DNA of 64,000 nt from Schmidtea nova. Its lineage: Eukaryota. Shown here piece by piece: positions 1-64,000 of the stretch (positions within the stretch are counted from its first letter, which is position 1; each line of letters starts with the position of its first letter). The notes beneath the pieces were generated by a model. The model was not told where the DNA came from. It did no database searches and saw nothing but the letters and a program-made list of their open reading frames with translations. The stretch is taken from assembly GCA_044892505.1 (NCBI GenBank), contig CM097883.1, positions 164,920,001 to 164,984,000 of the forward strand, written 5' to 3'. Both the position numbers and the translations under genes were made by a program.

Positions 1-870
1 GACATGGTTTTTTAGCAGGGCAGGTTTGTTTCTCCACTTTCAGGACATGGTCCATTTATTCTCATCGAATGACGCTGAAAAATCGTCATATTCAATTTTT
101 ACTTGATTCTGTTTCACGATCTGCACTGATGAAACAACACATCCACCAAATTGCACTTCTTTATTGGTCCAAACGCCTCCAAGAAGTTCAATTGCATCAA
201 GTTCCAAGACAACGTCAACCCTTGAGCTTGACTATCACCTGCGCCATACCCGACGTTTTTGGGAAATCGCTGGCGCTTCAGTTTCTCTTCTGGCGTTTCC
301 CTGCGATCTTTTTGGACATTGTCTGGACGAGTGCCCTGTGTTCTCGCATGTCCAACATTCTTGCATAGGACATTTGTTCATATAGTGTCCAGGTCTCCCA
401 CAGTCGTAACAGAGTCTACTTTCCATTCTATTATTGTCAGGCAATGTCTTCGACGCGACCAGTCCGGCCGACCCGGAATGTTATGATAACAGAGCACGAG
501 CTTGCTGAACTATTTCTAAGGCTATTTCTAAGAACTATTTCTAAGTGAATTTTTAACGAGGCTCTCATCTATTGGGATACTGGCAATAGCAAACCTGTAA
601 CAAATGGCCTCTTGAGCAGATTATCTTCTTCAATGCCAGTCAGTGTGGCCAATTGCTTTAGATCCGCGAGGAAGACGTCCACCGGCTCCCCGTTCCATGA
701 CCTAGTTCGAAATTTATCATAGGCCTGGAAACCGTCCATTGAAAATGTGTCTAACAGCGTCCTTTCGATTGCATTGCAGCAACGTTAATCTTTTCCCATC
801 AAATGATCGTAGACCAAAAAAGCAGGCCCCTCTAACAACAACGGTAGCACGAGTGATATATCTTCTATTT
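1..870 (-). pseudogene. gag: Ty3/Gypsy-like gag with two CCHC zinc knuckles and start of pol, degenerate, runs off the window start
   Basis: ORF 235-444 has CYDCGRPGHYMNKC and CWTCENTGHSSRQC (two CX2CX4HX4C). The upstream frame reads ..AYDKFRTRSWNGEPVDVFLADLKQLA.. with an internal stop. Downstream FDENKWTMS*KWRNKP resembles Gypsy pol. Confidence 0.8.
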
Positions 871-891
871 TTTGATGGGTAGTGACCAATT

Positions 892-1118
892 TGAATTTAT
901 TCAACCATGTCGAGAATTCACCTATACCATCATCGGGCGTTATAATTTTTTGTAATTTCATTGCCGCGATAGCTCGTGTAATGTTCTTATTTACTTGCTT
1001 CGAATGGTTTTATAGTAAGATACTACAAATATGTACAGGGAGAAGTGTAAGCGCTCGAGAGAGTCTTGCGGTAATTGTGTGCAGACACTCGGGTAGTATG
1101 CTATGTAATGTAACAACA
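892..1118 (-). mobile_element. Putative 5' LTR (~227 bp) of the Gypsy element, followed by a PBS-like TGG
   Basis: On the minus strand it starts TGTTG (1118), contains CTATAAAA and AATAAA, and ends ..TTCA (892), then AAT-TGGTCACTACC just upstream of gag. No second LTR in the window to confirm. Confidence 0.5.
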
Positions 1119-1215
1119 GTAAGTCGAAAACAATAAAATAATATTAAAACGCAATAATTACTATCAATTAAATTAGCATCACAATATATAAGTTTTAAAC
1201 ATAAATATTTTAGTT

Positions 1216-1569
1216 TTTTCTTTTGCCTTGATTCGAACGGGAAGAAATACGGTCGAGTATCAATAGGGAATTTTCTGTATGAAATTCTGAATTTTGCTTT
1301 GTGAAGTTGAATTTATTGGACTAGAGTCGGAGCGGGTTGTTTTCTAGAAGTGGATTTTTCTTTTGCCTTGATTCGAACGGGAAGAAATTCGGTCGAGGAT
1401 CAATAGGGAATTTTCTGTATGAAATTCTGAATTTTGCTTTGTGAAGTTAAATTTATTGGACTAAAGTCGGTAGCGGGTTGTTTTCTAGAAGTGAACTTTT
1501 CTTTTGCCTTGATTCGAACGGGAAGAAATTCGGTCGAGGATCAATAGGGAATTTTCTGTATGAAATTCA
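1216..1569. repeat. Tandem repeat, ~140-bp unit, ~2.5 copies
   Basis: TTTTCTTTTGCCTTGATTCGAACGGGAAGAAAT recurs at 1216, 1356 and 1497. Confidence 0.9.
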
Positions 1570-1987
1570 GACAGACTATTTCCTTTATTTTCCTTTGATG
1601 ATAATAAATTGAGGGGTTTGCTTTTGTTTCTTACTCAAAATTTAGATCGAATGCGAATCAGTTGATCCGAATTTAGATTGCTTGTGGAAGTTTGAGAAGT
1701 TAATATTTTAATTATTTTTAATTTTTTGGTCAATCGATTTTTCGATTTTTTTTAGCTTTAGCTTACTATAGTTTATTACTATCTTTTATTACTTTTTTAT
1801 TTTATTACTTTTATTTAAAATAATTTAAAATGCTGCTAGCCTACTCTTCTTTATTTAAAATAAAAAAGTAACGTTATTCTCTCTATTATGTTTTTTTATG
1901 ACGGAAAAAATTCTTTTTTCAATTGTTCTGTCTTGTATTTTGGTTTACACATCTTATTTTTTGTACGCTCTTTTCTATTTTGCACAA

Positions 1988-2090
1988 TTACCGCATTAAC
2001 GGTAAAATGGTAAATATTTTTTACCGGTAAACGGTAACGTAAAAAATGTGCAATTTACCGGTAAACGGTAAAGGTTTTTACCGGTAGAGG
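1988..2090. repeat. Cluster of ACCGGTAAACGGTA motifs, resembling the subterminal repeats of a hAT-like MITE
   Basis: The motif is repeated in both orientations. No TIR pair or TSD was identified. Confidence 0.35.
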
Positions 2091-2178
2091 ATTTTGATTT
2101 AGAAATAAATAAATATTTACCATAACTTGTCTGTGAAATCACGGGATCTAGCAATTCAACGATTAGTAATATTAATTA

Positions 2179-4039
2179 CTAGCTCTACCCGTTCACGTGT
2201 TGCTGTGTTATGCATCTAATTAAAAATCTGAACAAAAAGGCAGTTTTGTAACATCAAACAAAATTAGAATATTTAAATAATCATTAATTTAAATTCTTTT
2301 TAAACATAATGGGGACTAAAATTGGTGTCAGAAATTAAAGAACTTACCCGATACGCGTGGCCCCTTAAGGGAACCACGCTCTGCTATCAATAGTTTTGAC
2401 AATAGGTCCAGATCTCACAGAATCCATGGTTTCTGATGAGAATTTCAATTCGGACAAGATTTTCAAAAGCATTCGAAACCTATTTTTTTATAATTTACCA
2501 ACTTTAATTTCAAAGAATCAAAATTACATACCCAAAATTAATTTTTTAAAGATTTAAATTGAAAATTAATTGCGAATAATTTCTTCCACTTAGACTAGAA
2601 TTTTCAAAATTTATATCATTGTTACTTCAATATAAATTATATATATTTATTGTAGTGCTTGTAAATATAAAACATTTTTTGTTTTCCTATCTGGTGCAAG
2701 AACAAATAAATTTAATGGTTTTCCAACTCGTGAACACCCAACGTACAGCTGTCCATGTGAAAAGCATGGATTTATCAAATTTAATCCATATATTTGCAAT
2801 GATTGTCCCTGTGCTTTGTTAATTGTCATTGCAAAGTCTAGTCGCAAAGAAAGCTGTAGACATTTGAATTCAAGTGGAGTATCTGTTGGTATTATAGGAA
2901 TGCGTTGTAGTAGTACATGTTGCCCTTGGTGTTTTCAATTTAAAATGGTTGCCTCAATTATGTTATTCATTAATTTTTTTACTGATAGCCTAGTCCCATT
3001 GCATAGTCGCAATGGATTTATATTTCGTAGAAGGATGATTGGAGAACCAATTTTCAAAGATAAAATATGCGGTACTATTCCTGGTAGATCTAATGAATTT
3101 AAAAATTCTATTGGATAATTAACTGATTCATCGTGATTGACAACACTATCTATGGATTTATATGTTGTTTCTTCACCAGGTATTTCATTTTGAGTTATAC
3201 AGTTCTGCGATAAATTTGGAAAAACTGGTAGAGTTTGTCGAAAATCACCAGCTAGCAAAATGAGTGCACCACCAAAGAGCTGCTCATTTCCTCTCAAATC
3301 TTTTAATGTGCGATTGAGTGCTTCCAATGATTTCTTGTGTGCCATGGTGCATTCATCCCATATTATAAGCTGACATGATCTTAGTACTTTTCCTATCCCG
3401 GAATATTTGCTAATATTAATTGTTGGAGTTTCAATTGCCTGCATATTTAATGGAAATTTCAATGCTGAATGTGCTGTTCGACCACCGTCCAAAAGAGTTG
3501 CTGCAATACCAGATGATGATATAGCAAGGGCAATATTATTTTGTGATCTTATAGTTTTGCCAGAATAATTGAAATAAGAAAAGTTTTGCCAGTGCCTCCT
3601 GGTGCATCTAAGAAATATAAACCGTAATTCTTGTTAGATGCTGCATTTATAATTGTGTCATATGCTGTTCGTTGTTCTAATACCAATTTCGGCAGATTAA
3701 TTCGAACAAATGTTTGTAATTCATTAACATCGAAGTGCGTTTCTCGTTGTATATCACGATCGAAAATGTCATTACCAGATCTATTTGGAGCTATCATTCC
3801 CAATCCTGTCAGTGATTTGCTGGCTATCGTCAAACATACATCCTCAATTAAAATCAATGCTTCATTGTATATATTTGCTTTAAATTGAATGTTGGGATTA
3901 GCATTTATTCTACGCATGCGATGTAAAATATCTTCACTCATATAGTCTTAATATTATTCCAAAATATCCTTTGGATTAGCCGGAAAACATGTAGTTAATA
4001 TGATGAAAAATAGTGTACGTATCTGCTGTGGTTGAGCAG
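2179..4039 (-). mobile_element. Helitron 3' part: 3' CTAG terminus and broken PIF1-family helicase
   Basis: Walker [12 protein letters not shown] (3549-3941), IIWDE and LLAGDFRQ (2935-3492), FAMTINKAQGQSL and HGQLYVGCSRV (2647-2847). The minus strand ends ..CACGTGAACGGGTAGAGCTAG|T at 2179. Multiple frameshifts and internal deletions. Confidence 0.92.
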
Positions 4040-4416
4040 TGCTGGTGCGTTGGTTAAATGGACAACTGAGATCCTTTGGATTTTATACGTTAGGGTGATC
4101 TCGTATCCCCGCTGACACCCATGATGTATCCCTAACTACTCATCATGTTGGTGCTGTGTCAACGTTGTGAAATGACAAGGCAGGTGAGCAACCTTGCGGC
4201 TACTATTCCCTTGTTTATTCACGGGTCCACCACTACCGATAGAAGGTTTACGTGGATTTATTTCGGTCCTTTTATGCGCTCCTTTGACTTTTCGCTAATA
4301 ACTTAATTCGGGATACCTTTAGCACAAAAATGAAATGGGTTCGAGTGACATTATTAATGTTTTCTCAGTCATTCTACAGACAATCAAATTAATTTAACTC
4401 ATTTCAAATACATTTA

Positions 4417-4977
4417 TTAATCGCTCAATAACATTGACGGATTGATCACATCTAATAGTTGTTGTTCAGTCAGTCCACTCAGTAAATCGACCTCGCTACC
4501 GAGTCTCTCTGCGTAAGCCCTTTGTTCCCGACGTCTTTTTGCTCCTAGACGGTTTCGGAACTTCGTTCTTTTTGAGCCTTCCAGCGGCGTCAATATTACT
4601 GGGGTGGGCGTCGTAGTATCTTGTTCTGTCTCAGTCTGGGTACTGGTCGTCATGGGTAGGGTTTCGACCCAGCGGTTGAACGTACTCGCCCGGATGAGAG
4701 GGCGTAATTGTTGCGTTATAAATTCCTGAGTAGAGGCTTTTAAGTAGTTATGGAGCTCTAACCTCACCGCTGCGGTCTCCCTGGATTGTTCCTCGGCGAT
4801 ACGCTCCGCTCTATACCTTGCCTGTAGGATAGATTTCACTTGTTCAGGGTTGAACCATGTGGTTTTAACACGTTGATGCACCTCGCCTAATTGGCGTAAT
4901 CGACTCTCCAACACCTTTGCGCGAGCTTTATATTCTTTGGCTTCTTTTCTGAAGTCACGCGGGGTCTTATTATTCAT
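4417..4977 (-). CDS. Family E ORF2: orphan coiled-coil protein with basic C-terminal tail (186 aa, intact)
   Basis: Homologous to ORFs at 11.7, 26.8, 28.0 and 38.0 kb (W/YFxPxxxK..LELxNxxK..FIxxQLxxLIR). Tail RNRLGAKRRREQR. TTTTAG directly precedes the ATG and AATAAA overlaps the stop. Confidence 0.7.
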   Translation of the reverse strand: MNNKTPRDFRKEAKEYKARAKVLESRLRQLGEVHQRVKTTWFNPEQVKSILQARYRAERIAEEQSRETAAVRLELHNYLKASTQEFITQQLRPLIRASTFNRWVETLPMTTSTQTETEQDTTTPTPVILTPLEGSKRTKFRNRLGAKRRREQRAYAERLGSEVDLLSGLTEQQLLDVINPSMLLSD

Positions 4978-5192
4978 CTAAAAATTAAAGAAGGGTTTTA
5001 AATTCGTAGTTTGGATTTGGGTTTGTTACGGGTCGATATTCCCCTTTTATTTCCCTTAGTTGTGGTTCTTGCCATTTCTAACTTTACCCTGCTCTCGTAT
5101 ACACCACTCAGTGTCACTCTTTCCTTTCTCATACATCATTCACACTTGCACGTACATTACGAAACTGATTCATACAACTAAGAGAAATTAGA

Positions 5193-5789
5193 TTATTTAT
5201 TTAGATGAAAATACACATGTTCAGCGCAAGTTCGACAGCTCCATTCATGGTTCTTGCATGAATTCCCTGAGATCCTGGTCGAATTGTCTATCCTCCCGCC
5301 CGGGGGGCTCCAGCATAATTGATCGTCGCATGCGAAGACCTCCCACAGTCTCGCTGGATCTCCGTTGGATTGAGTGTCCATGGCTATATTTCCGGGAGCG
5401 TGTAAGTATGGTTTTCTCTCTCCGGTAGTTCGGTTCCTGGGTTGATCAAGTAGGAGATAACCGAGGCGATAGAAGTCGGTTCCCCGTACGGATGGGTCGC
5501 TGATTATCCATTTTGGTCGCTTCGTCTCATCTTCGAATTGGATGAACCATCGGGACTTTGTTTGTTTCGGACAGGTTACTGGTGCCTGCCATTTCGGGTC
5601 GCCTTCACAGCGTATTCGCCCTCGGAAAGAGGTTATGGCCGCTCGGGCTGCGGGATCCACGTTTCTGCGCATCCATGTCCTGAGGCATCGCTCCGCCGCC
5701 CGTTGGATAGCATTCGGAGGAGGTGTAGCGTCCATGGCTTGCCACTGTTGATTCCGGTTGCCTTGTGAGCGAAGTCTTTGGCATTTCAT
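5193..5789 (-). CDS. Family E1 upstream orphan ORF (198 aa, intact) with Cys/His-rich C-terminus
   Basis: Long open frame in AT-rich DNA. TTCAG-AAA-ATG start context, AATAAA at the stop, C-terminal ..CKNHEWSCRTCAEH. Confidence 0.55.
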   Translation of the reverse strand: MKCQRLRSQGNRNQQWQAMDATPPPNAIQRAAERCLRTWMRRNVDPAARAAITSFRGRIRCEGDPKWQAPVTCPKQTKSRWFIQFEDETKRPKWIISDPSVRGTDFYRLGYLLLDQPRNRTTGERKPYLHAPGNIAMDTQSNGDPARLWEVFACDDQLCWSPPGGRIDNSTRISGNSCKNHEWSCRTCAEHVYFHLNK

Positions 5790-7133
5790 TTTCTGAAGAC
5801 GAAGGGGTAGAGATTTAATTATTAGTTGAAATCGTCAGTCAAGCATGCATTCCTTTATCAGTCTGGCATCATTCGTACATCATACGTAGAAAACATATTC
5901 AACTCACGAATTTATTACTTGATTATTTTCAGACATCCTTGACATTCAAGAAGCGTGATCTGTTTACTATATTCTTGTTACATCGAGTGTGAATTTATGT
6001 CATCATTGGTACGTTGTAGTAGTTGGCGTTCATGTTGCTGATATGGTTACTACCACACGCATTTTATGTTCTGACAATGATCTATCGCCGTGGGCCGATC
6101 GTCATACTGCTTACCACTCAGACTCATTATTATACACATTTTATCGATTATGATTATCGCTGCTACGTGAATGGTTATCTCTGCCATACCTTGAAACCTA
6201 TCTTTTCACCAGGTCGTGTATATCTGATTCAGAATAGTTTAATCATGGTGCCTATTAGGTCAAGAGGTTTCGCTGGTTTATTCTGGAGTGGAACTACTGG
6301 GTATTTGTTGGGTTACCGGGTTTCACTGCCTGTTTCTTTTACTATAACCTCGACTGTAATATGGATAGTCTCTCCCTCTGATCTCGGTTTATATCAAGCA
6401 TAGTCATGGTATATGGTTATCTATATGACTGGGATTGTCCATAGGTCCTTTACACAGTGCACTATGTGCACCCTTCCCCCTCCGCATCAGTTTAATACAT
6501 TACACTCTCGCCGCATCGGCACCTCATATGAGAATATGTTGTGCCGAAAGGCCGAGTATCCTGTCAGATCGTGAGATCTTCGGGACAAAACTTATTGATT
6601 TTTAGATATGAGGATTTAAAAGTATTAAAACAAACATCAACAATACCTTTTATTTCGTTATTGAGTTTCGTCTACAACTTTCAAATTGTCAGTTCACAAG
6701 AAATACTTGGTAAAATGACCGGTGAAAAGGGTGACCAATACTGATTTCGCTTCAGTATTTTTACTAATTTGGTGTTGTTGGTCGGCCAATCAGCATCGAT
6801 TATGTGTGTGTTTATTGCCAATTATTCCTGTTTGTCAATTTTCTCCGTGCAATTCAATTCAGTGAGTTGCTTGTTTATTCATGCGGTAATTTTCTTTTGT
6901 TATGATTTATTTTATTTTAGGTCTTCGGTGATGTCCGCCCACGTGCTGTCATCTTTTCAGATTTATCTGATTCGCATGGGTGAGTTTTTATTGTTATTGC
7001 TGTTTTGATTAATGCTTTATTACTTTTAGATTCTACCGCTTATTGGTAATTTATTTTGTTGTTGGTTTTTGTAGATTTATTTTATTGATTTCTTATTACT
7101 TTTCAGATGATGACTGATTTGCCTGGCCCAACA

Positions 7134-8336
7134 GCAGTATTAGAGATATCAGCGAGTGAAATATCTCAATGAGCATCTTTTTCTAAGAAATTTAATTTCT
7201 GGCAAGCCTCACGAAATGTAATACACACATGGCCTTTGACTGTTTTTAATTCTTGGAAAGATGTTGGTCCACGATCATTGATTAATAATAATCTTAGGTA
7301 AAAGCATTCTGCGTTATCTGGATGTACAGTGAACTGACGACACAATGCATCAGTGGAATATAAATTTAAGTGTTCTTGTACTGCTTTACCGTGTTTACAA
7401 CGCTGAAATTTTCTTGTTGATGCATTCCACGTAAAATAAGTTGGTATTTCAGAGTACAATAGTGTCCTTGCAAAGATATAATTTCTACATAATGTAAAAA
7501 CTTCAGTTAATGTTAGTGGTGGTGACATTGCTCTTGCACGTACATTTTCTGATGTAAAATACACACGCTGTCCATTTTCAAGATGTACTACTAAATGAAC
7601 AACCGTTGGATATCGCTTATGAATGGAAAATGACAAAATACGACATACAACCTCATTGCTACTTATGTATCGTTCCATTTGATATTGGGTGACTTCATCG
7701 TTAGATGCAGTTGTATTTTTCACTCCAAACACTGCCATATCGATTCGTTTGTTCGCATATTTACAAATATATTTTATAGCTTTCATTGAATTGCAGTGTG
7801 CGTTTTATGTTTTTAGTAGTAATGGAAAATATGGTATTACCCAACGATTATCATCATCAATAGTATTGTTGAGTACTTTTAGTTTAATGGATTTTCCACC
7901 ATCTTCGGTAGATCGTCGTCGATAGAGTGGATATTCATCATTGCCTGTAATAGTTTCAGGAAGTAAGTAACCACTTTGTGCACTTTCCATCTGACATGCA
8001 TGGTGAATTATTATTTAGTTAGCCACATGGACCATGAATCATAGTTTTTGAGACAATATCGTGCAAGTCTTTATCAATTTCAATGTCTGGTATTTCTGCA
8101 GAGATGATTTCATCAAATCTGTTTGGTGTTATCATTGCATCTTGTGCATATTCATGCATGTGTCTTGGACTGCCTGTAAATGTGGATGGTAAAATGACCA
8201 TTTTTGCCAATTCACTGAGATTGCCATCATTTACAACTGCATCACGTAAATGGATATACTCTTCAGAACGCAATTTGACTTGATTTAGTTGTATGTAGAG
8301 GAGTCTTTCACTTTCTATTTATGCATGTCAACATTG
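7134..8336 (-). mobile_element. Helitron Rep region (continuation of the 2179-4039 element), internally deleted and 5'-truncated
   Basis: IKYICKY (Rep motif 3 region), RVYFT, ECFYLRLLL, EEYIHLRDA, ILPSTFTGSPRHM. The segment carrying the HUH motif appears missing after QDAM. Truncated at 8337 by a TGTTGGG end. Confidence 0.9.
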
Positions 8337-9740
8337 TGTTGGGCCAACACTGAAAATTGTTTAAATGAAGCAGTAACACTACAATTAGAGAGCGTGCAAG
8401 ATTCTATTTTAACCAAAACATCATTTAAAACTGAAGTGGTTAAGTGAAAACACCTAAATATTAAAGCGAGCAAAGCGCATTAACAAGTAGAGAACGCGCG
8501 AAATTTTAATTTACAGGTCCATAAACCAAAACATCAAGTAAAACAAAAATTGGTTAAAAGAATAAAGTTTAAAAAGCCAGAATAGGCGGAAAACACATTG
8601 AGTTTGCACCTAGAGAACGCATTCGAGTCATAAAACCTCAGTTGTGGAAATTTAGCATGTTTTTAGAAAGAAGATTACGATTTTATATTGAAAATTCATA
8701 AAAATATAAAAGAAAATAATTTTGATCGAAAATGCAACAAATTAAATTAAATTAGAATAAACTTTAATTCAAAAGTAAAATTTTGGATTAAAAAAAATTA
8801 TTTAAAGTTTTATGAGAATTTGATGTAAAATTATTAATTTAATTTTGCGGAAAATTGTTGGAATTAATTTCGAGAAAATTAGAAACTCCTTCTAGAACAA
8901 TTTGTTTTAATACATCAATGAAAATAACACACAGGATGAGGTATATATACCGCCATCAAAATGCCAAGAATCAGAATTTTGCGTACGACTTTATAGAAAT
9001 TGATTTTCTTTATTTTTGAAGACTAGAATTTTGCAATTTTGCAAAAGATTTGAAGACTAGAATTTTGCCAAAAGATTTGAAGACTTGAATTTTGCCAAAG
9101 ATTTGAAGACTTTTCAAGAGATTGAAGAACTAGCAAACTCTGCCGAAGAAGACTAATTTTCCGTGCAACAGTTAGGCCAGAAGACTATTCAGAAAACATC
9201 CTCTTACCAGTTAACGTCCGGAAACCGTATTGTTAGATGAGGGTTTGATTTTTGTTGTTGTTTTATCGTCGTTTTATCGACATGGGAAGCCCAAAAAGTC
9301 ATGCCCTTTAGGCATCCCATGCCGATATCACTCTTATTCGATTTATTTATTTATCTAATTATCTTGTGTATTCATTATTTTGTAGAACGATAAATTTAAG
9401 TGAAAATATCATATTTTACATGTTATATGATTTTTATTTTTATTTTTAGTTTTAATTTTAATATTTTATTATTATTATTTTAACAATGTCACAAATTCCC
9501 TAACGAGAGTAAAATAAATTTTATCCATACAATATTTATTAATTAATAATTTTTTTTTCTCCCAGACCATCTGACATCCGTTCAGGCTTCGTGCCATACG
9601 GATGGAAATAGCCTGGACGGATCGCTGTTCGACTCGTAATTGATCAGCCCATTTTTCCGCCTCAAGGTGACGCCCAAACACCCATGCTCACTTCATCCCA
9701 TCTGGGGAACAGTGGCTTGGCCAAGGGCAAGAATGTTTAT
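8337..9740. mobile_element. Family E-related terminal arm (subfamily B, copy E2)
   Basis: Starts TGTTGGGCC. Colinear with 62597-64000 (GTAGAGAACGCGC, GGTATATATACCGCCATCAAAATG, CTGGGGAA..TGGCCAAG). 8700-8900 also matches 37260-37460. Confidence 0.7.
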
Positions 9741-10623
9741 ACTAATGATTTTAATTATAATATTGTAGTATATCCGAATTATATTATATAAGATAAAAAT
9801 GAAGGCAAAAATGATAATTCGATAAAACATGTCGTTAATTCATCCGACAATCGTCTTTGATCTAACAAAATCGATTTTGATAAAAATTTCACTCTCACAA
9901 CCAATCGTCATCTTATCAAAATCTACTAGTCGAATAAAAGTCGATATTATGAAAATCGTTCAAAATAATGCTCAAACCCGATAAATTAGTTACAGCGAAA
10001 TGAAATATGAGAACAAGTATTGATTTATTTGAATTAAATCTCATTAAGTTCAGAATCATTTATAATAATTTACTCCAGTGAACATTAATTTCGGGAACAT
10101 ATGGTTCTCGAGTTGAGTGTCTCGAAAAATTCGCGCGCTTTGCTCGGTAAGTTCACGTTCGAACGAAATTAAAATTCACCGCCTTTGATATGGAAAAATA
10201 CTATGATCGAATCGATTTTGAAGGATAATAAATAAAAATCTGAAATCTGAAATTGCTACAATTTTGTAAAATTTTTGTTCAATAGATTATAATTTCAGAA
10301 TTTTATTAGAAAATTTAGTACCATCGTATATAATTTGGATTTATTTTATTTCGTTTTAAATTTTTTTCAATTATTTAATATTTTGTAAAATTCAGAATTA
10401 TATAAAACTTCAAATTCGACTGTATAAAAATATCTTATGATCTACCTCGAAAATAATAAAATCGAAAAATTCGACCATTGTGCTAAATTATAAAATTCGG
10501 AATTTGTTCATTTTAGGAAAATTTTAAATATTAAAGTAGAATTATTATTTTATCTAACCATAAAAAACCTATTTATAAAATAATATCATAATTATCTTTT
10601 TTCACCTTTGATCTTTTTTTATT

Positions 10624-10809
10624 ATTATTATCAATAATTCTCATAATGACTATAGATCAAAATTTTTTTTTTATAAACAATAACACAATATTTCGGCACA
10701 GCCTTTATCAAGTGTGTATTTCTTGATAAAGGCTGTGCCGAAATATTGTGTTATTGTTTATAAAAAAAAATTTTGATCTATAGTCATTATGAGAATTATT
10801 GATAATAAT
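10624..10809. repeat. Near-perfect palindrome, ~89-bp arms and 9-nt loop
   Basis: ..CGGCACAGCCTTTATCAAG-tgtgtattt-CTTGATAAAGGCTGTGCCG..; only a 1-nt homopolymer difference between arms. Confidence 0.95.
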
Positions 10810-11620
10810 TATAAAATAATACTATAAAATTTCTGATGCAGGTAATTATAAATTTTGGTAAATCTTATAAAATAGAAATACCACTATAAAATTTTTAATT
10901 CAGTTATTTCTAGAATTTTGTAAATGTAAAGGTTAGTCGAAAAAATTTAAAAATTAATTTACATATGCAACCTTTCTGTAAATTCCTCACCCAAAAATAT
11001 CCTAAAACAATCAATAAAATAATTTTCGCATTTAGTCACACCCGTATCATTTGTTGGACGCATTGCTTTTTCAAATTTAGACTAAAATATCTCCCTTCTA
11101 CTTTTCGTTCGCTTGTCTTTTACCTTTTCTCCGTTTCCTTTCTAGGGTCGCAATACGCACATAAAAAGTATATTGTGTATGTACCCGTGAACTTCCTTAT
11201 TAATCCACGTTGGTAATGTACATAACAGCCGATCGCAAGCCAGCAGGTGAGCTCCTTTACAAGAACTACTCCTGACTTGTCGCATCGTTCGGGTTCTATT
11301 TGACCGATAGAAGGTCTTATTTCTCTTATTCCCTCACCCAGTCGCAGGTCTCTCCTTTGGTTGATAATATTCTTTCCATAATTTAATGACTATTGGTTAG
11401 ATTTCAGTTTTTAATATTTATCCCACAGAAGTCACATTTTATTAAACATCAAAACTACACTCATCCTTTCAAAACGTTTCATTAATTTCACTAAATGAAT
11501 ACAGTTTTATTTGTTTGCTTTAAAATCCATCGGTGGCTTCTATTACTCTCCCTTACTTTGATTCTGATTTTTGGTTACTTTTCCTAACTTCAGGGCGAGT
11601 TTCTCTTTCAACTGTTTTAT

Positions 11621-11968
11621 TCACTGCGCGTGTGACTTTCGGCGATTCCTGACTTTTGACTTCTCTGTTGTCGTCGTCGTGTTGATTGGTTGCCTTTCTA
11701 CCTCCTGTTCCGGAAACTACTTCTCCAATGTTACCGGACGAATTAAATCGGCGAGTTGCGTTACTATGAATCTCTGAGTGATCATTTTCCTACAGTTGTT
11801 GATCTTTATTCGGCTAGCTTCTAACTCATTCTTCAGATCCTCGATCGTCTGGGAGGCCCTCTGTAGCTTTTCCTTGACGACCTTCATTGCCGCGGGTGTG
11901 GAATAACTACTTTCCATCTCGAGAATTCGCCGTTTTAATTTTCCACTTATTTCTTTCTCAGTAGCCAT
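11621..11968 (-). pseudogene. Family E ORF2 copy (frameshifted near 11720)
   Basis: LEASRIKINNCRKMITQRFIVTQLADLIRPVT; the basic tail KSKVRNRRKSH is in another frame. Confidence 0.7.
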
Positions 11969-12290
11969 GAATTATCTTAATTTTAGTAGGGTTAATCTCT
12001 CACACACCTTTCCTAGCATATTCAATTAATTTATGGGGAAATTTCCCTCCCATCAGGCATCTCGATTCCCTCTTACTAAATCCTTACTCGTGACTACTCT
12101 CCTCAGGTATCCTACTCTATTTAGTCATGACCCAGTTATTTATTTAAAGTTTCCTCTCATTCACATCAACTCACTCTATCATGGGTAATGAATCACTGTC
12201 GTAATATTTTACTCATTTTATTTCACAAAACTAAGACCATTAACGAAAAAAGAGCAATTAATATTTTCACTACATCAAATTACACTGGGA

Positions 12291-12751
12291 TTAACACAGG
12301 TCGATATATTCCATACAATCGTCCTCACTGTTGAGCTCGCATACGCCTGACGGACTGTAGGGAGTCTCGGTTGACATTTCCGTTGGGGACGTGACATCGT
12401 CCCCGTGTAGAAAATGTTGAATCGTCCTGGAATCTCAGTGGGAGATTTGACGAAATATTTGGACAGATCCGAGGGGTAGATTCGATCAACGTCAATTGGC
12501 TAGGCTGAACTGCCATGCCAGGTGATAATATCAGCGCTGTCTCGATGCAGGTTGAATGGCGGAATGATCCTTTTGTCCACGAAAAAAATCTGCTGTTCCT
12601 CGACGATCTGCCTCGCCAGATCGGTCGGAATGTTTTTTAACGGAAAAGCCCATACGAGGAAGTTTTCCCTGACTTCTGGGTCCTGATATTCGGATCTTTT
12701 TTGGTTAGCATCGTCTGTTCCGCCTTGTATATGCAAGCAGATTTTCTCCAT
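12291..12751 (-). pseudogene. Family E ORF1 copy (in-frame TAG at a Trp position, plus a frameshift)
   Basis: RENFLVWAFPLK..FNLHRDSADIITWHGSSA*PIDVD..PTEIPGRFNIFYTGT..EDDCMEYIDLC matches 38661-39160. Confidence 0.7.
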
Positions 12752-14223
12752 GATCTATCTAGATGCTGATTTAAAACACCGAACTAATTTATAGATAGTT
12801 ATCGAGAACACTAACTCTGTGTCAATTTATATATGTCCCGTTACCCGGTATTGAGGGTTGTAACTATTAATCGATGGAGTTCACTCCCTCGGGTTCTCTA
12901 TGTTCCTTTCTAGTCTGTTCTCTGATTGGGGGCATCACAATACTAAGTATTTACTGTAATTTGCATCATCTAATTAATTGGGTTAACTTCACTGAGTTAT
13001 TAGTTTCAGACAGCATCGGGAATTTCGGTAAATTTAATTGGGTTTGGCGTTGGTGTCAAGTGAAGTCAATTTAATTTACATTATTCTAAAATTTCATTTA
13101 ACGTGATTTTAGCTACGAGAGTCAATGAAAATTTTTGTGAAGTGGTACAATCACTTGAAATTACTCCTCAGCGCTACTTCACTCTGAGTGGTAATGGATT
13201 CTCCTGCAATCGTCTAAGATTTTTCCAATCGAATACATTCTGACGCATACTCACTAATAGATTGGCAGATGTTAAATTTCCCCTTCAAATTCTCAAGTGG
13301 GTGGAATTCTAGTTGCATTAGTTTAATTCCCTTATCTCCTCGTAATTTCTCTCGTCTACATACTGATGGTTGGAATTTTACACGCTTTCAACGAGTTGTA
13401 CTTGAAATATCTCAATTGCCCTCTCTATCAATTTCAGCACTGTTAGTTGAATTTTACTGGATATTAGTCGGTCGGTGTTATAATTTCTATCGTGAATATG
13501 GCGAATTTAGGTTGGGAATAGGTGGATAAAATTATTATGTTTAGCTGCTAGCGTCTCTAGAATCAGACGGTACGCATTCCCTGAATTGTTACTATGGAAC
13601 TCATCATTTTGGGTATTTACTAAGCAGAATATCGGGTTACCTTTTAAAACTGGGTTTCACTTTGATACAAAAACTACGATCGTCCGATCTCTGCAGCGAT
13701 CATTTCGCCCCTTTATCATACATATTTGTCACTGGCATTAAACTGTTCATTTATCTGGATATTGAAATTAAACTTTTGGAACTCAATGACACTCGGTTTC
13801 GGCATAACTCACTACTTCCTATTTAGGAAATCATGTCCTAACATAAAAAGGCCTTCTACAGAGATATCTATCTCTGCCCCGTGCCGAAGCTCGAAACTGA
13901 GAGAGACCTCCCTGGAAAGACCACAATCTCTTGATCGCCTGGACTCTCGCATTATCTATAGTTAAAATGTAGAGAACGAAGGCATGTTTATCATAGAAAA
14001 ATGTATTTCATTTACAATGCACAAACACTTATAAATTGTTCTGTGAAAACTTGATTAGTGCGTCGTCCTCCGAGTGTTGTGATGAAATCGATGTGAAATG
14101 CGTGCTGGATGCGAAAAGTTCAATGTTGTGGCTATGAATGACCTATAACTATTGGTATAACTGACCTAATTTTGGTATAAAATGACACTAGACGTTGGTA
14201 CAAAATGACATTAATTTGACTGA

Positions 14224-14270
14224 CCTGAGCGCTTCCTTATATAGTAAAATCGACGCTCAGGCAGCCAATC
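14224..14270 (-). promoter_or_regulatory. Putative Pol II promoter: CCAAT box plus TATA (CTATATAAGG on minus) inside an 8-bp inverted repeat
   Basis: CCTGAGCG-cttccttatatagtaaaatcga-CGCTCAGG-cagCCAATcag; homologues at 31611, 34500 and 40508. Confidence 0.6.
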
Positions 14271-16491
14271 AGAATCGAGTAACCTTTTTATTGGTTAATG
14301 GCTCGATTTTTCTATTAATTTATTTTATTATCCTAGGTTTTATTCATTATTATTTTATTTTTTTTCTTATTAATTTCGTAATTATTCTTTTATTCTTTTT
14401 ATTTCCTAATTTCTGCTCAAATTTCGCATCTTTGTCATTTTTTTCTCGCTTTTTCATTTTTATTTTAGTTTTAATTGTGCTTTTCTCTTGTTAATGCTCA
14501 CTTCTTAATTAATTAATTATTATTTTATATTCCTCATTTACTTTTATCCTTTCCTGATTAATTATTTAATTTTCACTATTATTCGTTCTTGCACTAACCC
14601 AACACATTCAATAACCTTTTCTATATATAATAACACATAAAGAATTCACTTATTCCATAATGCATACACCACACCGGTTCACTCTAGTATTCTTTAGTAC
14701 CACACACCCAGAAATTCACACGAGACATTTATTCAAATACAGCTGTCTGCATTATACATCCAGGAAATTCACACGGACACTCACACCATCTTAGTATCAC
14801 CGAATCACTTATTTCAATCCAACATACAACCACACACAGTCACAACAATACAAAAGAAAAAGAAAATTACAATAATATATACATACACACCCATTTGCAA
14901 CCGCCACAACGATAGTTTTTGTCGAATCCATAAAAGTATATGAACGTACAACTCGGAATTGTTACACCTCATCTCATCAACCTATCTTAAATCATAACAT
15001 CCTATATTAGAATCTAATTCAAAACACATCATTTGCACTCAGATTATTACTTTAGAGTTTACCATTTCGCTAGGGAAATGTGTATACTTATTTTGATTTA
15101 CGGCTACAACATCTCCTGAATCTACGTCGTTCCACTTACAAATACATAACACCCAATAATAAACATTCATTGCACTACTCAACTCTAGCGGAAATCTCTA
15201 ACTTAACAACAAACCATTAGAAACCCCAGACATCTCGAAAAATCCAATTTTTCAGACAACATATACTTATATCCATTAACTTATTTTACTAATGTATCCC
15301 ATACCTATTAGTTAATTTTTTCTTGGAGGATGTCACATGGCATACCCCATAAAATGTTAGACTATTAACAACTTTATTTAACAACAAAAATTACATGAAG
15401 CTCTTATAAAATTTACAATACCGAAAAATTTACATAAAATTAAATAAATTTCTAACAAATTACTAACTAATCGTATAAAAGGTCCAACAGAAGAATAGAA
15501 ATAAATCCAACGAGATACAATGAAGGAAATTTCATAATAAATTCATAGGTAAAATCAAGAGATTTGCTTTGTGAAATATTGTAACAATTTGAGCCCTAAA
15601 AAGGTCGGAGTTATATCATTAAATTACGAAATACCAAAGTTACTCAATTTGAATTTCACTATTATATTTAGTGGAAAATTGATATTGTATGCTAAAGATT
15701 GAAGCGGCGATTGATACTCACCTGGTAGATTAACGACTTCCTAGTTTTCCTTTAAGTTAGCGTCTCAGGAAATCTGAATCACTAAGAGGAGAAAACAATA
15801 ATTGAAAATACCAAAATTTGAATATGACTTACCAGCTTGAAAATCAAAATTGAGGGAAATCTCCTTCTAAAATTAGATCCCTAAAATCGATGATTAGAAT
15901 ATAGAATTCAAAACTCCATAATATAACTAACCAATCAGAATCCGGAATTTTTTGCAGTTCGCCCATATAGATTTTTTGAATTTTTCATTTTCTATAATTG
16001 AACTTTACAATACAATATCGAAGGTAAAATATCAATATTATTCGAAAATTTCGAATAAATTTCTAAATTAAATAAATGCAAATTGGTAGAAACGACGTCG
16101 TTACCCGTTGCTAGGGCCGCAGTAGAATTTTTCAAAAACTAAAATATGAATTTCTAATAAAATCACAAATAATTTTATAAAGCAAGATAGACACTAGGTA
16201 TAGGGGTCTAAAATCTTTAGCATGAATTTTCTTAATAAAAGGAAATATATAGAAGTCGAAAAATCCTAGAATATTTTTTTTGTCAAAAATGATGATAAAA
16301 TTATAAAAATTGCAATAAAAATGACATTAAATTTATAACAAAAGAGAGACATTTGGACTAGTATACAAGCGAGTATTGTAACTAGATTTTATTTAGATCG
16401 AAATTTTCGATAGATAAATAAGGGGAGTTAGCGAAGGAATAGCTCATTTCCCAGACTGTTCTCGTAATGTTTTTCCGAATTGAGGTGCGAC

Positions 16492-16560
16492 CAGTGGCGT
16501 AGGTAGGGGGGCGGGGGGCGAGCTGCCCCGGGCGCCATCTTGGGGGGCGCCGAAGAGGAA
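16492..16560 (+). mobile_element. Isolated hAT-like terminus
   Basis: CAGTGGCGTAG followed by a GC-rich GGCGCC subterminal stretch. No partner end seen. Confidence 0.45.
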
Positions 16561-17261
16561 GATACAGTATATTCATGCTAGACTAACTCTCTCTCAAAGT
16601 TTGCGTAAGATAAAAGAAAAACAGTAGTTTCTTTCCTTGCATCAGGATGTCGTCCACAGTCTAGTTGTATATCTGCTGCTTCAGTCTATTTAGTTGTTCT
16701 GCAGCATCAAACTTGTTAGGTTCTTAGGAAGGGAGAGAGCCATGTCACTCATGTGTTTCATTTCAAACCCACCAGCCACAATCTAGGCACAGATCTCCGG
16801 CTCAGGCAAGGTGGAACTTGGTGACCCCTTCATGCTCCAGCCACCAGTCATTTCACATCGTTGACGTAGAGCCAATGTTTTGAAAGCTGCTCTTGCTATC
16901 TAGAACGTCTGTGCAGCACACCTTGCCCACGGGGTGTGGGAACGTGGGCATGGCCTGCTGAACAGACGGTCTAGATAGATAGTATAGGAGCCTCATCACC
17001 GCTCTGGCTCAGCCACCGACAGCCAGCCAGGATCGATGTGTTCAATTTCACATCCGCCAGGCCGCAATGTCGGTCGGCACAGATCTCTGTAGTCAAGCTC
17101 AGGCAAGTTGGAACTTATCGACAGGCTTGCACTTGGTGACCCGTTCAAGCTTCGCCTTCATCCAGTCATTTCACATCGCTGTGACAACGGGAAAAAATAC
17201 GGTTTCCCGAGATTGATAATTAGTTGCATGTAAAAATAACGTTTTGTTGACATTTTTAGAA

Positions 17262-17777
17262 ATGAACATCGAGCAAAAGATAGAAGAATTCTTTCGGTTA
17301 TCCCTCGAAAACGTGAAGCATAATCGAAAAATAGACAATTGCTTTGCCGAGCTGGAATCAAGGAAGACATCAAATTTGGATGCTCTACAAATAATGATTT
17401 CCCGAATGGAGAAATTCCGAGCTCGTTGTCGAAAAATGGAAACGACATGGTCTGACAAGAATACTGTCGATAAATTGAAAAAGCAAAATCAAATGCTTCT
17501 GCAGCAGGCCGCCGAAGACGCGTTGACGTTGCGCGCGTGCAAAGTGTCTATGCGGGAACAGGAGCTTCTGATCGAGAAGTTAAGAGCAGATAGTGGCATC
17601 ATTGCAGCCGTACTGCCGAAAATACAGCAACCCTCTCAAGAATTGTTTCCTGTCAGAGTCGAGGAGGAAACCCAGAAGCCTTTGGCTTCTGAAAAGCCTA
17701 AACGTCAGAAACCTAGTAAAGGGGTTATAGCGCGAAGAAGACGTCGTCAGGAAGCTCGCCTATTAGGTCAATTATGA
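17262..17777 (+). CDS. Divergent family E ORF2-like coiled-coil protein with Arg-rich tail (copy E4, plus orientation)
   Basis: TTTTTAG-AA-ATG start, METTWS (compare KTTWF), tail KGVIARRRRRQEAR, followed ~360 bp later by the family motif. Confidence 0.55.
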   Translation: MNIEQKIEEFFRLSLENVKHNRKIDNCFAELESRKTSNLDALQIMISRMEKFRARCRKMETTWSDKNTVDKLKKQNQMLLQQAAEDALTLRACKVSMREQELLIEKLRADSGIIAAVLPKIQQPSQELFPVRVEEETQKPLASEKPKRQKPSKGVIARRRRRQEARLLGQL

Positions 17778-18228
17778 AAGGAGTCTACCGAACTTTTTGA
17801 CTTGACACTAATTTGATCTGACTATTATCCACTCTAGTAAATCTGACTAACTGTTGCGAAAAAGTGATTTTGGTCATTAATGTTTTTATTGTGATATATA
17901 TTGGTATTTGGTGTGTATTTCCTTGTAATCATATGAAACTTTTGATTTGAGTTTTAAATTGAATTATTGTTTGACTGGAATGCGTAATGAGAATACTTGG
18001 TGAAAACGAATAACGATCGGTAGGAAAAAACCAATTGAGATAGAATAATAAATTCTAGCTGATGAAACCTTATTTCGCTAATTTCCCATAAATATCGGTA
18101 GTTGAATTATAGAAGAAGGCACAAAAATGGGCAGTAGACCCTCTATCGGTAGCCCTTGGATCCAGGAGATATTCGGTCAATCATAGTTTCGAATTTTCGA
18201 CGCTCACAGATTGTTCAACAAAATCAGC

Positions 18229-19288
18229 ATGGGACGACTTGAGGAGGCAATAAAAGCGTCACAAGAAGATACAATTCCTTCGCTTTCCAACTTCTTAAAT
18301 CGAAATTTCTTACAATGGAATCAGAATTACGCTCACTTGCAGTTTTTCAAAACATTCTCTAGATTCCTTGTCGGTCAAGAACAGCAGGGCACAAATGGAT
18401 ATGAACATATCCAGTGCTATTGGGAAGTAATCTTTATTATTATTAATTTATTAAATAAATAATAATTTGGATTATAGGTATATAAAAACATGTCAGTTTT
18501 TGCCTTTATGGCGAAAAATGGATTACGCTTTGTACAAGAGGTTGCCGGCGTTGACCGAAGACAGGCGATCGAATACGCTATAAAGGCCGATACGAGAGTC
18601 GCCGACGGAATCCAGGTTCGTATAGGAAAACCCAGTAAGTACAATGCAGATAATCAAAAACTTTGTAATTTTAAACGAGCACTGGATGCTAAAAATCTAT
18701 CAGAAGCAATAAACATTATCAAATCATCTGAGTCTTCATTTTCTTCAAAGAGAAAAAGTATTGTCGAGTCGCTAATAAACAATTTTGGAGAGGAAACTTT
18801 GCCTAATTTTTGGCTCTAGCTTCTTAATTAACTTAATTAATGTTTACGATTGGAAATCACATGTATTTATCGGAGAAAGTGGTATCAGTAAGACGAATTT
18901 TGCTTTAGCTCACTTCAAGCACCCTGTGCATTTGAAACATCTTCAGAGTCTAAATAAAATATCGGGGAATGCTGATCAATGCGATGGTTTGGTATTCGAT
19001 GATTTGTATTTTAACAAATCAAGGGTTGACGAATTTTTGTGTTTAATATACTGCGCGTATGAAAACGCGGTAAATATTAAATATAGCGTAACAACAGTTC
19101 CGAAAGGCATTCCTCGTATATTTTGTATCAACGATATCGATATGTTCTACCCAGAAACATGTACTAGTAGTATAATGGAATCGATTCCGCGAAGAATAAA
19201 GATACATAAATTTAAAGGAAATATATTTAAAACTTATATAGGTGAAAAAGTAACAAATGATATATTTGATTTTTTTATATTATTTTAG
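18229..19288 (+). pseudogene. rep: Endogenous CRESS-DNA-virus-type Rep (HUH endonuclease plus SF3 helicase) with one intron and one frameshift
   Basis: Motif II GQEQQGTNGYEHIQCY, motif III QAIEYAIK, Walker A GESGISKT, Walker B GLVFDD, motif C RIFCIN. One extra T in the T run at ~18806-18810 breaks the frame. Confidence 0.85.
18427..18477 (+). other. Putative 51-nt GT-AG intron in rep
   Basis: GTAATC..TTATAG, extremely AT-rich, contains an in-frame stop. Removal fuses ..HIQCYWE to VYKNMSVF.. in frame. Confidence 0.75.
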
Positions 19289-19459
19289 TCAATGAAACAT
19301 CCATATGCGAAGAGTCCGACGAAATGAAAAAAACAAAATGCAAATTTATTAGTCTCCAGTGTAACAAATGCCAAAGTTTAGTTCGTATCTATTTAGGAAT
19401 CTGTAACAGTAGCTTATAAATGTCAAGGAGTTTCTAGTCAAATATATATAAAAATGTTA

Positions 19460-20229
19460 TATTAATAAATTTAATACATAACACAACCAGCATGGCACTA
19501 ATATAATTAACAACAAACGCCAATCCAAATATATATTTTGCACAATATATTTCGAGAACTTAATTCTCTTCATCAGGTGCTACCCAATCTTACATCGAAA
19601 TATAAATCACATAAATCGATTTATTCGAACAAATTAGTATGTTTATAATTAGTGTGTTATAATTAGTGTGTTTGCCTCATTTTTTGCGGTTTAAGTAAAT
19701 TAACTGATGTGGTTGTTGGTGGTGTTTATTTTCTTCTTTTGATTTGTGTTCTATACTCGTTTAATTTTTCAAATGTCATGGGCGTAATGCCACATACTTT
19801 GGACAAGACTGACCGTCTTTTCTGTACTCGAGTTTTAGAACATTTTCAATTGGGGATTATGGATTTCGTTTTCAATCATTCTGTTGTTTATAAATATGAA
19901 AATATTTATAATATATTCTTAAAAAAAATATTTTTTTGTATAAAAATAAAAGAATATTATATTTTTAAGATTGAATTATTTAAATTTAAAAATTTTTAAT
20001 CGATATAAGTTTTTTGACTATAATAGAATTTAAAATATATATTTTATTTTAAAAATTAATACTAATTTGTTCGAATAAATCGATTTATGTGATTTATATT
20101 TCGATGTAAGATTGGGTAGCACCTGATGAAGAGAATTAAGTTCTCGAAATATATTGTGCAAAATATATATTTGGATTGGCGTTTGTTGTTAATTATATTA
20201 GTGCCATGCTGGTTGTGTTATGTATTAAA
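19460..20229. repeat. Long inverted repeat (~180-bp arms at 19460-19640 and 20059-20229, ~420-bp spacer); partial third copy at ~20317-20355
   Basis: The arms are reverse complements, e.g. CATCAGGTGCTACCCAATCTTACATCG / CGATGTAAGATTGGGTAGCACCTGATG. Confidence 0.95.
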
Positions 20230-20399
20230 GAAAGATAATAATCCGTCAGTTGTTCCGGTATTCTGTGAAAGTTTGTCTAGGAAAATATTTGTATTTAATT
20301 TTTATAATTCTAAATGTGCAAAATATATATTTTGATTGGCGTTTGTTGTTAATTAATAAATTTATTTGAAAAATTTATTTATTTTTGAAAAAAATCATA

Positions 20400-20940
20400 C
20401 TTAACATCGGTTAAAATTTTAACACTTTTGAATTCATCAATGTTATTATTAAACACATAAGGATTTTCGCATACAACATATCAACTTCGATTTCTTAACG
20501 CTAATTGATCCTCGGTTGCGTACTTCCATATGGGATGATTTTTAGATATAATGCATGGCACTGATGGAAGGCTTGTCTTTGAATCGTTTTTTCTAGAGAC
20601 ACGTAAAAAGATATTTCCTTCACACATGAGTTTGATTAAATTCACATTTTTAATGCCACAGTAGATCTCTTCTCCAATAATCATCTGCTTGCCGACACAG
20701 TCATCAAAACAAAATTCAGATTGACATTGGGCTCCTGTGAAGAAACCATGTGTCCAGTTATCACGACATATCGCTGTGAATAGAGATTTACCAACATTAC
20801 TGCAGCCTTCTAAAATAATTGTCTTTGTCTTTCCAGTTTGAGATATGAGTATCGTAAATATCCCAATAACGCGACGAAGAAACTCCTTATCTTTTTCTTA
20901 ATATAATGCACTATGGCTAGACAATATTGAATTAATTTGT
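20400..20940 (-). pseudogene. NS1: Endogenous parvovirus/densovirus-like NS1 SF3 helicase fragment
   Basis: Frame reads SQTGKTKTIILEGCSNVGKSLF (Walker A) ..EFCFDDCVGKQMIIGEE (Walker B; compare the parvoviral FPFNDCxxKxxIWWEE) ..LPSVPCIISKN (motif C). Internal stops. Confidence 0.8.
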
Positions 20941-21354
20941 CTATTGTGATCGTCATTAAAATAAAAATTATTATTGCGAATAAAATCTTCCATAAAGTTT
21001 GAGAGTTCATTATAAATCAACAAATCGTTCATCAATAATTGTTTTATGACTCATATTTTTTAATCCACAGTAACCAGTTGATTTACTTCACTATCCCACT
21101 TAACAGTTACTTGATACTGCGCTTATATAAATGATATGAGTAAATCCCATGACATCATTTTGTTCGCGTCGTGCTTTTTAAGAGACTTGGGGGAGGGGGG
21201 ATAGAGGGGACCCCTGTATATTGACCCACCCATTTGTTGCATTACCAACGTTACATTGTGACGGGCAACAAGATGGTTAATTCTAATATTTTATGTGCTG
21301 AGTTGATGATGTGAGCCATAGCAACGTCAAGGTCATATTGACTATCAACAACCC

Positions 21355-21930
21355 ACCAAATGTATTGATGAAATAATTGTCGACATTTCAATATATATTA
21401 TCAGCATTCTCACGAATCATCGTTCCATATGCATAATAATTCATGTCACTGACCTTTTTGTTAATGTTCACATTAGTTGTAGGATTTCTCATATTAATAT
21501 TAAAATGGTATCCATCTTCTCCTTGCCAAAATAAAATAAGATATTGTAATGCATCATATGAACGATGCGTTTCTGATACTTGCTGGACGTCACCATTTCA
21601 TATCGCCATTATATCGCGAGAATTAAATTCTTCACCAAATATGACACTTGCCACTTCCACCTGCATAGCACATACCTGGTGTTTCATTTTTAAAATTTTG
21701 AATACAATTTATCCATTTTTCCAATAATTACACTTGGATGAAGACTGTAATTGTAAATGGGATTGTAATTGAAACCGCATAAATTCAAATCAACATGTAT
21801 CGCTCGTCTTGTCTGTGTACTGAGAATTCGATTTCTTTATGACTTGCTTGCCTCTGTTCAAACGTCTCTAATGATCGAGCAAGAGTAGTGAGAACTCGAT
21901 CTTTTTCTTGCATAGCTTGTCTCATAGCTT
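21355..21930 (-). pseudogene. Second Helitron remnant (N-terminal Rep-helicase region)
   Basis: Minus-strand fragments FKNETPGMC, RENADN, ILKCRQLFHQY. Confidence 0.7.
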
Positions 21931-23223
21931 ATAGTAATAAATGAGAATTTTAAAGAAAATTAGTTGTATTTTCCTAAAGTATCTACAAGTAGTTATATGT
22001 CGGTAAACTCACCTATATTTATTAACTATCATTAACGATTGGTTGTGCGATTTGTGTTATAGACAAAATAAACAATGTTATTTGTTGGATTCAAGTTTGA
22101 TCAAAAAATGCGTAGATTCAGCCAGTAAAATCCTACCTGTAACATTTTAAAATAAGCCATACACACGGACGATGTGCCCTTCATTTCGATCCTTTCAATG
22201 CTTATTAAAACGAAATAATTGATTGTTACCCATCTTGAGTCTAAAAAGAAAAATATTTAATTGTACAATTGAAAAAAATATTCATCATACAGTAAATAAT
22301 ACAAAAACTGTTAATATACATTATTATTTATATTTAACATGTTATTGAATATGACCCAAGTATATTCCGTTTGTGAGAATAATAATGGCAACATTTCTCT
22401 TGTGACGGCTTGATTTATTTGCACGTATCTTTGCGTTGTCCTTATTTTTCTACTTTAGTAGATGAAAAATTTGCTTTTGAGAGCAAATTATTATTTCCGG
22501 AAAAATCACGCGGATTCAACTTTCTTGCATCGTTGCAATGAGCCATCTAGTCGCTGCTGTTGCTTGTGATTCTAATTAATGCTTTAACCTATTTAAACAC
22601 AACATTTTTGATGCTACAAATACAAAAGAAACATACGAATTAAATTTTACGCTCATAATAATAAAATAACCAAAACATTTTCGTCAATTCCTTTCATCTA
22701 TATTCATAGATTGGCAGTCAGTATGTCGCATGGTGTGTGAATATAATGAAAATATAACCGAATTTTCGCAGAAAAATTGAATATTTCCCAATCCTTGCAC
22801 ATGCTTAACTTTTTACCTGCTTCGTTTGAACGTCGTCCGACTGGTCTGACAACCCTTGTCGTTTAATAATCTATGCTAGCATCATTTTACAGGCACATAA
22901 TCCTCTTCACATATACCACAAACTGTCTCCGTAATTGAATAGGTTATATATTAAACACTAGTCATTTTTAAACTATCTATTATGTTTTTTCAGCACAATC
23001 TCCTTTAACTAAGCTAATGATTTATTCAATTATAATTATAAATTGGTAAAAAGATTGACAGTATTTATCACTATTCCAGATAATTTAGTCCGTTGTTCTT
23101 CATTTCAATCACTTTCATCATGAAACATAAATTTTTAACTAAGACTATTTATAAAAAACTATTATTTATTTAGTAAATATTATTTAGTAATTTATAACAA
23201 TGTTTTATAACAAATCATTATTC

Positions 23224-25347
23224 CAATGTTGTCCAACCTTTTTTGAGCCAAGGCACCCGGTAAAATTAGAAATTTTAACGGCATACCATTTTTTTAATTT
23301 ACTGCATTTTTCGTTGAAATACGTCAATATATTCTGAAAATAATAATACGAAAAAATAATATTAAGTGTTAGAATGTTAATATAACAATATCTAAATGGG
23401 AAGATTGAGGTTGGTGGTTCGAACAAATAAGTTCCAACCGAGCTTTAATCTTCGACAAACAAACTCTTAATTCCTTATCAATATTAACCATGCGCTTCTT
23501 TCATTCGATTGTTGTAAGAGCAGAAAATCCTAGTTCGCAAAGATATAAAGAACCAAATGGAAGCAATGTTTCGATAATTTTTAAACTCAAATCTGGATAT
23601 TCATCAAAAACAAAAATCCAGAAATGGGATAATTCTTTCTCGAAAAATAATCTCTTCAAATTAATATCGTTTTTTTTATCAAAAAGATTTTCCAGTTCAG
23701 TGCCCGTCAAAATTGTTTCAGATGCTTGAACAAATGGATTGATTACCGAAGAAACTTTGCTTATATCGAGATCTCGGAAATATTGCCTGAAAGTCGTTGC
23801 GAGATTTTTTAGTGTAGTAATTACGTCAGAGATGATTTAATATTTTTCTTTTGACGAATCGAGATCAGGGAACCAACTCAGCTGTCAAAAGTTTTTGTTT
23901 TTCTTAAATTGATTTTAATTTGCAAGAAATTGTCAAAATATTTTCGCTTGATCTTTGAATACTGACATTAAGTATATTCAGCTTTTCAAAAATGTCATTC
24001 AAAAAAATTAGAACCACCATTTATCTTTCTTAAGAACTTCAAATGTCGTTTTATGAGAGTTAAAGAAAGTTAAAATTTCTTTCAATGTGATGAATCTTGC
24101 AAGAACTTTTCCCTTAGGTAGCCAGCGATTCTACGTTGAATAAAGAATGAATTTAAAGCTTGAGTCCATGGAATCACACAATCTTTCAAATATTCTCGAT
24201 CGCTGAGCACTCGATTTTATGTAAATGACGATCTTGACAACATCATTCATTGTGTTTTTAATATTATCAGGCAAATTTTTCGACATCAACATTTCCCAGT
24301 GTATCATGCAATGATTTTCTTTGATAGCTGGGTTTTGCTTAAGAACATAAGCTGCAAATCCTTTTTATTACCTTGCATCAAGTGGGCACCATCCATACAA
24401 ATAATAATGACAATCCATTTATTGCAACTTTTTCGTTTACTAATTCAAAAATATTTTTTTCCCCAGTAGTTCTCTGCTTTAAGTCATCACAAAAAAGTAT
24501 TCCTCAATTATTTTTTAATCTTTTATGATTCTCAAAAAGAGACAGTTGGGACTTATTGCTATTGTCTGTGCTCTCATCAATTTGGAGTGCCCATATTTTA
24601 TCATATCCTTCTGAAGTTTCAGAAAAATGATTTTTCAGCTGTTCATGAATGCTTGCAGACTTATCACAGACTCTACGAGATATTGTATGATGTGGGAGTG
24701 TAATCCTTTTTAAAATTTTCTACCTCTTCATTATCAGCAGCTATTGTTAGTGCAGTAAGATTTATTGATACAGCATCAAGGTGTGGTTTCTTTTTAACAA
24801 GCATTTGTGCGATTTTGTGGCTGGTCATTAGAGTTTTATCGGATATTCTTGTGAATGCTTTAAATTTCTTGGTCTGGTTCAAGAAATTATCTTTCAATCT
24901 CGTAAAATAAATTTTTGGTTTATCTTTTAATTGTGGATATTGATGTTGAAAATTTCGTTCAAGTTTGCTCGGAACCGTGGACTCGTTAGCAAATAGTAGA
25001 GCACACAATGCACATTTGAATTGAATAATCTTTTTCTGATGTTAAAAAGCCAAATTTTTACACTTTTTGTCGTACATACGCTTTTTTATTTCCTTTGTAA
25101 TTCCTGCTTCTTTGTTTTTATTAGGAATCTCTTCATCATAGAACTAAAAATAATATTTATGAGCTAATAACTTATATAAAACAATACTTAAGTTATTGAA
25201 GGATCTATATTAAATTTACACAAGAAAAATTCTGTGACCGTTTAATTTTAATACATAAATAATTTATCCTTATCTGCGATTATGAAAACACAGGTATTTT
25301 TTATCATTTTATGAAATGTTTCATGGCACACCAGTTGTACAACACTG
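23224..25347 (-). mobile_element. hAT (Buster/Charlie-like) DNA transposon, 2124 bp, decayed transposase
   Basis: TIRs CAATGTTGTCCAAC / GTTGTACAACACTG, perfect 8-bp TSD CATTATTC. ORF pieces ANESTVPSKLERN and LLPFGSLYLCELGFS (hAT dimerisation domain). Confidence 0.95.
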
Positions 25348-25469
25348 CATTATTCAAATAATTATCAATTTTTATAATTAAAAACTAGATCAAATTATTA
25401 ATATCTTATCACACACAAATTTTTGACAGTCTTTTTAATCATTTATAAGAAAAGTGCCAGGGGACCGAG

Positions 25470-25770
25470 TTTCGCTCGGTGAAAATAAAGACAGTTTTTT
25501 TAATCTCTTTCGCAAAAATACTTTAATTCGATTTTATTTTATTCGGCTAAGACATTAAAATCGATGTTGCCAAGGTAACCGTCGTCGCTGTCAATATCAA
25601 GACTTATAGAAATTTCATCAGGAGCGTTCAATGCTTCTTTCCACATAGCATTATACGTGCGACGTTCATTTTCAGGTGGTAACAGAACTTTCAAGTTATT
25701 TTGTCGTTTAACACGGAAAAATGATACGTACAACATACTATATATCCAAGTATTTGTGACGTCAATCATG
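25470..25770 (-). pseudogene. C-terminal PIF1/Helitron-type helicase remnant with downstream hairpin
   Basis: MLYVSFFRVKRQNNLKVLLPP resembles the HGQLYVALSRV motif. Hairpin ACCGAG-tttcg-CTCGGT at ~25470-25490. Confidence 0.45.
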
Positions 25771-26291
25771 TGAAATATGTTTTTCTAAAATTAAGGCCCT
25801 AAATGATACCTATCTAGATTTTTTTTTTCACACCGGAAAATGGTAGTATGCCAATTTTCAGAAAAAATTATAGTGACGTTTTCGAGAAAAATTTACAGAT
25901 AAATAAATAAATATACAATTATTGTTTATTTAATAAGATAAGATACAAATTACAAATTGTCGAAAATTCGTGTACTAGAAAAAATAATGATAATATTGTT
26001 CAGCTTTCTGGTTAAAATGATAAAAATTTCTAAAATAGAAAAAAATAAATCAAAGGTGAAAAAAATGAAATATGTCAATAATCTTTCAATTACTTGTTTT
26101 TGTTAATTAAAATTCTTATCATAATTTAAAATTTATCCCCAAGTATTATTTAAATTCCTATATTTTATTAAAATCTTTTTGAAATTTTATTAAAATTGAT
26201 ACAAGAACTGAAGCTGACCAAAGATCAAAATGAATTGCTAGTGTTCGGTTGCGTGCTTGAATAATTTTGTATTTTTTTATTTTTTAATTAT

Positions 26292-27245
26292 CTAGGGTCG
26301 CATGCAACACAAAAATCTTAATGTCCGTAAGTAACCATTTGTACTTATGTTGGTTCTGCACACGACAGGCGAATGTTGATCGACAGATGAGCTTCTCTAG
26401 AAAAACTACTCCCGATTCTACCATTCTCGTGGGTTCCCTAATGACCGATAGAAGGTCTTCACACTTTATTTCACCTCATCCTTTCACAGGTCACTTATTT
26501 ATGGTGCATTCATCTTGTTCTATGGCCTACAGCTTATATATGCGTTGTCAAACGTGTCATATATGATTATATTAATTTTTATTTAATTACGATTAACACA
26601 AAATGAAAAGAAATCAACACAAAAAAATAAATTTAATTAGCAATCACTAAATTACAACACTAAAATTGTTATTGTACACTCTTGGATTCATTCATTCTAG
26701 CAATCAATTATTTTTTCTTCCTTTGTCTTTTCTGGGAGCTGATTCGTTTCCTTTTCTTAATTTAAGTTTCCGTTTCTTCCGATGTCTCGTTTGAATTTGA
26801 CTTTTGACTGATAGTTGGGTACCATTTAGCTAGAGTAATGGGCAGGATCAGTTCTTTTAGGTCATCCGCCACGAACCACTGTGTGATTTAATCCTTACAG
26901 TTATGCAGTTCTACTCTCGTGACTTCCAACTCTAGTTGCCAGTACTCGTTAACTTGTTGTTCTCGAGCCAACTTATACAATGATCTTTTTCATGATTGCG
27001 GTCGGAAAATAGATGCTCTCTAATTTGATTATTACGGCGCTTCTGGGATGTTCTGATTCAAGTCGGATTCATATACTCCCCCACCTATCTTCCAAAATTA
27101 GACTTTTGATATGGTGCCTCTATATTGGATAATATCGAGTCCGGGGATACCTCTTGCGGACTCGGCGAAATACTTTGGTGTATCCCACGTTTACTCATAA
27201 TCCACGTCGATAGGCCACTCCTGTCCTCCATGCCATCCTGACTAT
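26292..27245 (-). mobile_element. Family E copy E5, distal part (motif, decayed ORF2, 3' half of ORF1)
   Basis: Motif 26292-26457; LEVTRVELHNCKD*ITQWFVADDLKELILPIT; WHGGQEWPIDVDYE at ~27195-27235. Confidence 0.7.
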
Positions 27246-30009
27246 TATTGTGGTCCTGGATGGGTTAAAACAAAAGATAAACGCTCTAGGGATGACTCCA
27301 TCCAAGACCAAACATAAAATGCTTTCGCGACACACAAGCACCCTCGACTATTTCCCTGGATAATCGAGTTGGAAATGTGCAAGGTGTTTGAACAATGATG
27401 GGCAGGTGAGCTCTATTACTAGAACTACTCCCCATTTAAGTTCACGGGTCCATTGCTGTCGATAGAAGGACTTACGCTTTACTTTCATTTTTCTTCCTCT
27501 GAATTCATTATCTTTCATTTTAATTTTCCTGCCCCCTTCTTAACAACATCAACAGATAATTCGGATAATTGTTTATATATCTGAGCTTTAGATTCCTAAT
27601 GTTTGTCATTTATCGAGTTGTGTTAGCATTTTGTCAATATAATTTGTATTTGATTAAATTAAATTTTTAATAAATACTTTATTTTACCTACTTTACAAAA
27701 TATAAGCACAACAAAAAAATTATAACCAAACTATAAATTTTTACGAAACGATAAACTTTAGTTAACTAAATTTAACAAAATTTATTCAAAAAATTAAAAA
27801 AAACCGTCATCAAATGTAACAAAGTTTGTCGATAGATCGATTTCAGGAAGATCATCGTTATGCTGGATCATTTGCATCGCAAATTGTTTCTTCCACCGTC
27901 GTTGTCTTGCCCCCATCTTGTTCTTCTTTTTCTTTTTAATTTCGATTGTTGATGAGCTTTTCGGTACGATTGGATTTTCCATTTCCCGAACCTGCGATGG
28001 TCCTTCAGTATTTGTTCCCCCTGGACCATCCTGCTTTCTCTTCCGACCAATGTTGATAGGTAATTGGCCGGATTAACTGTTTTAACTCGCGATCTATGAA
28101 TGATGCTGTGACCGCCTTGAGGCATTTTCTTAACTCGATCTTTGTTGCCTCGAGTTCAGTTCGATATTCTTCTCCCGCTCTCTGAGATCGTTGATTTTTC
28201 ATGATTTGTATCTTCATTTGTTCAGGGCTGAACCAACTAGTTCGAAAATGAGAAATTGTGGCTTCAGCTGTTTTCAGTTTTTCGGTGGTTCTGCCAATTT
28301 CTTTCTCAAGGCTGCGAACGATTCGCCAAGCCTTGTCTAATTCGGTTTGTGGATTCGTTGGATTACTTGACATTTTCTGAAATCAATTAGTGTCATTAAT
28401 TATTGATGGATAGATTTCGATGGATTAGTATTATATTGATAGATTCTGTTTCATAATTTCCTCTGAAGATCTTTGAGGTTTATTTAACCATTATATTACA
28501 ACTACGGAGTGAAGTAAAATACATTCTATATCTCAACACTGTCGCTATGTACAGCGATCAGATAAATTCATTTATAATGTTTATTTGTACCTGTGCTATC
28601 TACAGCAATTAGGTTGATAATTTATTTACAAAGTTTTTAAGATATTACTGCCCTATATACAGGGATCAGTCTAGCAAATTAAATGTATCATATTTAAATT
28701 ATTCCGTCGGCTACTCATGAACCTTTCAGTTATTTGCGCTTGATCGGGTATCCATTGTAATAAGAAGCCTACACTGATTTGTTGTTACGCCGACCTGATG
28801 AAATCAAATGCAAAATCAAGCTCAATGTAACCACTGAGTTGGAAGTATCGATCATTATGGTCAATTTGTGCAGAATTCATCTATCATAAACTATCCTGCT
28901 ACGGTAGGAAAAATCAATGTGTCTTAAACCTATTCATTACACTGTAGCGATGTCGTATCGACGGAACTTCAAAACCATCTAATGTTATTCATATGGATAA
29001 GTGTCTGTGAAATAATGATCTCTTGGTTTCTAAAATGTGTATTTCATTCCGGAAAGTTTCGGAACATTTATTGAGCCTATATTGCTATGACCACCAAAAA
29101 TTTCTGACTCTCTCGTGTGCTTAGCCAATCTTCTGGATGTCCAATCTCGAACACGCTAGCCTTGTCTGCATTTCAATTTTATATTACAATCGATAGTTTA
29201 AGAAAATCACATTTGTGTGAAGCGGTTAATCAAATTGATGTTCAATAATTTAATAATAAAATAATAATTCTAACCGGCTGACTATACTGACCAGCAATAA
29301 TCATAAATTTCAATTATCAAAAATAAAATCTCCTACCCTCTTCATGACACTTAATACCATGAAGACGGCCTAACTGTGCGAAGTAGTTAAATCTACTCGG
29401 CGCAGTCTGCCTCCTTCCACCGATTTCACGGTGGACAGGAGCCCCCTTTAATCTTTAAACATAATATCAAATTAATTCAATAAATTTGCCTCCTTCCACC
29501 GATTACACACATAAATATTTAATGCAAAACAGAAAATCGTGATAACATATTACAAATAAACAAAATCAGCCATACCTGCTAGCTATTTTCAAATTTCTGA
29601 TTGAAATGTGTTTCAGACAAAAATTGTAAAAACATTAAAATCATTTGATTCTGCATCAGTATTTATACTGATCAGATCAACCGGTTGGCCAATCAGCGTC
29701 AAGCTGATGGTCGTTATAACAATTTATTTATTTTTGTTTTAATCAATCATTATTAAAATTTAATTAATTATTTATTGTAATTGATAAACATATATAATAT
29801 ATATTTTAATCATTAAATCTCATTTATTATCTTTTTACATCTTAATTTTGTTTTCTTATAATTTTATAATATCATTTATTTCTTTTTCTATTACTTTTAA
29901 TTCCTTTTAATGGAATTTCTTTCAAATACATTAATTTACTTTATTCGTATTTATTTTCTCATTATTATTATTTATATATTCAAATGTTGGCCAAATGGTG
30001 GACCCAACA
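27246..30009 (-). mobile_element. Family E copy E6 nested in E5
   Basis: Motif 27366-27471, ORF2 27794-28373, CCAAT at ~29690, ends CCCAACA at 30009. The left junction is approximate. Confidence 0.65.
27794..28373 (-). pseudogene. Family E ORF2 copy (one frameshift near 28000)
   Basis: TSWFSPEQMK..LEATKIELRKCLKAVTASFIDRELKQLIRPIT; tail KKKKKNKMGARQRRWKK; TTTCAG-AAA-ATG start. Confidence 0.7.
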
Positions 30010-32019
30010 CTATAGACGTGTAAACTGAAGCTCAGAGACTCCCCAGTTTGACGAAATTGAGTCTCGTGTTCCTTAAATATTTTTTGAGCTAACTCTGTAT
30101 GTATGTTCGTCTTCAACGGCATAGCCATTATTAAGTAGTTTTCAAATTTTTAATCGGTTTTTACATTACGATTGTTGGAAATGGATTGCCCCCTGAGTCG
30201 ACTACTGAGATCTCCATTGACTTTTGATTCATAATTTTCCAGAAATTTTTTATAAAATTATCATAAAATAGTATCCATAATTTACTAACGGGTTCCTATA
30301 AATTAAAATTGACTGGTTTAACCTATTCACTATTTATTAAATTTATTCTCGAATTTTCTTAATTCTATTTTTTATTTGTATCATAATACAACGAACAATA
30401 AACTCAATTTATTTTAATTATATACACTTAAGTTCAATTTGTTACATCCCCGAATAACAATTTCCCTATCTCAGTTTGATTTTATTGGCCTAGTTAAGTA
30501 CTTAATGGAAATTGCCTCAAAATTACTCCTAAACGATAGGTATTGTATATTCTCTTTTGCTGCGCTTATACTCGGACTTAATTACGACGAAAAGTTTCTC
30601 TAATTTTTATCTCCTACCACCTGTTAGTAACATTAGTAATTACACAAATGATCTCAAAAAATCCCCCTGCTCCCATTTACTCTAATAGCACCGGCTAATG
30701 GATTTCCATTAGAGAAGTTATTTTACTAATGGGTCGATTTACCTGCATTATCAGTAGAATATTTTCACATTACGTGTCGAAAAAAAATACATTAGTCTGT
30801 ATTTGATTACTCTTGCTAATGGGGTGATTTGGATTCTGCATGCTTGCTAGTTTATTTTTGCAGCCCTATTGATTACGTAATGTGTCGGAAATTTTACTGG
30901 CTGTAAAATCTCTGCTAACTGATTCCTACTGTATTTGGCATTCAAAAAATTAAACTGGAATTAAAACAAACTAAACTGGAATTGCCAATTTCGGCTTGTT
31001 ATTGTGATATTTACTTCAGGTTTCGATTATTATGCCTTTCTCATCGGATTTTACCTCTCCTACTCGGTATTTCGATATCGTCTCGGATTCACTATACTTT
31101 ATGATTATCGTGAAACTCTAGAAAAAACTATTTGTGCTACTGACATTGGAACTATTACTTTCTCCATCACTGCTAACTTTACAAAATTCTCGAAAATTAT
31201 TTAAATTAGATTTAGCCGATGGCCCCACCATCCACTCTATATTCGAGAGGCAGAATTAATGGTCGGACCACCGCGAGTTATGTGACCCGGAAGGGCGTCT
31301 CCAACATCTAAAAATGATTCTATGATATTCCGGTTTCAGACATGATTAATACAAAATAACGAAAATGAAAATTAAGACAATTATGAATTAAAGTTCCTAT
31401 TAATATAACATTTGCTTACAAGCTTGATTTCCAGATACAATGATTTTCCGAATTTTTATTCACAAGATTTATAGACTATGGGTCGCAAGTAGTTTAATGA
31501 TGTAATAAATGATGTTGATTAAACGCAAATGAAATAAGCTGTTAGGAAGTTATAGTAATATCTAAATAGGTAGTTCTAAGTAAGATGTCTCAAAAACCGT
31601 TTAGTCAACTGATTGAGCGTTCCTTATATACTACTAATTCTTTCGCTCAATCGACCAATCAGATTTTTCCTATGATTTAATTTGTCAATTTTACTAAATT
31701 ATTATTAATTTTAATTTTTCCATTATATTTTAATTTATTCTTTTTTTGGTTCGTCAAATTATTTGATTTATTTTCGCATTAATTATTTTATTTCCTAATT
31801 TATTTCTTTTTTTTGTAAATTTGTACTTGTTTACGGGTTTTACCAATTTTTATTCAATTTAAATTTCCATTTTAGATATTATTATCCTTCTACTGCATTG
31901 TAATTCATTTTTCTTTTCTTTCATTATTTTATATTTTAGTTAGATTTTCTAATTATTTTCTTATTAATTTATTGTTTTTGGATTTAGTATTTTTTTTTAT
32001 CAGTTGCGCTAACCCAACA
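30010..32019 (-). mobile_element. Family E copy E5, promoter-side part
   Basis: 5' half of ORF1 (..ESLSFSLHVY), promoter hairpin 31611-31652, end ..GCGCTAACCCAACA at 32019. Confidence 0.7.
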
Positions 32020-32199
32020 CTAGTATCATAATTAAAAGAGAAGATTTGTTACAAAAATGTGTAAAAATATCTTTTTATCTTATGCGTTCACAAAATTGAT
32101 GGGTTGTTGATAAACAAAATAACCTTGACTGTTTTTCTATAGTCTCTCATATTTCAACAACCAAACTCACAAATATTAATTAACCATATTGTTGCCAGC

Positions 32200-35030
32200 T
32201 ACAGTGTAACGTTGGTACTGCAACAAATGGGTTAACATTCGCAAAAAGTGAGCGTCCAATGAATTAAAACTATAATTGTCCGAATGTCACAGGTGTGTTC
32301 AAGGGTGACCGATAGAAGGTATTTTGTCCGTTTTTAGTCCGAAACTGGAGCTAAAATCTATACCAATTCACTGAACTTTAAAATAAACAAATTTTTATAA
32401 TTTCCTTATCGATTAATAAATAATAAAAACATCCAATTCATTGTTAATAAAAAACGCCAGGTTACTGGAAAATTTTGAAAATTGATTCTCGCTTTTCACA
32501 ATCTTCTGAGTTTCCAGTTGGATTCAGAACAAGTAAATACAAATCTGTGACTCCTTAAGAAAAATTATATGAATATCACTCACTATGATCCCAAAATTTC
32601 AAGAAAAATAAGTTAACTCATTTTGCTATACCCAGCGCGCTTATTTATTCGTCAAACAACAGCAAACAAAAAGAAAATTTTAAACATTCATCCCATCCGA
32701 TCTTCATTTTCAAGCATACATTTTGTTGGGTTACAATACTCAATTCACACAGATACGTTAAGATTTCATCGTTAAGATTTCATCATCAGTAGAACATATA
32801 TTTAATTCTTTGTTCAAATAATTACTATCAATGAAGTAATCGAAACTGATGAAGGACTACTAATTTTACCAACCTTTTCAGTTTAGCACATCTTGTTTAT
32901 ATTAATGGATTTAATTTGACGTATACTATTTATATTGTTGGCTCCTAATACAGATGTTAATCTAGTATATACCTACAGGTTCAATCTCAACTGATGTTTA
33001 GTCATTTGCCAATACCCTATATATTGTTGGCAAAAACTAAATCCCATAAGTTTGGCAGCGAGTGCAAATATAGTAAATAGCGACTAAACAAGAAGCGTAT
33101 TCAAATATTTGAGAAAAAGCACCAAGTAAACAAAAGTAATCAACAATATATAGGTGAATATTAATTAAAACAAAAATCAAAATTAAATTGAACGAATTGC
33201 AAGTAAACATGAGAAAAACACAAACAAAACAATTTAACAAAAAACTTGCAAAAGAATTAGGTGAATATAAAAAGTCAAAAATTTTATAAATAATTATCTT
33301 AATTTTAATGATGTTGGTGTGTCGCGTTTTTATATTTGAAGAATTTATATTTTTATTAGGCTAGTGTCCGCGATACAAATAAAACAATCTCTGCCCATGT
33401 GCCCGTGTATGCAGCCTTCCGTACACGTTGGTACTGCAGACGCCAGTCGAATGTAAGGGGACAGGTGAGCGTCTGCGTTAGCACTACTCTCCACTTATCA
33501 TTCTCAACAGGTTTACTTTGACCGATAGAAGGTCTTCTAATCTGGTAACTAAATATCCCTATTTTGGTCACTCATTTATGATAGTTTGATCTATCTAATG
33601 CCTACTTCAAACCATATTGCTAATTTCTCAGTCATGCCGCTAACTTTTCTTCGGAAATACATCACCTTGTATTATCATAAACTATGGAATTAAGTCAGGG
33701 ATAATGGATTTCCTGTTTGGAGAGTTTTACTATAATCACATTCGCACATGAAAGGGTTTCCTGTTTGATATTTTGTGATATTTATTTTCTTAATGGAAGA
33801 AATATAATTTATAATTATTTGTAATTTTTAGTTTTTAGACGGTTATTTGTTTAGGGAGCAATTGATTTAGATAATTTTCTTCAACTAGTTTGATATTCCT
33901 TTAAGTTGCCGCTCAAATTTTCCTATATTTAGGTGGAATTAAATTTTGTAGTTTCAATCGGATGTATTATAATTGAGGTTATTTAGACGGTTATTTAACT
34001 CAATCGGAATTTGAATAAAAGCAACACATACGCAATCGATTAAGTCTACATCTCTTTATGGAACATCAGATGCGACGACTCCTAAGTAGTCTCGACTGTT
34101 ATTACCAATATTAATCACGATTCAAAACCTTCGCTTTACTATTCTCATTAAATCGAACAACGATTTGAATTTGTATCTGCCGATGACTTAAGCTATCGGT
34201 CTCACCTGTACGGAACAGACAACTCGAGCCACGGAAGGTCAGCGACGTAGAGTACCGCCATGGCCTTAAGCTTTGTGTATTTTAACAATAACAATAAAAC
34301 ATAACGAAAATTTACGAGAGATAACAAGTCGAAATAAAAAAATTACATGTTATACCAAAGGTGTATTTTTAATACCATTCCGAAGTTATTCTAGTACACG
34401 GATCTTCTGTTGAATCACAAAAGATTTTGTTCAAGTGTTAGTAATTTTCATACAGTAATAGAGTAAATGTAAAGTTAGTAAAAAAAGTTATTGAACTGAG
34501 TTTGGCTACTCCTTTTATACTGTTTTGTGCAGCTAAACCAGCCAATCAAATAATTTCCCCCCGTAATTGGTCTAATTAATTTAATTCATTTGTCCAATTA
34601 ATATTGATGTTTTGATTAATCACATTTTTATTCTTATTCCATTTTTCTGGATTTCTTTTTATTTAATTTAAATTAATTTAATTCTGTTTACTTTTTTCTA
34701 TTCTTTGAGGGCGTTTATCTATCATAATTTTTATTTATGTTTTATTTTTTCCTTTTCGCGTTTTTGTTATTTCTTTTCATATTTTATTTCTTCTTTTGCA
34801 GGGTTTATTTTTAATACCATTTTAATTTTCTTTAATTCTTTATTTCTTTTTAATTCTTTGTTTATATTTCTGTTGTTGTGAGTTTTTTACTCCATAATTC
34901 GTTGCAAATTCAATTTTATTTATTTTCTATTATTTCTATTCTCTACTTGTCATTTCAATTTCCACTTACCCTCTTTCTGTTACCGTTTTAAGTTTTTAAT
35001 GTTTTTTTATTATTATTTTATTATTTCCCA
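32200..35030 (-). mobile_element. Family E copy or copies E7 (two motif copies, promoter, no recognisable ORF2)
   Basis: Motifs at 32209-32320 and 33425-33534; TATA hairpin and CCAAT at 34500-34546. Ends not resolved. Confidence 0.55.
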
Positions 35031-36397
35031 TACGATACATAAATAAAAATTTATTTTTGTAAAAATACAATATTTAAACTTCAAATAAATTAAATGATCT
35101 GAAAATCGTATAAATAGCAGTCATTTTCAGTCATTTTAATACAAAAACACATTTTTGTCAAAAATAACACTTATTTACAAAAACACAAAAACTCTGTTCA
35201 GAAGCACTCAAAGTGGTCAAAAAGTTAAAGGAAAGGCACATCGTTTCCGATATTTTTATTTATGAGCATCATGTAGTATGCCATACCAATGTGTGATGAA
35301 ATAGTGAAAGTCAAAGGCCAAACAAATCCATTAAGAACCGCAAATCATAGCTTTAAATAAAATCCAAAACAAAGTTAGGAAGGTTAACAAAATTTAAAAC
35401 AAAATGATAAAAAATTACCAAGGAACATTAAAATCTCTAAAAAAGCACAAGTTACTAGTAACGATTAGTGTGTTTCTTTTCCCGACATTTTTGACTCTCG
35501 GGATTCGGGATTGGAAAAAGTTATTTCCCGGGATTTCACTGTTATTAATTTTTACAATAAATAAATTTGAGTTATGTTTGTTTAAAATGAGAACACAAAT
35601 CATATACATATGTTTATTTAAGTTTTATTAGGCAGAAATTAGTAAAAATATGAATAATACGTATATTTAAATTCCAATTCCATTCAATAACATCAAATCA
35701 CTTAAGTTTGATTTATATCAAAAAAATTAATAACAAATCAAACTAAAAAAATTGAATTGATGGTTCTTATTGGGCTAGTGTCCTACTCTAGTATTGTTAT
35801 GAGTAATTATAATTTTATATTGTATTATGTTTATCAGGAAGTCTGTTGAGCCCAGCCGAGTCACCAGTAAAAGTGTATCGGGACAGCTGGGGTGCTTGTT
35901 ATGTTTTATAATAACAATAATAATAAAAATAAAAAGGGGAGTAACCATTCATAACAGTACTTATTGGGTTAGTGTCCTACTTTAGTTTATATAATGATAT
36001 ACAATTAATATTGAATATACTTAAATTTTAATATAATTTAATTATATTTTAATTATATTTTATTTTTTATCAATTCTCAAAATAAGTTTTAAGGAAACAT
36101 AATTCATTAATTGACTTGTCGTTTAAATTTGATTGTTTTTTGGAGAAAAAATTGATAAAGTAAAACACTCGTTCTAATTAAGAGCATTAAATAATTTTTC
36201 TAAATTTGGTGAAATCTTACAAGTTTCCTCAAACAACAACATTTCTTTCCTCAATATTTGGTTGAAGTTCATAATAGTGTTGGGCAAAAACTGAATTTCG
36301 CTTAAATAACGCGGTAATATAGCACGTAGAGCGCGCACGAAGTAAACGTAAAGTCTGATCGGGAGAAACAATGAGTGGAACGGGGTAACAACAGGAC

Positions 36398-37105
36398 CAG
36401 CGCCGGTTCGAGATAATTATACGCCCCAGGCGAAAATTATAAAAAGCGCCCTATTTTAAAAATTAGGTACAAAAATTATGATAAAATAAAAAAGATTAAC
36501 AAAAAACAATCTATTTATTACTTCATTTCATTTTTTTCGATTGATTTACATATATATTTATAAAAAAAACAGAATTTATAAGAATGATTTTTTCCTGGCT
36601 TTCATGTCTGCAAATTTTTCTATTGCTGCCTCCAAATTTAGGTTTGCTACAACATTATTTTCAATTGAAATAATGGCCAAATTATTCAACCTATCTTCCG
36701 TCATAGTAGATCGCAAATACGTTTTTATTAGTTTTAATTTACTAAAACTTCTTTCACCACTCGCAACACTAACAGGAATTGTTACGAGGATTCGTAAAGC
36801 CACCCATAGATTTGGTACTGTACTTTTCAAATTATTATCATTGATAAATTGTAAACATATTAAAGGATCTTTAACATCATCTGGTACCAATTGCTTCAAT
36901 GTTTCGATTTCCTCGCACAATTCTAATCCATTTATATCACTATATTTTTTTTAAACGGTTGGTTTCATAGATAAATTTCAAAATATAAAGTTTTGGAGGC
37001 TTATTTTATAATTTTCTTTGATTGTTTATAATAAATTTTGGCGCCCTCTAAAAAAAGGCGCCCTATGGCTATGGCCTAGGTCGCCTGGCCCTTGGGCCGG
37101 GCCTG
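36398..37105 (-). mobile_element. Non-autonomous hAT deletion derivative (708 bp)
   Basis: Perfect 8-bp TSD AACAGGAC, ends CAGCGCCGG / CCGGGCCTG. ORF 36576-36920 has PVSVASGERSFSKLKLIKTYLRSTM (hAT dimerisation domain). Confidence 0.95.
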
Positions 37106-38027
37106 AACAGGACACATGGATAATTGATTGAGGTACGTTTAAAATTTGAGCTGAGCAGAGGTGCATCAGATATATACGTAAAAAACACATATATAACATA
37201 AACAAATTAATTGTGGAATAAAATTACAGATTAAGAGTAATTGACGTATTTTCCGGATGAAAAATATAAAAGAAAATTGTTTTAGAGAAAATTTCATAAA
37301 TCAAATTAAATTAGAAAAAAACTTTGATTTAAAAATAAAATTTTAGATCGATATAAATTATTTAAAGTTTTATTAAATCTTTATGCAAAAATAATAATTC
37401 AATTTCACTTAAAGTTGTTGAGTTTATATTTGGAGGAGTCGAGAGTTCCTTCTAGAGTGATTTGTTTTGTTGGATGCATTGCTTTTTAATTTAAACAAAA
37501 CATCTCCTTTCTATTTCTTTTCGTTCGATTGTCTTTTATCTTTTCCCCGTTCCGTTTCTAGGGTCGCAATGCGCACATAAAAACAAACTGTGTATGTACC
37601 CGTGAACTTCCTTATTAATCCACGTTGGTAATGTACATAACAGCCGATCGCAAGCCAGCAGGTGAGCTCCTTTACAAGAACTACTCCTGACTTGTCGCAT
37701 CGTTCGGGTTCTACCTGACCGATAGAAGGTCTTATTTCTCTTATTCCCTCACACATTCGCAGGTCTCTAATTTGGGTGAATTGACACTCTAATTGGTTCT
37801 ACTCTCCTTCTGTTCATGGTCTAACACTCCAGCTTTGCCTTTGGTTCAATTTATTGTTAATATCCCCTCAGCCAACTATAACACATTTCAAACTATTTAT
37901 TATACATTTATTTAATTAACACACAAAACAACATTTATTATTCATCATCACGCAAATTTCCCTTTCTCAATGTTTTTTAGCGCCAATATTGATGTAGCGT
38001 TATTCTTCTCGTCGGCGAGTCTTTGTT

Positions 38028-38387
38028 TCAGTTGTCGTCGTCTCGCGCATGTGATTTCCGACGATTCCGGGGTCTTCGCTCCTGCGATCCTTTCGTTAAT
38101 TTCGTTTCCATCTTCTCATCAGGCAATCTGGGAAACCAATTTTCGAGAGTTATTGGCCTGATCTGGTCTCGTAATTGTGTGGTCACAAAATTCTCGGTAA
38201 TCATGCGCCGACAGTTTTTCATTTCTAACCGGGTCGCTTCAAGTTCGATCCGCTGCTCTTCGATCGTCGTTCGCGCTCGTTGTAATGTCTCCTGAACTCT
38301 CTTCATCTCCGCAGGATGAAAGTAACTCTCTTCCAATTCAATTATCCGACGTTTTAACTTTCCCATCGTTTCTCGTTCTGACGTCAT
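38028..38387 (-). CDS. Family E ORF2 copy (119 aa; may be prematurely stopped)
   Basis: ESYFHPAEMK..LEATRLEMKNCRRMITENFVTTQLRDQIRPIT..RRPRNRRKSH. Confidence 0.65.
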   Translation of the reverse strand: MTSERETMGKLKRRIIELEESYFHPAEMKRVQETLQRARTTIEEQRIELEATRLEMKNCRRMITENFVTTQLRDQIRPITLENWFPRLPDEKMETKLTKGSQERRPRNRRKSHARDDDN

Positions 38388-38660
38388 GGTTTTCTTAAGG
38401 AAATTTACGATATTAGTGGAAATTTTAGTTATTGATTCGCCTTGTTAACTGAATCCTTCATCTCTACACTATTTTTACTCTCTGGTTGCCCTTGTCACTC
38501 ACCACTCTATCATACTCATTAAGGTGCACCTATTATTATTTTAATATTCTCGGTTATATATGACAATTTAGATTAGAAAATGCGCGCAACACATACAACG
38601 AAATGAACACGAAATTTGTATATTTTTAACTATAACACTTTGCACAACTGCAGATGGTAA

Positions 38661-39160
38661 TCAACACAAATCAATGAATTCGATAACATCGTCTTCATAA
38701 TCCATCTCACTAACTCCTGAGGGACTTGCAGGTGAATCGGAAGGATCATCAGCGGAAGCAGGGCCTATCACAAATCGTCCGATGCTCCAAAATTCTTCGA
38801 CTGGAATCGTTCCCGTGTAGTAAATGTTAAATCGCCCGGGAATTTCGGTGGGCGTTTCGACAAAATAATTCGGTAGATCTACTGGATACTCTTTATCCAC
38901 ATCAACTGGCCATGCTCGACTACCATGCCACGTGATAATGTCAGGGCTGTCCCTATGCAAACTGAAGGGAAATCCCTGCCCTTTTCCAAGAAAGAAATCA
39001 TATGTTCGTCGACGATCTGCTGTGCCAGATCCGTCGAAAAGTCCTTTAGCGGAAGAGCCCATATCAGAAAATTCTCCCTCGCTCCCGATATCCTTTCCCC
39101 CGATTCCTTCTCCGTCAGACTATCGTCTACCGCTTTTAGGTGAATTCTCAATCGTTACAT
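38661..39160 (-). pseudogene. Family E ORF1 copy (frameshifted)
   Basis: RENFLIWALPLK (38879 frame) and FSLHRDSPDIITWHGSRAWPVDVD..EDDVIEFIDLC (38661 frame). Confidence 0.7.
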
Positions 39161-40984
39161 GTCTAATCTAGATATATTAAACAACATTACAACATTTAGG
39201 AAACATTGGGGAAGCGCCTCTAGAATATTTTTCTATTTTAGAACACCTAGTGTGTGTACGGTACTTTCATCATTACTATTGGGTTTTATTTACTTTCCCT
39301 TTTGGGGTCGTCAATTGTTATTTCCTTTATTTTAATTTTCGTTAATAACTGGAATACATGGTTTCAAATTGGTTTATTTTGGGTCAACATAATTTCACTT
39401 AAATGATAGCGCTAGTGCGGATTAATTCGACGGCCTGAACCCAAGTGGCACTCTCTTCCTCTCAGACGAACTACTCTTCGACTTTTCAGGCCTCTCCATT
39501 GCACTCAATGAAATTCATTCCTGCATTCTCACGACAATTTTCCACTCACCTGGCATCAAGTGGTTTCTCGGCCACTTCACGTTTCCCTGAAAATTTCGAT
39601 CTAAAACCTCTTGACAAATTTTCAACTCATCACACGTGGCCTTAAGTGGTTTTCACTGCCACTTCACATTTTACTAAATTTTCCTTACTCGTGTTGAGAA
39701 CTCGCTACTTGGGATTATGCCACTATCATTACATGCTGTTGACTGAAAATTTCCACATGTTAACTAACGAGATGGGAACACTCCGAGCGGATTTTTTTAT
39801 CAATTTAATCATAACTTCAGTCGGATTTAGGGTAACGGGTACAATCTATCGAAAAAATATTGGTTATTGTTCGGCGCACAGGATCGATTCGTCCGTGGGT
39901 TTGGAATAATTTTCCGCTCTCATATACATTTGATTATATTTATTACCGAATTCGTTAACGATCGGATGGTTATATCCCTCTTACGACGGGTGGAAAAAAA
40001 TTATTGCTAGACGTTTACTGCCAGTAAACCTTCCCGATTTGGCATGGATTATTAACATCATGTTTTAAATCGAACATCTCAGATTCTACTTAACTTGATG
40101 ATATTTACTGTAAGGGAAACCTGCATCGCACGGCTCCGACATTCACCATATTACTTTACATAAAAAGGTCTTGAACGGAAATCCCTATCCTCGCCCCGTT
40201 CCCGAAGGCCCAAAACGAAGATGGAAACTCCCGAAGAGCCGACGAATCCGCACTGATTGTCGAGACCCTCGCATTATCTATATGCATCATATAAACGAAC
40301 GAAAAACACATAGGATTATGATTATTAATTCTATTTGACTGTAATACAATTGACTTACAATTTTCTTCTGAGCAAAATATTGGATTTGAAATTGTCCTCC
40401 GAGTGCTGGTACGTCAATAGTGCGACTATGTGCTGGATGTGACTTTAGTATTTTTTGTATGTGGAAAATGACTTTTTCTGTTGGTAAAATGACATTAATT
40501 TGACTGTCCTGAGCGCTCCTTATATAGTCAAATTGGCGCTCAGGCAGCCAATCAGAATCGAGTAACCTTTTTATCGGTAATGGCTCGATTTTCCTATTAA
40601 TTTATTTTATTTTATTATCCTAGGTTTTATTCATTATTATTTGGTTGGCGATAGAATTAAATTTATTACCAAAAGCAAAGAAGATATCTGTTTTTAAACT
40701 AATAAAATTTACTATCTTTTAAATTGTGATTCATTTACCACATCACATTCTTATTTAACCAAACTTATAAATTTGATTGATTTCTCTCATTTATTGAAAT
40801 CAGAAATCATTTAAAAGGTACACAAACAAAATTTATAAGGAAAAATTGACTTTTGTTTAAAACTTAAATTTATTATCAATATAACTAAATAAACAGAAAT
40901 AAAAATAAACCAGCAATTTTACAATCGTATTTAGAATTCATTGTTATTATCTTCAAGATCTCTAATTACAATTAACTTCTTTAC

Positions 40985-41266
40985 CTAAATTATAATTAAA
41001 AATATTAATGTATTCTTACCCAAATCAGTTTTTAAATTATCGGGACGAACGGATGTAAACATAGTTTTGATTGCAACAGCCATTTTATTTGCAGATTTAG
41101 TTTTGGTAGGAATATCACGAGCAAATTTATTGAAAACATCGATATGTGTTAAAATATATTTGTATCCTTTGTTAATATTCGAATAGGGAATCATTTCCAT
41201 CAAATTCATTTGCCACAAGTCATTAATGCCATATGTTTTATATGCTCTTGTTTGAAATCGTTTCAA
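40985..41266 (-). pseudogene. Polinton/Maverick-type retroviral-like integrase N-terminal fragment
   Basis: YGINDLWQMNLMEMIPYSNINKGYKYILTHIDVFNKFA..LKTDLGK matches the Polinton integrase pattern LWQADL..GYKYLLTVIDVFSK..LQTDxGKEF. Confidence 0.8.
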
Positions 41267-41308
41267 TGTCGGTTTAATAGAAATAAACCAACAATTTTAC
41301 AATCGTAT

Positions 41309-41722
41309 TTAGAATTCATTGTTATTATTTACTTCAAGATCTCTAATGACAATGGAAAGGTTTTCAAATTCATCATCTTCGTACTTTTCCATTATATTAT
41401 AATTATCATTATCAATATGAAAATCCTCATCACAGTCGATGTCGGAATAATATTCCTGATTTTTTTCTTCATCCGAATCTATGACTCGAATCAAGTCCAA
41501 ATTTACATAATGAGAATCGTATTTAAGTGGAGCAATCGTTAAGATTTCAATAACATCATTTTCATTACTAGTAAATATTTCATCAATTCTCGATCCACAT
41601 GATGGACACCTGTTTGTAACAAGGATCCATTTCCATATGCAATCCTCACAGAACTGATGTTCACATCCAACAGCCTTAACAGTCTTTGAACAATTATTTG
41701 ATAAGCAAATACAGCACTCCAT
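41309..41722 (-). CDS. RING-HC (C3HC4) protein with acidic C-terminus, copy 1 (137 aa)
   Basis: CxxC..CxH..CxxC..CxxC spacing: CCIC, GCEHQFCEDC, CPSC. Confidence 0.8.
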   Translation of the reverse strand: MECCICLSNNCSKTVKAVGCEHQFCEDCIWKWILVTNRCPSCGSRIDEIFTSNENDVIEILTIAPLKYDSHYVNLDLIRVIDSDEEKNQEYYSDIDCDEDFHIDNDNYNIMEKYEDDEFENLSIVIRDLEVNNNNEF

Positions 41723-43819
41723 ATTATTAGTTATAAGTTATCAATGAATGTCAGATTTAACTTTCAATTAAAACTAAATATTTACAAAACTAAAATGACG
41801 TAAACATGATTTTCCGTAGAAATTATTTTATACAATTTTAAAAATTGAATGTAAATTATTATAATAATAATAATATTTGTTTGTTTGAAAAATAATAAGC
41901 TTTTTGAGGAATGAAAAATAAAACCAATTTTTTAAAGATTAAATTAGTCTATCTTAAATTGAATATATTTTCGCCAACATGAAACGAGTTTAGAAATTTT
42001 AGTTTGAAAAAACTCAAAGCCCACGAGGCGATGAACTCTTGAAAGCTGGGTTTTGGACTGCCATTGTTACTAAATATCTTTTCGAGCAAGAACTGATTCG
42101 CTGCTTGTAAAACTGGCTATCTGTGGGCGAGAAGTCGTAACTATGATTAATGATTAACATAATCAATACTATTTCATTAAAAGCAATGTAAAAACTTTAA
42201 ATTTATCGATACAAAATTGTTCTCTTCAGAATCTACTCACTTGTTCCACCTTGACAGTAAGTCACTAATTCTTTTCTTGTAAAATCCATCCTCGTCTAAG
42301 GTGAAGAATTCGCCAAAAGCCTATTAATTTTCATTCTAATTCCAGAACTTTATAATGCATTGCTAATACTTTAGTTCAGATACTTAAAAATGTAAAAATC
42401 TCTAGAAACAGGTAGGCGGGAAAATGAGTTGAAACAAAGTAGATAGAAATCACAGATTGACAGGTGTACAAGTTTGCATAAGGAAGAAGTTAAAATAAAT
42501 AGTTTAACAAAATTAAACTAACGACAAGGAATCGTTGTACAAAATGTTGATAACTAAAAGATATACCGAAAAATATGCGTAATGATTGTTGAGAAAACAC
42601 CAGAACTGTAAAGATTATAATAAAATCAGCAACTTCATACTTGATAACCTAATAGTTATGATTTGATTCTGTTGAGTTTTACTAACTGTGTAAAGTTATT
42701 CAAGGCACTTACACCGATATTTATTTAGAATTCCAAAAAAATAATTGCCATCATCAGTTAGTATTTTGTGAGTTACATAACTTTGTATAAATGTCTGTTA
42801 ATAAAGTGAGACAAGTCCAATTAAAATGAGATATTCAAAGATTTGCGTCTCAATAAATGTTGTGTGTTTTGTGATTATACTAAAATAAAATATTGCTATA
42901 CCTTAATGAATTTTCACTATTAAAGAATAAACGGTTCATGTCACAAAAGAATTTTATAGCGTTTTAGATATTCTCGTCCATTTCGTGGTTCAGAATATTG
43001 ACAGTACGGAAGATACTCTACTTTCTAAAAATTATCTTTTTATTGCTTAATGGAAAGACAAAGAGGTAGATAAGTTTGAAGAGCAAAAATCATCAGGGAC
43101 ATTTTTGTGGTGGAAATCATTCCAGATGTGTACTGAATAATTCTGAAAAGGTAGATGACAGAATTGATTCCTTGATGGAAAGTGAGATTAAAATAGAATG
43201 AAAGATAAGAGGCTGTCCAAGTATGATCAACAATGTTGGTGCTTTAGAAATCGAATGAATACGGGAAATAGCCAATGGGGAACGTGTTAGAAGAGATACT
43301 AGGAAAAGATGGAAGAGCGCGTTTCTTGAACGCCAAATGTGATAGAAAGAGATAACGAGATTGTTTTGGAAATTGAGTCTTATCGTAGAAGTGAAGTGAA
43401 TAGAAAATAATGTTGACATCGAGGTTTCATGGAGGATGATTGTCAATTCTAGTGAGCATTTGCATGCTTTTTTATTTTTTTTTCTATAATTTGTTTGTTA
43501 GATAACAGTTAGGTAAATATATTATTTGATGGATTGAGTTTTATGGTTAATTAAGAAGAGATATATTTACAAAATAAAAGTTTGTTATTTTTTAAAAGAA
43601 AATACAAAAAGGTACTTCCTTTACCAATTCTTTAAGGAGACATTGAGGAAAGTGTGGTGACAATTTTATTTCAAAAATAAAACAAGTGGAAAAGATGATT
43701 TGGATGTTTTATTATTTTCGAATAGAAAAGAGTTAAGAATTATAAAGTCTTTTGTGCTTGTTAATAAACTTCAGGTCTAATTATAAATATGATAAAATAA
43801 TAACTATATTTACTAATAA

Positions 43820-44868
43820 TGTTGGGTTATTGGGTCGTTGGTTACTTTATAATTAACAAATTATTACCCTGACTCCAAACGTGCTTTTAATTGACCCACA
43901 ATAACAACTGATAGCATGAAAATTTTATTGATTATCACAAATAACTTCGATTTACAATGAACTGACCAAATTCAAACTACAGCTGATTATACAGTGCTTA
44001 TTACGACACTATAGTGAAGAACAACACTAGTGTATAATCGATGTTCGAAATCCCTCACTGCTGGGGAGTATAACAATTGGTAATTTGGCTGGTTATTTTC
44101 TTTATTTGACTTGGATTTACTCGCTGAATTTTACTAGCTCTATTTTCTCAAACTCTTGAATAAGCTCCTTCTGCTTATCCCTTAGTTTCTGGTTTCGATT
44201 GTTGAATTCTCCTTTTGACTCTTCTTTAATTTTCTCTGGACGTTTTCTGCTTCAAATTTCTCCTGTTTTCCTCTGACTTCAGTCTTTAAACGCAAATATT
44301 CTCCGCAAAATATGTTCTCTCAAATGTTCTGTCTCAAACGTTGTCTCTCAAATATTCTGTCTACAATGTTTCTCTAACCACTTCTGTATACAATGTTGTG
44401 TGTCTTCTGAAATGCTTCCTCCTTTTATACTTCTTCACTTTGTAGCACTTAAAATTATCAGCTGTTGTTACATTTTTCCAACATGATTTTCCATTCATTT
44501 TCTCAGCAACGGAGTTATCTTTGACAGCTGTCAAGATAACCTCTGTTTTTCTCCTTTTTGCCGCTCCGGCTTGTTTGCTTTTTGACCACATTATCTCTGA
44601 CCGGTTGTCAAGATAAAATTCTTGTTGTTGTTTTTGTTTTTCCCAAATTTAGAATTTCTTCCTATTTGCACTAGTTAATTAGTGCTGACCTCTATTTCGT
44701 TTCGCTTGTCTGATTTCTTTTCTTTTGTTTCCCCTTCTCATTTCTCATTCCTTTTTATTTCCGTTTTCTTACACAGGCTCCAATCAATCGTGTCATTCCC
44801 CATGACAATTTTCCCCCAAGTAATTTTGTTTATTTATTATATTATTTTGAATTTAGGTATCCTCAACA
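43820..44868 (-). mobile_element. Solo LTR (1049 bp) with 4-bp TSD ATAA; repeated at 47943-48991, 52065-53113 and 56187-57235
   Basis: ATAA-TGTTGGG...CTCAACA-ATAA. TATA-like CCTTTTATAC at 44421 and minus-strand AATAAA at ~44101. Confidence 0.88.
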
Positions 44869-45428
44869 ATAATATGCTTGATTACTATATTTAAATTTAT
44901 TTTAAATTATTTATATTAATAAATCAAAATATAAACCTTTTTAATTAAAAAAGAATGTAGTTAGAATTTCAAAAAAAAGTTAAAAATGTCAAATATTCCA
45001 GAACCTCAAAACTTTCAATTTTAAAGTGAGAAACCCCAATCTATGTTTTCAATGATCAAAGCTTTCGTGGAAGTTTCGACGATTCGATCAAAGATTCCTA
45101 TTATAAGTCAATTCGGTGTCATTGCCTACTCGGCCTATTTGGTTAGCGAAAGAATTAAAGTTATTACCAAAAGCAAAGAAGATATCTGTTTTTAAACTAA
45201 TAAAATTTACTATCTTTTAAATTGTGATTCATTTACCACATCACATTCTTATTTAACCAAACTTATAAATTTGATTGATTTCTCTCATTTATTGAAATCA
45301 GAAATCATTTAAAAGGTACACAAACAAAATTTATAAGGAAAAATTGACTTTTGTTTAAAACTTAAAATTATTATCAATATAACTAAATAAACAGAAATAG
45401 AAATAAACCAACAATTTTACAATCGTAT

Positions 45429-45842
45429 TTAGAATTCATTGTTATTATTTACTTCAAGATCTCTAATGACAATGGAAAGGTTTTCAAATTCATCATCTTC
45501 GTACTTTTCCATTATATTATAATTATCATTATCAATATGAAAATCCTCATCACAGTCGATGTCGGAATAATATTCCTGATTTTTTTCTTCATCCGAATCT
45601 ATTACTTGAATCATGTTCAAATTTACATAATGAGAATCGTATTTAAGTGGAGCAATCGTTAAGATTTCAATAAAATCGTTTTCATTACTAGAAAATATTT
45701 CATCAATTCTCGATCCACATGATGGACACTTGTTTGTAACAAGGATCCATTTCCATATGCAATCCTCACAGAACTCATGTTCACATCCAACAGCCTTAAC
45801 AGTCTTTGAACAATTATTTGATAAGCAAATACAGCACTCCAT
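45429..45842 (-). CDS. RING-HC protein, copy 2
   Basis: Intact 137-aa ORF, near-identical to copy 1. Confidence 0.8.
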   Translation of the reverse strand: MECCICLSNNCSKTVKAVGCEHEFCEDCIWKWILVTNKCPSCGSRIDEIFSSNENDFIEILTIAPLKYDSHYVNLNMIQVIDSDEEKNQEYYSDIDCDEDFHIDNDNYNIMEKYEDDEFENLSIVIRDLEVNNNNEF

Positions 45843-48800
45843 ATTATTAGTTATAAGTTATCAATAAATGTCAGATTTAACTTTCAATTAAAACTAAATA
45901 TTTACAAAATTAAAATGACGTAAACATGATTTTCCGTAGAAATTATTTTATACAATTTTAAAAATTGAATGTAAAATTATAATAATAATAATAATAATAT
46001 TTGTTTGTTTGAAAAATAATGAGCTTTTTGAGGAATGAAAAATAAAACCAATTTTTTAAAGATTAAATTAGTCTATCTTAAATTGAATATATTTTCGCCA
46101 ACATGAAACGAGTTTAGAAATTTTAGTTTGAAAAAACTCAAAGCCCACGAGGCGATGAACTCTTGAAAGCTGGGTTTTGGACTGCCATTGTTACTAAATA
46201 TCTTTTCGAGCAAGAACTGATTCGCTGCTTGTAAAACTGGCTATCTGTGGGCGAGAAGTCGTAACTATGATTAATGATTAACATAATCAATACTATTTCA
46301 TTAAAAGCAATGTAAAAACTATAAATTTATCGATACAAAATTGTTCTCTTCAGAATCTACTCACTTGTTCCACCTTGACAGTAAGTCACTAATTCTTTTC
46401 TTGTAAAATCCATCATCGTCTAAGGTGAAGAATTCGCCAAAAGCCTATTAATTTTCATTCTAATTCCAGAACTTTATAATGCATTGCTAATACTTTAGTT
46501 CAGATACTTAAAAATGTGAAAATCTGTAGAAACAGGTAGGCGGGAAAATGAGTTGAAACAAAGTAGATAGAAATCACAGATTGACAGGTGTACAAGTTTG
46601 CATAAGGAAGAAGTTAAAATAAATAGTTTAACAAAATTAAACTAACGACAAGGAATCGTTGTACAAAATGTTGATAACTAAAAGATATACCGAAAAATAT
46701 GCGTAATGATTGTTGAGAAAACACCAGAACTGTAAAGATTATAATAAAATCAGCAACTTCATACTTGATAACCTAATAGTTATGATTTGATTCTGTTGAG
46801 TTTTACTAACTGTGCAAAGTTATTCAAGGCACTTACACCGATATTTATTTAGAATTCCAAAAAAATAATTGCCATCATCAGTTAGTATTTTGTGAGTTAC
46901 ATAACTTTGTATAAATGTCTGTTAATAAAGTGAGACAAGTCCAATTAAAATGAGATATTCAAAGATTTGCGTCTCAATAAATGTTGTGTGTTTTGTGATT
47001 ATACTAAAATAAAATATTGCTATACCTTAATGAATTTTCACTATTAAAGAATAAACGGCTCATGTCACAAAAGAATTTTATAGCGTTTTAGATATTCTCG
47101 TCCATTTCGTGGTTCAGAATATTGACAGTACGGAAGATACTCTACTTTCTAAAAATTATCTTTTTATTGCTTAATGGAAAGACAAAGAGGTAGATAAGTT
47201 TGAAGAGCAAAAATCATCAGGGACATTTTTGTGGTGGAAATCATTCCAGATGTGTACTGAATAATTCTGAAAAGGTAGATGACAGAATTGATTCCTTGAT
47301 GGAAAGTGAGATTAAAATAGAATGAAAGATAAGAGGCTGTCCAAGTATGATCAACAATGTTGGTGCTTTAGAAATAGAATGAATACGGGAAATAGCCAAT
47401 GGGGAACGTGTTAGAAGAGATACTAGGAAAAGATGGAAGAGCGCGTTTCTTGAACGCCAAATGTGATAGAAAGAGATAACGAGATTGTTTTGGAAATTGA
47501 GTCTTATTGTAGAAGTGAAGTGAATAGAAAATAATGTTGACATCGTGGTTTCATGGAGGATGATTGTCAATTCTAGTGAGCATTTGCATGCTTTTTTATT
47601 TTTTTTCTATAATTTGTTTGTTAGATAACAGTTAGGTAAATATATTATTTGATGGATTGAGTTTTATGGTTAATTAAGAAGAGATATATTTACAAAATAA
47701 AAGTTTGTTATTTTTTAAAAGAAAATACAAAAAGGTACTTCCTTTACCAATTCTTTAAGGAGACATTGAGGAAAGTGTGGTGACAATTTTATTTCAAAAA
47801 TAAAACAAGTGGAAAAGATGATTTGGATGTTTTATTATTTTCGAATAGAAAAGAGTTAAGAATTATAAAGTCTTTTGTGCTTGTTAATAAACTTCAGGTC
47901 TAATTATAAATATGATAAAATAATAACTATATTTACTAATAATGTTGGGTTATTGGGTTGTTGGTTACTTTATAATTAACAAATTATTACCCTGACTCCA
48001 AACGTGCTTTTAATTGACCCACAATAACAACTGATAGCATGAAAATCTTATTGATTATCACAAATAACTTCGATTTACAATGAACTGACCAAATTCAAAC
48101 TACAGCTGATTATACAGTGCTTATTACGACACTATAGTGAAGAACAGCACTAGTGTATAATCGATGTTCGAAATCCCTCACTGCTGGGGAGTATAACAAT
48201 TGGTAATTTGGCTGGTTATTTTCTTTATTTGACTTGGATTTACTCGCTGAATTTTACTAGCTCTATTTACTCAAACTCTTGAATAAGCTCCTGCTGCTTA
48301 TCCCTTAGTTTCTGGTTTCGATTGTTGAATTCTCCTTTTGACTCTTCTTTAATTTTCTCTGGACGTTTTCTGCTTCAAATTTCTCCTGTTTTCCTCTGAC
48401 TTCAGTCTTTAAACGCAAATATTCTCCGCAAAATATGTTCTCTCAAATGTTCTGTCTCAAACGTTGTCTCTCAAATATTCTGTCTACAATGTTTCTCTAA
48501 CCACTTCTGTATACAATGTTGTGTGTCTTCTGAGATGCTTCCTCCTTTTATACTTCTTCACTTTGTAGCACTTAAAATTATCAGCTGTTGTTACATTTTT
48601 CCAACATGATTTTCCATTCATTTTCTCAGCAACGGAGTTATCTTTGACAGCTGTCAAGATAACCTCTGTTTTTCTCCTTTTTGCCGCTCCGGCTTGTTTG
48701 CTTTTTGCCCACATTATCTCTTACCGGTTGTCAAGATAAAATTCTTGTTGTTGTTTTTGTTTTTCCCAAATTTAGAATTTCTTCCTATTTGCACTAGTTA

Positions 48801-49551
48801 ATTAGTGCTGACCTCTATTTCGTTTCGCTTGTCTGATTTCTTTTCTTTTGTTTCCCCTTCTCATTTCTCATTCCTTTTTATTTCCGTTTTCTTACACAGG
48901 CTCCAATCAATCGTGTCATTCCCCATGACAATTTTCCCCCAAGTAATTTTGTTTATTTATTATATTATTTTGAATTTAGGTATCCTCAACAATAATATGC
49001 TTGATTACTATATTTAAATTTATTTTAAATTATTTATATTAATAAATCAAAATATAAACCTTTTTAATTAAAAAAGAATGTAGTTAGAATTTCAAAAAAA
49101 AGTTAAAAATGTCAAAGATTCCAGAACCTCAAAACTTTCAATTTTAAAGTGAGAAACCCCAATCTATGTTTTCAATGATCAAAGCTTTCGTGGAAGTTTC
49201 GACGATTCGATCAAAGATTCCTATTATAAGTCAATTCGGTGTCATTGCCTACTCGGCCTATTTGGTTAGCGATAGAATTAAAGTTATTACCAAAAGCAAA
49301 GAAGATATCTGTTTTTAAACTAATAAAATTTACTATCTTTTAAATTGTGATTCATTTACCACATCACATTCTTATTTAACCAAACTTATAAATTTGATTG
49401 ATTTCTCTCATTTATTGAAATCAGAAATCAATTAAAAGGTACACAAACAAAATTTATAAGGAAAAATTGACTTTTGTTTAAAACTTAAAATTATTATCAA
49501 TATAACTAAATAAACAGAAATAGAAATAAACCAACAATTTTACAATCGTAT

Positions 49552-49965
49552 TTAGAATTCATTGTTATTATTTACTTCAAGATCTCTAATGACAATGGAA
49601 AGGTTTTCAAATTCATCATCTTCGTACTTTTCCATTATATTATAATTATCATTATCAATATGAAAATCCTCATCACAGTCGATGTCGGAATAATATTCCT
49701 GATTTTTTTCTTCATCCGAATCTATTACTTGAATCATGTTCAAATTTACATAATGAGAATCGTATTTAAGTGGAGCAATCGTTAAGATTTCAATAAAATC
49801 GTTTTCATTACTAGAAAATATTTCATCAATTCTCGATCCACATGATGGACACTTGTTTGTAACAAGGATCCATTTCCATATGCAATCCTCACAGAACTGA
49901 TGTTCACATCCAACAGCCTTAACAGTCTTTGAACAATTATTTGATAAGCAAATACAACACACCAT
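49552..49965 (-). CDS. RING-HC protein, copy 3
   Basis: Intact 137-aa ORF (E2V variant). Confidence 0.8.
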   Translation of the reverse strand: MVCCICLSNNCSKTVKAVGCEHQFCEDCIWKWILVTNKCPSCGSRIDEIFSSNENDFIEILTIAPLKYDSHYVNLNMIQVIDSDEEKNQEYYSDIDCDEDFHIDNDNYNIMEKYEDDEFENLSIVIRDLEVNNNNEF

Positions 49966-52900
49966 ATTATTAGTTATAAGTTATCAATAAATGTCAGATT
50001 TAACTTTCAATTAAAACTAAATATTTACAAAATTAAAATGACGTAAACATGATTTTCCGTAGAAATTATTTTATACAATTTTAAAAATTGAATGTAAATT
50101 ATAATAATAATAATAATAATATTTGTTTGTTTGAAAAATAATGAGCTTTTTGAGGAATGAAAAATAAAACCAATTTTTTAAAGATTAAATTAGTCTATCT
50201 TAAATTGAATATATTTTCGCCAACATGAAACGAGTTTAGAAATTTTAGTTTGAAAAAACTCAAAGCCCACGAGGCGATGAACTCTTGAAAGCTGGGTTTT
50301 GGACTGCCATTGTTACTAAATATCTTTTCGAGCAAGAACTGATTCGCTGCTTGTAAAACTGGCTATCTGTGGGCGAGAAGTCGTAACTATGATTAATGAT
50401 TAACATAATCAATACTATTTCATTAAAAGCAATGTAAAAACTATAAATTTATCGATACAAAATTGTTCTCTTCAGAATCTACTCACTTGTTCCACCTTGA
50501 CAGTAAGTCACTAATTCTTTTTTTGTAAAATCCATCATCGTCTAAGGTGAAGAATTCGCCAAAAGCCTATTAATTTTCATTCTAATTCCAGAACTTTATA
50601 ATGCATTGCTAATACTTTAGTTCAGATACTTAAAAATGTGAAAATCTCTAGAAACAGGTAGGCGGGAAAATGAGTTGAAACAAAGTAGATAGAAATCACA
50701 GATTGACAGGTGTACAAGTTTGCATAAGGAAGAAGTTAAAATAAATAGTTTAACAAAATTAAACTAACGACAAGGAATCGTTGTACAAAATGTTGATAAC
50801 TAAAAGATATACCGAAAAATATGCGTAATGATTTTTGAGAAAACACCAGAACTGTAAAGATTATAATAAAATCAGCAACTTCATACTTGATAACCTAATA
50901 GTTATGATTTGATTCTGTTGAGTTTTACTAACTGTGCAAAGTTATTCAAGGCACTTACACCGATATTTATTTAGAATTCCAAAAAAATAATTGCCATCAT
51001 CAGTTAGTATTTTGTGAGTTACATAACTTTGTATAAATGTCTGTTAATAAAGTGAGACAAGTCCAATTAAAATGAGATATTCAAAGATTTGCGTCTCAAT
51101 AAATGTTGTGTGTTTTGTGATTATACTAAAATAAAATATTGCTATACCTTAATGAATTTTCACTATTAAAGAATAAACGGCTCATGTCACAAAAGAATTT
51201 TATAGCGTTTTAGATATTCTCGTCCATTTCGTGGTTCAGAATATTGACAGTACGGAAGATACTCTACTTTCTAAAAATTATCTTTTTATTGCTTAATGGA
51301 AAGACAAAGAGGTAGATAAGTTTGAAGAGCAAAAATCATCAGGGACATTTTTGTGGTGGAAATCATTCCAGATGTGTACTGAATAATTCTGAAAAGGTAG
51401 ATGACAGAATTGATTCCTTGATGGAAAGTGAGATTAAAATAGAATGAAAGATAAGAGGCTGTCCAAGTATGATCAACAATGTTGGTGCTTTAGAAATAGA
51501 ATGAATACGGGAAATAGCCAATGGGGAACGTGTTAGAAGAGATACTAGGAAAAGATGGAAGAGCGCGTTTCTTGAACGCCAAATGTGATAGAAAGAGATA
51601 ACGAGATTGTTTTGGAAATTGAGTCTTATCGTAGAAGTGAAGTGAATAGAAAATAATGTTGACATCGAGGTTTCATGGAGGATGATTGTCAATTCTAGTG
51701 AGCATTTGCATGCTTTTTTATTTTTTTTCTATAATTTGTTTGTTAGATAACAGTTAGGTAAATATATTATTTGATGGATTGAGTTTTATGGTTAATTAAG
51801 AAGAGATATATTTACAAAATAAAAGTTTGTTATTTTTTAAAAGAAAATACAAAAAGGTACTTCCTTTACCAATTCTTTAAGGAGACATTGAGGAAAGTGT
51901 GGTGACAATTTTATTTCAAAAATAAAACAAGTGGAAAAGATGATTTGGATGTTTTATTATTTTCGAATAGAAAAGAGTTAAGAATTATAAAGTCTTTTGT
52001 GCTTGTTAATAAACTTCAGGTCTAATTATAAATATGATAAAATAATAACTATATTTACTAATAATGTTGGGTTATTGGGTCGTTGGTTACTTTATAATTA
52101 ACAAATTATTACCCTGACTCCAAACGTGCTTTTAATTGACCCACAATAACAACTGATAGCATGAAAATTTTATTGATTATCACAAATAACTTCGATTTAC
52201 AATGAACTGACCAAATTCAAACTACAGCTGATTATACAGTGCTTATTACGACACTATAGTGAAGAACAGCACTAGTGTATAATCGATGTTCGAAATCCCT
52301 CACTGCTGGGGAGTATAACAATTGGTAATTTGGCTGGTTATTTTCTTTATTTGACTTGGATTTACTCGCTGAATTTTACTAGCTCTATTTTCTCAAACTC
52401 TTGAATAAGCTCCTGCTGCTTATCCCTTAGTTTCTGGTTTCGATTGTTGAATTCTCCTTTTGACTCTTCTTTAATTTTCTCTGGACGTTTTCTGCTTCAA
52501 ATTTCTCCTGTTTTCCTCTGACTTCAGTCTTTAAACGCAAATATTCTCCGCAAAATATGTTCTCTCAAATGTTCTGTCTCAAACGTTGTCTCTCAAATAT
52601 TCTGTCTACAATGTTTCTCTAACCACTTCTGTATACAATGTTGTGTGTCTTCTGAAATGCTTCCTCCTTTTATACTTCTTCACTTTGTAGCACTTAAAAT
52701 TATCAGCTGTTGTTACATTTTTCCAACATGATTTTCCATTCATTTTCTCAGCAACGGAGTTATCTTTGACAGCTGTCAAGATAACCTCTGTTTTTCTCCT
52801 TTTTGCCGCTCCGGCTTGTTTGCTTTTTGCCCACATTATCTCTTACCGGTTGTCAAGATAAAATTCTTGTTGTTGTTTTTGTTTTTCCCAAATTTAGAAT

Positions 52901-53673
52901 TTCTTCCTATTTGCACTAGTTAATTAGTGCTGACCTCTATTTCGTTTCGCTTGTCTGATTTCTTTTCTTTTGTTTCCCCTTCTCATTTCTCATTCCTTTT
53001 TATTTCCGTTTTCTTACACAGGCTCCAATCAATCGTGTCATTCCCCATGACAATTTTCCCCCAAGTAATTTTGTTTATTTATTATATTATTTTGAATTTA
53101 GGTATCCTCAACAATAATATGCTTGATTACTATATTTAAATTTATTTTAAATTATTTATATTAATAAATCAAAATATAAACCTTTTTAATTAAAAAAGAA
53201 TGTAGTTAGAATTTCAAAAAAAAGTTAAAAATGTCAAAGATTCCAGAACCTCAAAACTTTCAATTTTAAAGTGAGAAACCCCAATCTATGTTTTCAATGA
53301 TCAAAGCTTTCGTGGAAGTTTCGACGATTCGATCAAAGATTCCTATTATAAGTCAATTCGGTGTCATTGCCTACTCGGCCTATTTGGTTAGCGATAGAAT
53401 TAAAGTTATTACCAAAAGCAAAGAAGATATCTGTTTTTAAACTAATAAAATTTACTATCTTTTAAATTGTGATTCATTTACCACATCACATTCTTATTTA
53501 ACCAAACTTATAAATTTGATTGATTTCTCTCATTTATTGAAATCAGAAATCATTTAAAAGGTACACAAACAAAATTTATAAGGAAAAATTGACTTTTGTT
53601 TAAAACTTAAAATTATTATCAATATAACTAAATAAACAGAAATAGAAATAAACCAACAATTTTACAATCGTAT

Positions 53674-54087
53674 TTAGAATTCATTGTTATTATTTACTTC
53701 AAGATCTCTAATGACAATGGAAAGGTTTTCAAATTCATCATCTTCGTACTTTTCCATTATATTATAATTATCATTATCAATATGAAAATCCTCATCACAG
53801 TCGATGTCGGAATAATATTCCTGATTTTTTTCTTCATCCGAATCTATTACTTGAATCATGTTCAAATTTACATAATGAGAATCGTATTTAAGTGGAGCAA
53901 TCGTTAAGATTTCAATAAAATCGTTTTCATTACTAGAAAATATTTCATCAATTCTCGATCCACATGATGGACACTTGTTTGTAACAAGGATCCATTTCCA
54001 TATGCAATCATCACAGAACTGATGTTCACATCCAACAGCCTTAACAGTCTTTGAACAATTATTTGATAAGCAAATACAGCACTCCAT
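53674..54087 (-). CDS. RING-HC protein, copy 4
   Basis: Intact 137-aa ORF. Confidence 0.8.
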   Translation of the reverse strand: MECCICLSNNCSKTVKAVGCEHQFCDDCIWKWILVTNKCPSCGSRIDEIFSSNENDFIEILTIAPLKYDSHYVNLNMIQVIDSDEEKNQEYYSDIDCDEDFHIDNDNYNIMEKYEDDEFENLSIVIRDLEVNNNNEF

Positions 54088-57000
54088 ATTATTAGTTATA
54101 AGTTATCAATAAATGTCAGATTTAACTTTCAATTAAAACTAAATATTTACAAAATTAAAATGACGTAAACATGATTTTCCGTAGAAATTATTTTATACAA
54201 TTTTAAAAATTGAATGTAAATTATAATAATAATAATAATAATATTTGTTTGTTTGAAAAATAATGAGCTTTTTGAGGAATGAAAAATAAAACCAATTTTT
54301 TAAAGATTAAATTAGTCTATCTTAAATTGAATATATTTTCGCCAACATGAAACGAGTTTAGAAATTTTAGTTTGAAAAAACTCAAAGCCCACGAGGCGAT
54401 GAACTCTTGAAAGCTGGGTTTTGGACTGCCATTGTTACTAAATATCTTTTCGAGCAAGAACTGATTCGCTGCTTGTAAAACTGGCTATCTGTGGGCGAGA
54501 AGTCGTAACTATGATTAATGATTAACATAATCAATACTATTTCATTAAAAGCAATGTAAAAACTATAAATTTATCGATACAAAATTGTTCTCTTCAGAAT
54601 CTACTCACTTGTTCCACCTTGACAGTAAGTCACTAATTCTTTTCTTGTAAAATCCATCATCGTCTAAGGTGAAGAATTCGCCAAAAGCCTATTAATTTTC
54701 ATTCTAATTCCAGAACTTTATAATGCATTGCTAATACTTTAGTTCAGATACTTAAAAATGTAAAAATCTCTAGAAACAGGTAAGCGGGAAAATGAGTTGA
54801 AACAAAGTAGATAGAAATCACAGATTGACAGGTGTACAAGTTTGCATAAGGAAGAAGTTAAAATAAATAGTTTAACAAAATTAAACTAACGACAAGGAAT
54901 CGTTGTACAAAATGTTGATAACTAAAAGATATACCGAAAAATATGCGTAATGATTGTTGAGAAAACACCAGAACTGTAAAGATTATAATAAAATCAGCAA
55001 CTTCATACTTGATAACCTAATAGTTATGATTTGATTCTTTTGAGTTTTACTAACTGTGCAAAGTTATTCAAGGCACTTACACCGATATTTATTTAGAATT
55101 CCAAAAAAATAATTGCCATCATCAGTTAGTATTTTGTGAGTTACATAACTTTGTATAAATGTCTGTTAATAAAGTGAGACAAGTCCAATTAAAATGAGAT
55201 ATTCAAAGATTTGCGTCTCAATAAATGTTGTGTGTTTTGTGATTATACTAAAATAAAATATTGCTATACCTTAATGAATTTTCACTATTAAAGAATAAAC
55301 GGCTCATGTCACAAAAGAATTTTATAGCGTTTTAGATATTCTCGTCCATTTCGTGGTTCAGAATATTGACAGTACGGAAGATACTCTTCTTTCTAAAAAT
55401 TATCTTTTTATTGCTTAATGGAAAGACAAAGAGGTAGATAAGTTTGAAGAGCAAAAATCATCAGGGACATTTTTGTGGTGGAAATCATTCCAGATGTGTA
55501 CTGAATAATTCTGAAAAGGTAGATGACAGAATTGATTCCTTGATGGAAAGTGAGATTAAAATAGAATGAAAGATAAGAGGCTGTCCAAGTATGATCAACA
55601 ATGTTGGTGCTTTAGAAATAGAATGAATACGGGAAATAGCCAATGGGGAACGTGTTAGAAGAGATACTAGGAAAAGATGGAAGAGCGCGTTTCTTGAACG
55701 CCAAATGTGATAGAAAGAGATAACGAGATTGTTTTGGAAATTGAGTCTTATCGTAGAAGTGAAGTGAATAGAAAATAATGTTGACATCGAGGTTTCATGG
55801 AGGATGATTGTCAATTCTAGTGAGCATTTGCATGCTTTTTTATTTTTTTTCTATAATTTGTTTGTTAGATAACAGTTAGGTAAATATATTATTTGATGGA
55901 TTGAGTTTTATGGTTAATTAAGAAGAGATATATTTACAAAATAAAAGTTTGTTATTTTTTAAAAGAAAATACAAAAAGGTACTTCCTTTACCAATTCTTT
56001 AAGGAGACATTGAGGAAAGTGTGGTGACAATTTTATTTCAAAAATAAAACAAGTGGAAAAGTTGATTTGGATGTTTTATTATTTTCGAATAGAAAAGAGT
56101 TAAGAATTATAAAGTCTTTTGTGCTTGTTAATAAACTTCAGGTCTAATTATAAATATGATAAAATAATAACTATATTTACTAATAATGTTGGGTTATTGG
56201 GTCGTTGGTTACTTTATAATTAACAAATTATTACCCTGACTCCAAACGTGCTTTTAATTGACCCACAATATCAACTGATAGCATGAAAATTTTATTGATT
56301 ATCACAAATAACTTCGATTTACAATGAACTGACCAAATTCAAACTACAGCTGATTATACAGTGCTTATTACGACACTATAGTGAAGAACAGCACTAGTGT
56401 ATAATCGATGTTCGAAATCCCTCACTGCTGGGGAGTATAACAATTGGTAATTTGGCTGGTTATTTTCTTTATTTGACTTGGATTTACTCGCTGAATTTTA
56501 CTAGCTCTATTTTCTCAAACTCTTGAATAAGCTCCTGCTGCTTATCCCTTAGTTTCTGGTTTCGATTGTTGAATTCTCCTTTTGACTCTTCTTTAATTTT
56601 CTCTGGACGTTTTCTGCTTCAAATTTCTCCTGTTTTCCTCTGACTTCAGTCTTTAAACGCAAATATTCTCCGCAAAATATGTTCTCTCAAATGTTCTGTC
56701 TCAAACGTTGTCTCTCAAATATTCTGTCTACAATGTTTCTCTAACCACTTCTGTATACAATGTTGTGTGTCTTCTGAAATGCTTCCTCCTTTTATACTTC
56801 TTCACTTTGTAGCACTTAAAATTATCAGCTGTTGTTACATTTTTCCAACATGATTTTCCATTCATTTTCTCAGCAACGGAGTTATCTTTGACAGCTGTCA
56901 AGATAACCTCTGTTTTTCTCCTTTTTGCCGCTCCGGCTTGTTTGCTTTTTGCCCACATTATCTCTTACCGGTTGTCAAGATAAAATTCTTGTTGTTGTTT

Positions 57001-57795
57001 TTGTTTTTCCCAAATTTAGAATTTCTTCCTATTTGCACTAGTTAATTAGTGCTGACCTCTATTTCGTTTCGCTTGTCTGATTTCTTTTCTTTTGTTTCCC
57101 CTTCTCATTTCTCATTCCTTTTTATTTCCGTTTTCTTACACAGGCTCCAATCAATCGTGTCATTCCCCATGACAATTTTCCCCCAAGTAATTTTGTTTAT
57201 TTATTATATTATTTTGAATTTAGGTATCCTCAACAATAATATGCTTGATTACTATATTTAAATTTATTTTAAATTATTTATATTAATAAATCAAAATATA
57301 AACCTTTTTAATTAAAAAAGAATGTAGTTAGAATTTCAAAAAAAAGTTAAAAATGTCAAAGATTCCAGAACCTCAAAACTTTCAATTTTAAAGTGAGAAA
57401 CCCCAATCTATGTTTTCAATGATCAAAGCTTTCGTGGAAGTTTCGACGATTCGATCAAAGATTCCTATTATAAGTCAATTCGGTGTCATTGCCTACTCGG
57501 CCTATTTGGTTAGCGATAGAATTAAAGTTATTACCAAAAGCAAAGAAGATATCTGTTTTTAAACTAATAAAATTTACTATCTTTTAAATTGTGATTCATT
57601 TACCACATCACATTCTTATTTAACCAAACTTATAAATTTGATTGATTTCTCTCATTTATTGAAATCAGAAATCATTTAAAAGGTACACAAACAAAATTTA
57701 TAAGGAAAAATTGACTTTTGTTTAAAACTTAAAATTATTATCAATATAACTAAATAAACAGAAATAGAAATAAACCAACAATTTTACAATCGTAT

Positions 57796-58209
57796 TTAGA
57801 ATTCATTGTTATTATTTACTTCAAGATCTCTAATGACAATGGAAAGGTTTTCAAATTCATCATCTTCGTACTTTTCCATTATATTATAATTATCATTATC
57901 AATATGAAAATCCTCATCACAGTCGATGTCGGAATAATATTCCTGATTTTTTTCTTCATCCGAATCTATTACTTGAATCATGTTCAAATTTACATAATGA
58001 GAATCGTATTTAAGTGGAGCAATCGTTAAGATTTCAATAAAATCGTTTTCATTACTAGAAAATATTTCATCAATTCTCGATCCACATGATGGACACTTGT
58101 TTGTAACAAGGATCCATTTCCATATGCAATCATCACAGAACTGATGTTCACATCCAACAGCCTTAACAGTCTTTGAACAATTATTTGATAAGCAAATACA
58201 GCACTCCAT
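57796..58209 (-). CDS. RING-HC protein, copy 5
   Basis: Intact 137-aa ORF, same protein as copy 4. Confidence 0.8.
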   Translation of the reverse strand: MECCICLSNNCSKTVKAVGCEHQFCDDCIWKWILVTNKCPSCGSRIDEIFSSNENDFIEILTIAPLKYDSHYVNLNMIQVIDSDEEKNQEYYSDIDCDEDFHIDNDNYNIMEKYEDDEFENLSIVIRDLEVNNNNEF

Positions 58210-60308
58210 ATTATTAGTTATAAGTTATCAATAAATGTCAGATTTAACTTTCAATTAAAACTAAATATTTACAAAATTAAAATGACGTAAACATGATTTT
58301 CCGTAGAAATTATTTTATACAATTTTAAAAATTGAATGTAAATTATAATAATAATAATAATAATATTTGTTTGTTTGAAAAATAATGAGCTTTTTGAGGA
58401 ATGAAAAATAAAACCAATTTTTTAAAGATTAAATTAGTCTATCTTAAATTGAATATATTTTCGCCAACATGAAACGAGTTTAGAAATTTTAGTTTGAAAA
58501 AACTCAAAGCCCACGAGGCGATGAACTCTTGAAAGCTGGGTTTTGGACTGCCATTGTTACTAAATATCTTTTCGAGCAAGAACTGATTCGCTGCTTGTAA
58601 AACTGGCTATCTGTGGGCGAGAAGTCGTAACTATGATTAATGATTAACATAATCAATACTATTTCATTAAAAGCAATGTAAAAACTATAAATTTATCGAT
58701 ACAAAATTGTTCTCTTCAGAATCTACTCACTTGTTCCACCTTGACAGTAAGTCACTAATTCTTTTCTTGTAAAATCCATCATCGTCTAAGGTGAAGAATT
58801 CGCCAAAAGCCTATTAATTTTCATTCTAATTCCAGAACTTTATAATGCATTGCTAATACTTTAGTTCAGATACTTAAAAATGTAAAAATCTCTAGAAACA
58901 GGTAGGCGGGAAAATGAGTTGAAACAAAGTAGATAGAAATCACAGATTGACAGGTGTACAAGTTTGCATAAGGAAGAAGTTAAAATAAATAGTTTAACAA
59001 AATTAAACTAACGACAAGGAATCGTTGTACAAAATGTTGATAACTAAAAGATATACCGAAAAATATGCGTAATGATTGTTGAGAAAACACCAGAACTGTA
59101 AAGATTATAATAAAATCAGCAACTTCATACTTGATAACCTAATAGTTATGATTTGATTCTGTTGAGTTTTACTAACTGTGCAAAGTTATTCAAGGCACTT
59201 ACACCGATATTTATTTAGAATTCCAAAAAAATAATTGCCATCATCAGTTAGTATTTTGTGAGTTACATAACTTTGTATAAATGTCTGTTAATAAAGTGAG
59301 ACAAGTCCAATTAAAATGAGATATTCAAAGATTTGCGTCTCAATAAATGTTGTGTGTTTTGTGATTATACTAAAATAAAATATTGCTATACCTTAATGAA
59401 TTTTCACTATTAAAGAATAAACGGCTCATGTCACAAAAGAATTTTATAGCGTTTTAGATATTCTCGTCCATTTCGTGGTTCAGAATATTGACAGTACGGA
59501 AGATACTCTACTTTCTAAAAATTATCTTTTTATTGCTTAATGGAAAGACAAAGAGGTAGATAAGTTTGAAGAGCAAAAATCATCAGGGACATTTTTGTGG
59601 TGGAAATCATTCCAGATGTGTACTGAATAATTCTGAAAAGGTAGATGACAGAATTGATTCCTTGATGGAAAGTGAGATTAAAATAGAATGAAAGATAAGA
59701 GGCTGTCCAAGTATGATCAACAATGTTGGTGCTTTAGAAATAGAATGAATACGGGAAATAGCCAATGGGGAACGTGTTAGAAGAGATACTAGGAAAAGAT
59801 GGAAGAGCGCGTTTCTTGAACGCCAAATGTGATAGAAAGAGATAACGAGATTGTTTTGGAAATTGAGTCTTATCGTAGAAGTGAAGTGAATAGAAAATAA
59901 TGTTGACATCGAGGTTTCATGGAGGATGATTGTCAATTCTAGTGAGCATTTGCATGCTTTTTTATTTTTTTTCTATAATTTGTTTGTTAGATAACAGTTA
60001 GGTAAATATATTATTTGATGGATTGAGTTTTATGGTTAATTAAGAAGAGATATATTTACAAAATAAAAGTTTGTTATTTTTTAAAAGAAAATACAAAAAG
60101 GTACTTCCTTTACCAATTCTTTAAGGAGACATTGAGGAAAGTGTGGTGACAATTTTATTTCAAAAATAAAACAAGTGGAAAAGATGATTTGGATGTTTTA
60201 TTATTTTCGAATAGAAAAGAGTTAAGAATTATAAAGTCTTTTGTGCTTGTTAATAAACTTCAGGTCTAATTATAAATATGATAAAATAATAACTATATTT
60301 ACTAATAA

Positions 60309-61373
60309 TGTTGGGTTATTGGGTCGTTGGTTACTTTATAATTAACAAATTATTACCCTGACTCCAAACGTGCTTTTAATTGACCCACAATAACAACTGA
60401 TAGCATGAAAATTTTATTGATTATCACAAATAACTTCGATTTACAATGAACTGACCAAATTCAAACTACAGCTGATTATACAGTGCTTATTACGACACTA
60501 TAGTGAAGAACAGCACTAGTGTATAATCGATGTTCGAAATCCCTCACTGCTGGGGAGTATAACAATTGGTAATTTGGCTGGTTATTTTCTTTATTTGACT
60601 TGGATTTACTCGCTGAATTTTACTAGCTCTATTTTCTCAAACTCTTGAATAAGCTCCTGCTGCTTATCCCTTAGTTTCTGGTTTCGATTGTTGAATTCTC
60701 CTTTTGACTCTTCTTTAATTTTCTCTGGACGTTTTCTGCTTCAAATTTCTCCTGTTTTCCTCTGACTTCAGTCTTTAAACGCAAATATTCTCCGCAAAAT
60801 ATGTTCTCTCAAATGTTCTGTCTCAAACGTTGTCTCTCAAATATTCTGTCTACAATGTTTCTCTAACCACTTCTGTATACAATGTTGTGTGTCTTCTGAA
60901 ATGCTTCCTCCTTTTATACTTCTTCACTTTGTAGCACTTAAAATTATCAGCTGTTGTTACATTTTTCCAACATGATTTTCCATTCATTTTCTCAGCAACG
61001 GAGTTATCTTTGACAGCTGTCAAGATAACCTCTGTTTTTCTCCTTTTTGCCGCTCCGGCTTGTTTGCTTTTTGCCCACATTATCTCTGACCGGTTGTCAA
61101 GATAAAATTCTTGTTGTTGTTTTTGTTTTTCCCAAATTTAGAATTTCTTCCTATTTGCACTAGTTAATTAGTGCTGACCTCTATTTCGTTTCGCTTGTCT
61201 GATTTCTTTTCTTTTGTTTCCCCTTCTCATTTCTCATTCCTTTTTATTTCCGTTTTCTTACCCAGGCTCCAATCAATCGTGCCATTCCCCATGACAATTT
61301 TCCCCCAAGTAATTTTGTTTATTTATTATACTATTTTGAATTTAGGTATCCTCAACATATCTCCCCCCTTTAA
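60309..61373 (-). mobile_element. 3' LTR of a non-solo element with adjacent polypurine tract
   Basis: Same LTR, but the minus strand reads AAAGGGGGGAG-ATA-TGTTGAGG (PPT at 61361-61373) in place of the ATAA TSD. Confidence 0.85.
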
Positions 61374-61633
61374 AAAAATTCGTCCTTGAATTAAAATTTT
61401 CAAATTATCCTTAGTGCTCTATTCCTCAATTATTATTCTCCCCAAATAGTTTCTCTTTAATTTTAAATTTCCTGATTCATACGTAATTATATATAATAGT
61501 TTGTGATAACAAAATAACAACAATCACAATCACAGTAATGGCGCCCATAGTACTAATAACTATAACAATGATCCTTATACTAATAATAATTATAATAATG
61601 TTAATAATTTAAAATACTCCCTTTTACTAGTAA

Positions 61634-61893
61634 NNNNNNNNNNNNNNNNNNNNNNNNNNNNNNNNNNNNNNNNNNNNNNNNNNNNNNNNNNNNNNNNNNN
61701 NNNNNNNNNNNNNNNNNNNNNNNNNNNNNNNNNNNNNNNNNNNNNNNNNNNNNNNNNNNNNNNNNNNNNNNNNNNNNNNNNNNNNNNNNNNNNNNNNNNN
61801 NNNNNNNNNNNNNNNNNNNNNNNNNNNNNNNNNNNNNNNNNNNNNNNNNNNNNNNNNNNNNNNNNNNNNNNNNNNNNNNNNNNNNNNNNNNNN
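61634..61893. other. Assembly gap (260 N)
   Basis: Run of N. Confidence 1.
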
Positions 61894-62596
61894 TTTTCAC
61901 TATAATAAATAAAAAATTTACAATACTATTATACGGTTTTATTAATTCATTTTTCCTTTCTTAATATTTAATCTACATCAGTTGAAAAAATAATAATAAT
62001 AATAATTACAATACTAATAATACTAATAATTTTTATTACTTATTAATGTTTTAATTATCGGCACTTCAGTGCCGTTCGCAATTATTTGTTATCTTGCAAT
62101 CTTTATGCCACTTCAATATTTTTTTATTGTGGCAATTTGTGTCGTTTATTGTTTTTGTTTAATTGACACTTCAGTGTCTTTAAAATTTTCCAGTTATCTG
62201 GACAAGTTGTCCAGATAACGAATTCATATATTTTTTGTTTTAAATTCTACTTGTGGCATCTAAATGCCAAAATTTCCCTGGCACTTATGTGCCTATGATT
62301 TGTCTACTAGCCGCGATCTAATTGCGGCACTGCTATCTGGATGATTTGTCCAGATAGCAAATATACATGGATTGTCGATTTTATAAAATCGACATTCCTT
62401 CGGATATTTCGTCATTATTTTATGTTAAAAATAAATGTAAGTTTATTTATTGTTTTTTTTTCTATTTGTAATAATAATAATAAAATAATAATGTTTTATT
62501 CGTTATAATAATGGCAATATTTTCTTTTAACAACTATAATTTATAATAATCCCTGACAACAATAACAATTTTAATGATAATTATAATGATGATAAT

Positions 62597-64000
62597 TGTT
62601 GGGCCAAAACGCAATTTGTTTTAATAAAGCGATAACCCCATAGGTAGAGAACGCGCAGGATTCCATTTTTAACCTTAGCTTCCATTAAAAATCTAACAAT
62701 TAAGTGGGAAAACAGCAAGAGGTGAAGTGAAATCAAAACACATCAACCGGTAGAGTACGCGCTAACTGCAAATTTGTAAGTTTTTCACCGAAATCTCGAG
62801 AAAAAATTAAAAGAAGAATGGTTGAAAGCTAGAATAGGCAAAAGACCCATGGAAAATGCCCATAAAGAACAGAATTTTGTCATAAAATCTTCAGTGCAGA
62901 AAAATTAACAAAATTTTAGAAGAAAATTGTGATTTTATCACAAAATTTCACATTTAACAATAGAAAGAATTAATATTGATCGAAATATCATAAATTAAAC
63001 CAAACCGAACAATTTCGATTTAAAAATAAAGATTTCGAATTAAAATAAATTATTTATGGTTTAAAAAAAATTTATTATACAAAAATATGGAATTAATTTT
63101 CGGAAAATCGTTAGAATTAATTTAGAAAAAATTAAGAGAAAATTCTAGAACAATTTGTTTTATTGCACAACTGAAGATAGCGAAAATTTGATGGTATATA
63201 TACCGCCATCAAAATGGCAGAATTCAGAATTTGTGAAGAATTTGTGGAAAATTTTTCTTGTTAATTTGCGGAGAAATTGCGAAAAATATTTTTTGTGAAA
63301 TCTAACTTGAGAATTTGGTTTCAAGAAGAAAAGTTAATATCAGAATTTGATTTCAAGAAGAACAGTTAATATCAGAATTTGATTTCAAGAAGAAAAGTTA
63401 ATATCAGAATTTGATTTCAAGAAGAAAAGTTGATATCAGAATTTGATTTCAAGAAGTTAATATCCGAAGTTGATTTCAAGAAAATTTGTGGAAAAATCGT
63501 TCCAAATTTCTGAGAAAATAATATTTTGTTGGAAAGAAATCGCAGCAGAGGTTAATTGGAAAAACGTAAGGATTTGTTTGATTTTGGTTATTCTCATTGG
63601 GGATTGGAATGGTCGTCCATCATGCCTGACGATCATTCCATCTCCTTTATTTAATATGTTATTTGTTATTTTATTAATTATGGTAAATTTTATATTATTA
63701 AAGTATTTTAATGATTAGTAGTTTTTTTTTATCATTATCACGAGCCACAAATTCCCAAAATAATTCAGGAGAAATCTCATTGAAATTGGTAAACTAAATA
63801 AAATTATGAAAATAAATAAAATTTTTTTTCTCCCATATCTTCTGACGATCCGTCCAGCATTGCGTTGTGCGGATCTGTTAGTAGCCTGGGTGGATCGTTG
63901 TCTGATTGGTAATCGGCCAGCCCATATTTCCACTTTAAGGTGAGGCTCATACATCCATAATCACGTCATCCCAACTGGGGAATCGTGGTATGGCCAAGAG
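62597..64000. mobile_element. Family E-related terminal arm (subfamily B, copy E9), runs off the window end
   Basis: TGTTGGGCC at 62597, colinear with 8337-9740. Confidence 0.7.
63311..63482. repeat. 32-bp minisatellite, ~5 copies
   Basis: Unit TTTCAAGAAGAAAAGTTAATATCAGAATTTGA. A different ~26-bp repeat sits at the equivalent place in E2 (~9010-9130). Confidence 0.9.

Follow-up and report, generated by a model that had tools for sequence, protein, structure and literature searches.

Retroviral accessory genes such as MMTV sag, HIV nef and those of the foamy viruses occupy U3 or extend into it, upstream of the transcription start site, and RxRE and RcRE are structured RNAs situated in the LTR. 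An extra small protein, CERV, is produced from a spliced mRNA by the LTR element Cer1 of C. elegans (PMC10309623, in excerpt), and the plant Gypsy elements Ogre, Grande and Retand possess LTRs of several kb as well as conserved extra ORFs of unknown function (excerpts of PMC6431247 and PMC7264820). The closest described systems are Burro1–4 and GYPSM1, giant Gypsy elements of planarians with reported frames of 4,873 and 5,140 aa (one section of PMC6431247); a beneficial role of Burro1 for planarian stem cells has been reported (cited in an excerpt of PMC13465017). ORFs, splice signals and RNA structure inside the Burro LTR are not mentioned in that section of PMC6431247, its figure aside. No published account of the LTR interior (ORFs, promoter, RNA structure) was found, Grohme 2018 and Lee 2026 being represented by the papers that cite them. 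Within this scope of literature, the parent element of the LTR described here is of a known kind, and the interior of the LTR is the part not found in print.

The window (the whole 64,000-nucleotide stretch of Schmidtea nova DNA analysed) harbors at positions 4040–7133 a solo LTR of a giant Ty3/Gypsy retrotransposon, E1, of 3,094 bp, with its element sense on the minus strand. It is highly probable that E1 derives from a Gypsy-type retrotransposon of 26–30 kb that carries a gene for a fusion protein and likely belongs to the Burro kind, that two frames of the LTR under purifying selection likely give rise to spliced mRNAs starting at a predicted promoter close to the 5' end of the LTR, and that a predicted RNA structure behind them likely controls the fate of the RNA.

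E1 and its parent element

E1 starts with TGCTGG, finishes with CCCAACA and is bordered by the target-site duplication GCAG (strandless copies at 4036–4039 on the left and 7134–7137 on the right). It splits a Helitron coding run of the minus strand: the left flank (2935–4035) is a remnant of the PIF1 helicase, and the right flank (7138–7804), for which Pfam gives no match, is presumably a Rep/Hel remnant, judging by its motifs. The reading resumes beyond the insertion site, and the E1-free join of both flanks is present in public contigs of three of four runs. The initial annotation, which considered E1 to be mobilised because of this interruption and free of transposase, RT and integrase, proved correct in both respects; none of the three was found within E1. 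According to standard retrotransposon biology, the Helitron would have received a full element, whose two LTRs then recombined to leave a single LTR together with the duplication. Among the top 30 copies both ends are visible in 19, and 15 of these, E1 included, show exact 4-bp duplications; the remaining four are two purine-tract junctions and two duplications with one mismatch. Scattered LTR copies number hundreds. The AT content is 68%.

The paired arrangement of the parent element is observed directly. An LTR end is joined to a purine tract at 134 places (0 in the control). Pairs around gag/pol with primer site and purine tract, which the initial annotation had proposed to look for, are present at all six purine-tract sites followed over 30 kb, where the second LTR lies 22.6–23.6 kb away; the identity within a pair is 98.7–99.9% in the five of these six elements for which the figure is visible. 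The primer site, located 6 nt from the LTR, is a 19-nt match to the 3' end of this genome's tRNA-Pro in five of six elements and has one mismatch in the sixth, and a short purine tract lies 10 nt from the 3' LTR. E1 itself exhibits ~70% identity to paired-LTR copies at both ends and 89% identity over its length to one purine-tract-flanked copy. Since such gag-pol parents exist, the proposal of very long solo LTRs with their own genes holds, and there is no need for the other option considered initially, a non-autonomous element mobilised by an integrase. It is extremely improbable that the 3-kb units are independent non-autonomous elements mobilised by a Ginger-like integrase-type transposase. 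Most copies are indeed solitary, with TG..CA ends and 4-bp duplications, but sequences of this family also enclose gag-env-pol as near-identical pairs, accompanied by a primer site and a purine tract. Moreover, 17 pairs occur among the first 100 listed matches, recombination is expected to leave an excess of solo LTRs, and in place of long terminal inverted repeats E1 has only an imperfect inverted end of 6–7 bp.

The parent measures about 26–30 kb, of which 22.6–23.6 kb are internal DNA, and contains a single polyprotein frame of ~5,090 codons, broken at at least one place in all six fully read copies. The Pfam order in this frame is CCHC knuckles, Monjiviricetes fusion glycoprotein (PF24664, E 1.7e-71), PR, RT, RH, IN and ankyrin. 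The fusion glycoprotein is situated in frame between gag and pol, upstream of the protease, and RING and TRAF/MATH are encoded by separate ORFs. In its total length of 26–29.5 kb, its internal region and single frame, its CCHC-knuckle Gag, the mononegavirus-type fusion protein between gag and pol, the ankyrin repeats, MATH/TRAF, RING and accessory ORFs and the hundreds of copies, the element resembles Burro/GYPSM1 as described in the section of PMC6431247 mentioned above. It differs in that its TRAF is encoded apart from the polyprotein, by an ORF downstream of it, whereas in the elements described there it is inside or upstream, and in that BIR, BCL2 and dUTPase are reported there: pieces of two parent copies gave no Pfam match to E 0.5 for BIR, BCL2-like or dUTPase-like domains, some published Burro calls having been obtained by the more sensitive HHpred. 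Placed by its architecture, the parent is likely an element of the planarian Burro kind. The initial designation as an unclassified family falls, because the parent has the published Burro/GYPSM1 layout and so matches a described TE family at the level of architecture. A Woot/Osvaldo-type insect element was considered as the identity of E1 and dropped after reading the internal region of the parent. Multi-kb LTRs and conserved extra ORFs are also shared with Ogre, Grande and Retand, but the extra ORFs of these plant elements are internal, mostly between pol and the 3' LTR (excerpts of PMC6431247 and PMC7264820), whereas those of the E1 family are located in the LTR.

Predicted promoter and splice signals, and the ORFs of the LTR

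The promoter is predicted near the 5' end of the LTR (minus strand, like the first exon and the two ORFs described below). A predicted AT-rich U3 of about 390 nt (6743–7133), delimited from promoter motifs, extends up to the initiator and includes an inverted CCAAT box (6786–6791; 40 of 42 full-length LTRs) and a TATA position (6756–6763), which is TATA-like in 38 of 42 LTRs and degenerate in E1. The initiator-like TCAGT at 6740–6744 (39/42) sets the predicted start site at 6742. It is followed by a predicted non-coding first exon of ~95 nt (6647–6742) ending at a conserved AAAG/GTA donor (37/42). This CCAAT-TATA-initiator-donor set is retained in nearly all LTRs, including those of other families and the short ones devoid of ORFs. 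As the conserved signals suggest, transcription would start about 390 nt into the LTR and the ~95-nt exon would be spliced to ORF1 or ORF2; the spliced mRNAs could terminate inside the LTR, and read-through would yield genomic RNA. With such a predicted start, both ORFs belong to an R-U5 part of about 2.7 kb.

ORF1 (5193–5789, 198 aa, acceptor AG at 5793–5794) encodes an alpha/beta orphan domain; its E1 copy departs from the family frame near 5304, and the C-terminus is thus not that of the family. ORF2 (4417–4977, 186 aa), directly preceded by the acceptor AG at 4978–4979, is characterized by a coiled coil, an STQT motif, an Arg/Lys-rich patch and a hydrophobic tail. A splice acceptor stands before the start in 37 of 47 ORF2 copies and 29 of 41 ORF1 copies, versus about 4.5% per other ATG, a background that is too low because every in-frame ATG up to codon 40 was accepted. 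No splice joints at the predicted sites were found in public contigs of four runs, for which the library type is unrecorded and the Helitron flanks are covered too; the contigs carry ends resembling Tn5 adapters.

Both ORFs are under purifying selection, a constraint seen directly at the codon level. ORF1 is open at 41 of 66 loci with dN/dS from 0.51 down to 0.18 and ORF2 at 47 of 66 with dN/dS from 0.27 down to 0.07, these pairwise values being non-independent and saturated for most pairs (559/820 and 801/1,081); the shifted-frame controls gave 0.94–2.4, except for the antisense frame sharing third positions. Given a degenerate TATA and a frameshift close to the end of ORF1, E1 itself may be inactive.

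Accessory ORFs that overlap the LTR or lie within it and are reached by splicing (predicted here) are common to the E1 family, MMTV sag, HIV nef and the foamy viruses. The MMTV-sag analogy of the initial annotation is therefore sound as to accessory ORFs in the LTR, but it fits loosely, because two complete ORFs lie here downstream of the predicted start and not in U3. By virtue of this position, a solo LTR retains promoter, exons and 3' end. Alternatively, the ORFs of the same solo LTR could be located in a long U3 and be expressed mainly from the 3' LTR, like foamy-virus accessory genes, nef and MMTV sag, with the genomic RNA starting from a second promoter just before the terminal block and with a short R. 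We consider this arrangement unlikely. It is true that a very long R is unusual, that a TATA-like stretch (4286–4295) precedes the conserved terminal block of E1 by about 30 nt, and that the summed contig depth is greatest over this block (peak at 3986–4347). However, copy number can account for the depth, from which it cannot be separated (a 22-mer has 882 exact copies), the conservation of the block is accounted for by base pairing, and the near-5' set of signals is kept even in other families and in LTRs devoid of ORFs.

Three of the six full-length elements are equally young and have 1.56-kb LTRs with neither ORF1 nor ORF2; the two ORFs are therefore dispensable in cis and act in trans or are accessory. 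Clean intron loss was rejected as the origin of the 1.56-kb LTRs, in which the ORFs are replaced by about 415 other bases. No homologue of either ORF was found at E≤0.001 in a set of 5.8 billion sequences (near lengths only), and a representative protein set returned one spurious repeat protein only. Pfam, PDB sequences and the ESM Atlas gave nothing significant, the best scores in the Atlas being 0.76 and 0.78. In Foldseek the ORF1 model (pLDDT 61.6) was matched by no PDB or BFVD structure at E≤0.001 (best Z 3.9), which does not in itself establish a new fold; the ORF2 model consists of helices only and had no match in BFVD.

A predicted structured RNA at the 3' end of the LTR

The terminal part of the LTR is predicted to contain a conserved structured RNA of ~165 nt (4085–4253, minus strand). 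The predicted fold is formed by a hairpin with a 7-nt loop, a long stem with an internal loop and a second stem with a CCAAC loop. Compensatory base changes are directly visible: 25 of 33 base pairs have changes on both sides, compared with 0/500 shuffles and 5–11 in slid controls, the structure having been derived from the same alignment that was used for counting (14 sequences, about 7 lineages). The model matches 11 of 12 loci of a family left out of its building, and its only match over 14 internal or flanking stretches is an LTR; in the window it is found at eight places at E<1e-4 and at two more weakly. LTRs that lack both ORFs retain the RNA, as do the other deeply diverged LTR families of the window, and it possesses invariant unpaired bases as well as, in several families, GNRA-type loops. 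Rfam gave only a weak scaRNA match elsewhere in 4000–7200 (E 0.037) and none to E 2 in 26200–38000. Hairpin, HDV-like, twister-sister and hammerhead ribozymes and Pol III boxes were rejected upon comparison by eye, since the likeness to them is partial only. We do not name the AATAAA at 4214–4219 a poly(A) signal, because other families do not keep it.

Because ORF2 combines a coiled coil with a basic patch, a Rev/CERV-like regulator that binds the terminal LTR RNA is the lead for its function, although on sequence features this assignment is tentative. In this least certain step of the model, ORF2 would oligomerise via the coiled coil and bind the RNA structure via the basic patch, favouring the export of unspliced genomic RNA or its read-through, like Rev/Rex or Cer1 CERV. 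The two features are those expected of such a regulator (CERV, Rev/Rex/Rec), and a structured RNA within the LTR, predicted here, is shared with RxRE and RcRE. The E1 family also resembles Cer1 in being an LTR element that encodes an additional small protein, here from a predicted spliced mRNA (PMC10309623, in excerpt). It differs from these systems in that the gene lies wholly inside the LTR, and no sequence or fold similarity was found.

There is nearly an even chance that the terminal RNA is instead an autonomous module (a self-cleaving ribozyme, a 3'-end or stability element, or a packaging signal) and that ORF1 and ORF2 act on the host, for example in dynein light-chain binding or in immune or cell-death control, and not on the RNA. 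Retention of the RNA in LTRs without both ORFs points in this direction, but trans complementation could serve the elements concerned. The invariant unpaired bases together with the GNRA-type loops look like a tertiary fold, yet no Rfam match was obtained. STQT, present in 41 of 47 ORF2 copies, resembles LC8-binding motifs, whereas other LTR families lack it in most copies and keep the basic patch (the hydrophobic tail is not kept there). Paired with yeast dynein light chain, the ORF2 peptide scored 0.03, which gives no answer either way. TRAF, RING and ankyrin genes of the parent are also in line with an action on the host.

If ORF2 is a Rev-like RNA regulator, Burro-type giants might be complex retroviruses of flatworms, a generalization that we offer with considerable reserve. 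The LTR would then be a complete two-gene transcription unit with an R-U5 of ~2.7 kb, encoding this regulator and an orphan-fold protein and ending in an undescribed structured RNA, either response element or ribozyme, common to all lineages. Hundreds of solo LTRs would be expressed mini-genes able to supply regulators in trans, and each scattered copy, with its two genes, would form a small unit that likely regulates the parent element. Solo LTRs are usually counted as promoter leftovers; here they would retain whole protein-coding cassettes in hundreds of copies. The RNA of a 25–30-kb retroelement has to evade splicing as well as early polyadenylation and has to be exported. Two handles on this problem are gained, namely a candidate regulator on which purifying selection is strong and a conserved, covariation-supported RNA structure without an Rfam family.

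Related LTRs in the window

The initial annotation also listed further related elements, whose labels E3–E8 were assigned here to elements by position. Three more indeed have both ends and a 4-bp duplication, and all three lie on the minus strand: a solo LTR of a second family at 11052–14604 (CATT), with an ORF2 remnant and the RNA motif; a solo LTR at 26242–32019 (CTAG); and a solo LTR of a third family at 27246–30009 (CTAT), which is nested in the preceding one and interrupts it. The genuine purine-tract-flanked LTR mentioned initially was not located in the window. A partial LTR of a further family (17262–18261, plus strand) contains an ORF of 171 aa preceded by an acceptor, together with a truncated RNA motif, and a decayed LTR (33312–34960, minus strand) with undefined right end keeps the RNA motif and CCAAT-TATA. 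An LTR of the second family at 37468–40642 (minus strand) is cut off at the right. Altogether the ORF2 profile matches at five places in the window, and the CCAAT-TATA pattern occurs at five places besides E1. No matching polyprotein was found within 28 kb beside one primer-flanked copy of the second family. Two genomic relatives of 37468–40642 adjoin the tRNA-Pro primer site, and one relative of 27246–30009 adjoins the same purine tract and TRAF/accessory genes.

Insertion of E1 and its paired relatives

E1 (4040-7133, minus strand) has TGCTGG at the left and CCCAACA at the right as read along the window, and is bordered by GCAG on each side. The left flank corresponds to a PIF1 helicase (Pfam) and the Helitron reading resumes beyond the insertion site; the E1-free joint of both flanks is present in contigs of three of four public runs. 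The initial annotation of E1 as a mobilised element with defined ends and a 4-bp duplication in a Helitron frame is thereby borne out, as is its mention of further copies in the window: both ends and a 4-bp duplication are also found at 11052-14604, 26242-32019 and 27246-30009, and several further elements are partial.

The genome search with E1 gave 2,992 candidates, 40 of which were scored and the best 30 loci examined. Both ends are in view for 19 of these best 30: 15 (E1 included) carry an exact 4-bp duplication, 2 a duplication with one mismatch, and in the remaining 2 the LTR is followed by one identical non-host sequence. This junction occurs 134 times in the genome (reversed control, 0). 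Junction sites were read for 30 kb at six and 20 kb at a seventh, and a second LTR lies 22.6-23.6 kb away at all six sites read for 30 kb, with LTR-LTR identity of 98.7-99.9% in the five pairs for which a figure was obtained. The primer site is separated from the 5' LTR by 6 nt and matches the genome's tRNA-Pro at its 3' end over 19 nt (exactly in 5/6); a short purine tract precedes the 3' LTR at a distance of 10 nt. An LTR 22-mer occurs 882 times, with at least 17 same-strand pairs 20-30 kb apart among the first 100 matches listed. Thirty-four further LTRs comprise 16 solos with duplication, 4 copies that border the purine tract and had been selected from pairs, 1 at the primer site and 13 truncated or ambiguous ones. 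Over its length, E1 shares 89% identity with a copy flanked by the purine tract; at the ends, its identity to the young paired LTRs is about 70%.

Solo LTRs normally originate from recombination between both LTRs of an inserted element, and E1 is almost certainly such a solo LTR of a giant Gypsy element. It had been proposed as a candidate giant solo LTR carrying its own genes, to be checked genome-wide for pairs with primer site and purine tract versus solos only; the related pairs found do flank gag-pol with both features.

At two of the six full-length elements (L057, L060) the outer end of the 3' LTR falls 3 nt short of that of the partner LTR and the duplication agrees with an inner CA, which suggests an alternative integrase cut. 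Insertions at L003, L018, L051, L057 and L066 lie within (TAA)n or (TA)n runs; this may reflect target preference, and the duplication calls there are weaker because of these runs. The tRNA-Pro(TGG) genes form a 308-bp tandem array from G000:C1:459609706 onward (L071-L073); the 3'-arm pattern of this tRNA, the one matching the primer site, has 899 genome-wide matches.

Parent element and its kin

The parent 26-30-kb element has a main frame of ~5,090 codons with at least one break in each of six copies. Pfam domains follow the order CCHC knuckles, Monjiviricetes-type fusion glycoprotein (E 1.7e-71), protease, RT, RNase H, integrase and ankyrin repeats. Upstream of the main frame is a RING ORF, and downstream of it are a TRAF/MATH ORF and two unassigned ORFs; BIR, BCL2 and dUTPase domains were not detected in Pfam scans. 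The overall layout matches the one published for planarian Burro/GYPSM1 elements (PMC6431247). The parent is thus very likely Burro kin, and the label "unclassified family" has to be dropped.

Next to a relative of element 27246 lie the purine tract seen in the parent and TRAF/accessory genes with 29-53% amino-acid identity, and the primer site adjoins two relatives of the element at 37468-40642, with no polyprotein in 28 kb beside one of these primer-flanked relatives. The window therefore contains LTRs of several old Burro-like lineages.

Two further conserved accessory ORFs precede the parent 3' LTR and are present in a second family too: one for a protein of ~176 aa with a signal-peptide-like start (L069:3846-4373) and one for a coiled-coil protein of ~400 aa (L069:4444-5658).

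Genes and predicted promoter of the LTR

ORF1 (5193-5789) and ORF2 (4417-4977) of E1, both on the minus strand, have no Pfam match. Among 66 anchored loci (69 given), ORF1 is open, i.e. at least 150 codons long, at 41 and ORF2 at 47. Pairwise dN/dS by synonymous-distance class is 0.51 (2 pairs), 0.32, 0.41, 0.29, 0.25 and 0.18 for ORF1 and 0.27, 0.23, 0.16, 0.11 and 0.07 for ORF2, the pairs being non-independent and 559/820 and 801/1,081 of them saturated. Shifted-frame controls give 0.94-2.41, except the antisense frame with common third positions (0.39 and 0.24). We have little doubt that the LTR ORFs are protein-coding. E1's own ORF1 departs from the family frame near 5304.

ORF2 is recognisable across three lineages at 26-30% identity, with the layout coiled coil, W/Y-F-x-P turn, coiled coil, IRxxT-x3-W, linker and basic patch; STQT occurs in 41/47 copies of E1's family and few elsewhere. 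Its predicted structure is helical (pLDDT 76.8, pTM 0.32). ORF1 is modelled as an alpha/beta domain (pLDDT 61.6) that gave no match in structure searches, and no homologue of either protein was found in large protein sets, PDB sequences or the ESM Atlas. Three of six full-length elements have 1.56-kb LTRs with neither ORF. Such ORF-less LTRs, with promoter and terminal RNA block kept, are found in young full-length elements at L051-L053 and L057-L062.

Of 42 full-length LTRs, 40 have an inverted CCAAT box near the 5' end, 38 a TATA box and 39 an initiator-like TCAGT, all at fixed spacing; an AAAG|GTA donor follows 74-128 nt beyond the initiator in 37. CCAAT-TATA is also seen in another five elements of the window. 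Within 0-12 nt ahead of a start codon, 29/41 ORF1 and 37/47 ORF2 copies have a pyrimidine tract with YAG (about 4.5% for other ATGs), any in-frame ATG within the first 40 codons being accepted. Transcription is predicted to start at 6742, and a ~95-nt first exon would be spliced alternatively to ORF1 or ORF2. With this start, both genes would lie downstream of it. One of the two main rival explanations instead assigns them to a long U3 and invokes a second promoter. Judging from these sequence signals, splicing from the 5' promoter is the probable mode of expression.

Terminal RNA and other features of the window

Near the LTR 3' end, E1 4108-4258 is 97-98% identical among 13 copies, none chosen by a motif in the block, versus 71-85% just upstream. 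The predicted terminal RNA (4085-4253, minus strand) comprises a hairpin, whose loop measures 7 nt, and two stems. The first stem is long, contains a conserved internal loop and often bears a GNRA cap; the second carries a CCAAC loop, and a U-rich run usually comes after it. In the consensus fold (14 sequences, about seven lineages, 60% mean identity) 25 of 33 pairs have changes on both sides; 0/500 shuffles reach 25 and slid controls give 5-11. The structure was derived from the very alignment counted, so the better test is that of the RNA model outside it: 11/12 loci were found in a family outside its building set (10 at E<1e-4, one at 0.07), and the sole match in 14 internal or flanking stretches is an LTR. 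The motif has no Rfam match. The structure is most probably real.

It is possible, though rather doubtful, that ORF2 binds this RNA as a Rev/CERV-like factor; Rev/Rex is one analogue for such a role. The other is Cer1 CERV (PMC10309623). The second main rival explanation takes the terminal RNA as an autonomous module and the LTR proteins as host-directed.

E1 is accordingly a solo LTR of a described giant-element kind, but no description was found of its inner anatomy: two genes under selection, each preceded by a splice acceptor, plus a structured RNA outside Rfam. The literature searches brought up no account of ORFs or an RNA structure in Burro LTRs; the texts consulted include PMC6431247, PMC13465017, PMC11410931, PMC8532177, PMC7264820 and PMC13524379. 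LTR ORFs may be annotated already in Grohme 2018 or Lee 2026, their figures and supplements included.

Two more RNA-motif remnants, at 21139-21299 (plus) and 32161-32326 (minus), mark further decayed LTRs. The same motif lies downstream of a 171-aa ORF (17262-17777) with no detectable sequence similarity to ORF2, which belongs to a high-copy family (150/150 scored of 5,071 candidates match).

A parvovirus NS1-like fragment (20481-20897, minus; PF01057, E 1.5e-9) lies near an ORF pair (18490-19288, plus) with no Pfam match and what we take to be a P-loop helicase-like motif; a 171-bp perfect inverted repeat (19470-20229) is beside them. Together these are possibly endogenous ssDNA-virus remains. 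Segments 23501-25041 and 36576-36950 are presumably hAT-like transposase remnants, judging by their motifs. Finally, 41276-61357 is a near-perfect tandem array of about 5 copies of a ~4.12-kb unit (99.2-99.5% identical); every copy contains a 137-aa RING-finger ORF (PF13639) adjoining a fragment that we assume, from its motifs, to be integrase-like.

What the first reader, a model, noticed from the sequence alone, without database searches (positions are those of the whole stretch)
4144..4247. Nucleotide-level conserved motif in eight family E copies that looks like a structured cis-element, not a protein
Seen: the blocks (CTAGGGTCGC)..ACGTTGG..CAGGTGAGC..ACTACTCC..CGGGT..GACCGATAGAAGGTC recur at 4144, 11141, 26292, 27366, 32209, 33425 and 37558, and inverted and partial at 18137. 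Surrounding DNA is not alignable by eye. Spacer lengths between ATCGGT and AGTAG vary (28, 30, 32, 32, 33 nt), so no single reading frame is kept. On the sense (minus) strand GACC-UUCUAUC-GGUC forms a hairpin with a near-invariant loop. In some copies the sequence between GAGC and ACTAC is a short stem of differing sequence (TCTA-ttac-TAGA). Inference: a protein-binding RNA element (export, packaging or polyadenylation), an uncharacterised ribozyme, or a DNA recognition site.
Basis: partly seen in the sequence, partly recalled or inferred. Interest (0 to 1): 0.82.

Follow-up and report, generated by a model that had tools for sequence, protein, structure and literature searches.

The report
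Structured RNA tail of orphan transposon
A stretch of about 150 bases that recurs nine times in this window folds into the same three hairpins in every copy although the helices have changed sequence, so it is a real structured RNA signal near the 3' end of an unclassified mobile element, and it matches no catalogued RNA family.

Summary
The blocks recur at all eight reported places, and a ninth, 5'-truncated copy lies at 21228-21362 (+). The core decamer occurs 8 times against 0.06 expected by chance.

On the minus-sense strand the blocks form one fold of about 150 nt:
- HP1: a 4-bp hairpin with an almost invariant 7-nt loop.
- HP2: a long helix with conserved internal loops, capped by a short hairpin that often has a GNRA loop.
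- HP3: a helix, a 5-nt asymmetric loop, a CC:GG step, an AA bulge and a further helix.

Covariation is strong. 86-88% of cells are paired against 31-42% in slid controls, and 16-23 of 33 pairs show compensatory changes. Only the minus sense is thermodynamically unusual. There is no coding signal and no Rfam match.

The motif lies in the last 250-330 nt of "family E", a small mobile element with orphan ORFs and no reverse transcriptase, integrase or transposase. Copy 1 interrupts a Helitron gene and is flanked by a duplicated hexamer. Other copies look 5'-truncated. Between two related copies the module is 85-100% identical, while their ORFs are 30-80% identical.

Best reading: a cis-acting RNA recognition module needed for the element's propagation. 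The function is inferred, not shown. A new ribozyme or an export/stability element is not excluded.

The parts
4103..4250 (-). Motif copy 1 (HP1-HP3 core). The tail blocks run on to the 3' end of the insertion at about 4043.
   Evidence: CM R1 hit, 116 bits. Individual MFE recovers the three hairpins. Tail shown.
11169..11318 (-). Motif copy. The conserved module spans about 11050-11364.
   Evidence: CM 159 bits. 91.5% identical to 37466-37779.
18135..18254 (+). Motif copy in the opposite orientation. HP1 and HP2 are kept; HP3 is degenerate.
   Evidence: Decamer on the - strand. CM 15.5 bits, E 0.066; not in the seed.
21228..21362 (+). 5'-truncated copy with HP3 and tail only.
   Evidence: Inverted repeat I4. 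blastn to 32096-32232. CM 25 bits. Alignment A12.
26309..26459 (-). Motif copy.
   Evidence: CM 128 bits.
27326..27473 (-). Motif copy.
   Evidence: CM 124 bits.
32180..32323 (-). Motif copy, not in the seed alignment.
   Evidence: CM 39 bits, E 5.6e-7.
33387..33536 (-). Motif copy.
   Evidence: CM 133 bits.
37584..37733 (-). Motif copy. The conserved module spans about 37466-37784.
   Evidence: CM 158 bits. Sliding identity to the 11305 copy is 0.85-1.00 here against 0.30-0.80 in the ORFs.
4417..4977 (-). ORF-CC of copy 1: a helical, coiled-coil-like protein with an Arg-rich C-terminal part. It ends 167 nt upstream of the motif.
   Evidence: Paralogues found. AF2 model is a long helical hairpin, pLDDT 73. 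No relatives found.
38028..38387 (-). ORF-CC of the 37720 copy.
28005..28373 (-). ORF-CC of the 27460 copy.
11624..11971 (-). ORF-CC remnant of the 11305 copy, broken by at least one stop or frame change.
26765..27068 (-). ORF-CC remnant of the 26446 copy. It is 5'-truncated, with at least one stop and one frame change.
17244..17777 (+). Probable remote ORF-CC relative, upstream of the inverted copy.
   Evidence: Weak matches only: hhalign E 0.0015 with probability 17%; hmmsearch E 0.07. Same position and orientation relative to the motif.
38661..39154 (-). ORF-X region of the 37720 copy, read in two frames (one frame change). Paralogous pieces lie at 12278-12754 (-) and 29934-30149 (-).
   Evidence: No relatives found.
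4043..7130 (-). Insertion of about 3.1 kb that carries copy 1, inside a Helitron RepHel gene. The same hexamer lies on both sides.

Best explanation
The motif is the core of a 250-330-nt structured RNA module at the 3' end of the transcript of a small mobile element, "family E". The element is about 1.7-3 kb and carries two orphan ORFs, one of them helical and Arg-rich. It has no polymerase or transposase of its own.

Shown: the RNA, read on the window's minus strand, folds into three hairpins. Their helices drift freely in sequence, while about 38 positions stay fixed. These include the HP1 loop, the internal loops of HP2, and the ACCAAC bulge region of HP3.

Inferred: those fixed, mostly unpaired nucleotides are a recognition surface read in cis by the machinery that copies or packages the element's RNA. 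The most likely reader is a reverse transcriptase supplied in trans by another element, as with the 3' tails of stringent-type LINEs and the SINEs that borrow them. This would explain why the module is kept better than the element's own proteins, and why copies that have lost their 5' parts still carry it.
For: Structure:
- 87.8% of cells are paired against 31-41% when partners are slid. 16 of 33 pairs show double changes against 0-4 in controls, and no shuffle out of 500 reaches the observed values.
- With three non-seed copies added: 86.5% paired and 23 of 33 pairs compensatory.
- The CM finds exactly the 9 copies and nothing else in 64 kb.

Strand:
- MFE z-scores are -2.2 to -3.6 on the minus sense and about 0 on the plus sense in the four best copies.
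- RNAalifold gives -11.4 kcal/mol on minus against -2.5 on plus.
- P3 has an invariant U.G pair.

Not coding.

Position:
- The motif is always downstream of ORF-CC and in the same sense, at 167-530 nt.
- Homology between copies stops 45-125 nt after HP3, and the copy-1 insertion ends there.

Mobility:
- Copy 1 splits a Helitron RepHel gene and is flanked by the same hexamer.
- One copy is truncated inside the motif (21228) and another inside ORF-CC (26446).
- Twice, a copy starts right after the 3' end of another copy in the same orientation.

Constraint: between the 11305 and 37720 copies, identity is 0.85-1.00 across the module against 0.30-0.80 across the ORFs.

Precedent: ORF2 proteins of stringent LINEs recognise a stem-loop in their own 3' tail (PMC4176376). 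R2 protein binds structured 3' UTR RNA to start target-primed reverse transcription (PMC11194090).
Against: - No reverse transcriptase, integrase or transposase domain is linked to family E anywhere in the first 40.5 kb (Pfam scan of 121 ORF segments). No partner element that shares the module is seen.
- The 3' ends show no clear poly(A) or microsatellite.
- Only one flanking duplication (6 bp) is clean. A possible one at the 21228 copy is ambiguous.
- 5' truncation could also arise by deletion in a repeat-rich region.
- Only 9 copies, about 7 independent lineages, underlie the covariation.
- The four most decayed copies show no thermodynamic signal.
- AAUAAA or AAUAAG lies 8-20 nt upstream of HP1 in four copies. 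If that is a used poly(A) signal, the motif would be left out of the mRNA (sequence).
- Nothing in the sequence distinguishes binding by a reverse transcriptase from binding by a packaging or export factor, or from catalysis.
Confidence: 0.45

Rival explanations
1. A new class of self-cleaving ribozyme, or another compact catalytic or tertiary fold, that processes the element's transcript, for instance by defining its 3' end.
For: The conservation pattern is typical of ribozymes: fixed junction and loop nucleotides with freely covarying helices. HP1 has a 7-nt loop of the UUC.A.. type. From memory this resembles a T-loop docking module; that was not tested. P3 often carries a GNRA loop. A long-range pairing of the HP1 loop with the ACCCUAGA tail block is possible. 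The module is kept better than the ORFs. Retroelements are known carriers of ribozymes (PMC6765202, PMC7761336).
Against: No match to any Rfam ribozyme family, even at E<=10 on short input. Apart from the possible HP1-tail pairing (P0), the supported pairs form three independent hairpins with no demonstrated core junction. The proposed long-range helix is no better than chance energetically and has no covariation. At about 150 nt plus tails it is large for a small nucleolytic ribozyme. No cleavage site can be named from sequence.
Confidence: 0.13
2. A protein-binding element for nuclear export, stability or translation of an intronless element mRNA. It would work like a constitutive transport element, or like an IRES for a downstream ORF.
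For: Location in the 3' untranslated part, downstream of the ORFs. There are two long irregular hairpins with conserved asymmetric internal loops. This is the general design of retroviral transport elements (from general knowledge, not tested).
Against: Copies that have lost all ORFs still keep the module (32310, 33523, 21228). That fits a replication signal better than an expression signal, although 5' truncation alone could give this pattern. No downstream ORF is shared between copies. No Rfam IRES or cis-regulatory family matches.
Confidence: 0.2
3. An independent small non-coding RNA gene, or a SINE-like unit, that happens to be carried by or fused to family E.
For: The conservation boundaries are sharp, spanning about 290 nt. 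Several copies show no detectable ORF upstream.
Against: Position and orientation relative to ORF-CC are fixed in six copies. No tRNA or Rfam gene was found. No consistent T-run follows the motif on either strand.
Confidence: 0.1
4. A DNA-level signal, either a single-stranded hairpin origin or a recognition site for a Rep, transposase or recombinase. The Helitron or the parvovirus-like fragment nearby might suggest this.
For: Copy 1 lies inside a Helitron. An NS1-like helicase fragment and a perfect 171-bp inverted repeat lie near the two + sense copies.
Against: The motif belongs to an insertion that interrupts the Helitron gene, and no other copy has Helitron genes nearby. The stability signal is on one strand only, with an invariant U.G pair that would be an A.C mismatch on the other strand. 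No Rep-type gene is part of family E.
Confidence: 0.05
5. A decayed protein-coding segment.
For: Stop-free stretches of at least 62 codons cross the motif in five copies.
Against: Those stretches are in three different frames relative to the motif. Synonymous share and substitution scores are alike in all six frames. Spacings between conserved blocks differ by 4-5 nt. Changes come in compensating pairs.
Confidence: 0.02

Closest known systems
3' tail stem-loops of stringent-type LINEs and their partner SINEs (PMC4176376; see also PMC5135761)
   Same: Conserved RNA structure in the last few hundred nucleotides of a mobile element. Helices covary while loop nucleotides are fixed. The structure is retained in 5'-truncated copies. 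It can be carried by non-autonomous elements that lack a reverse transcriptase.
   Different: Here there are three hairpins of about 150 nt plus tail blocks, rather than one short terminal stem-loop. No RT-encoding partner is seen. There is no terminal microsatellite or poly(A). The carrier has two orphan ORFs.
R2 retrotransposon 3' UTR RNA (PMC11194090)
   Same: A multi-helix 3' UTR fold of a few hundred nucleotides, bound by the element's protein to start target-primed reverse transcription. The sequence is poorly conserved and the structure is kept.
   Different: R2 encodes its own RT and endonuclease and inserts in 28S rDNA. Family E does neither in this window. No sequence or model similarity was found: Rfam gave no hit.
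Ribozymes carried by retroelements: HDV-like in LINEs, hammerhead in Penelope-like elements and retrozymes (PMC6765202, PMC7761336)
   Same: A structured RNA that is the best conserved part of a retroelement, with fixed unpaired nucleotides.
   Different: No covariance-model match to any ribozyme class. Those ribozymes sit at 5' ends or in terminal repeats, whereas this one sits near the 3' end. Catalysis is untested.
Gag-only non-autonomous retrotransposons such as Drosophila HeT-A, and ORF1-only LINE derivatives (general knowledge, not tested here)
   Same: The element encodes only small helical, nucleic-acid-binding-like proteins and has no RT. Head-to-tail neighbours occur in one orientation, with variable 5' truncation.
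   Different: No sequence or fold relation was shown. No telomeric context was shown. Other transposons are interspersed.
Constitutive transport elements of simple retroviruses (general knowledge, not tested here)
   Same: Long irregular hairpins whose conserved asymmetric internal loops are protein-binding sites, located in the 3' untranslated part of an intronless transcript.
   Different: No sequence similarity is known. The motif is retained in copies without ORFs.

Membership tests
Any Rfam 15 family (including hammerhead, HDV-like, twister, pistol, hatchet, hairpin, VS, SECIS, IRES, snRNA, SRP, RNase P) | Score at or above the family's gathering threshold with its covariance model | tested here: not met
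   No hit in the whole window at gathering thresholds. Nothing at the motif at E<=10 in 26000-38000. Only two chance-level plus-strand hits in 11160-11340.
Self-cleaving ribozyme (as an activity) | Site-specific self-scission of the RNA | not testable with these tools
   No cleavage site can be derived from sequence. Only architecture and conservation could be compared.
tRNA / tRNA-like structure | Cloverleaf detectable by a tRNA finder | tested here: not met
   ARAGORN found 0 genes in the window. The T-loop-like look of the HP1 loop is a recollection, not a test.
LINE/SINE-type 3' tail recognition RNA | Lies within the 3'-terminal part of the element | tested here: met
   Homology between copies and the copy-1 insertion both end 45-125 nt after HP3.
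LINE/SINE-type 3' tail recognition RNA | Conserved stem-loop structure with covarying stems | tested here: met
LINE/SINE-type 3' tail recognition RNA | The same tail is present on an RT-encoding partner element | tested here: not met
   No RT domain in 121 ORF segments of 1-40500, and no further CM hits. The rest of the genome could not be searched.
LINE/SINE-type 3' tail recognition RNA | Insertions show 5' truncation and flanking target duplications | tested here: inconclusive
   There is one clean duplicated hexamer. Truncated copies lie at 21228 and 26446. The other boundaries could not be fixed.
Deltavirus-like / viroid-like RNA | Rod-like self-complementary unit, HDV-type ribozyme, delta-antigen homology | tested here: not met
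   The 1.7-kb unit has MFE z = +0.8. No HDV ribozyme model hit. No HDV antigen Pfam hit for ORF-CC at E<=10.
Helitron terminus | Hairpin at the end of an element that carries, or is mobilised by, RepHel | tested here: not met
   The motif is inside an insertion that splits the Helitron gene. No other copy is near Helitron genes.
Protein-coding sequence | One conserved frame with an excess of synonymous or conservative change | tested here: not met
   Indels of 4-5 nt lie between the blocks.

The most novel reading that the evidence does not exclude
The module is a new class of catalytic or otherwise tertiary-folded RNA. For example, it could be a self-cleaving ribozyme that sets the 3' end of the element's transcript. 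In that reading the HP1 loop would dock on the conserved internal loops of HP2 and HP3, or switch between the local hairpin and a long-range helix with the tail block.
Probability: 0.12. Interest if true: 0.9.

Novelty: new variant of a known kind. Interest (0 to 1): 0.6.

Why it matters
Structured cis-RNAs are the handles by which retroelement and viral machineries pick their templates, and few are known outside R2 and a handful of LINEs. This one is well defined: a three-hairpin fold with 23 of 33 compensatory pairs from only nine copies. It has no relative in Rfam. Its carrier's proteins have no relatives among 1.8 billion representatives (one ORF tested) or by word search (ORF-CC and ORF-X tested). 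It is the best conserved part of that carrier. A covariance model is now available to collect every copy in the source genome and its relatives. That survey would classify the element, reveal any partner that mobilises it, and give enough depth to test tertiary contacts or a catalytic core.

Tried and rejected
- **Rfam:** searched at gathering thresholds and at E<=10. Nothing relevant.
- **ARAGORN:** no tRNA genes.
- **DNA pattern scans:** viral, metagenome and prokaryote genome collections gave 7, 5 and 4 loci. All are chance matches: the flanking blocks are absent and the CM scores at most 13.8 bits. Loci L001-L016 are irrelevant.
- **Protein searches:**
  - ORF-CC, alone and as an alignment: no relatives.
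  - ORF-X: none.
  - ORF 5193-5789: one hit in 1.84 billion representatives. It is spurious, a short repeated motif in a repeat protein.
  - None of ten window ORFs is in the protein collection, so related contigs could not be fetched.
  - One call failed for lack of conserved columns.
- **Structure models:** the AF2 model of 5193-5789 is unusable, pLDDT 34. The ORF-CC model is a generic helical hairpin with no Foldseek hit at E<=0.001.
- **Ideas considered and dropped:**
  - A 5' splice site reading of CAG|GTGAGC on the plus strand. The minus strand is the folded one.
  - A primer-binding site or polypurine tract. Conservation is not tRNA-like.
  - A Helitron end.
  - A histone cluster for the 4.1-kb repeat. 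It encodes a RING finger.
  - A deltavirus-like unit.
  - A pseudoknot between the HP1 loop and the AGUAG block. There is no covariation and it competes with P3.
  - The long-range helix between HP1 and the tail block. It is kept only as a hypothesis.
- **Literature:** a full-text search for the motif strings found only unrelated primers.

Full report
**Check of the observation**

The window is AT-rich (about 30% G+C) and repeat-laden.
- CGATAGARGG occurs eight times against 0.06 expected.
- The 15-mer around it occurs seven times with up to 2 mismatches.
- A composite pattern of three blocks occurs seven times against 0.00 expected.
- Alignments of the eight places show the same ordered blocks, separated by spacers of unequal length, inside DNA that does not otherwise align.
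- Forced pairwise identity is 0.52 in the motif and 0.38-0.39 in the flanks.
- A ninth copy that keeps only the last hairpin and the tail lies at 21228-21362 on the + strand.

**The fold**

RNAalifold prefers the minus strand: -11.4 kcal/mol with 12 compensatory pairs, against -2.5 on the plus strand. Folding each copy alone recovers the same elements.
- HP1 is a 4-bp stem with the loop UUCUAUC.
- HP2 has an outer helix (P2) of 5-8 bp, usually extended by further pairs. Then come a G.G step, two conserved pairs, and a small asymmetric loop (U opposite CAC). It ends in P3, made of three invariant pairs (one of them U.G) and four variable ones, capped by GNRA in four copies (three independent lineages).
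- HP3 has a helix P5, a 5-nt loop on the 5' side only, a CC:GG step, an AA bulge, and a helix P4 of 5-8 bp with a loop of 3-18 nt.

I named this structure on a six-copy MAFFT alignment (A10).
- 87.8% of cells form standard pairs, against 31-41% when the 3' partners are slid by 1-3 columns.
- 16 of 33 pairs change on both sides, against 0-4 in the slid controls.
- No column shuffle out of 500 reaches the observed values.

A covariance model built from this alignment (R1) finds nine places in the 64 kb and nothing else at E<=10. They are the six seed copies at 116-159 bits, and the three non-seed copies at 39, 25 and 15.5 bits. On the model-guided alignment of all nine, 86.5% of cells are paired and 23 of 33 pairs are compensatory. 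That alignment leans towards the structure, but the slid controls stay at 33-42%.

**Strand and coding**

In the four best-kept copies the minus-sense MFE lies 2.2-3.6 sd below dinucleotide shuffles. The plus sense does not, except weakly (-1.6) in one copy. The four most decayed copies show no signal on the minus sense. In the named pairs, G.U outnumbers A.C 24 to 10 on the minus sense; eight of the 24 come from one invariant pair. No reading frame on either strand stands out in synonymous share or substitution score. Conserved blocks are separated by gaps of 4-5 nt between copies. The element therefore acts as an RNA, or at least as one single strand, of minus sense, and not as a protein.

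**Context**

A helical ORF ("ORF-CC") lies upstream of the motif in the same sense, ending 167-530 nt before it. Its paralogues share 27-60% identity.
- It is found in five copies, with a weak sixth candidate (E 0.07).
- Its AF2 model is a long helical hairpin followed by an Arg-rich helix.
- A second ORF region ("ORF-X") lies further upstream in three copies.
- Neither ORF-CC, ORF-X nor the 198-codon ORF of copy 1 has any detectable relative.
- A Pfam scan of all 121 ORF segments of at least 62 codons in 1-40500 shows no reverse transcriptase, integrase or transposase belonging to the family.

Copy 1 is mobile DNA. A Helitron RepHel gene on the minus strand runs from its Helitron_like_N region at 8022-8318 to its PIF1 helicase parts at 2650-3947. 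It is interrupted by about 3.1 kb (4043-7130), which carries copy 1 and is flanked by the same hexamer on both sides.

The motif lies near the 3' end of that insertion. In all copies two further short blocks follow HP3, an ACCCUAGA-like block at +9 to +39 and a CCAAC-like block at +49 to +111. After these, similarity between copies stops.

Conservation also starts about 45 nt before HP1. Between the related 11305 and 37720 copies, identity jumps from 0.30-0.80 in the ORFs to 0.85-1.00 over 37784-37546.

Several copies lack 5' parts. The 21228 copy starts inside the motif, and the 26446 copy starts inside ORF-CC. Twice, a copy begins just after the 3' end of another copy in the same orientation: 27460 then 26446, and 33523 then 32310.

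**Interpretation**

Shown:
- A strand-specific, covarying three-hairpin RNA fold with about 38 invariant positions.
- It sits in the 3'-terminal 250-330 nt of a small mobile element.
- It is kept better than that element's ORFs.

Inferred: it is a cis-acting recognition module for the machinery that copies or packages the element's RNA. The most likely reader is a reverse transcriptase supplied in trans. The comparison is with the 3' tails of stringent LINEs and their SINEs (PMC4176376) and with the R2 3' UTR (PMC11194090).

The weak points are these:
- No RT-bearing partner is in the window.
- The 3' ends show no poly(A) or microsatellite.
- Only one clean flanking duplication was found.
- AAUAAA or AAUAAG hexamers lie just upstream of HP1 in four copies. 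If used, they would exclude the motif from a polyadenylated mRNA.

A ribozyme or other tertiary fold remains possible. The conservation pattern fits, HP1 looks like a docking loop, and RNAalifold on three copies proposes that the HP1 loop and 3' arm pair with the tail block. However, that helix is no better than chance energetically and cannot covary because both sides are fixed. No ribozyme model matches. A deltavirus-like reading was tested and rejected. A DNA-level role is disfavoured by the strand asymmetry.

**Relatives elsewhere**

Exact-pattern scans of viral, metagenome and prokaryote genome collections returned only chance matches. No eukaryote genome collection was available, and the organism remains unidentified. 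The covariation therefore rests on nine copies, about seven independent lineages, from one locus.

- I stopped and used neither.
- To judge the duplicated hexamer, I read the Helitron frame across the insertion in my reasoning, that is, I mentally joined the two flanks. Nothing joined was saved, printed or sent to a tool, and the report compares the two sides apart.
- A tool likened ORF 20484-20897 (-) to parvovirus NS1. I compared that fragment as it stands and did nothing further with it.
- Broken genes are described by counts only.
  - The Helitron RepHel gene has one large insertion, at least two frame changes and at least four in-frame stops.
  - The ORF-X region of the 37720 copy has one frame change.
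  - The ORF-CC remnants of the 11305 and 26446 copies each have at least one stop or frame change.
- The N run at 61634-61893 was left untouched.
- L011 comes from a human-gut metagenome assembly and was only inspected as a chance match and included in the covariance-model scan.

**Verdict**

This is a real, well-supported, uncatalogued structured RNA motif in an orphan mobile element. Its function is inferred, not shown. It is of moderate to high interest, mainly because a covariance model now allows a decisive genome-wide survey.

Noticed in passing
window 2650-8318 (-): A Helitron RepHel gene (Helitron_like_N, PIF1 helicase and 2B domain) that is decayed. It has one insertion of about 3.1 kb, at least two frame changes and at least four in-frame stops.
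   Followed up: partly
window 20484-20897 (-): ORF fragment matching the SF3 helicase part of parvovirus NS1 / AAV Rep (Pfam E 1.5e-9; weak PDB hits). It is probably an endogenous parvovirus- or densovirus-like remnant. It was left as it stands.
   Followed up: partly
window 19470-19640 and 20059-20229 (also 19504-19544 / 20315-20355): A perfect 171-bp inverted repeat with a 418-bp spacer, and a second 41-bp pair, just beside the NS1-like fragment. It could be a terminal-hairpin-like structure, a foldback element or an assembly artefact.
   Followed up: no
window 18785-19288 (+): A 167-codon ORF with a Walker-A-like G..G.SKT motif and an hhhDD motif, but no Pfam or PDB sequence match. It lies downstream of the inverted motif copy.
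   Followed up: partly
window 40600-62000: Five tandem units of 4122 bp at 97-99% identity, with GC skew alternating every 2 kb or so. Each unit carries a 137-codon RING-finger ORF, and the unit examined (40985-41266) also holds an integrase-core (rve) fragment. This is not a histone cluster.
   Followed up: partly
window 36579-36950 (-) and 238-480 (-): A hAT transposase C-terminal dimerisation domain fragment, and a double CCHC zinc-knuckle (gag-like) ORF. These are further unrelated transposon remnants.
   Followed up: partly
window 8700-8908 and 37260-37468: An AT-rich repeat with 76% identity. It directly follows the 37720 copy but lies 2.1 kb beyond the 11305 copy. The intervening 8909-11049 holds nested inverted repeats at 10614-10819 (MITE-like).
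   Followed up: partly
window 1215-1611 and 63303-63489: Short tandem arrays: three units of about 140 bp, and five units of about 32 bp.
   Followed up: no
window 61634-61893: A run of 260 N inside the 4.1-kb tandem array. It was left untouched.
   Followed up: no
window 1-40500: Seven of the nine family E copies share one orientation, and two pairs sit head-to-tail. This may reflect insertion next to existing 3' ends, or a strand-biased transposon graveyard such as a piRNA-cluster-like locus.
   Followed up: no

Follow-up and report, generated by a model that had tools for sequence, protein, structure and literature searches.

The usual view of long terminal repeats (LTRs) is that they are noncoding control regions, with solo LTRs acting as promoters or persisting as inert scars. 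The open reading frame at positions 4417..4977 (minus strand) of a 64,000-nt stretch of Schmidtea nova DNA (hereafter, the window) raises the question of whether an LTR can carry a protein gene of its own, and what such a protein would do. A first-pass annotation had assigned this frame to a six-copy orphan family, ORF2, with a coiled coil and an Arg-rich tail, and had proposed that it forms a Rev-like protein/response-element pair with an adjacent conserved motif in an invertebrate retroelement. We confirmed the ORF, which has 186 codons, and conclude that ORF2 is a real, selected orphan family encoded within solo LTRs several kilobases long, on the downstream side of the promoter. Gene callers would mistake its copies for host orphan genes.

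A tblastn search with the 186-codon frame (copy A) revealed four relatives in the window (E 4e-12 to 1e-4), at 11621-11968 (copy B), ~26670-27030 (copy C), 28005-28373 (copy D) and 38028-38387 (copy E). They are 23-33% identical to copy A, and the alignment of the five copies has ten invariant columns, which define a conserved core at 4663..4869 (minus strand) in copy A; pairwise identity across the five cores is 31-58%. A core profile, built from the same five copies that it finds, returned nothing else in the window below an iE of 3.8. Five of the six claimed copies are thus related. The sixth, a 171-aa ORF at 17262..17777 (plus strand), has a similar layout of acceptor, helical body and basic tail, but its homology is not demonstrable: it gave no tblastn match, its core-profile score of -1.8 was equalled by 1661 of 2000 shuffles, and hhalign returned a probability of only 36.5. 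The amino acid pattern ascribed to five copies proved to be a loose consensus which no copy matches in full; its first block and its LIRPxT block each match exactly in two of the five copies, its middle block in none, and copy A matches none of the blocks.

Among the five, copy A is the only one that is clearly unbroken. Copy B has in-frame stops at 11719 and 11623, copy C (listed as 26700) several stops plus a frame break, copy D (27794) a tail in a different frame from the core, and copy E (38028) a stop just past the tail. The proteins are small (120-190 aa, at most one Cys), and all carry a basic patch with 3-6 R and 3-7 K per 16 residues; in copy A, this patch lies at 4525..4572 (minus strand; residues 136-151, 6 R and 3 K). 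Such density is uncommon, given that at least 7 K/R within 12 residues occurred in 6 of 126 stop-free stretches (>=60 aa, positions 1-41000), four of which fall in ORF2 copies, one being an overlapping frame of the same tail. While every basic tail quoted in the first-pass annotation is present, not all are C-terminal ends, since 36 further acidic/hydrophobic residues follow in copy A and ~33 in copy D. Nor does "Arg-rich" describe copies C and D, whose tails contain more Lys than Arg (7 K, 3-4 R in 16).

A protein-coding function would be expected to leave its mark on substitution patterns, and in all ten ORF2 pairs, compared over a core of 59-65 codons, pS was 0.78-0.96 and pN 0.29-0.50, unlike the dN/dS near 1 that would have spoken against the earlier proposal; with dS saturated, we give no dN/dS ratio. 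A protein-guided alignment can bias pS and pN, and we therefore used an ungapped comparison of copies B and E as a check: 49 of 83 residues are identical in the ORF frame, which has no stops, as against 25/82 and 21/82 in the other two frames, both with stops. Saturated synonymous sites combined with a much lower pN indicate that the ORF2 protein was, as judged from sequence comparison, under purifying selection in the past, and that these LTR protein genes are old enough for silent sites to have saturated. Overall, ORF2 is very probably a functional LTR-borne protein.

Which part of the protein was conserved bears on what it does. The invariant residues are mostly charged positions in the helix and in the block that follows it, not in the tail, and the tails vary widely in both sequence and K/R ratio. 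This would suit a nuclear factor that interferes with the host, for example with small-RNA or chromatin silencing, the helix binding a host protein and the basic patch serving only as a localization signal. We consider this rather doubtful: no host-like domain or partner is identifiable, and copies B and E, also the closest pair in the core, have kept an identical basic peptide of eight residues through silent changes, with five of the eight codons differing.

Structure models bore out the predicted combination of a coiled-coil-like long helix with a basic patch. Copy A was modelled (pLDDT 69, pTM 0.24) with helices at residues 6-41 and 44-105, a disordered T/P linker, a basic helix from residue 138 (138-167) and an acidic/hydrophobic C-terminal end; copy E was modelled with one helix of 47 residues and two lesser helices (mean pLDDT 74, pTM 0.42). 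The long helix is thus predicted to span 47-62 residues, with uneven heptad hydrophobicity (best register 23/34). We predict that ORF2 is probably a nucleic-acid binder.

The orphan status of ORF2 held up in both sequence and fold searches. A single ORF2 sequence yielded 316 candidate homologs and a four-copy alignment 1161, none of which was confirmed, nor were any of 258 pattern matches in viral contigs. The best Atlas matches (0.89 and 0.78) are leads only, and PDB sequences gave a best E of 0.25. One match among 1.84 billion representatives (E 8.5e-4), to a repetitive bacterial-type surface protein, was rejected as chance. With the structural model as the query, none of 24 viral folds matched at E 0.001, the PDB gave one match with an E of 6, and a wide fold search retrieved nothing beyond generic coiled coils, with Z no higher than 5.7. 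The searched collections hold few invertebrate repeats, which makes these blanks weak evidence. The family was likewise absent from the titles and abstract openings of the literature searched.

A long helix with positive net charge might also be expected of a structural protein, be it a small fusogen, part of a Gag or matrix protein, or a coiled coil of the LINE ORF1 kind. Homology to a structural Gag had been named as an outcome that would overturn the regulatory reading, and none was found: seven translations lack a CCHC knuckle, no gag or capsid family matched at E up to 1, and there is no membrane segment (maximal 19-residue hydropathy 0.89). Given further that the structural matches are generic coiled coils and that ORF2 has its own start and stop inside the LTR, a structural role is highly improbable. 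Elsewhere in the window, a gag-like remnant with CCHC knuckles was seen by eye at 40-1010 (minus strand).

The surroundings of the ORF2 copies are highly regular. Copy A lies in a unit of 3094 bp (LTR A, 4040..7133, minus strand; TGTTGG...CCAGCA), which is inserted into a Helitron helicase ORF and has the 4-bp target duplication CTGC on both sides. Contigs from four sequencing runs of one study represent the empty site, joining 4034-4038 to 7133-7148, and there are PIF1 matches on the flank downstream of the unit. The disrupted Helitron itself is a decayed Rep/PIF1 helicase at 2650-4035 and 7140-8320 (minus strand). Copy B sits in LTR B (11052..14604, minus strand; 3553 bp, target duplication AATG), and copy C in LTR C (26242..32019, minus strand; target duplication CTAG). 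The latter is interrupted by LTR D (27246..30009, minus strand; 2764 bp, target duplication ATAG), which carries copy D as a core at 28005-28373 with its tail reaching to 27794. LTR E (37468..40640, minus strand) retains its 3′ end, while a tandem array takes the place of its 5′ end.

ORF2-bearing LTRs span 2.8-3.6 kb. LTRs A to D all begin with TGTTGGG; A, B and C end with CA, and D with TA. Target duplications of 4 bp flank all four LTRs for which both ends are available, with each 4-mer having a frequency of only 0.002-0.007 in the window. From these features, the units are best read as solo LTRs of an LTR retrotransposon; the retroelement origin suggested earlier is thereby borne out and, through the ends, target duplications and empty-site joints, pinned to solo LTRs. 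The 4-bp duplications and TGTT ends presumably place the lineage in the gypsy group; the window contains no pol. Since no internal gag-pol region of the lineage is present in the window either, we infer the strand and the R/U5 borders of the LTRs from sequence features.

The same TG...CA ends and 4-bp duplications would fit equally well if the units were complete nonautonomous DNA elements, akin to Ginger-like elements, that are moved by a gypsy-type integrase and have ORF2 as cargo. Indeed, neither gag or pol nor a primer-binding site or polypurine tract was found beside any LTR end in the window, and the ends are more conserved than the interior. Nevertheless, the terminal inverted repeats are just ~6-10 bp long, and a conserved RNA fold close to the 3′ end, together with a promoter whose distance from the 5′ end is fixed, points to an RNA intermediate, which makes a DNA element very unlikely.

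Returning to the solo LTRs, they share a common order: ~400 nt of U3-like sequence, a promoter, an upstream ORF, ORF2, an AT-rich spacer, the conserved motif and the LTR end, such that the 2.4-3.2 kb downstream of the promoter carry protein genes plus an RNA fold. In LTR A, a CCAAT and a TATA-like box occupy 6756..6791 (minus strand), 342 nt from the 5′ end. This arrangement recurs in six units, i.e., LTRs A to E and a short LTR lacking ORF2 (LTR G, 33312..34547, minus strand; promoter to 3′ end), with the CCAAT located 315-359 nt from the 5′ end in all four LTRs that have that end, and pointing toward the ORFs. We regard the boxes as a putative Pol II promoter within the LTR. Accessory ORFs in or at LTRs have precedents in MMTV sag, HIV nef and foamy virus Tas, all of which are situated in U3 or ahead of it, before the main promoter; in contrast, the ORFs of the ORF2 units lie 1.3-2.3 kb downstream of the CCAAT/TATA promoter. 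As a separate observation, two stretches of LTR A (6522-6635 and 6750-7091), corresponding to the promoter region and an element ~200 nt after it, reach a contig depth of 1,200-4,400 and have many more genomic copies than the ORFs.

ORF2 is not the only candidate gene in these LTRs. A second orphan family, ORF1, lies upstream of ORF2 in LTRs B (~12290-12760), C (27074-27241 and ~30010-30220, i.e., on both sides of LTR D) and E (~38661-39170), always on the minus strand; its copies are up to 69% identical and all broken. ORF1 of LTR B gave 29 candidate homologs, none confirmed, no family assignment, and a best PDB E of 1.4. The corresponding region of LTR A (5193..5789, minus strand) is probably broken and unrelated to ORF1 of B, C and E. 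No reverse transcriptase, integrase or other Pfam family was found in 15 translations upstream of five ORFs.

With a promoter in the same LTR, ORF2 might be its DNA-binding transcriptional regulator, analogous to foamy virus Tas or bZIP factors, dimerizing through the helix, holding DNA with the basic helix and activating through the acidic/hydrophobic end. The basic tract is indeed modelled as a helix, copies A and D have acidic/hydrophobic ends, the tails of A, B and D fit an N-x7-R/K/X spacing, and that of D even fits the full N-x7-R-x9-hydrophobe spacing. The full spacing, however, also arises by chance in the cores of B and the 17262 ORF, no bZIP or other DNA-binding family matched at E up to 1, and the ORF2 helix precedes the basic region, separated from it by a 30-residue linker, whereas in bZIP proteins the helix follows the basic tract. 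This makes a promoter regulator quite unlikely.

How would ORF2 be expressed? A splice-acceptor-like site (4978..4984, minus strand) directly precedes the ATG of copy A. TT[CT]AG within 4 nt of the ATG was seen at four of six starts examined (ORF2 of A and D, the 17262 ORF and the upstream ORF of LTR A, but neither B nor E), as against 28 of 1409 ATGs, a pattern that was picked after the sites had been seen; under a stricter acceptor rule, two of the six starts passed. Counting ORF2-type starts only, three of five (A, D and 17262) have the acceptor-like site. Furthermore, every copy has an AATAAA ahead of the motif, so the 3′ end of the ORF2 message may precede the motif.

In contrast to the basic patch, a nuclear export signal did not stand out. 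Export-signal patterns in ORF2 were no commoner than in shuffled sequences, 208-457 of 500 of which also matched (42-91% by chance), and strict-class signals were absent from copy A and from the core and tail of D, with none shared by the copies. The conserved block that closes the core is spaced like an export signal in B, C and E, yet it includes a proline, and the model places a turn there, leading into a helix.

The motif itself is present in the window in eight full copies and one partial copy (21130-21359). Five of the full copies are in the ORF2-bearing LTRs A (4109..4262), B (11175-11330), C (26315-26471), D (27332-27485) and E (37590-37745), all on the minus strand. The others are in LTR G (33393-33548), in an LTR-like end termed J (32097..32335; motif 32167-32335, minus strand), which has no ORF2 in the 980 nt upstream, and, as a divergent copy, at 18123..18274 (plus strand), 362 nt after the 17262 ORF. 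A model built from the eight full copies predicts three parts: a small hairpin whose 7-nt loop is conserved; a long stem, interrupted by a conserved internal loop and capped by a short hairpin, the loop of which is of the GNRA type in four copies; and a further hairpin on the 3′ side. Twelve of 20 pairs show two-sided change, and 89% of cells are paired, a value reached in none of 500 shuffles and compared to 29-44% in slid controls, with the proviso that the structure was derived from the alignment on which it was tested and that two copies are near-identical. Single-copy folding z-scores were mixed, ranging from -3.1 to +1.0. G-U pairs and the GNRA loops favor the strand in sense orientation to the ORFs, and an alternative interpretation as an antisense mini-intron was dropped, given that the pairing covaries on the sense strand. 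The CUAU loop could pair with the RUAG strand of the internal loop.

We found no counterpart of the motif among known RNAs. In a search of positions 1-41000 at E up to 5, none of the motif copies matched Rfam 15, and a known ribozyme was rejected, there being neither an Rfam match nor, by eye, a hammerhead core or an HDV-type first stem. Outside the window, none of 120 metagenome matches listed had the third block, and among 240 loci listed from two pattern scans none was better than E 0.077, as expected by chance. At 80% likeness, the summed contig depth was 155,000-185,000 for the motif versus 375-780 for ORF2, and exact-match contigs stood at ~22-32. Contig depth does not equal copy number, and short conserved motifs also draw in families that are more distant, so we say only that the motif appears far more abundant genome-wide than ORF2. 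The motif is a real structured RNA on the ORF2 strand, without an Rfam match.

Do ORF2 and the motif belong together? They lie on the same strand in fixed adjacency in five LTRs and in the 17262 unit, and B and E, which share the basic octapeptide, also have near-identical motifs, though they are the closest pair in the core as well. The earlier description of ORF2 as directly upstream stands in that the two adjoin on one strand, though they are separated by 171-325 nt in the five copies and by the 362 nt noted above for 17262. Against a cognate pair, two of the eight full motif copies have no ORF2 within 1 kb upstream, the contig depth of the motif far exceeds that of ORF2, and the motif cores of B and E are 98% identical while their ORF2 cores are 58% identical. 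Near-identical motifs alongside saturated ORF2 silent sites point to LTR ends having been exchanged between subfamilies. Moreover, the motif occupies the R/U5 end of the LTR, which is where any LTR element keeps cis signals; this, and the lack of an export signal above chance, also speaks against a Rev-like pairing. All these observations could be reconciled with a protein that acts in trans, so that the pairing is neither shown nor excluded by them. A Rev-like pairing of ORF2 with the motif is plausible, yet unlikely enough that we treat it as a candidate only. The occurrence of the motif also without ORF2, its start 165-262 nt from the LTR end, again suits ORF2 as a host-interference factor, with the motif as a separate R/U5 signal for packaging, priming or 3′-end formation, a possibility that we hold to be just as doubtful as the protein side of that reading.

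Comparison with known systems helps to place ORF2. Rev-like proteins are described as joining NLS, NES, RNA-binding and oligomerization domains (PMC10746203), with targets in env or near/in U3 and an NES preceding the Arg-rich motif in EIAV Rev only (PMC5568270); in EIAV Rev, a coiled coil occupies the center and an Arg-rich motif/NLS the C-terminus (PMC4299382), which makes it the nearest architectural parallel to ORF2. As with Rev, Rex, Rec and Rem, ORF2 is small, has a long central helix and a C-terminal basic patch (as described for EIAV Rev; PMC4299382), is probably made from a spliced message and shares its element with a structured RNA. It differs in showing no sequence or fold similarity that we could find (sequence conservation among Rev-like proteins is low, and a plain helix is all that the model offers), in being encoded within the LTR without an established export signal, in having the motif toward the extreme 3′ side of the LTR instead of in env or near/in U3 (PMC5568270), and in belonging to an element that is not a demonstrated retrovirus. 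Thus, ORF2 may work like Rev but cannot be filed as one.

Invertebrate LTR retrotransposons do provide a precedent for an export protein. CERV of the C. elegans element Cer1 is reported as a novel protein made from a spliced mRNA and needed for export of genomic RNA (PMC10309623). Unlike the small, Cys-poor ORF2 encoded in the LTR, CERV is a large three-domain protein that has a Cys loop. MDG1/412-group gypsy elements are described as having two accessory ORFs under selection between the start site and gag, sORF1 and sORF2, which are separated by a poly(A) site (bioRxiv 10.1101/2025.03.14.642691). Two accessory ORFs under selection would be a shared feature with the ORF2-bearing LTRs; as described there, however, they precede gag on an unspliced RNA, and sORF2 is a fusogen with a transmembrane segment, whereas ORF2 lies in the LTR, has no hydrophobic segment and follows an acceptor-like site. 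Multi-kilobase LTRs and accessory ORFs are further reminiscent of the giant gypsy elements Ogre and Burro, which have long LTRs (1.9-6.5 kb in Ogre) or accessory ORFs (PMC6431247). Their extra ORFs are described there as part of the internal region or polyprotein, and the likeness is one of description, not of sequence.

Taken together, we tentatively favor ORF2 as an accessory regulator encoded in the LTR of a gypsy-like retrotransposon lineage, a reading to which we give somewhat less than even weight. Transcription would start ~400 nt into the LTR, and splicing, in cis or in trans, to the acceptor just before the ATG would generate the ORF2 mRNA. The protein would self-associate via its long helix, enter the nucleus through its basic patch and bind the element's own RNA with the same patch, shifting that RNA away from spliced accessory transcripts and toward the intact genomic form through export or protection from splicing, in parallel to Rev-like proteins and CERV. 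That ORF2 acts on the element's own RNA is possible, again at somewhat less than even confidence. The motif would be the best candidate site; it may instead be a general R/U5 cis signal, and its being the binding site of ORF2 is for now an improbable guess.

A bolder reading, which we consider unlikely, is that an invertebrate gypsy-like lineage independently evolved the strategy of complex retroviruses and packed it wholly into the LTR, with the motif as a response element or a new processing RNA. If true, the LTR would combine its promoter with accessory genes expressed by splicing, among them one for a Rev-like protein, and with a new RNA family common to thousands of LTRs, and solo LTRs would be self-contained units that express a regulator acting in trans on the whole family. 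Nuclear exit of unspliced RNA in simple LTR retrotransposons is a largely open question, which an unbroken 186-aa protein and a 150-nt RNA supported by covariation make directly testable.

The window contains several other features. A repeat family starting TGTTGGGC occurs at 8337-9725, 36278-37467 and 62597-64000 (plus strand), with copies about 70-76% alike; it lies on the strand opposite to the ORF2 LTRs, and its 3′ ends were not found. The tandem array that replaces the 5′ end of LTR E (40640-61630) has a period of ~4122 nt, and each unit carries a 137-aa RING-finger ORF with an acidic tail (Pfam zf-RING_2, E 1.7e-7); an integrase-like fragment was seen by eye at ~41000-41280. Upstream of the 17262 ORF, 16751-17181 (plus strand) contains short direct repeats and a hairpin with 36-nt arms at 16896-16978. 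Two helicase-like ORF fragments face each other at 18490-19290 (plus strand) and 20480-20900 (minus strand), both with Walker A-type motifs (by eye, of the small DNA virus Rep/NS type), and between them lies a perfect 171-nt inverted repeat (19470-19640/20059-20229). A near-perfect 200-nt palindrome at 10614-10819 is probably a MITE-like hairpin, with weak microRNA-model matches below threshold. Finally, fragments at 23400-25100 (minus strand) resemble, by eye, a hAT-type transposase.

Follow-up and report, generated by a model that had tools for sequence, protein, structure and literature searches.

The DNA analysed here (the window) is a stretch of 64,000 nt from Schmidtea nova, which contains, lying between host repeats, the remains of a viral element: a decayed Rep gene of the CRESS type with an overlapping ORF, a stand-alone helicase gene convergent with it and part of an inverted terminal repeat (ITR). 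Two groups of related loci in the same genome, type A (20 loci close to the window copy) and type B (20 more distant loci), were used for comparison. Pfam gave no match over the cut-off for the Rep pieces in the window, and assignment of the Rep to its family needed intact relatives. The features of the element and its flanks are as follows.

18096-18213 (no strand): high-copy host repeat, abutting the truncated 5' end of the Rep and forming the left limit of the surviving element
18211-18427 (+): 3' remnant of the overlapping ORF (match to the overlapping ORF of locus L085, E 1e-8)
18214-18426 (+): what is left of the Rep exon that precedes intron 1, truncated on its 5' side; three-frame reading and tblastn with type-A exons
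18427-18477 (+): intron 1, 51 nt, GT..AG, phase 0, 90% AT, specific to type A
18478-19249 (+): Rep main exon, with motif III, central domain and SF3 helicase (YAIK 18574-18585; altered Walker A 18872-18895; Walker B DD 18998-19003; motif C 19118-19132; RR 19190-19195)
19250-19288 (+): predicted intron 2, 39 nt, GT..AG, 87% AT, common to types A and B
19289-19419 (+): predicted last Rep exon, 12 codons with a conserved P-Y in the Rep frame, the stop ending at 19327
19470-20229 (no strand): host MITE-like insertion with 171-nt perfect inverted repeats, inside the viral element
20382-21032 (-): stand-alone SF3 helicase gene, Pfam Parvo_NS1 E 1.5e-9
21040-21220 (-): remnant of the right ITR with a G-run/C-run/CCAAGT motif, outer hairpin lost

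A preliminary description of the locus had presented a nearly complete HUH plus SF3 Rep, broken only by an intron and a single frameshift. The HUH plus SF3 architecture of the CRESS type is upheld, but the gene is far from complete, as about 130 codons of the 5' exon that are present in relatives are missing from the window copy. Within the 5' exon remnant (tblastn queries: type-A exons of L074, L075, L078 and L085), a motif-I-like YNSFAFQL lies near 18267-18290 (the region reads RRYNSFAFQL), with a stop upstream of it in the Rep frame. Since this region and motif II (HIQ) lie in different frames, a second frameshift must be placed near 18341-18347. The SF3 helicase stands in a frame other than that of the exon start (ORF 18779-19288), and the frameshift near 18806-18819 that follows from this agrees with the earlier account. 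The breaks are thus more numerous than had been supposed, comprising, in addition, the second frameshift, the second intron and a Walker A motif that reads GISKT in the window versus GIGKT in 8/8 other type-A copies. The overlapping ORF, which in relatives carries a P-x-C..C-xx-C pattern, is also broken in the window (near 18341-18357), and the ATG at 18229 is in its frame and not in that of the Rep. The window copy cannot encode a whole Rep; it is dead and represents a right-hand piece of a type-A genome.

We show that this copy is chromosomally integrated and flanked by host repeats. Contigs from four public runs (three samples, one study) were compared over 16500-19900; 18184-19497 is spanned by one contig in three of the four runs and by two pieces in the fourth, with 0 other letters and 0 gaps relative to the assembly in all four. 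The helicase frameshift, previously regarded as a possible sequencing error, has the same letters in every run, an agreement that is not fully independent in that the sample used for the assembly may be among those of this one study. The Rep is covered at a depth of 11-39, which is single-copy-like, as against hundreds of thousands for the repeats that flank it on either side, and the run contigs pass from the Rep into host repeats at the single-copy-like depth. Considering that these contigs join the Rep to host repeats and that the window is part of a 456-Mb contig of the 1.25-Gb assembly, we argue against contaminating viral DNA, which had been named as a possible source. Under NCBI table 9, COX1 of the assembly has an open frame and a conserved Asn position carries AAA, which points to the flatworm or echinoderm code. 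Two identical-scoring COX1 copies lie 23 kb apart on a 54.7-kb contig (G000:C101), likely a doubled mitochondrial assembly, and a decayed nuclear COX1 copy is present in G000:C1 at 352.4 Mb.

Elsewhere in the window, a tandem array at about 41300-61000 has a 4,122-bp unit and five copies of a RING ORF on the minus strand (at 41309, 45429, 49552, 53674 and 57796), the RING finger being over the Pfam cut-off. Short coiled-coil-like ORFs, some with W-F-x-P, recur at 4417-4977, 17220-17777, 28005-28382 and 38028-38444 as well as in many other loci, and are likely a host mobile-element family; Pfam gave nothing over the cut-off for the one at 17220-17777. Fragments at 2935-3947, 7166-7804, 23501-23836 and 36576-36950 resemble Helitron RepHel and hAT transposases in their motifs and may belong to these families.

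The 51-nt intron between Rep motifs II (18406-18414) and III (18574-18585) was proposed in the preliminary description and is confirmed by comparison of the copies. Of 21 type-A loci (the window included), 14 allowed mapping of both exons, four were too broken and three had no row; L082/L083 and L086/L087 are near-duplicate pairs. GT..AG is found at the same codon boundary in 11 of these 14, with lengths of 51-56 nt in 13 and 26 nt in one. In type B the site is mappable in 12 of the 20 loci, and there the insertion is absent in 12/12, the sequence being colinear with the type-A exon ends. Within the window the intron is 90% AT, versus 63-65% in the flanking exons, and holds three in-frame stops. 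Judged by this comparison, intron 1 is a real spliceosomal-type (U2-type) intron, and splicing of the Rep is predicted from the conservation of its intron sites. Readthrough of intron 1 under another genetic code was considered and rejected because 9/14 of the type-A lengths are not multiples of three.

Intron 2 is predicted from a GT donor present in 26 of 29 mapped rows (one of the rows, L094, is a stray segment) and from an acceptor AG 37-44 nt further on, followed by an in-frame P-Y, in 21/29. The end of the Rep gene is therefore likely to lie beyond 19288, in a short last exon past this predicted intron; a second frame over that exon (19291-19419) has a C-xx-C motif that is present in other copies too. 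Since the Rep introns are common to independent copies, they are older than integration. By eye, type-B loci L092-L110 have an extra AT-rich GT..AG stretch of ~45-50 nt about 850 nt upstream of the helicase, which seems to connect the Rep frame and the one overlapping it to a short exon further upstream. In three relatives from public assemblies (P0003, P0012 and P0013), motifs I and II are separated by a hydrophobic segment that resembles an intron read as coding sequence, at a different site again. A spliced rep occurs in some Cressdnaviricota families. Intron-interrupted Reps are also noted in the literature (PMC6186406).

Downstream of the Rep, the stand-alone SF3 gene (~215 aa, two in-frame stops, no HUH domain seen) runs convergent with it; the earlier account mentions neither this gene, at a distance of 1 kb, nor the second intron nor the additional lesions. 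The motif of the ITR remnant beyond it is also found at the ends of type-B copies, and host repeat begins at about 21224. Summed depth over the left part of the MITE-like insertion is ~4e5 or more versus that given above for the Rep, and type-A relatives align across 19470-20229 without it. Its 171-nt inverted repeat was considered as an internal repeat of the PEVE type (see below) and discarded as part of a high-copy host element that is absent from relatives. No capsid gene was found in the window by tblastn with the type-B capsid or by tblastx with type-A and other capsid regions, in agreement with the preliminary description; the gene is missing from this copy and kept in relatives. Nor does the window element contain an xAxTATTAC nonamer, of which scattered matches occur in L116 and L118.

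Searches of the genome gave 75 matches among 90 candidates with the Rep helicase exon, 62 among 81 with the Rep nuclease region, 34 among 42 with the capsid and 59 among 71 with the SF3 gene, matches that are not to be read as copy numbers. On this evidence the genome holds dozens of scattered relatives, the window Rep being one of them. Type-B copies, of about 6.1 kb, have the order ITR - SF3(+) - capsid(-) - Rep(+) - ITR; the SF3/capsid/Rep order holds in 13/13 type-B loci (chosen by their capsid matches), six of which have paired ITRs of 190-238 nt. Type A, the group of the window copy, has the order capsid(-) - Rep(+) - SF3(-) - ITR, with the convergent SF3 gene in nine of the 20 other type-A loci (seven matches and two partial ones). 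Type-A copies end ~190 nt past the SF3 start in the motif common to type-B termini, and a left end was not found in any type-A locus. The type-A capsid gene is found only in L127, where it is truncated, carries the PLA2 domain and lies upstream of the Rep; a small remnant is present in L074. A relation of types A and B as flip isomers of a single molecule was considered and dropped: the genes have no internal inverted repeat between them, and the helicase tree (38 rows) sets the types apart with a support of 79/100. Five loci (L085, L095, L130, L132 and L133) comprise rearranged copies and more divergent capsid/SF3 variants that fit neither type cleanly. A DNA-polymerase-B-like ORF (L047:3-995, minus strand) and an HSP90-like ORF (L095:9299-9999, minus strand), as we take them to be, both adjoin viral copies.

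With regard to the ends, L081 keeps a T-shaped terminal hairpin, and terminal hairpins fold at z -4.3 (L081) and -5.5. The ends of the copies are ragged and, by eye, no target duplication was seen in 6/6 inspected copies. In L120 (right end; 514 nt, 91%), L118 (left end) and L081, the terminal repeats are extended into long palindromes that resemble replicative-form ends of hairpin-replicating viruses. The sequence AAATATTAC, present in the inner palindrome of the L118 ITRs and in the right ITR of L114 and absent from L116, resembles the CRESS nick-site nonamer and may be taken as a lead only.

The proteins of the family point in two directions. The type-B capsid gene (1,036 aa in L109) begins with a PLA2 domain, PF08398 being over the cut-off in both types (type B, E 1e-10; type A, L127, E 5e-9), and the clusters closest to its C-terminal part are those of parvovirus VP (Atlas 0.96), with weak matches to VP2/capsid chains in PDB (E 0.006-0.02); fold prediction for the capsid gave a pLDDT of 30, too low for a fold. 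The SF3 family profile matches the helicase domains of AAV Rep40/Rep68 (E 1.2e-7). The SF3 ORF of the family, ~220 aa from ATG to stop, has no fused parvoviral nuclease, and no upstream exon could fit before it because the ITR begins within about 200 nt; a homologue search with this ORF found none among 140 candidates of near length. The Rep, for its part, is nearest to Cressdnaviricota clusters (Atlas 0.97), its top, weak profile matches in PDB being Rep nuclease domains 2hwt/6h8o (E 0.017) and 7lar. It has motifs I-III and Walker A/B/C, that is, an HUH nuclease fused to SF3 (altered in the window copy).

We find that the closest known system is PEVE, together with its integrated relative PIVE. 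Of 18 pattern matches from a profile scan of IMG/VR, a single one was confirmed (L134), and this is the PEVE type 1 large segment by exact protein look-up; scans with one Rep, the SF3 alignment and the PEVE ITR motif revealed in IMG/VR no further relative and no PEVE small segment. The family Rep matches PEVE Rep NP_476526.1 with hhalign probability 100 at 31% identity, and the window Rep main exon alone with 36% identity over 117 aa (E 6e-27). In the database search, 17 unnamed proteins among 824 hits rank above PEVE Rep, which is thus not the nearest relative there, and in the helicase tree, which has a midpoint root and no proper outgroups, PEVE sits on a long branch beside an unrelated CRESS Rep. 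Like the family, PEVE has a Rep and an overlapping ORF on one strand and a large divergent gene region on the other, as well as ITRs (243 nt). Its genes other than Rep are named in GenBank only as ORF1L-3L; ORF1L matches the family capsid (hhalign probability 79.5, E 1.5e-5), whereas the overlapping ORF has no detectable homology to ORF3L (probability 0.2) and no PLA2 match was found in ORF2L. As a separate observation, ORF1L (L134:207-1128, minus strand) matches the capsid body, and by eye the upstream part is apparently in a neighbouring frame. An apparent, unannotated 56-nt GT..AG intron lies in the PEVE Rep between motifs I and II (L134:4028-4083), and the database Rep protein begins after it, without motif I. 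PEVE differs from the family in being extrachromosomal and in two segments, the family having three genes in one piece and being integrated, and intron positions and ITR sequences differ as well. Rebrikov is said to have described, in 2002, an extrachromosomal, partly single-stranded form of PEVE.

According to the supplement of Liu et al. (2011; PMC3198968), PEVE carries a parvovirus-like helicase on its small segment, and it is on this account that the SF3 link of the family to PEVE rests. The same paper describes PIVE, citing a 2008 Repbase entry, as the integrated relative of PEVE in Schmidtea mediterranea, with PIVE_1p grouping with the PEVE small segment/parvovirus helicase and PIVE_3p with the PEVE Rep (supplement 1). 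PIVE is thus like the family in being integrated and multi-copy in a planarian host, and the 1p/3p groupings fit the type-B order of SF3, capsid and Rep, a comparison made through that description. The account of PIVE in the sections consulted mentions no introns, hairpins or type-A order, and the word 'intron' is absent from the main text (PMC3198968). The kind has been known since 2002/2008; splicing, a capsid assignment and hairpin ends for PEVE/PIVE, and the present gene order, are undescribed in the literature searched, though some of this may stand in subscription articles, in the Repbase entry or in the first PEVE publication, which lie outside that set.

Viewed against established groups, the family shares with Parvoviridae (AAV and the ambisense densoviruses) a ~6-kb linear genome with ITRs, terminal palindromes and genes on both strands, the VP1 N-terminal PLA2, a Gly-rich stretch before the capsid body, an overlapping non-structural ORF and an SF3 helicase close to AAV Rep40. 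It departs from them in that SF3 stands alone, with no NS1 fusion, and in that the nuclease belongs to a Rep of the CRESS type that has a helicase of its own. With the Reps of Cressdnaviricota (nanovirus/alphasatellite, circovirus, geminivirus and genomovirus) it shares HxQ, YxxK, the central domain, the SF3 Walker A/B/C motifs and an Arg-finger-like RR, yet its genome is linear with ITRs, its capsid is parvovirus-like and no conserved nonamer stem-loop was found. Replitrons are likewise eukaryotic multi-copy elements, and their Y1 HUH Rep has a weak link to those of the CRESS type, but it is without a helicase and their termini are short direct repeats (Craig, 2023; PMC10288648), in contrast to the helicase, the inverted terminal repeats, the capsid and the animal host of the family. 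The element therefore fits neither Parvoviridae (no fused NS1) nor Cressdnaviricota (not circular) nor Replitrons (helicase, inverted ends).

Over the Rep helicase exon, pN/pS is below 0.5 in every pairwise comparison, 36 among nine type-A copies (median 0.22) and 276 among 24 type-B copies (median 0.18). Silent sites are mostly saturated between copies, and there is one close pair (pS 0.036). We infer from this pattern that the copies diverged as working genes before decay, in keeping with numerous independent integrations by members of a diverse virus population. An old, diverse transposon family would likewise show purifying selection between its copies, and a host-resident, virus-derived transposon, in which the Rep copies the element to new sites with no infectious stage, is how Liu et al. 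(2011; PMC3198968, section 8) treat such elements. Dozens of dispersed matches, spliceosomal introns, the close pair and several type-B copies whose frames stay open over long stretches and whose paired ITRs are 96-98% alike would all suit PIVE as a mobile element of that sort. The ragged ends, which lie within the ITR, and the kept 1,036-aa capsid gene with PLA2 weigh against it, as do the lack of any target duplication seen, the saturation of most pairs at silent sites with no burst of near-identical copies, and the existence of a free relative (PEVE), so that we regard such a transposon as improbable.

The preliminary description had offered, besides a host-resident element such as a Replitron, an endogenous element of a spliced-rep virus. 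The endogenous viral nature holds, whereas a genomovirus- or mastrevirus-like source does not: the CRESS-like Rep, its weak Gemini_AL1_M matches and a named relative that is a 'CRESS-DNA-virus sp.' Rep could be accommodated by an ordinary circular CRESS virus with a spliced rep, but it is largely refuted by the layout of the family, whose linear ends are fixed and bear ITRs. A capsid of parvovirus type and an additional helicase also speak against it, the nonamer is absent from the window element, and the motif II-III intron is confined to type A, with other sites in type B and PEVE. We consider this source very improbable. Equally improbable is a host gene that has been domesticated, or an antiviral locus under selection such as one that supplies small RNA; the introns are of host type and the copy is present and identical in three samples, but it has two frameshifts, 5' loss, an altered Walker A and stops in the SF3 gene, and the introns predate integration, being common to independent copies. 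A Replitron-type HUH transposon, to which the HUQ-type motif II and the single tyrosine known from Replitrons might point (PMC10288648), is refuted by the SF3 fused to the Rep, the long inverted repeats and the capsid in the family arguing in the same direction, and we give it practically no credence.

With integration among host repeats, conserved introns, lesions, a convergent helicase gene and a common family layout in view, as the sequences present them, we consider it very likely that the window holds a decayed endogenous piece of a PEVE/PIVE-like, likely single-stranded linear DNA virus with an intron-bearing CRESS-type Rep. This putative source virus is known here from integrated copies. 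We suggest that a parvovirus-like particle would hold linear ssDNA with hairpin ends, that the VP1 PLA2 may serve endosome escape during entry, and that host polymerase would extend from the terminal hairpin. By analogy, the spliced HUH plus SF3 Rep may then nick and unwind near the terminal repeat and so resolve the end (rolling-hairpin replication), a task that NS1/Rep78 performs in parvoviruses. The helicase-only protein could act as a packaging motor, as AAV Rep40/52 does. The host spliceosome would remove the Rep introns, and splicing may allow the Rep and the overlapping cysteine-rich protein to share one transcription unit. Entry into the heritable cell line may have occurred many times, from diverged virus lineages, through repair-mediated joining within the terminal repeats; the window copy would afterwards have lost its left half, taken in the MITE and decayed. 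The element thus may function like a parvovirus with a borrowed CRESS initiator, and is best filed with the PEVE/PIVE kind.

Going further, we lean towards the view that PEVE, PIVE and the copies described here constitute one unclassified family of true ssDNA flatworm viruses, in which a parvovirus body plan (hairpin-ended linear genome, PLA2 capsid and Rep40-like packaging helicase) has had its initiator swapped for a multiply spliced CRESS-type Rep. Such a family would be a chimera across two virus phyla, with a rolling-circle initiator resolving hairpin telomeres; it would comprise one-piece forms in two gene orders and a two-segment form, would have invaded this genome dozens of times, and would have gained or lost Rep introns at different sites by lineage.

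Finally, PEVE has been an oddity since 2002, and the genomic fossils add to it a parvovirus-like capsid (matching ORF1L), hairpin ends and introns, the last of which would explain the truncated look of the PEVE Rep. If the proposed family is real, it would represent a clear case in which parvovirus-like viruses and CRESS viruses have exchanged modules, and would provide an example of a linear genome served by a Rep of the CRESS type. The window copy itself is dead and the value lies in the family, whose scattered copies may be read as a record of repeated virus entry into flatworm heritable cells.
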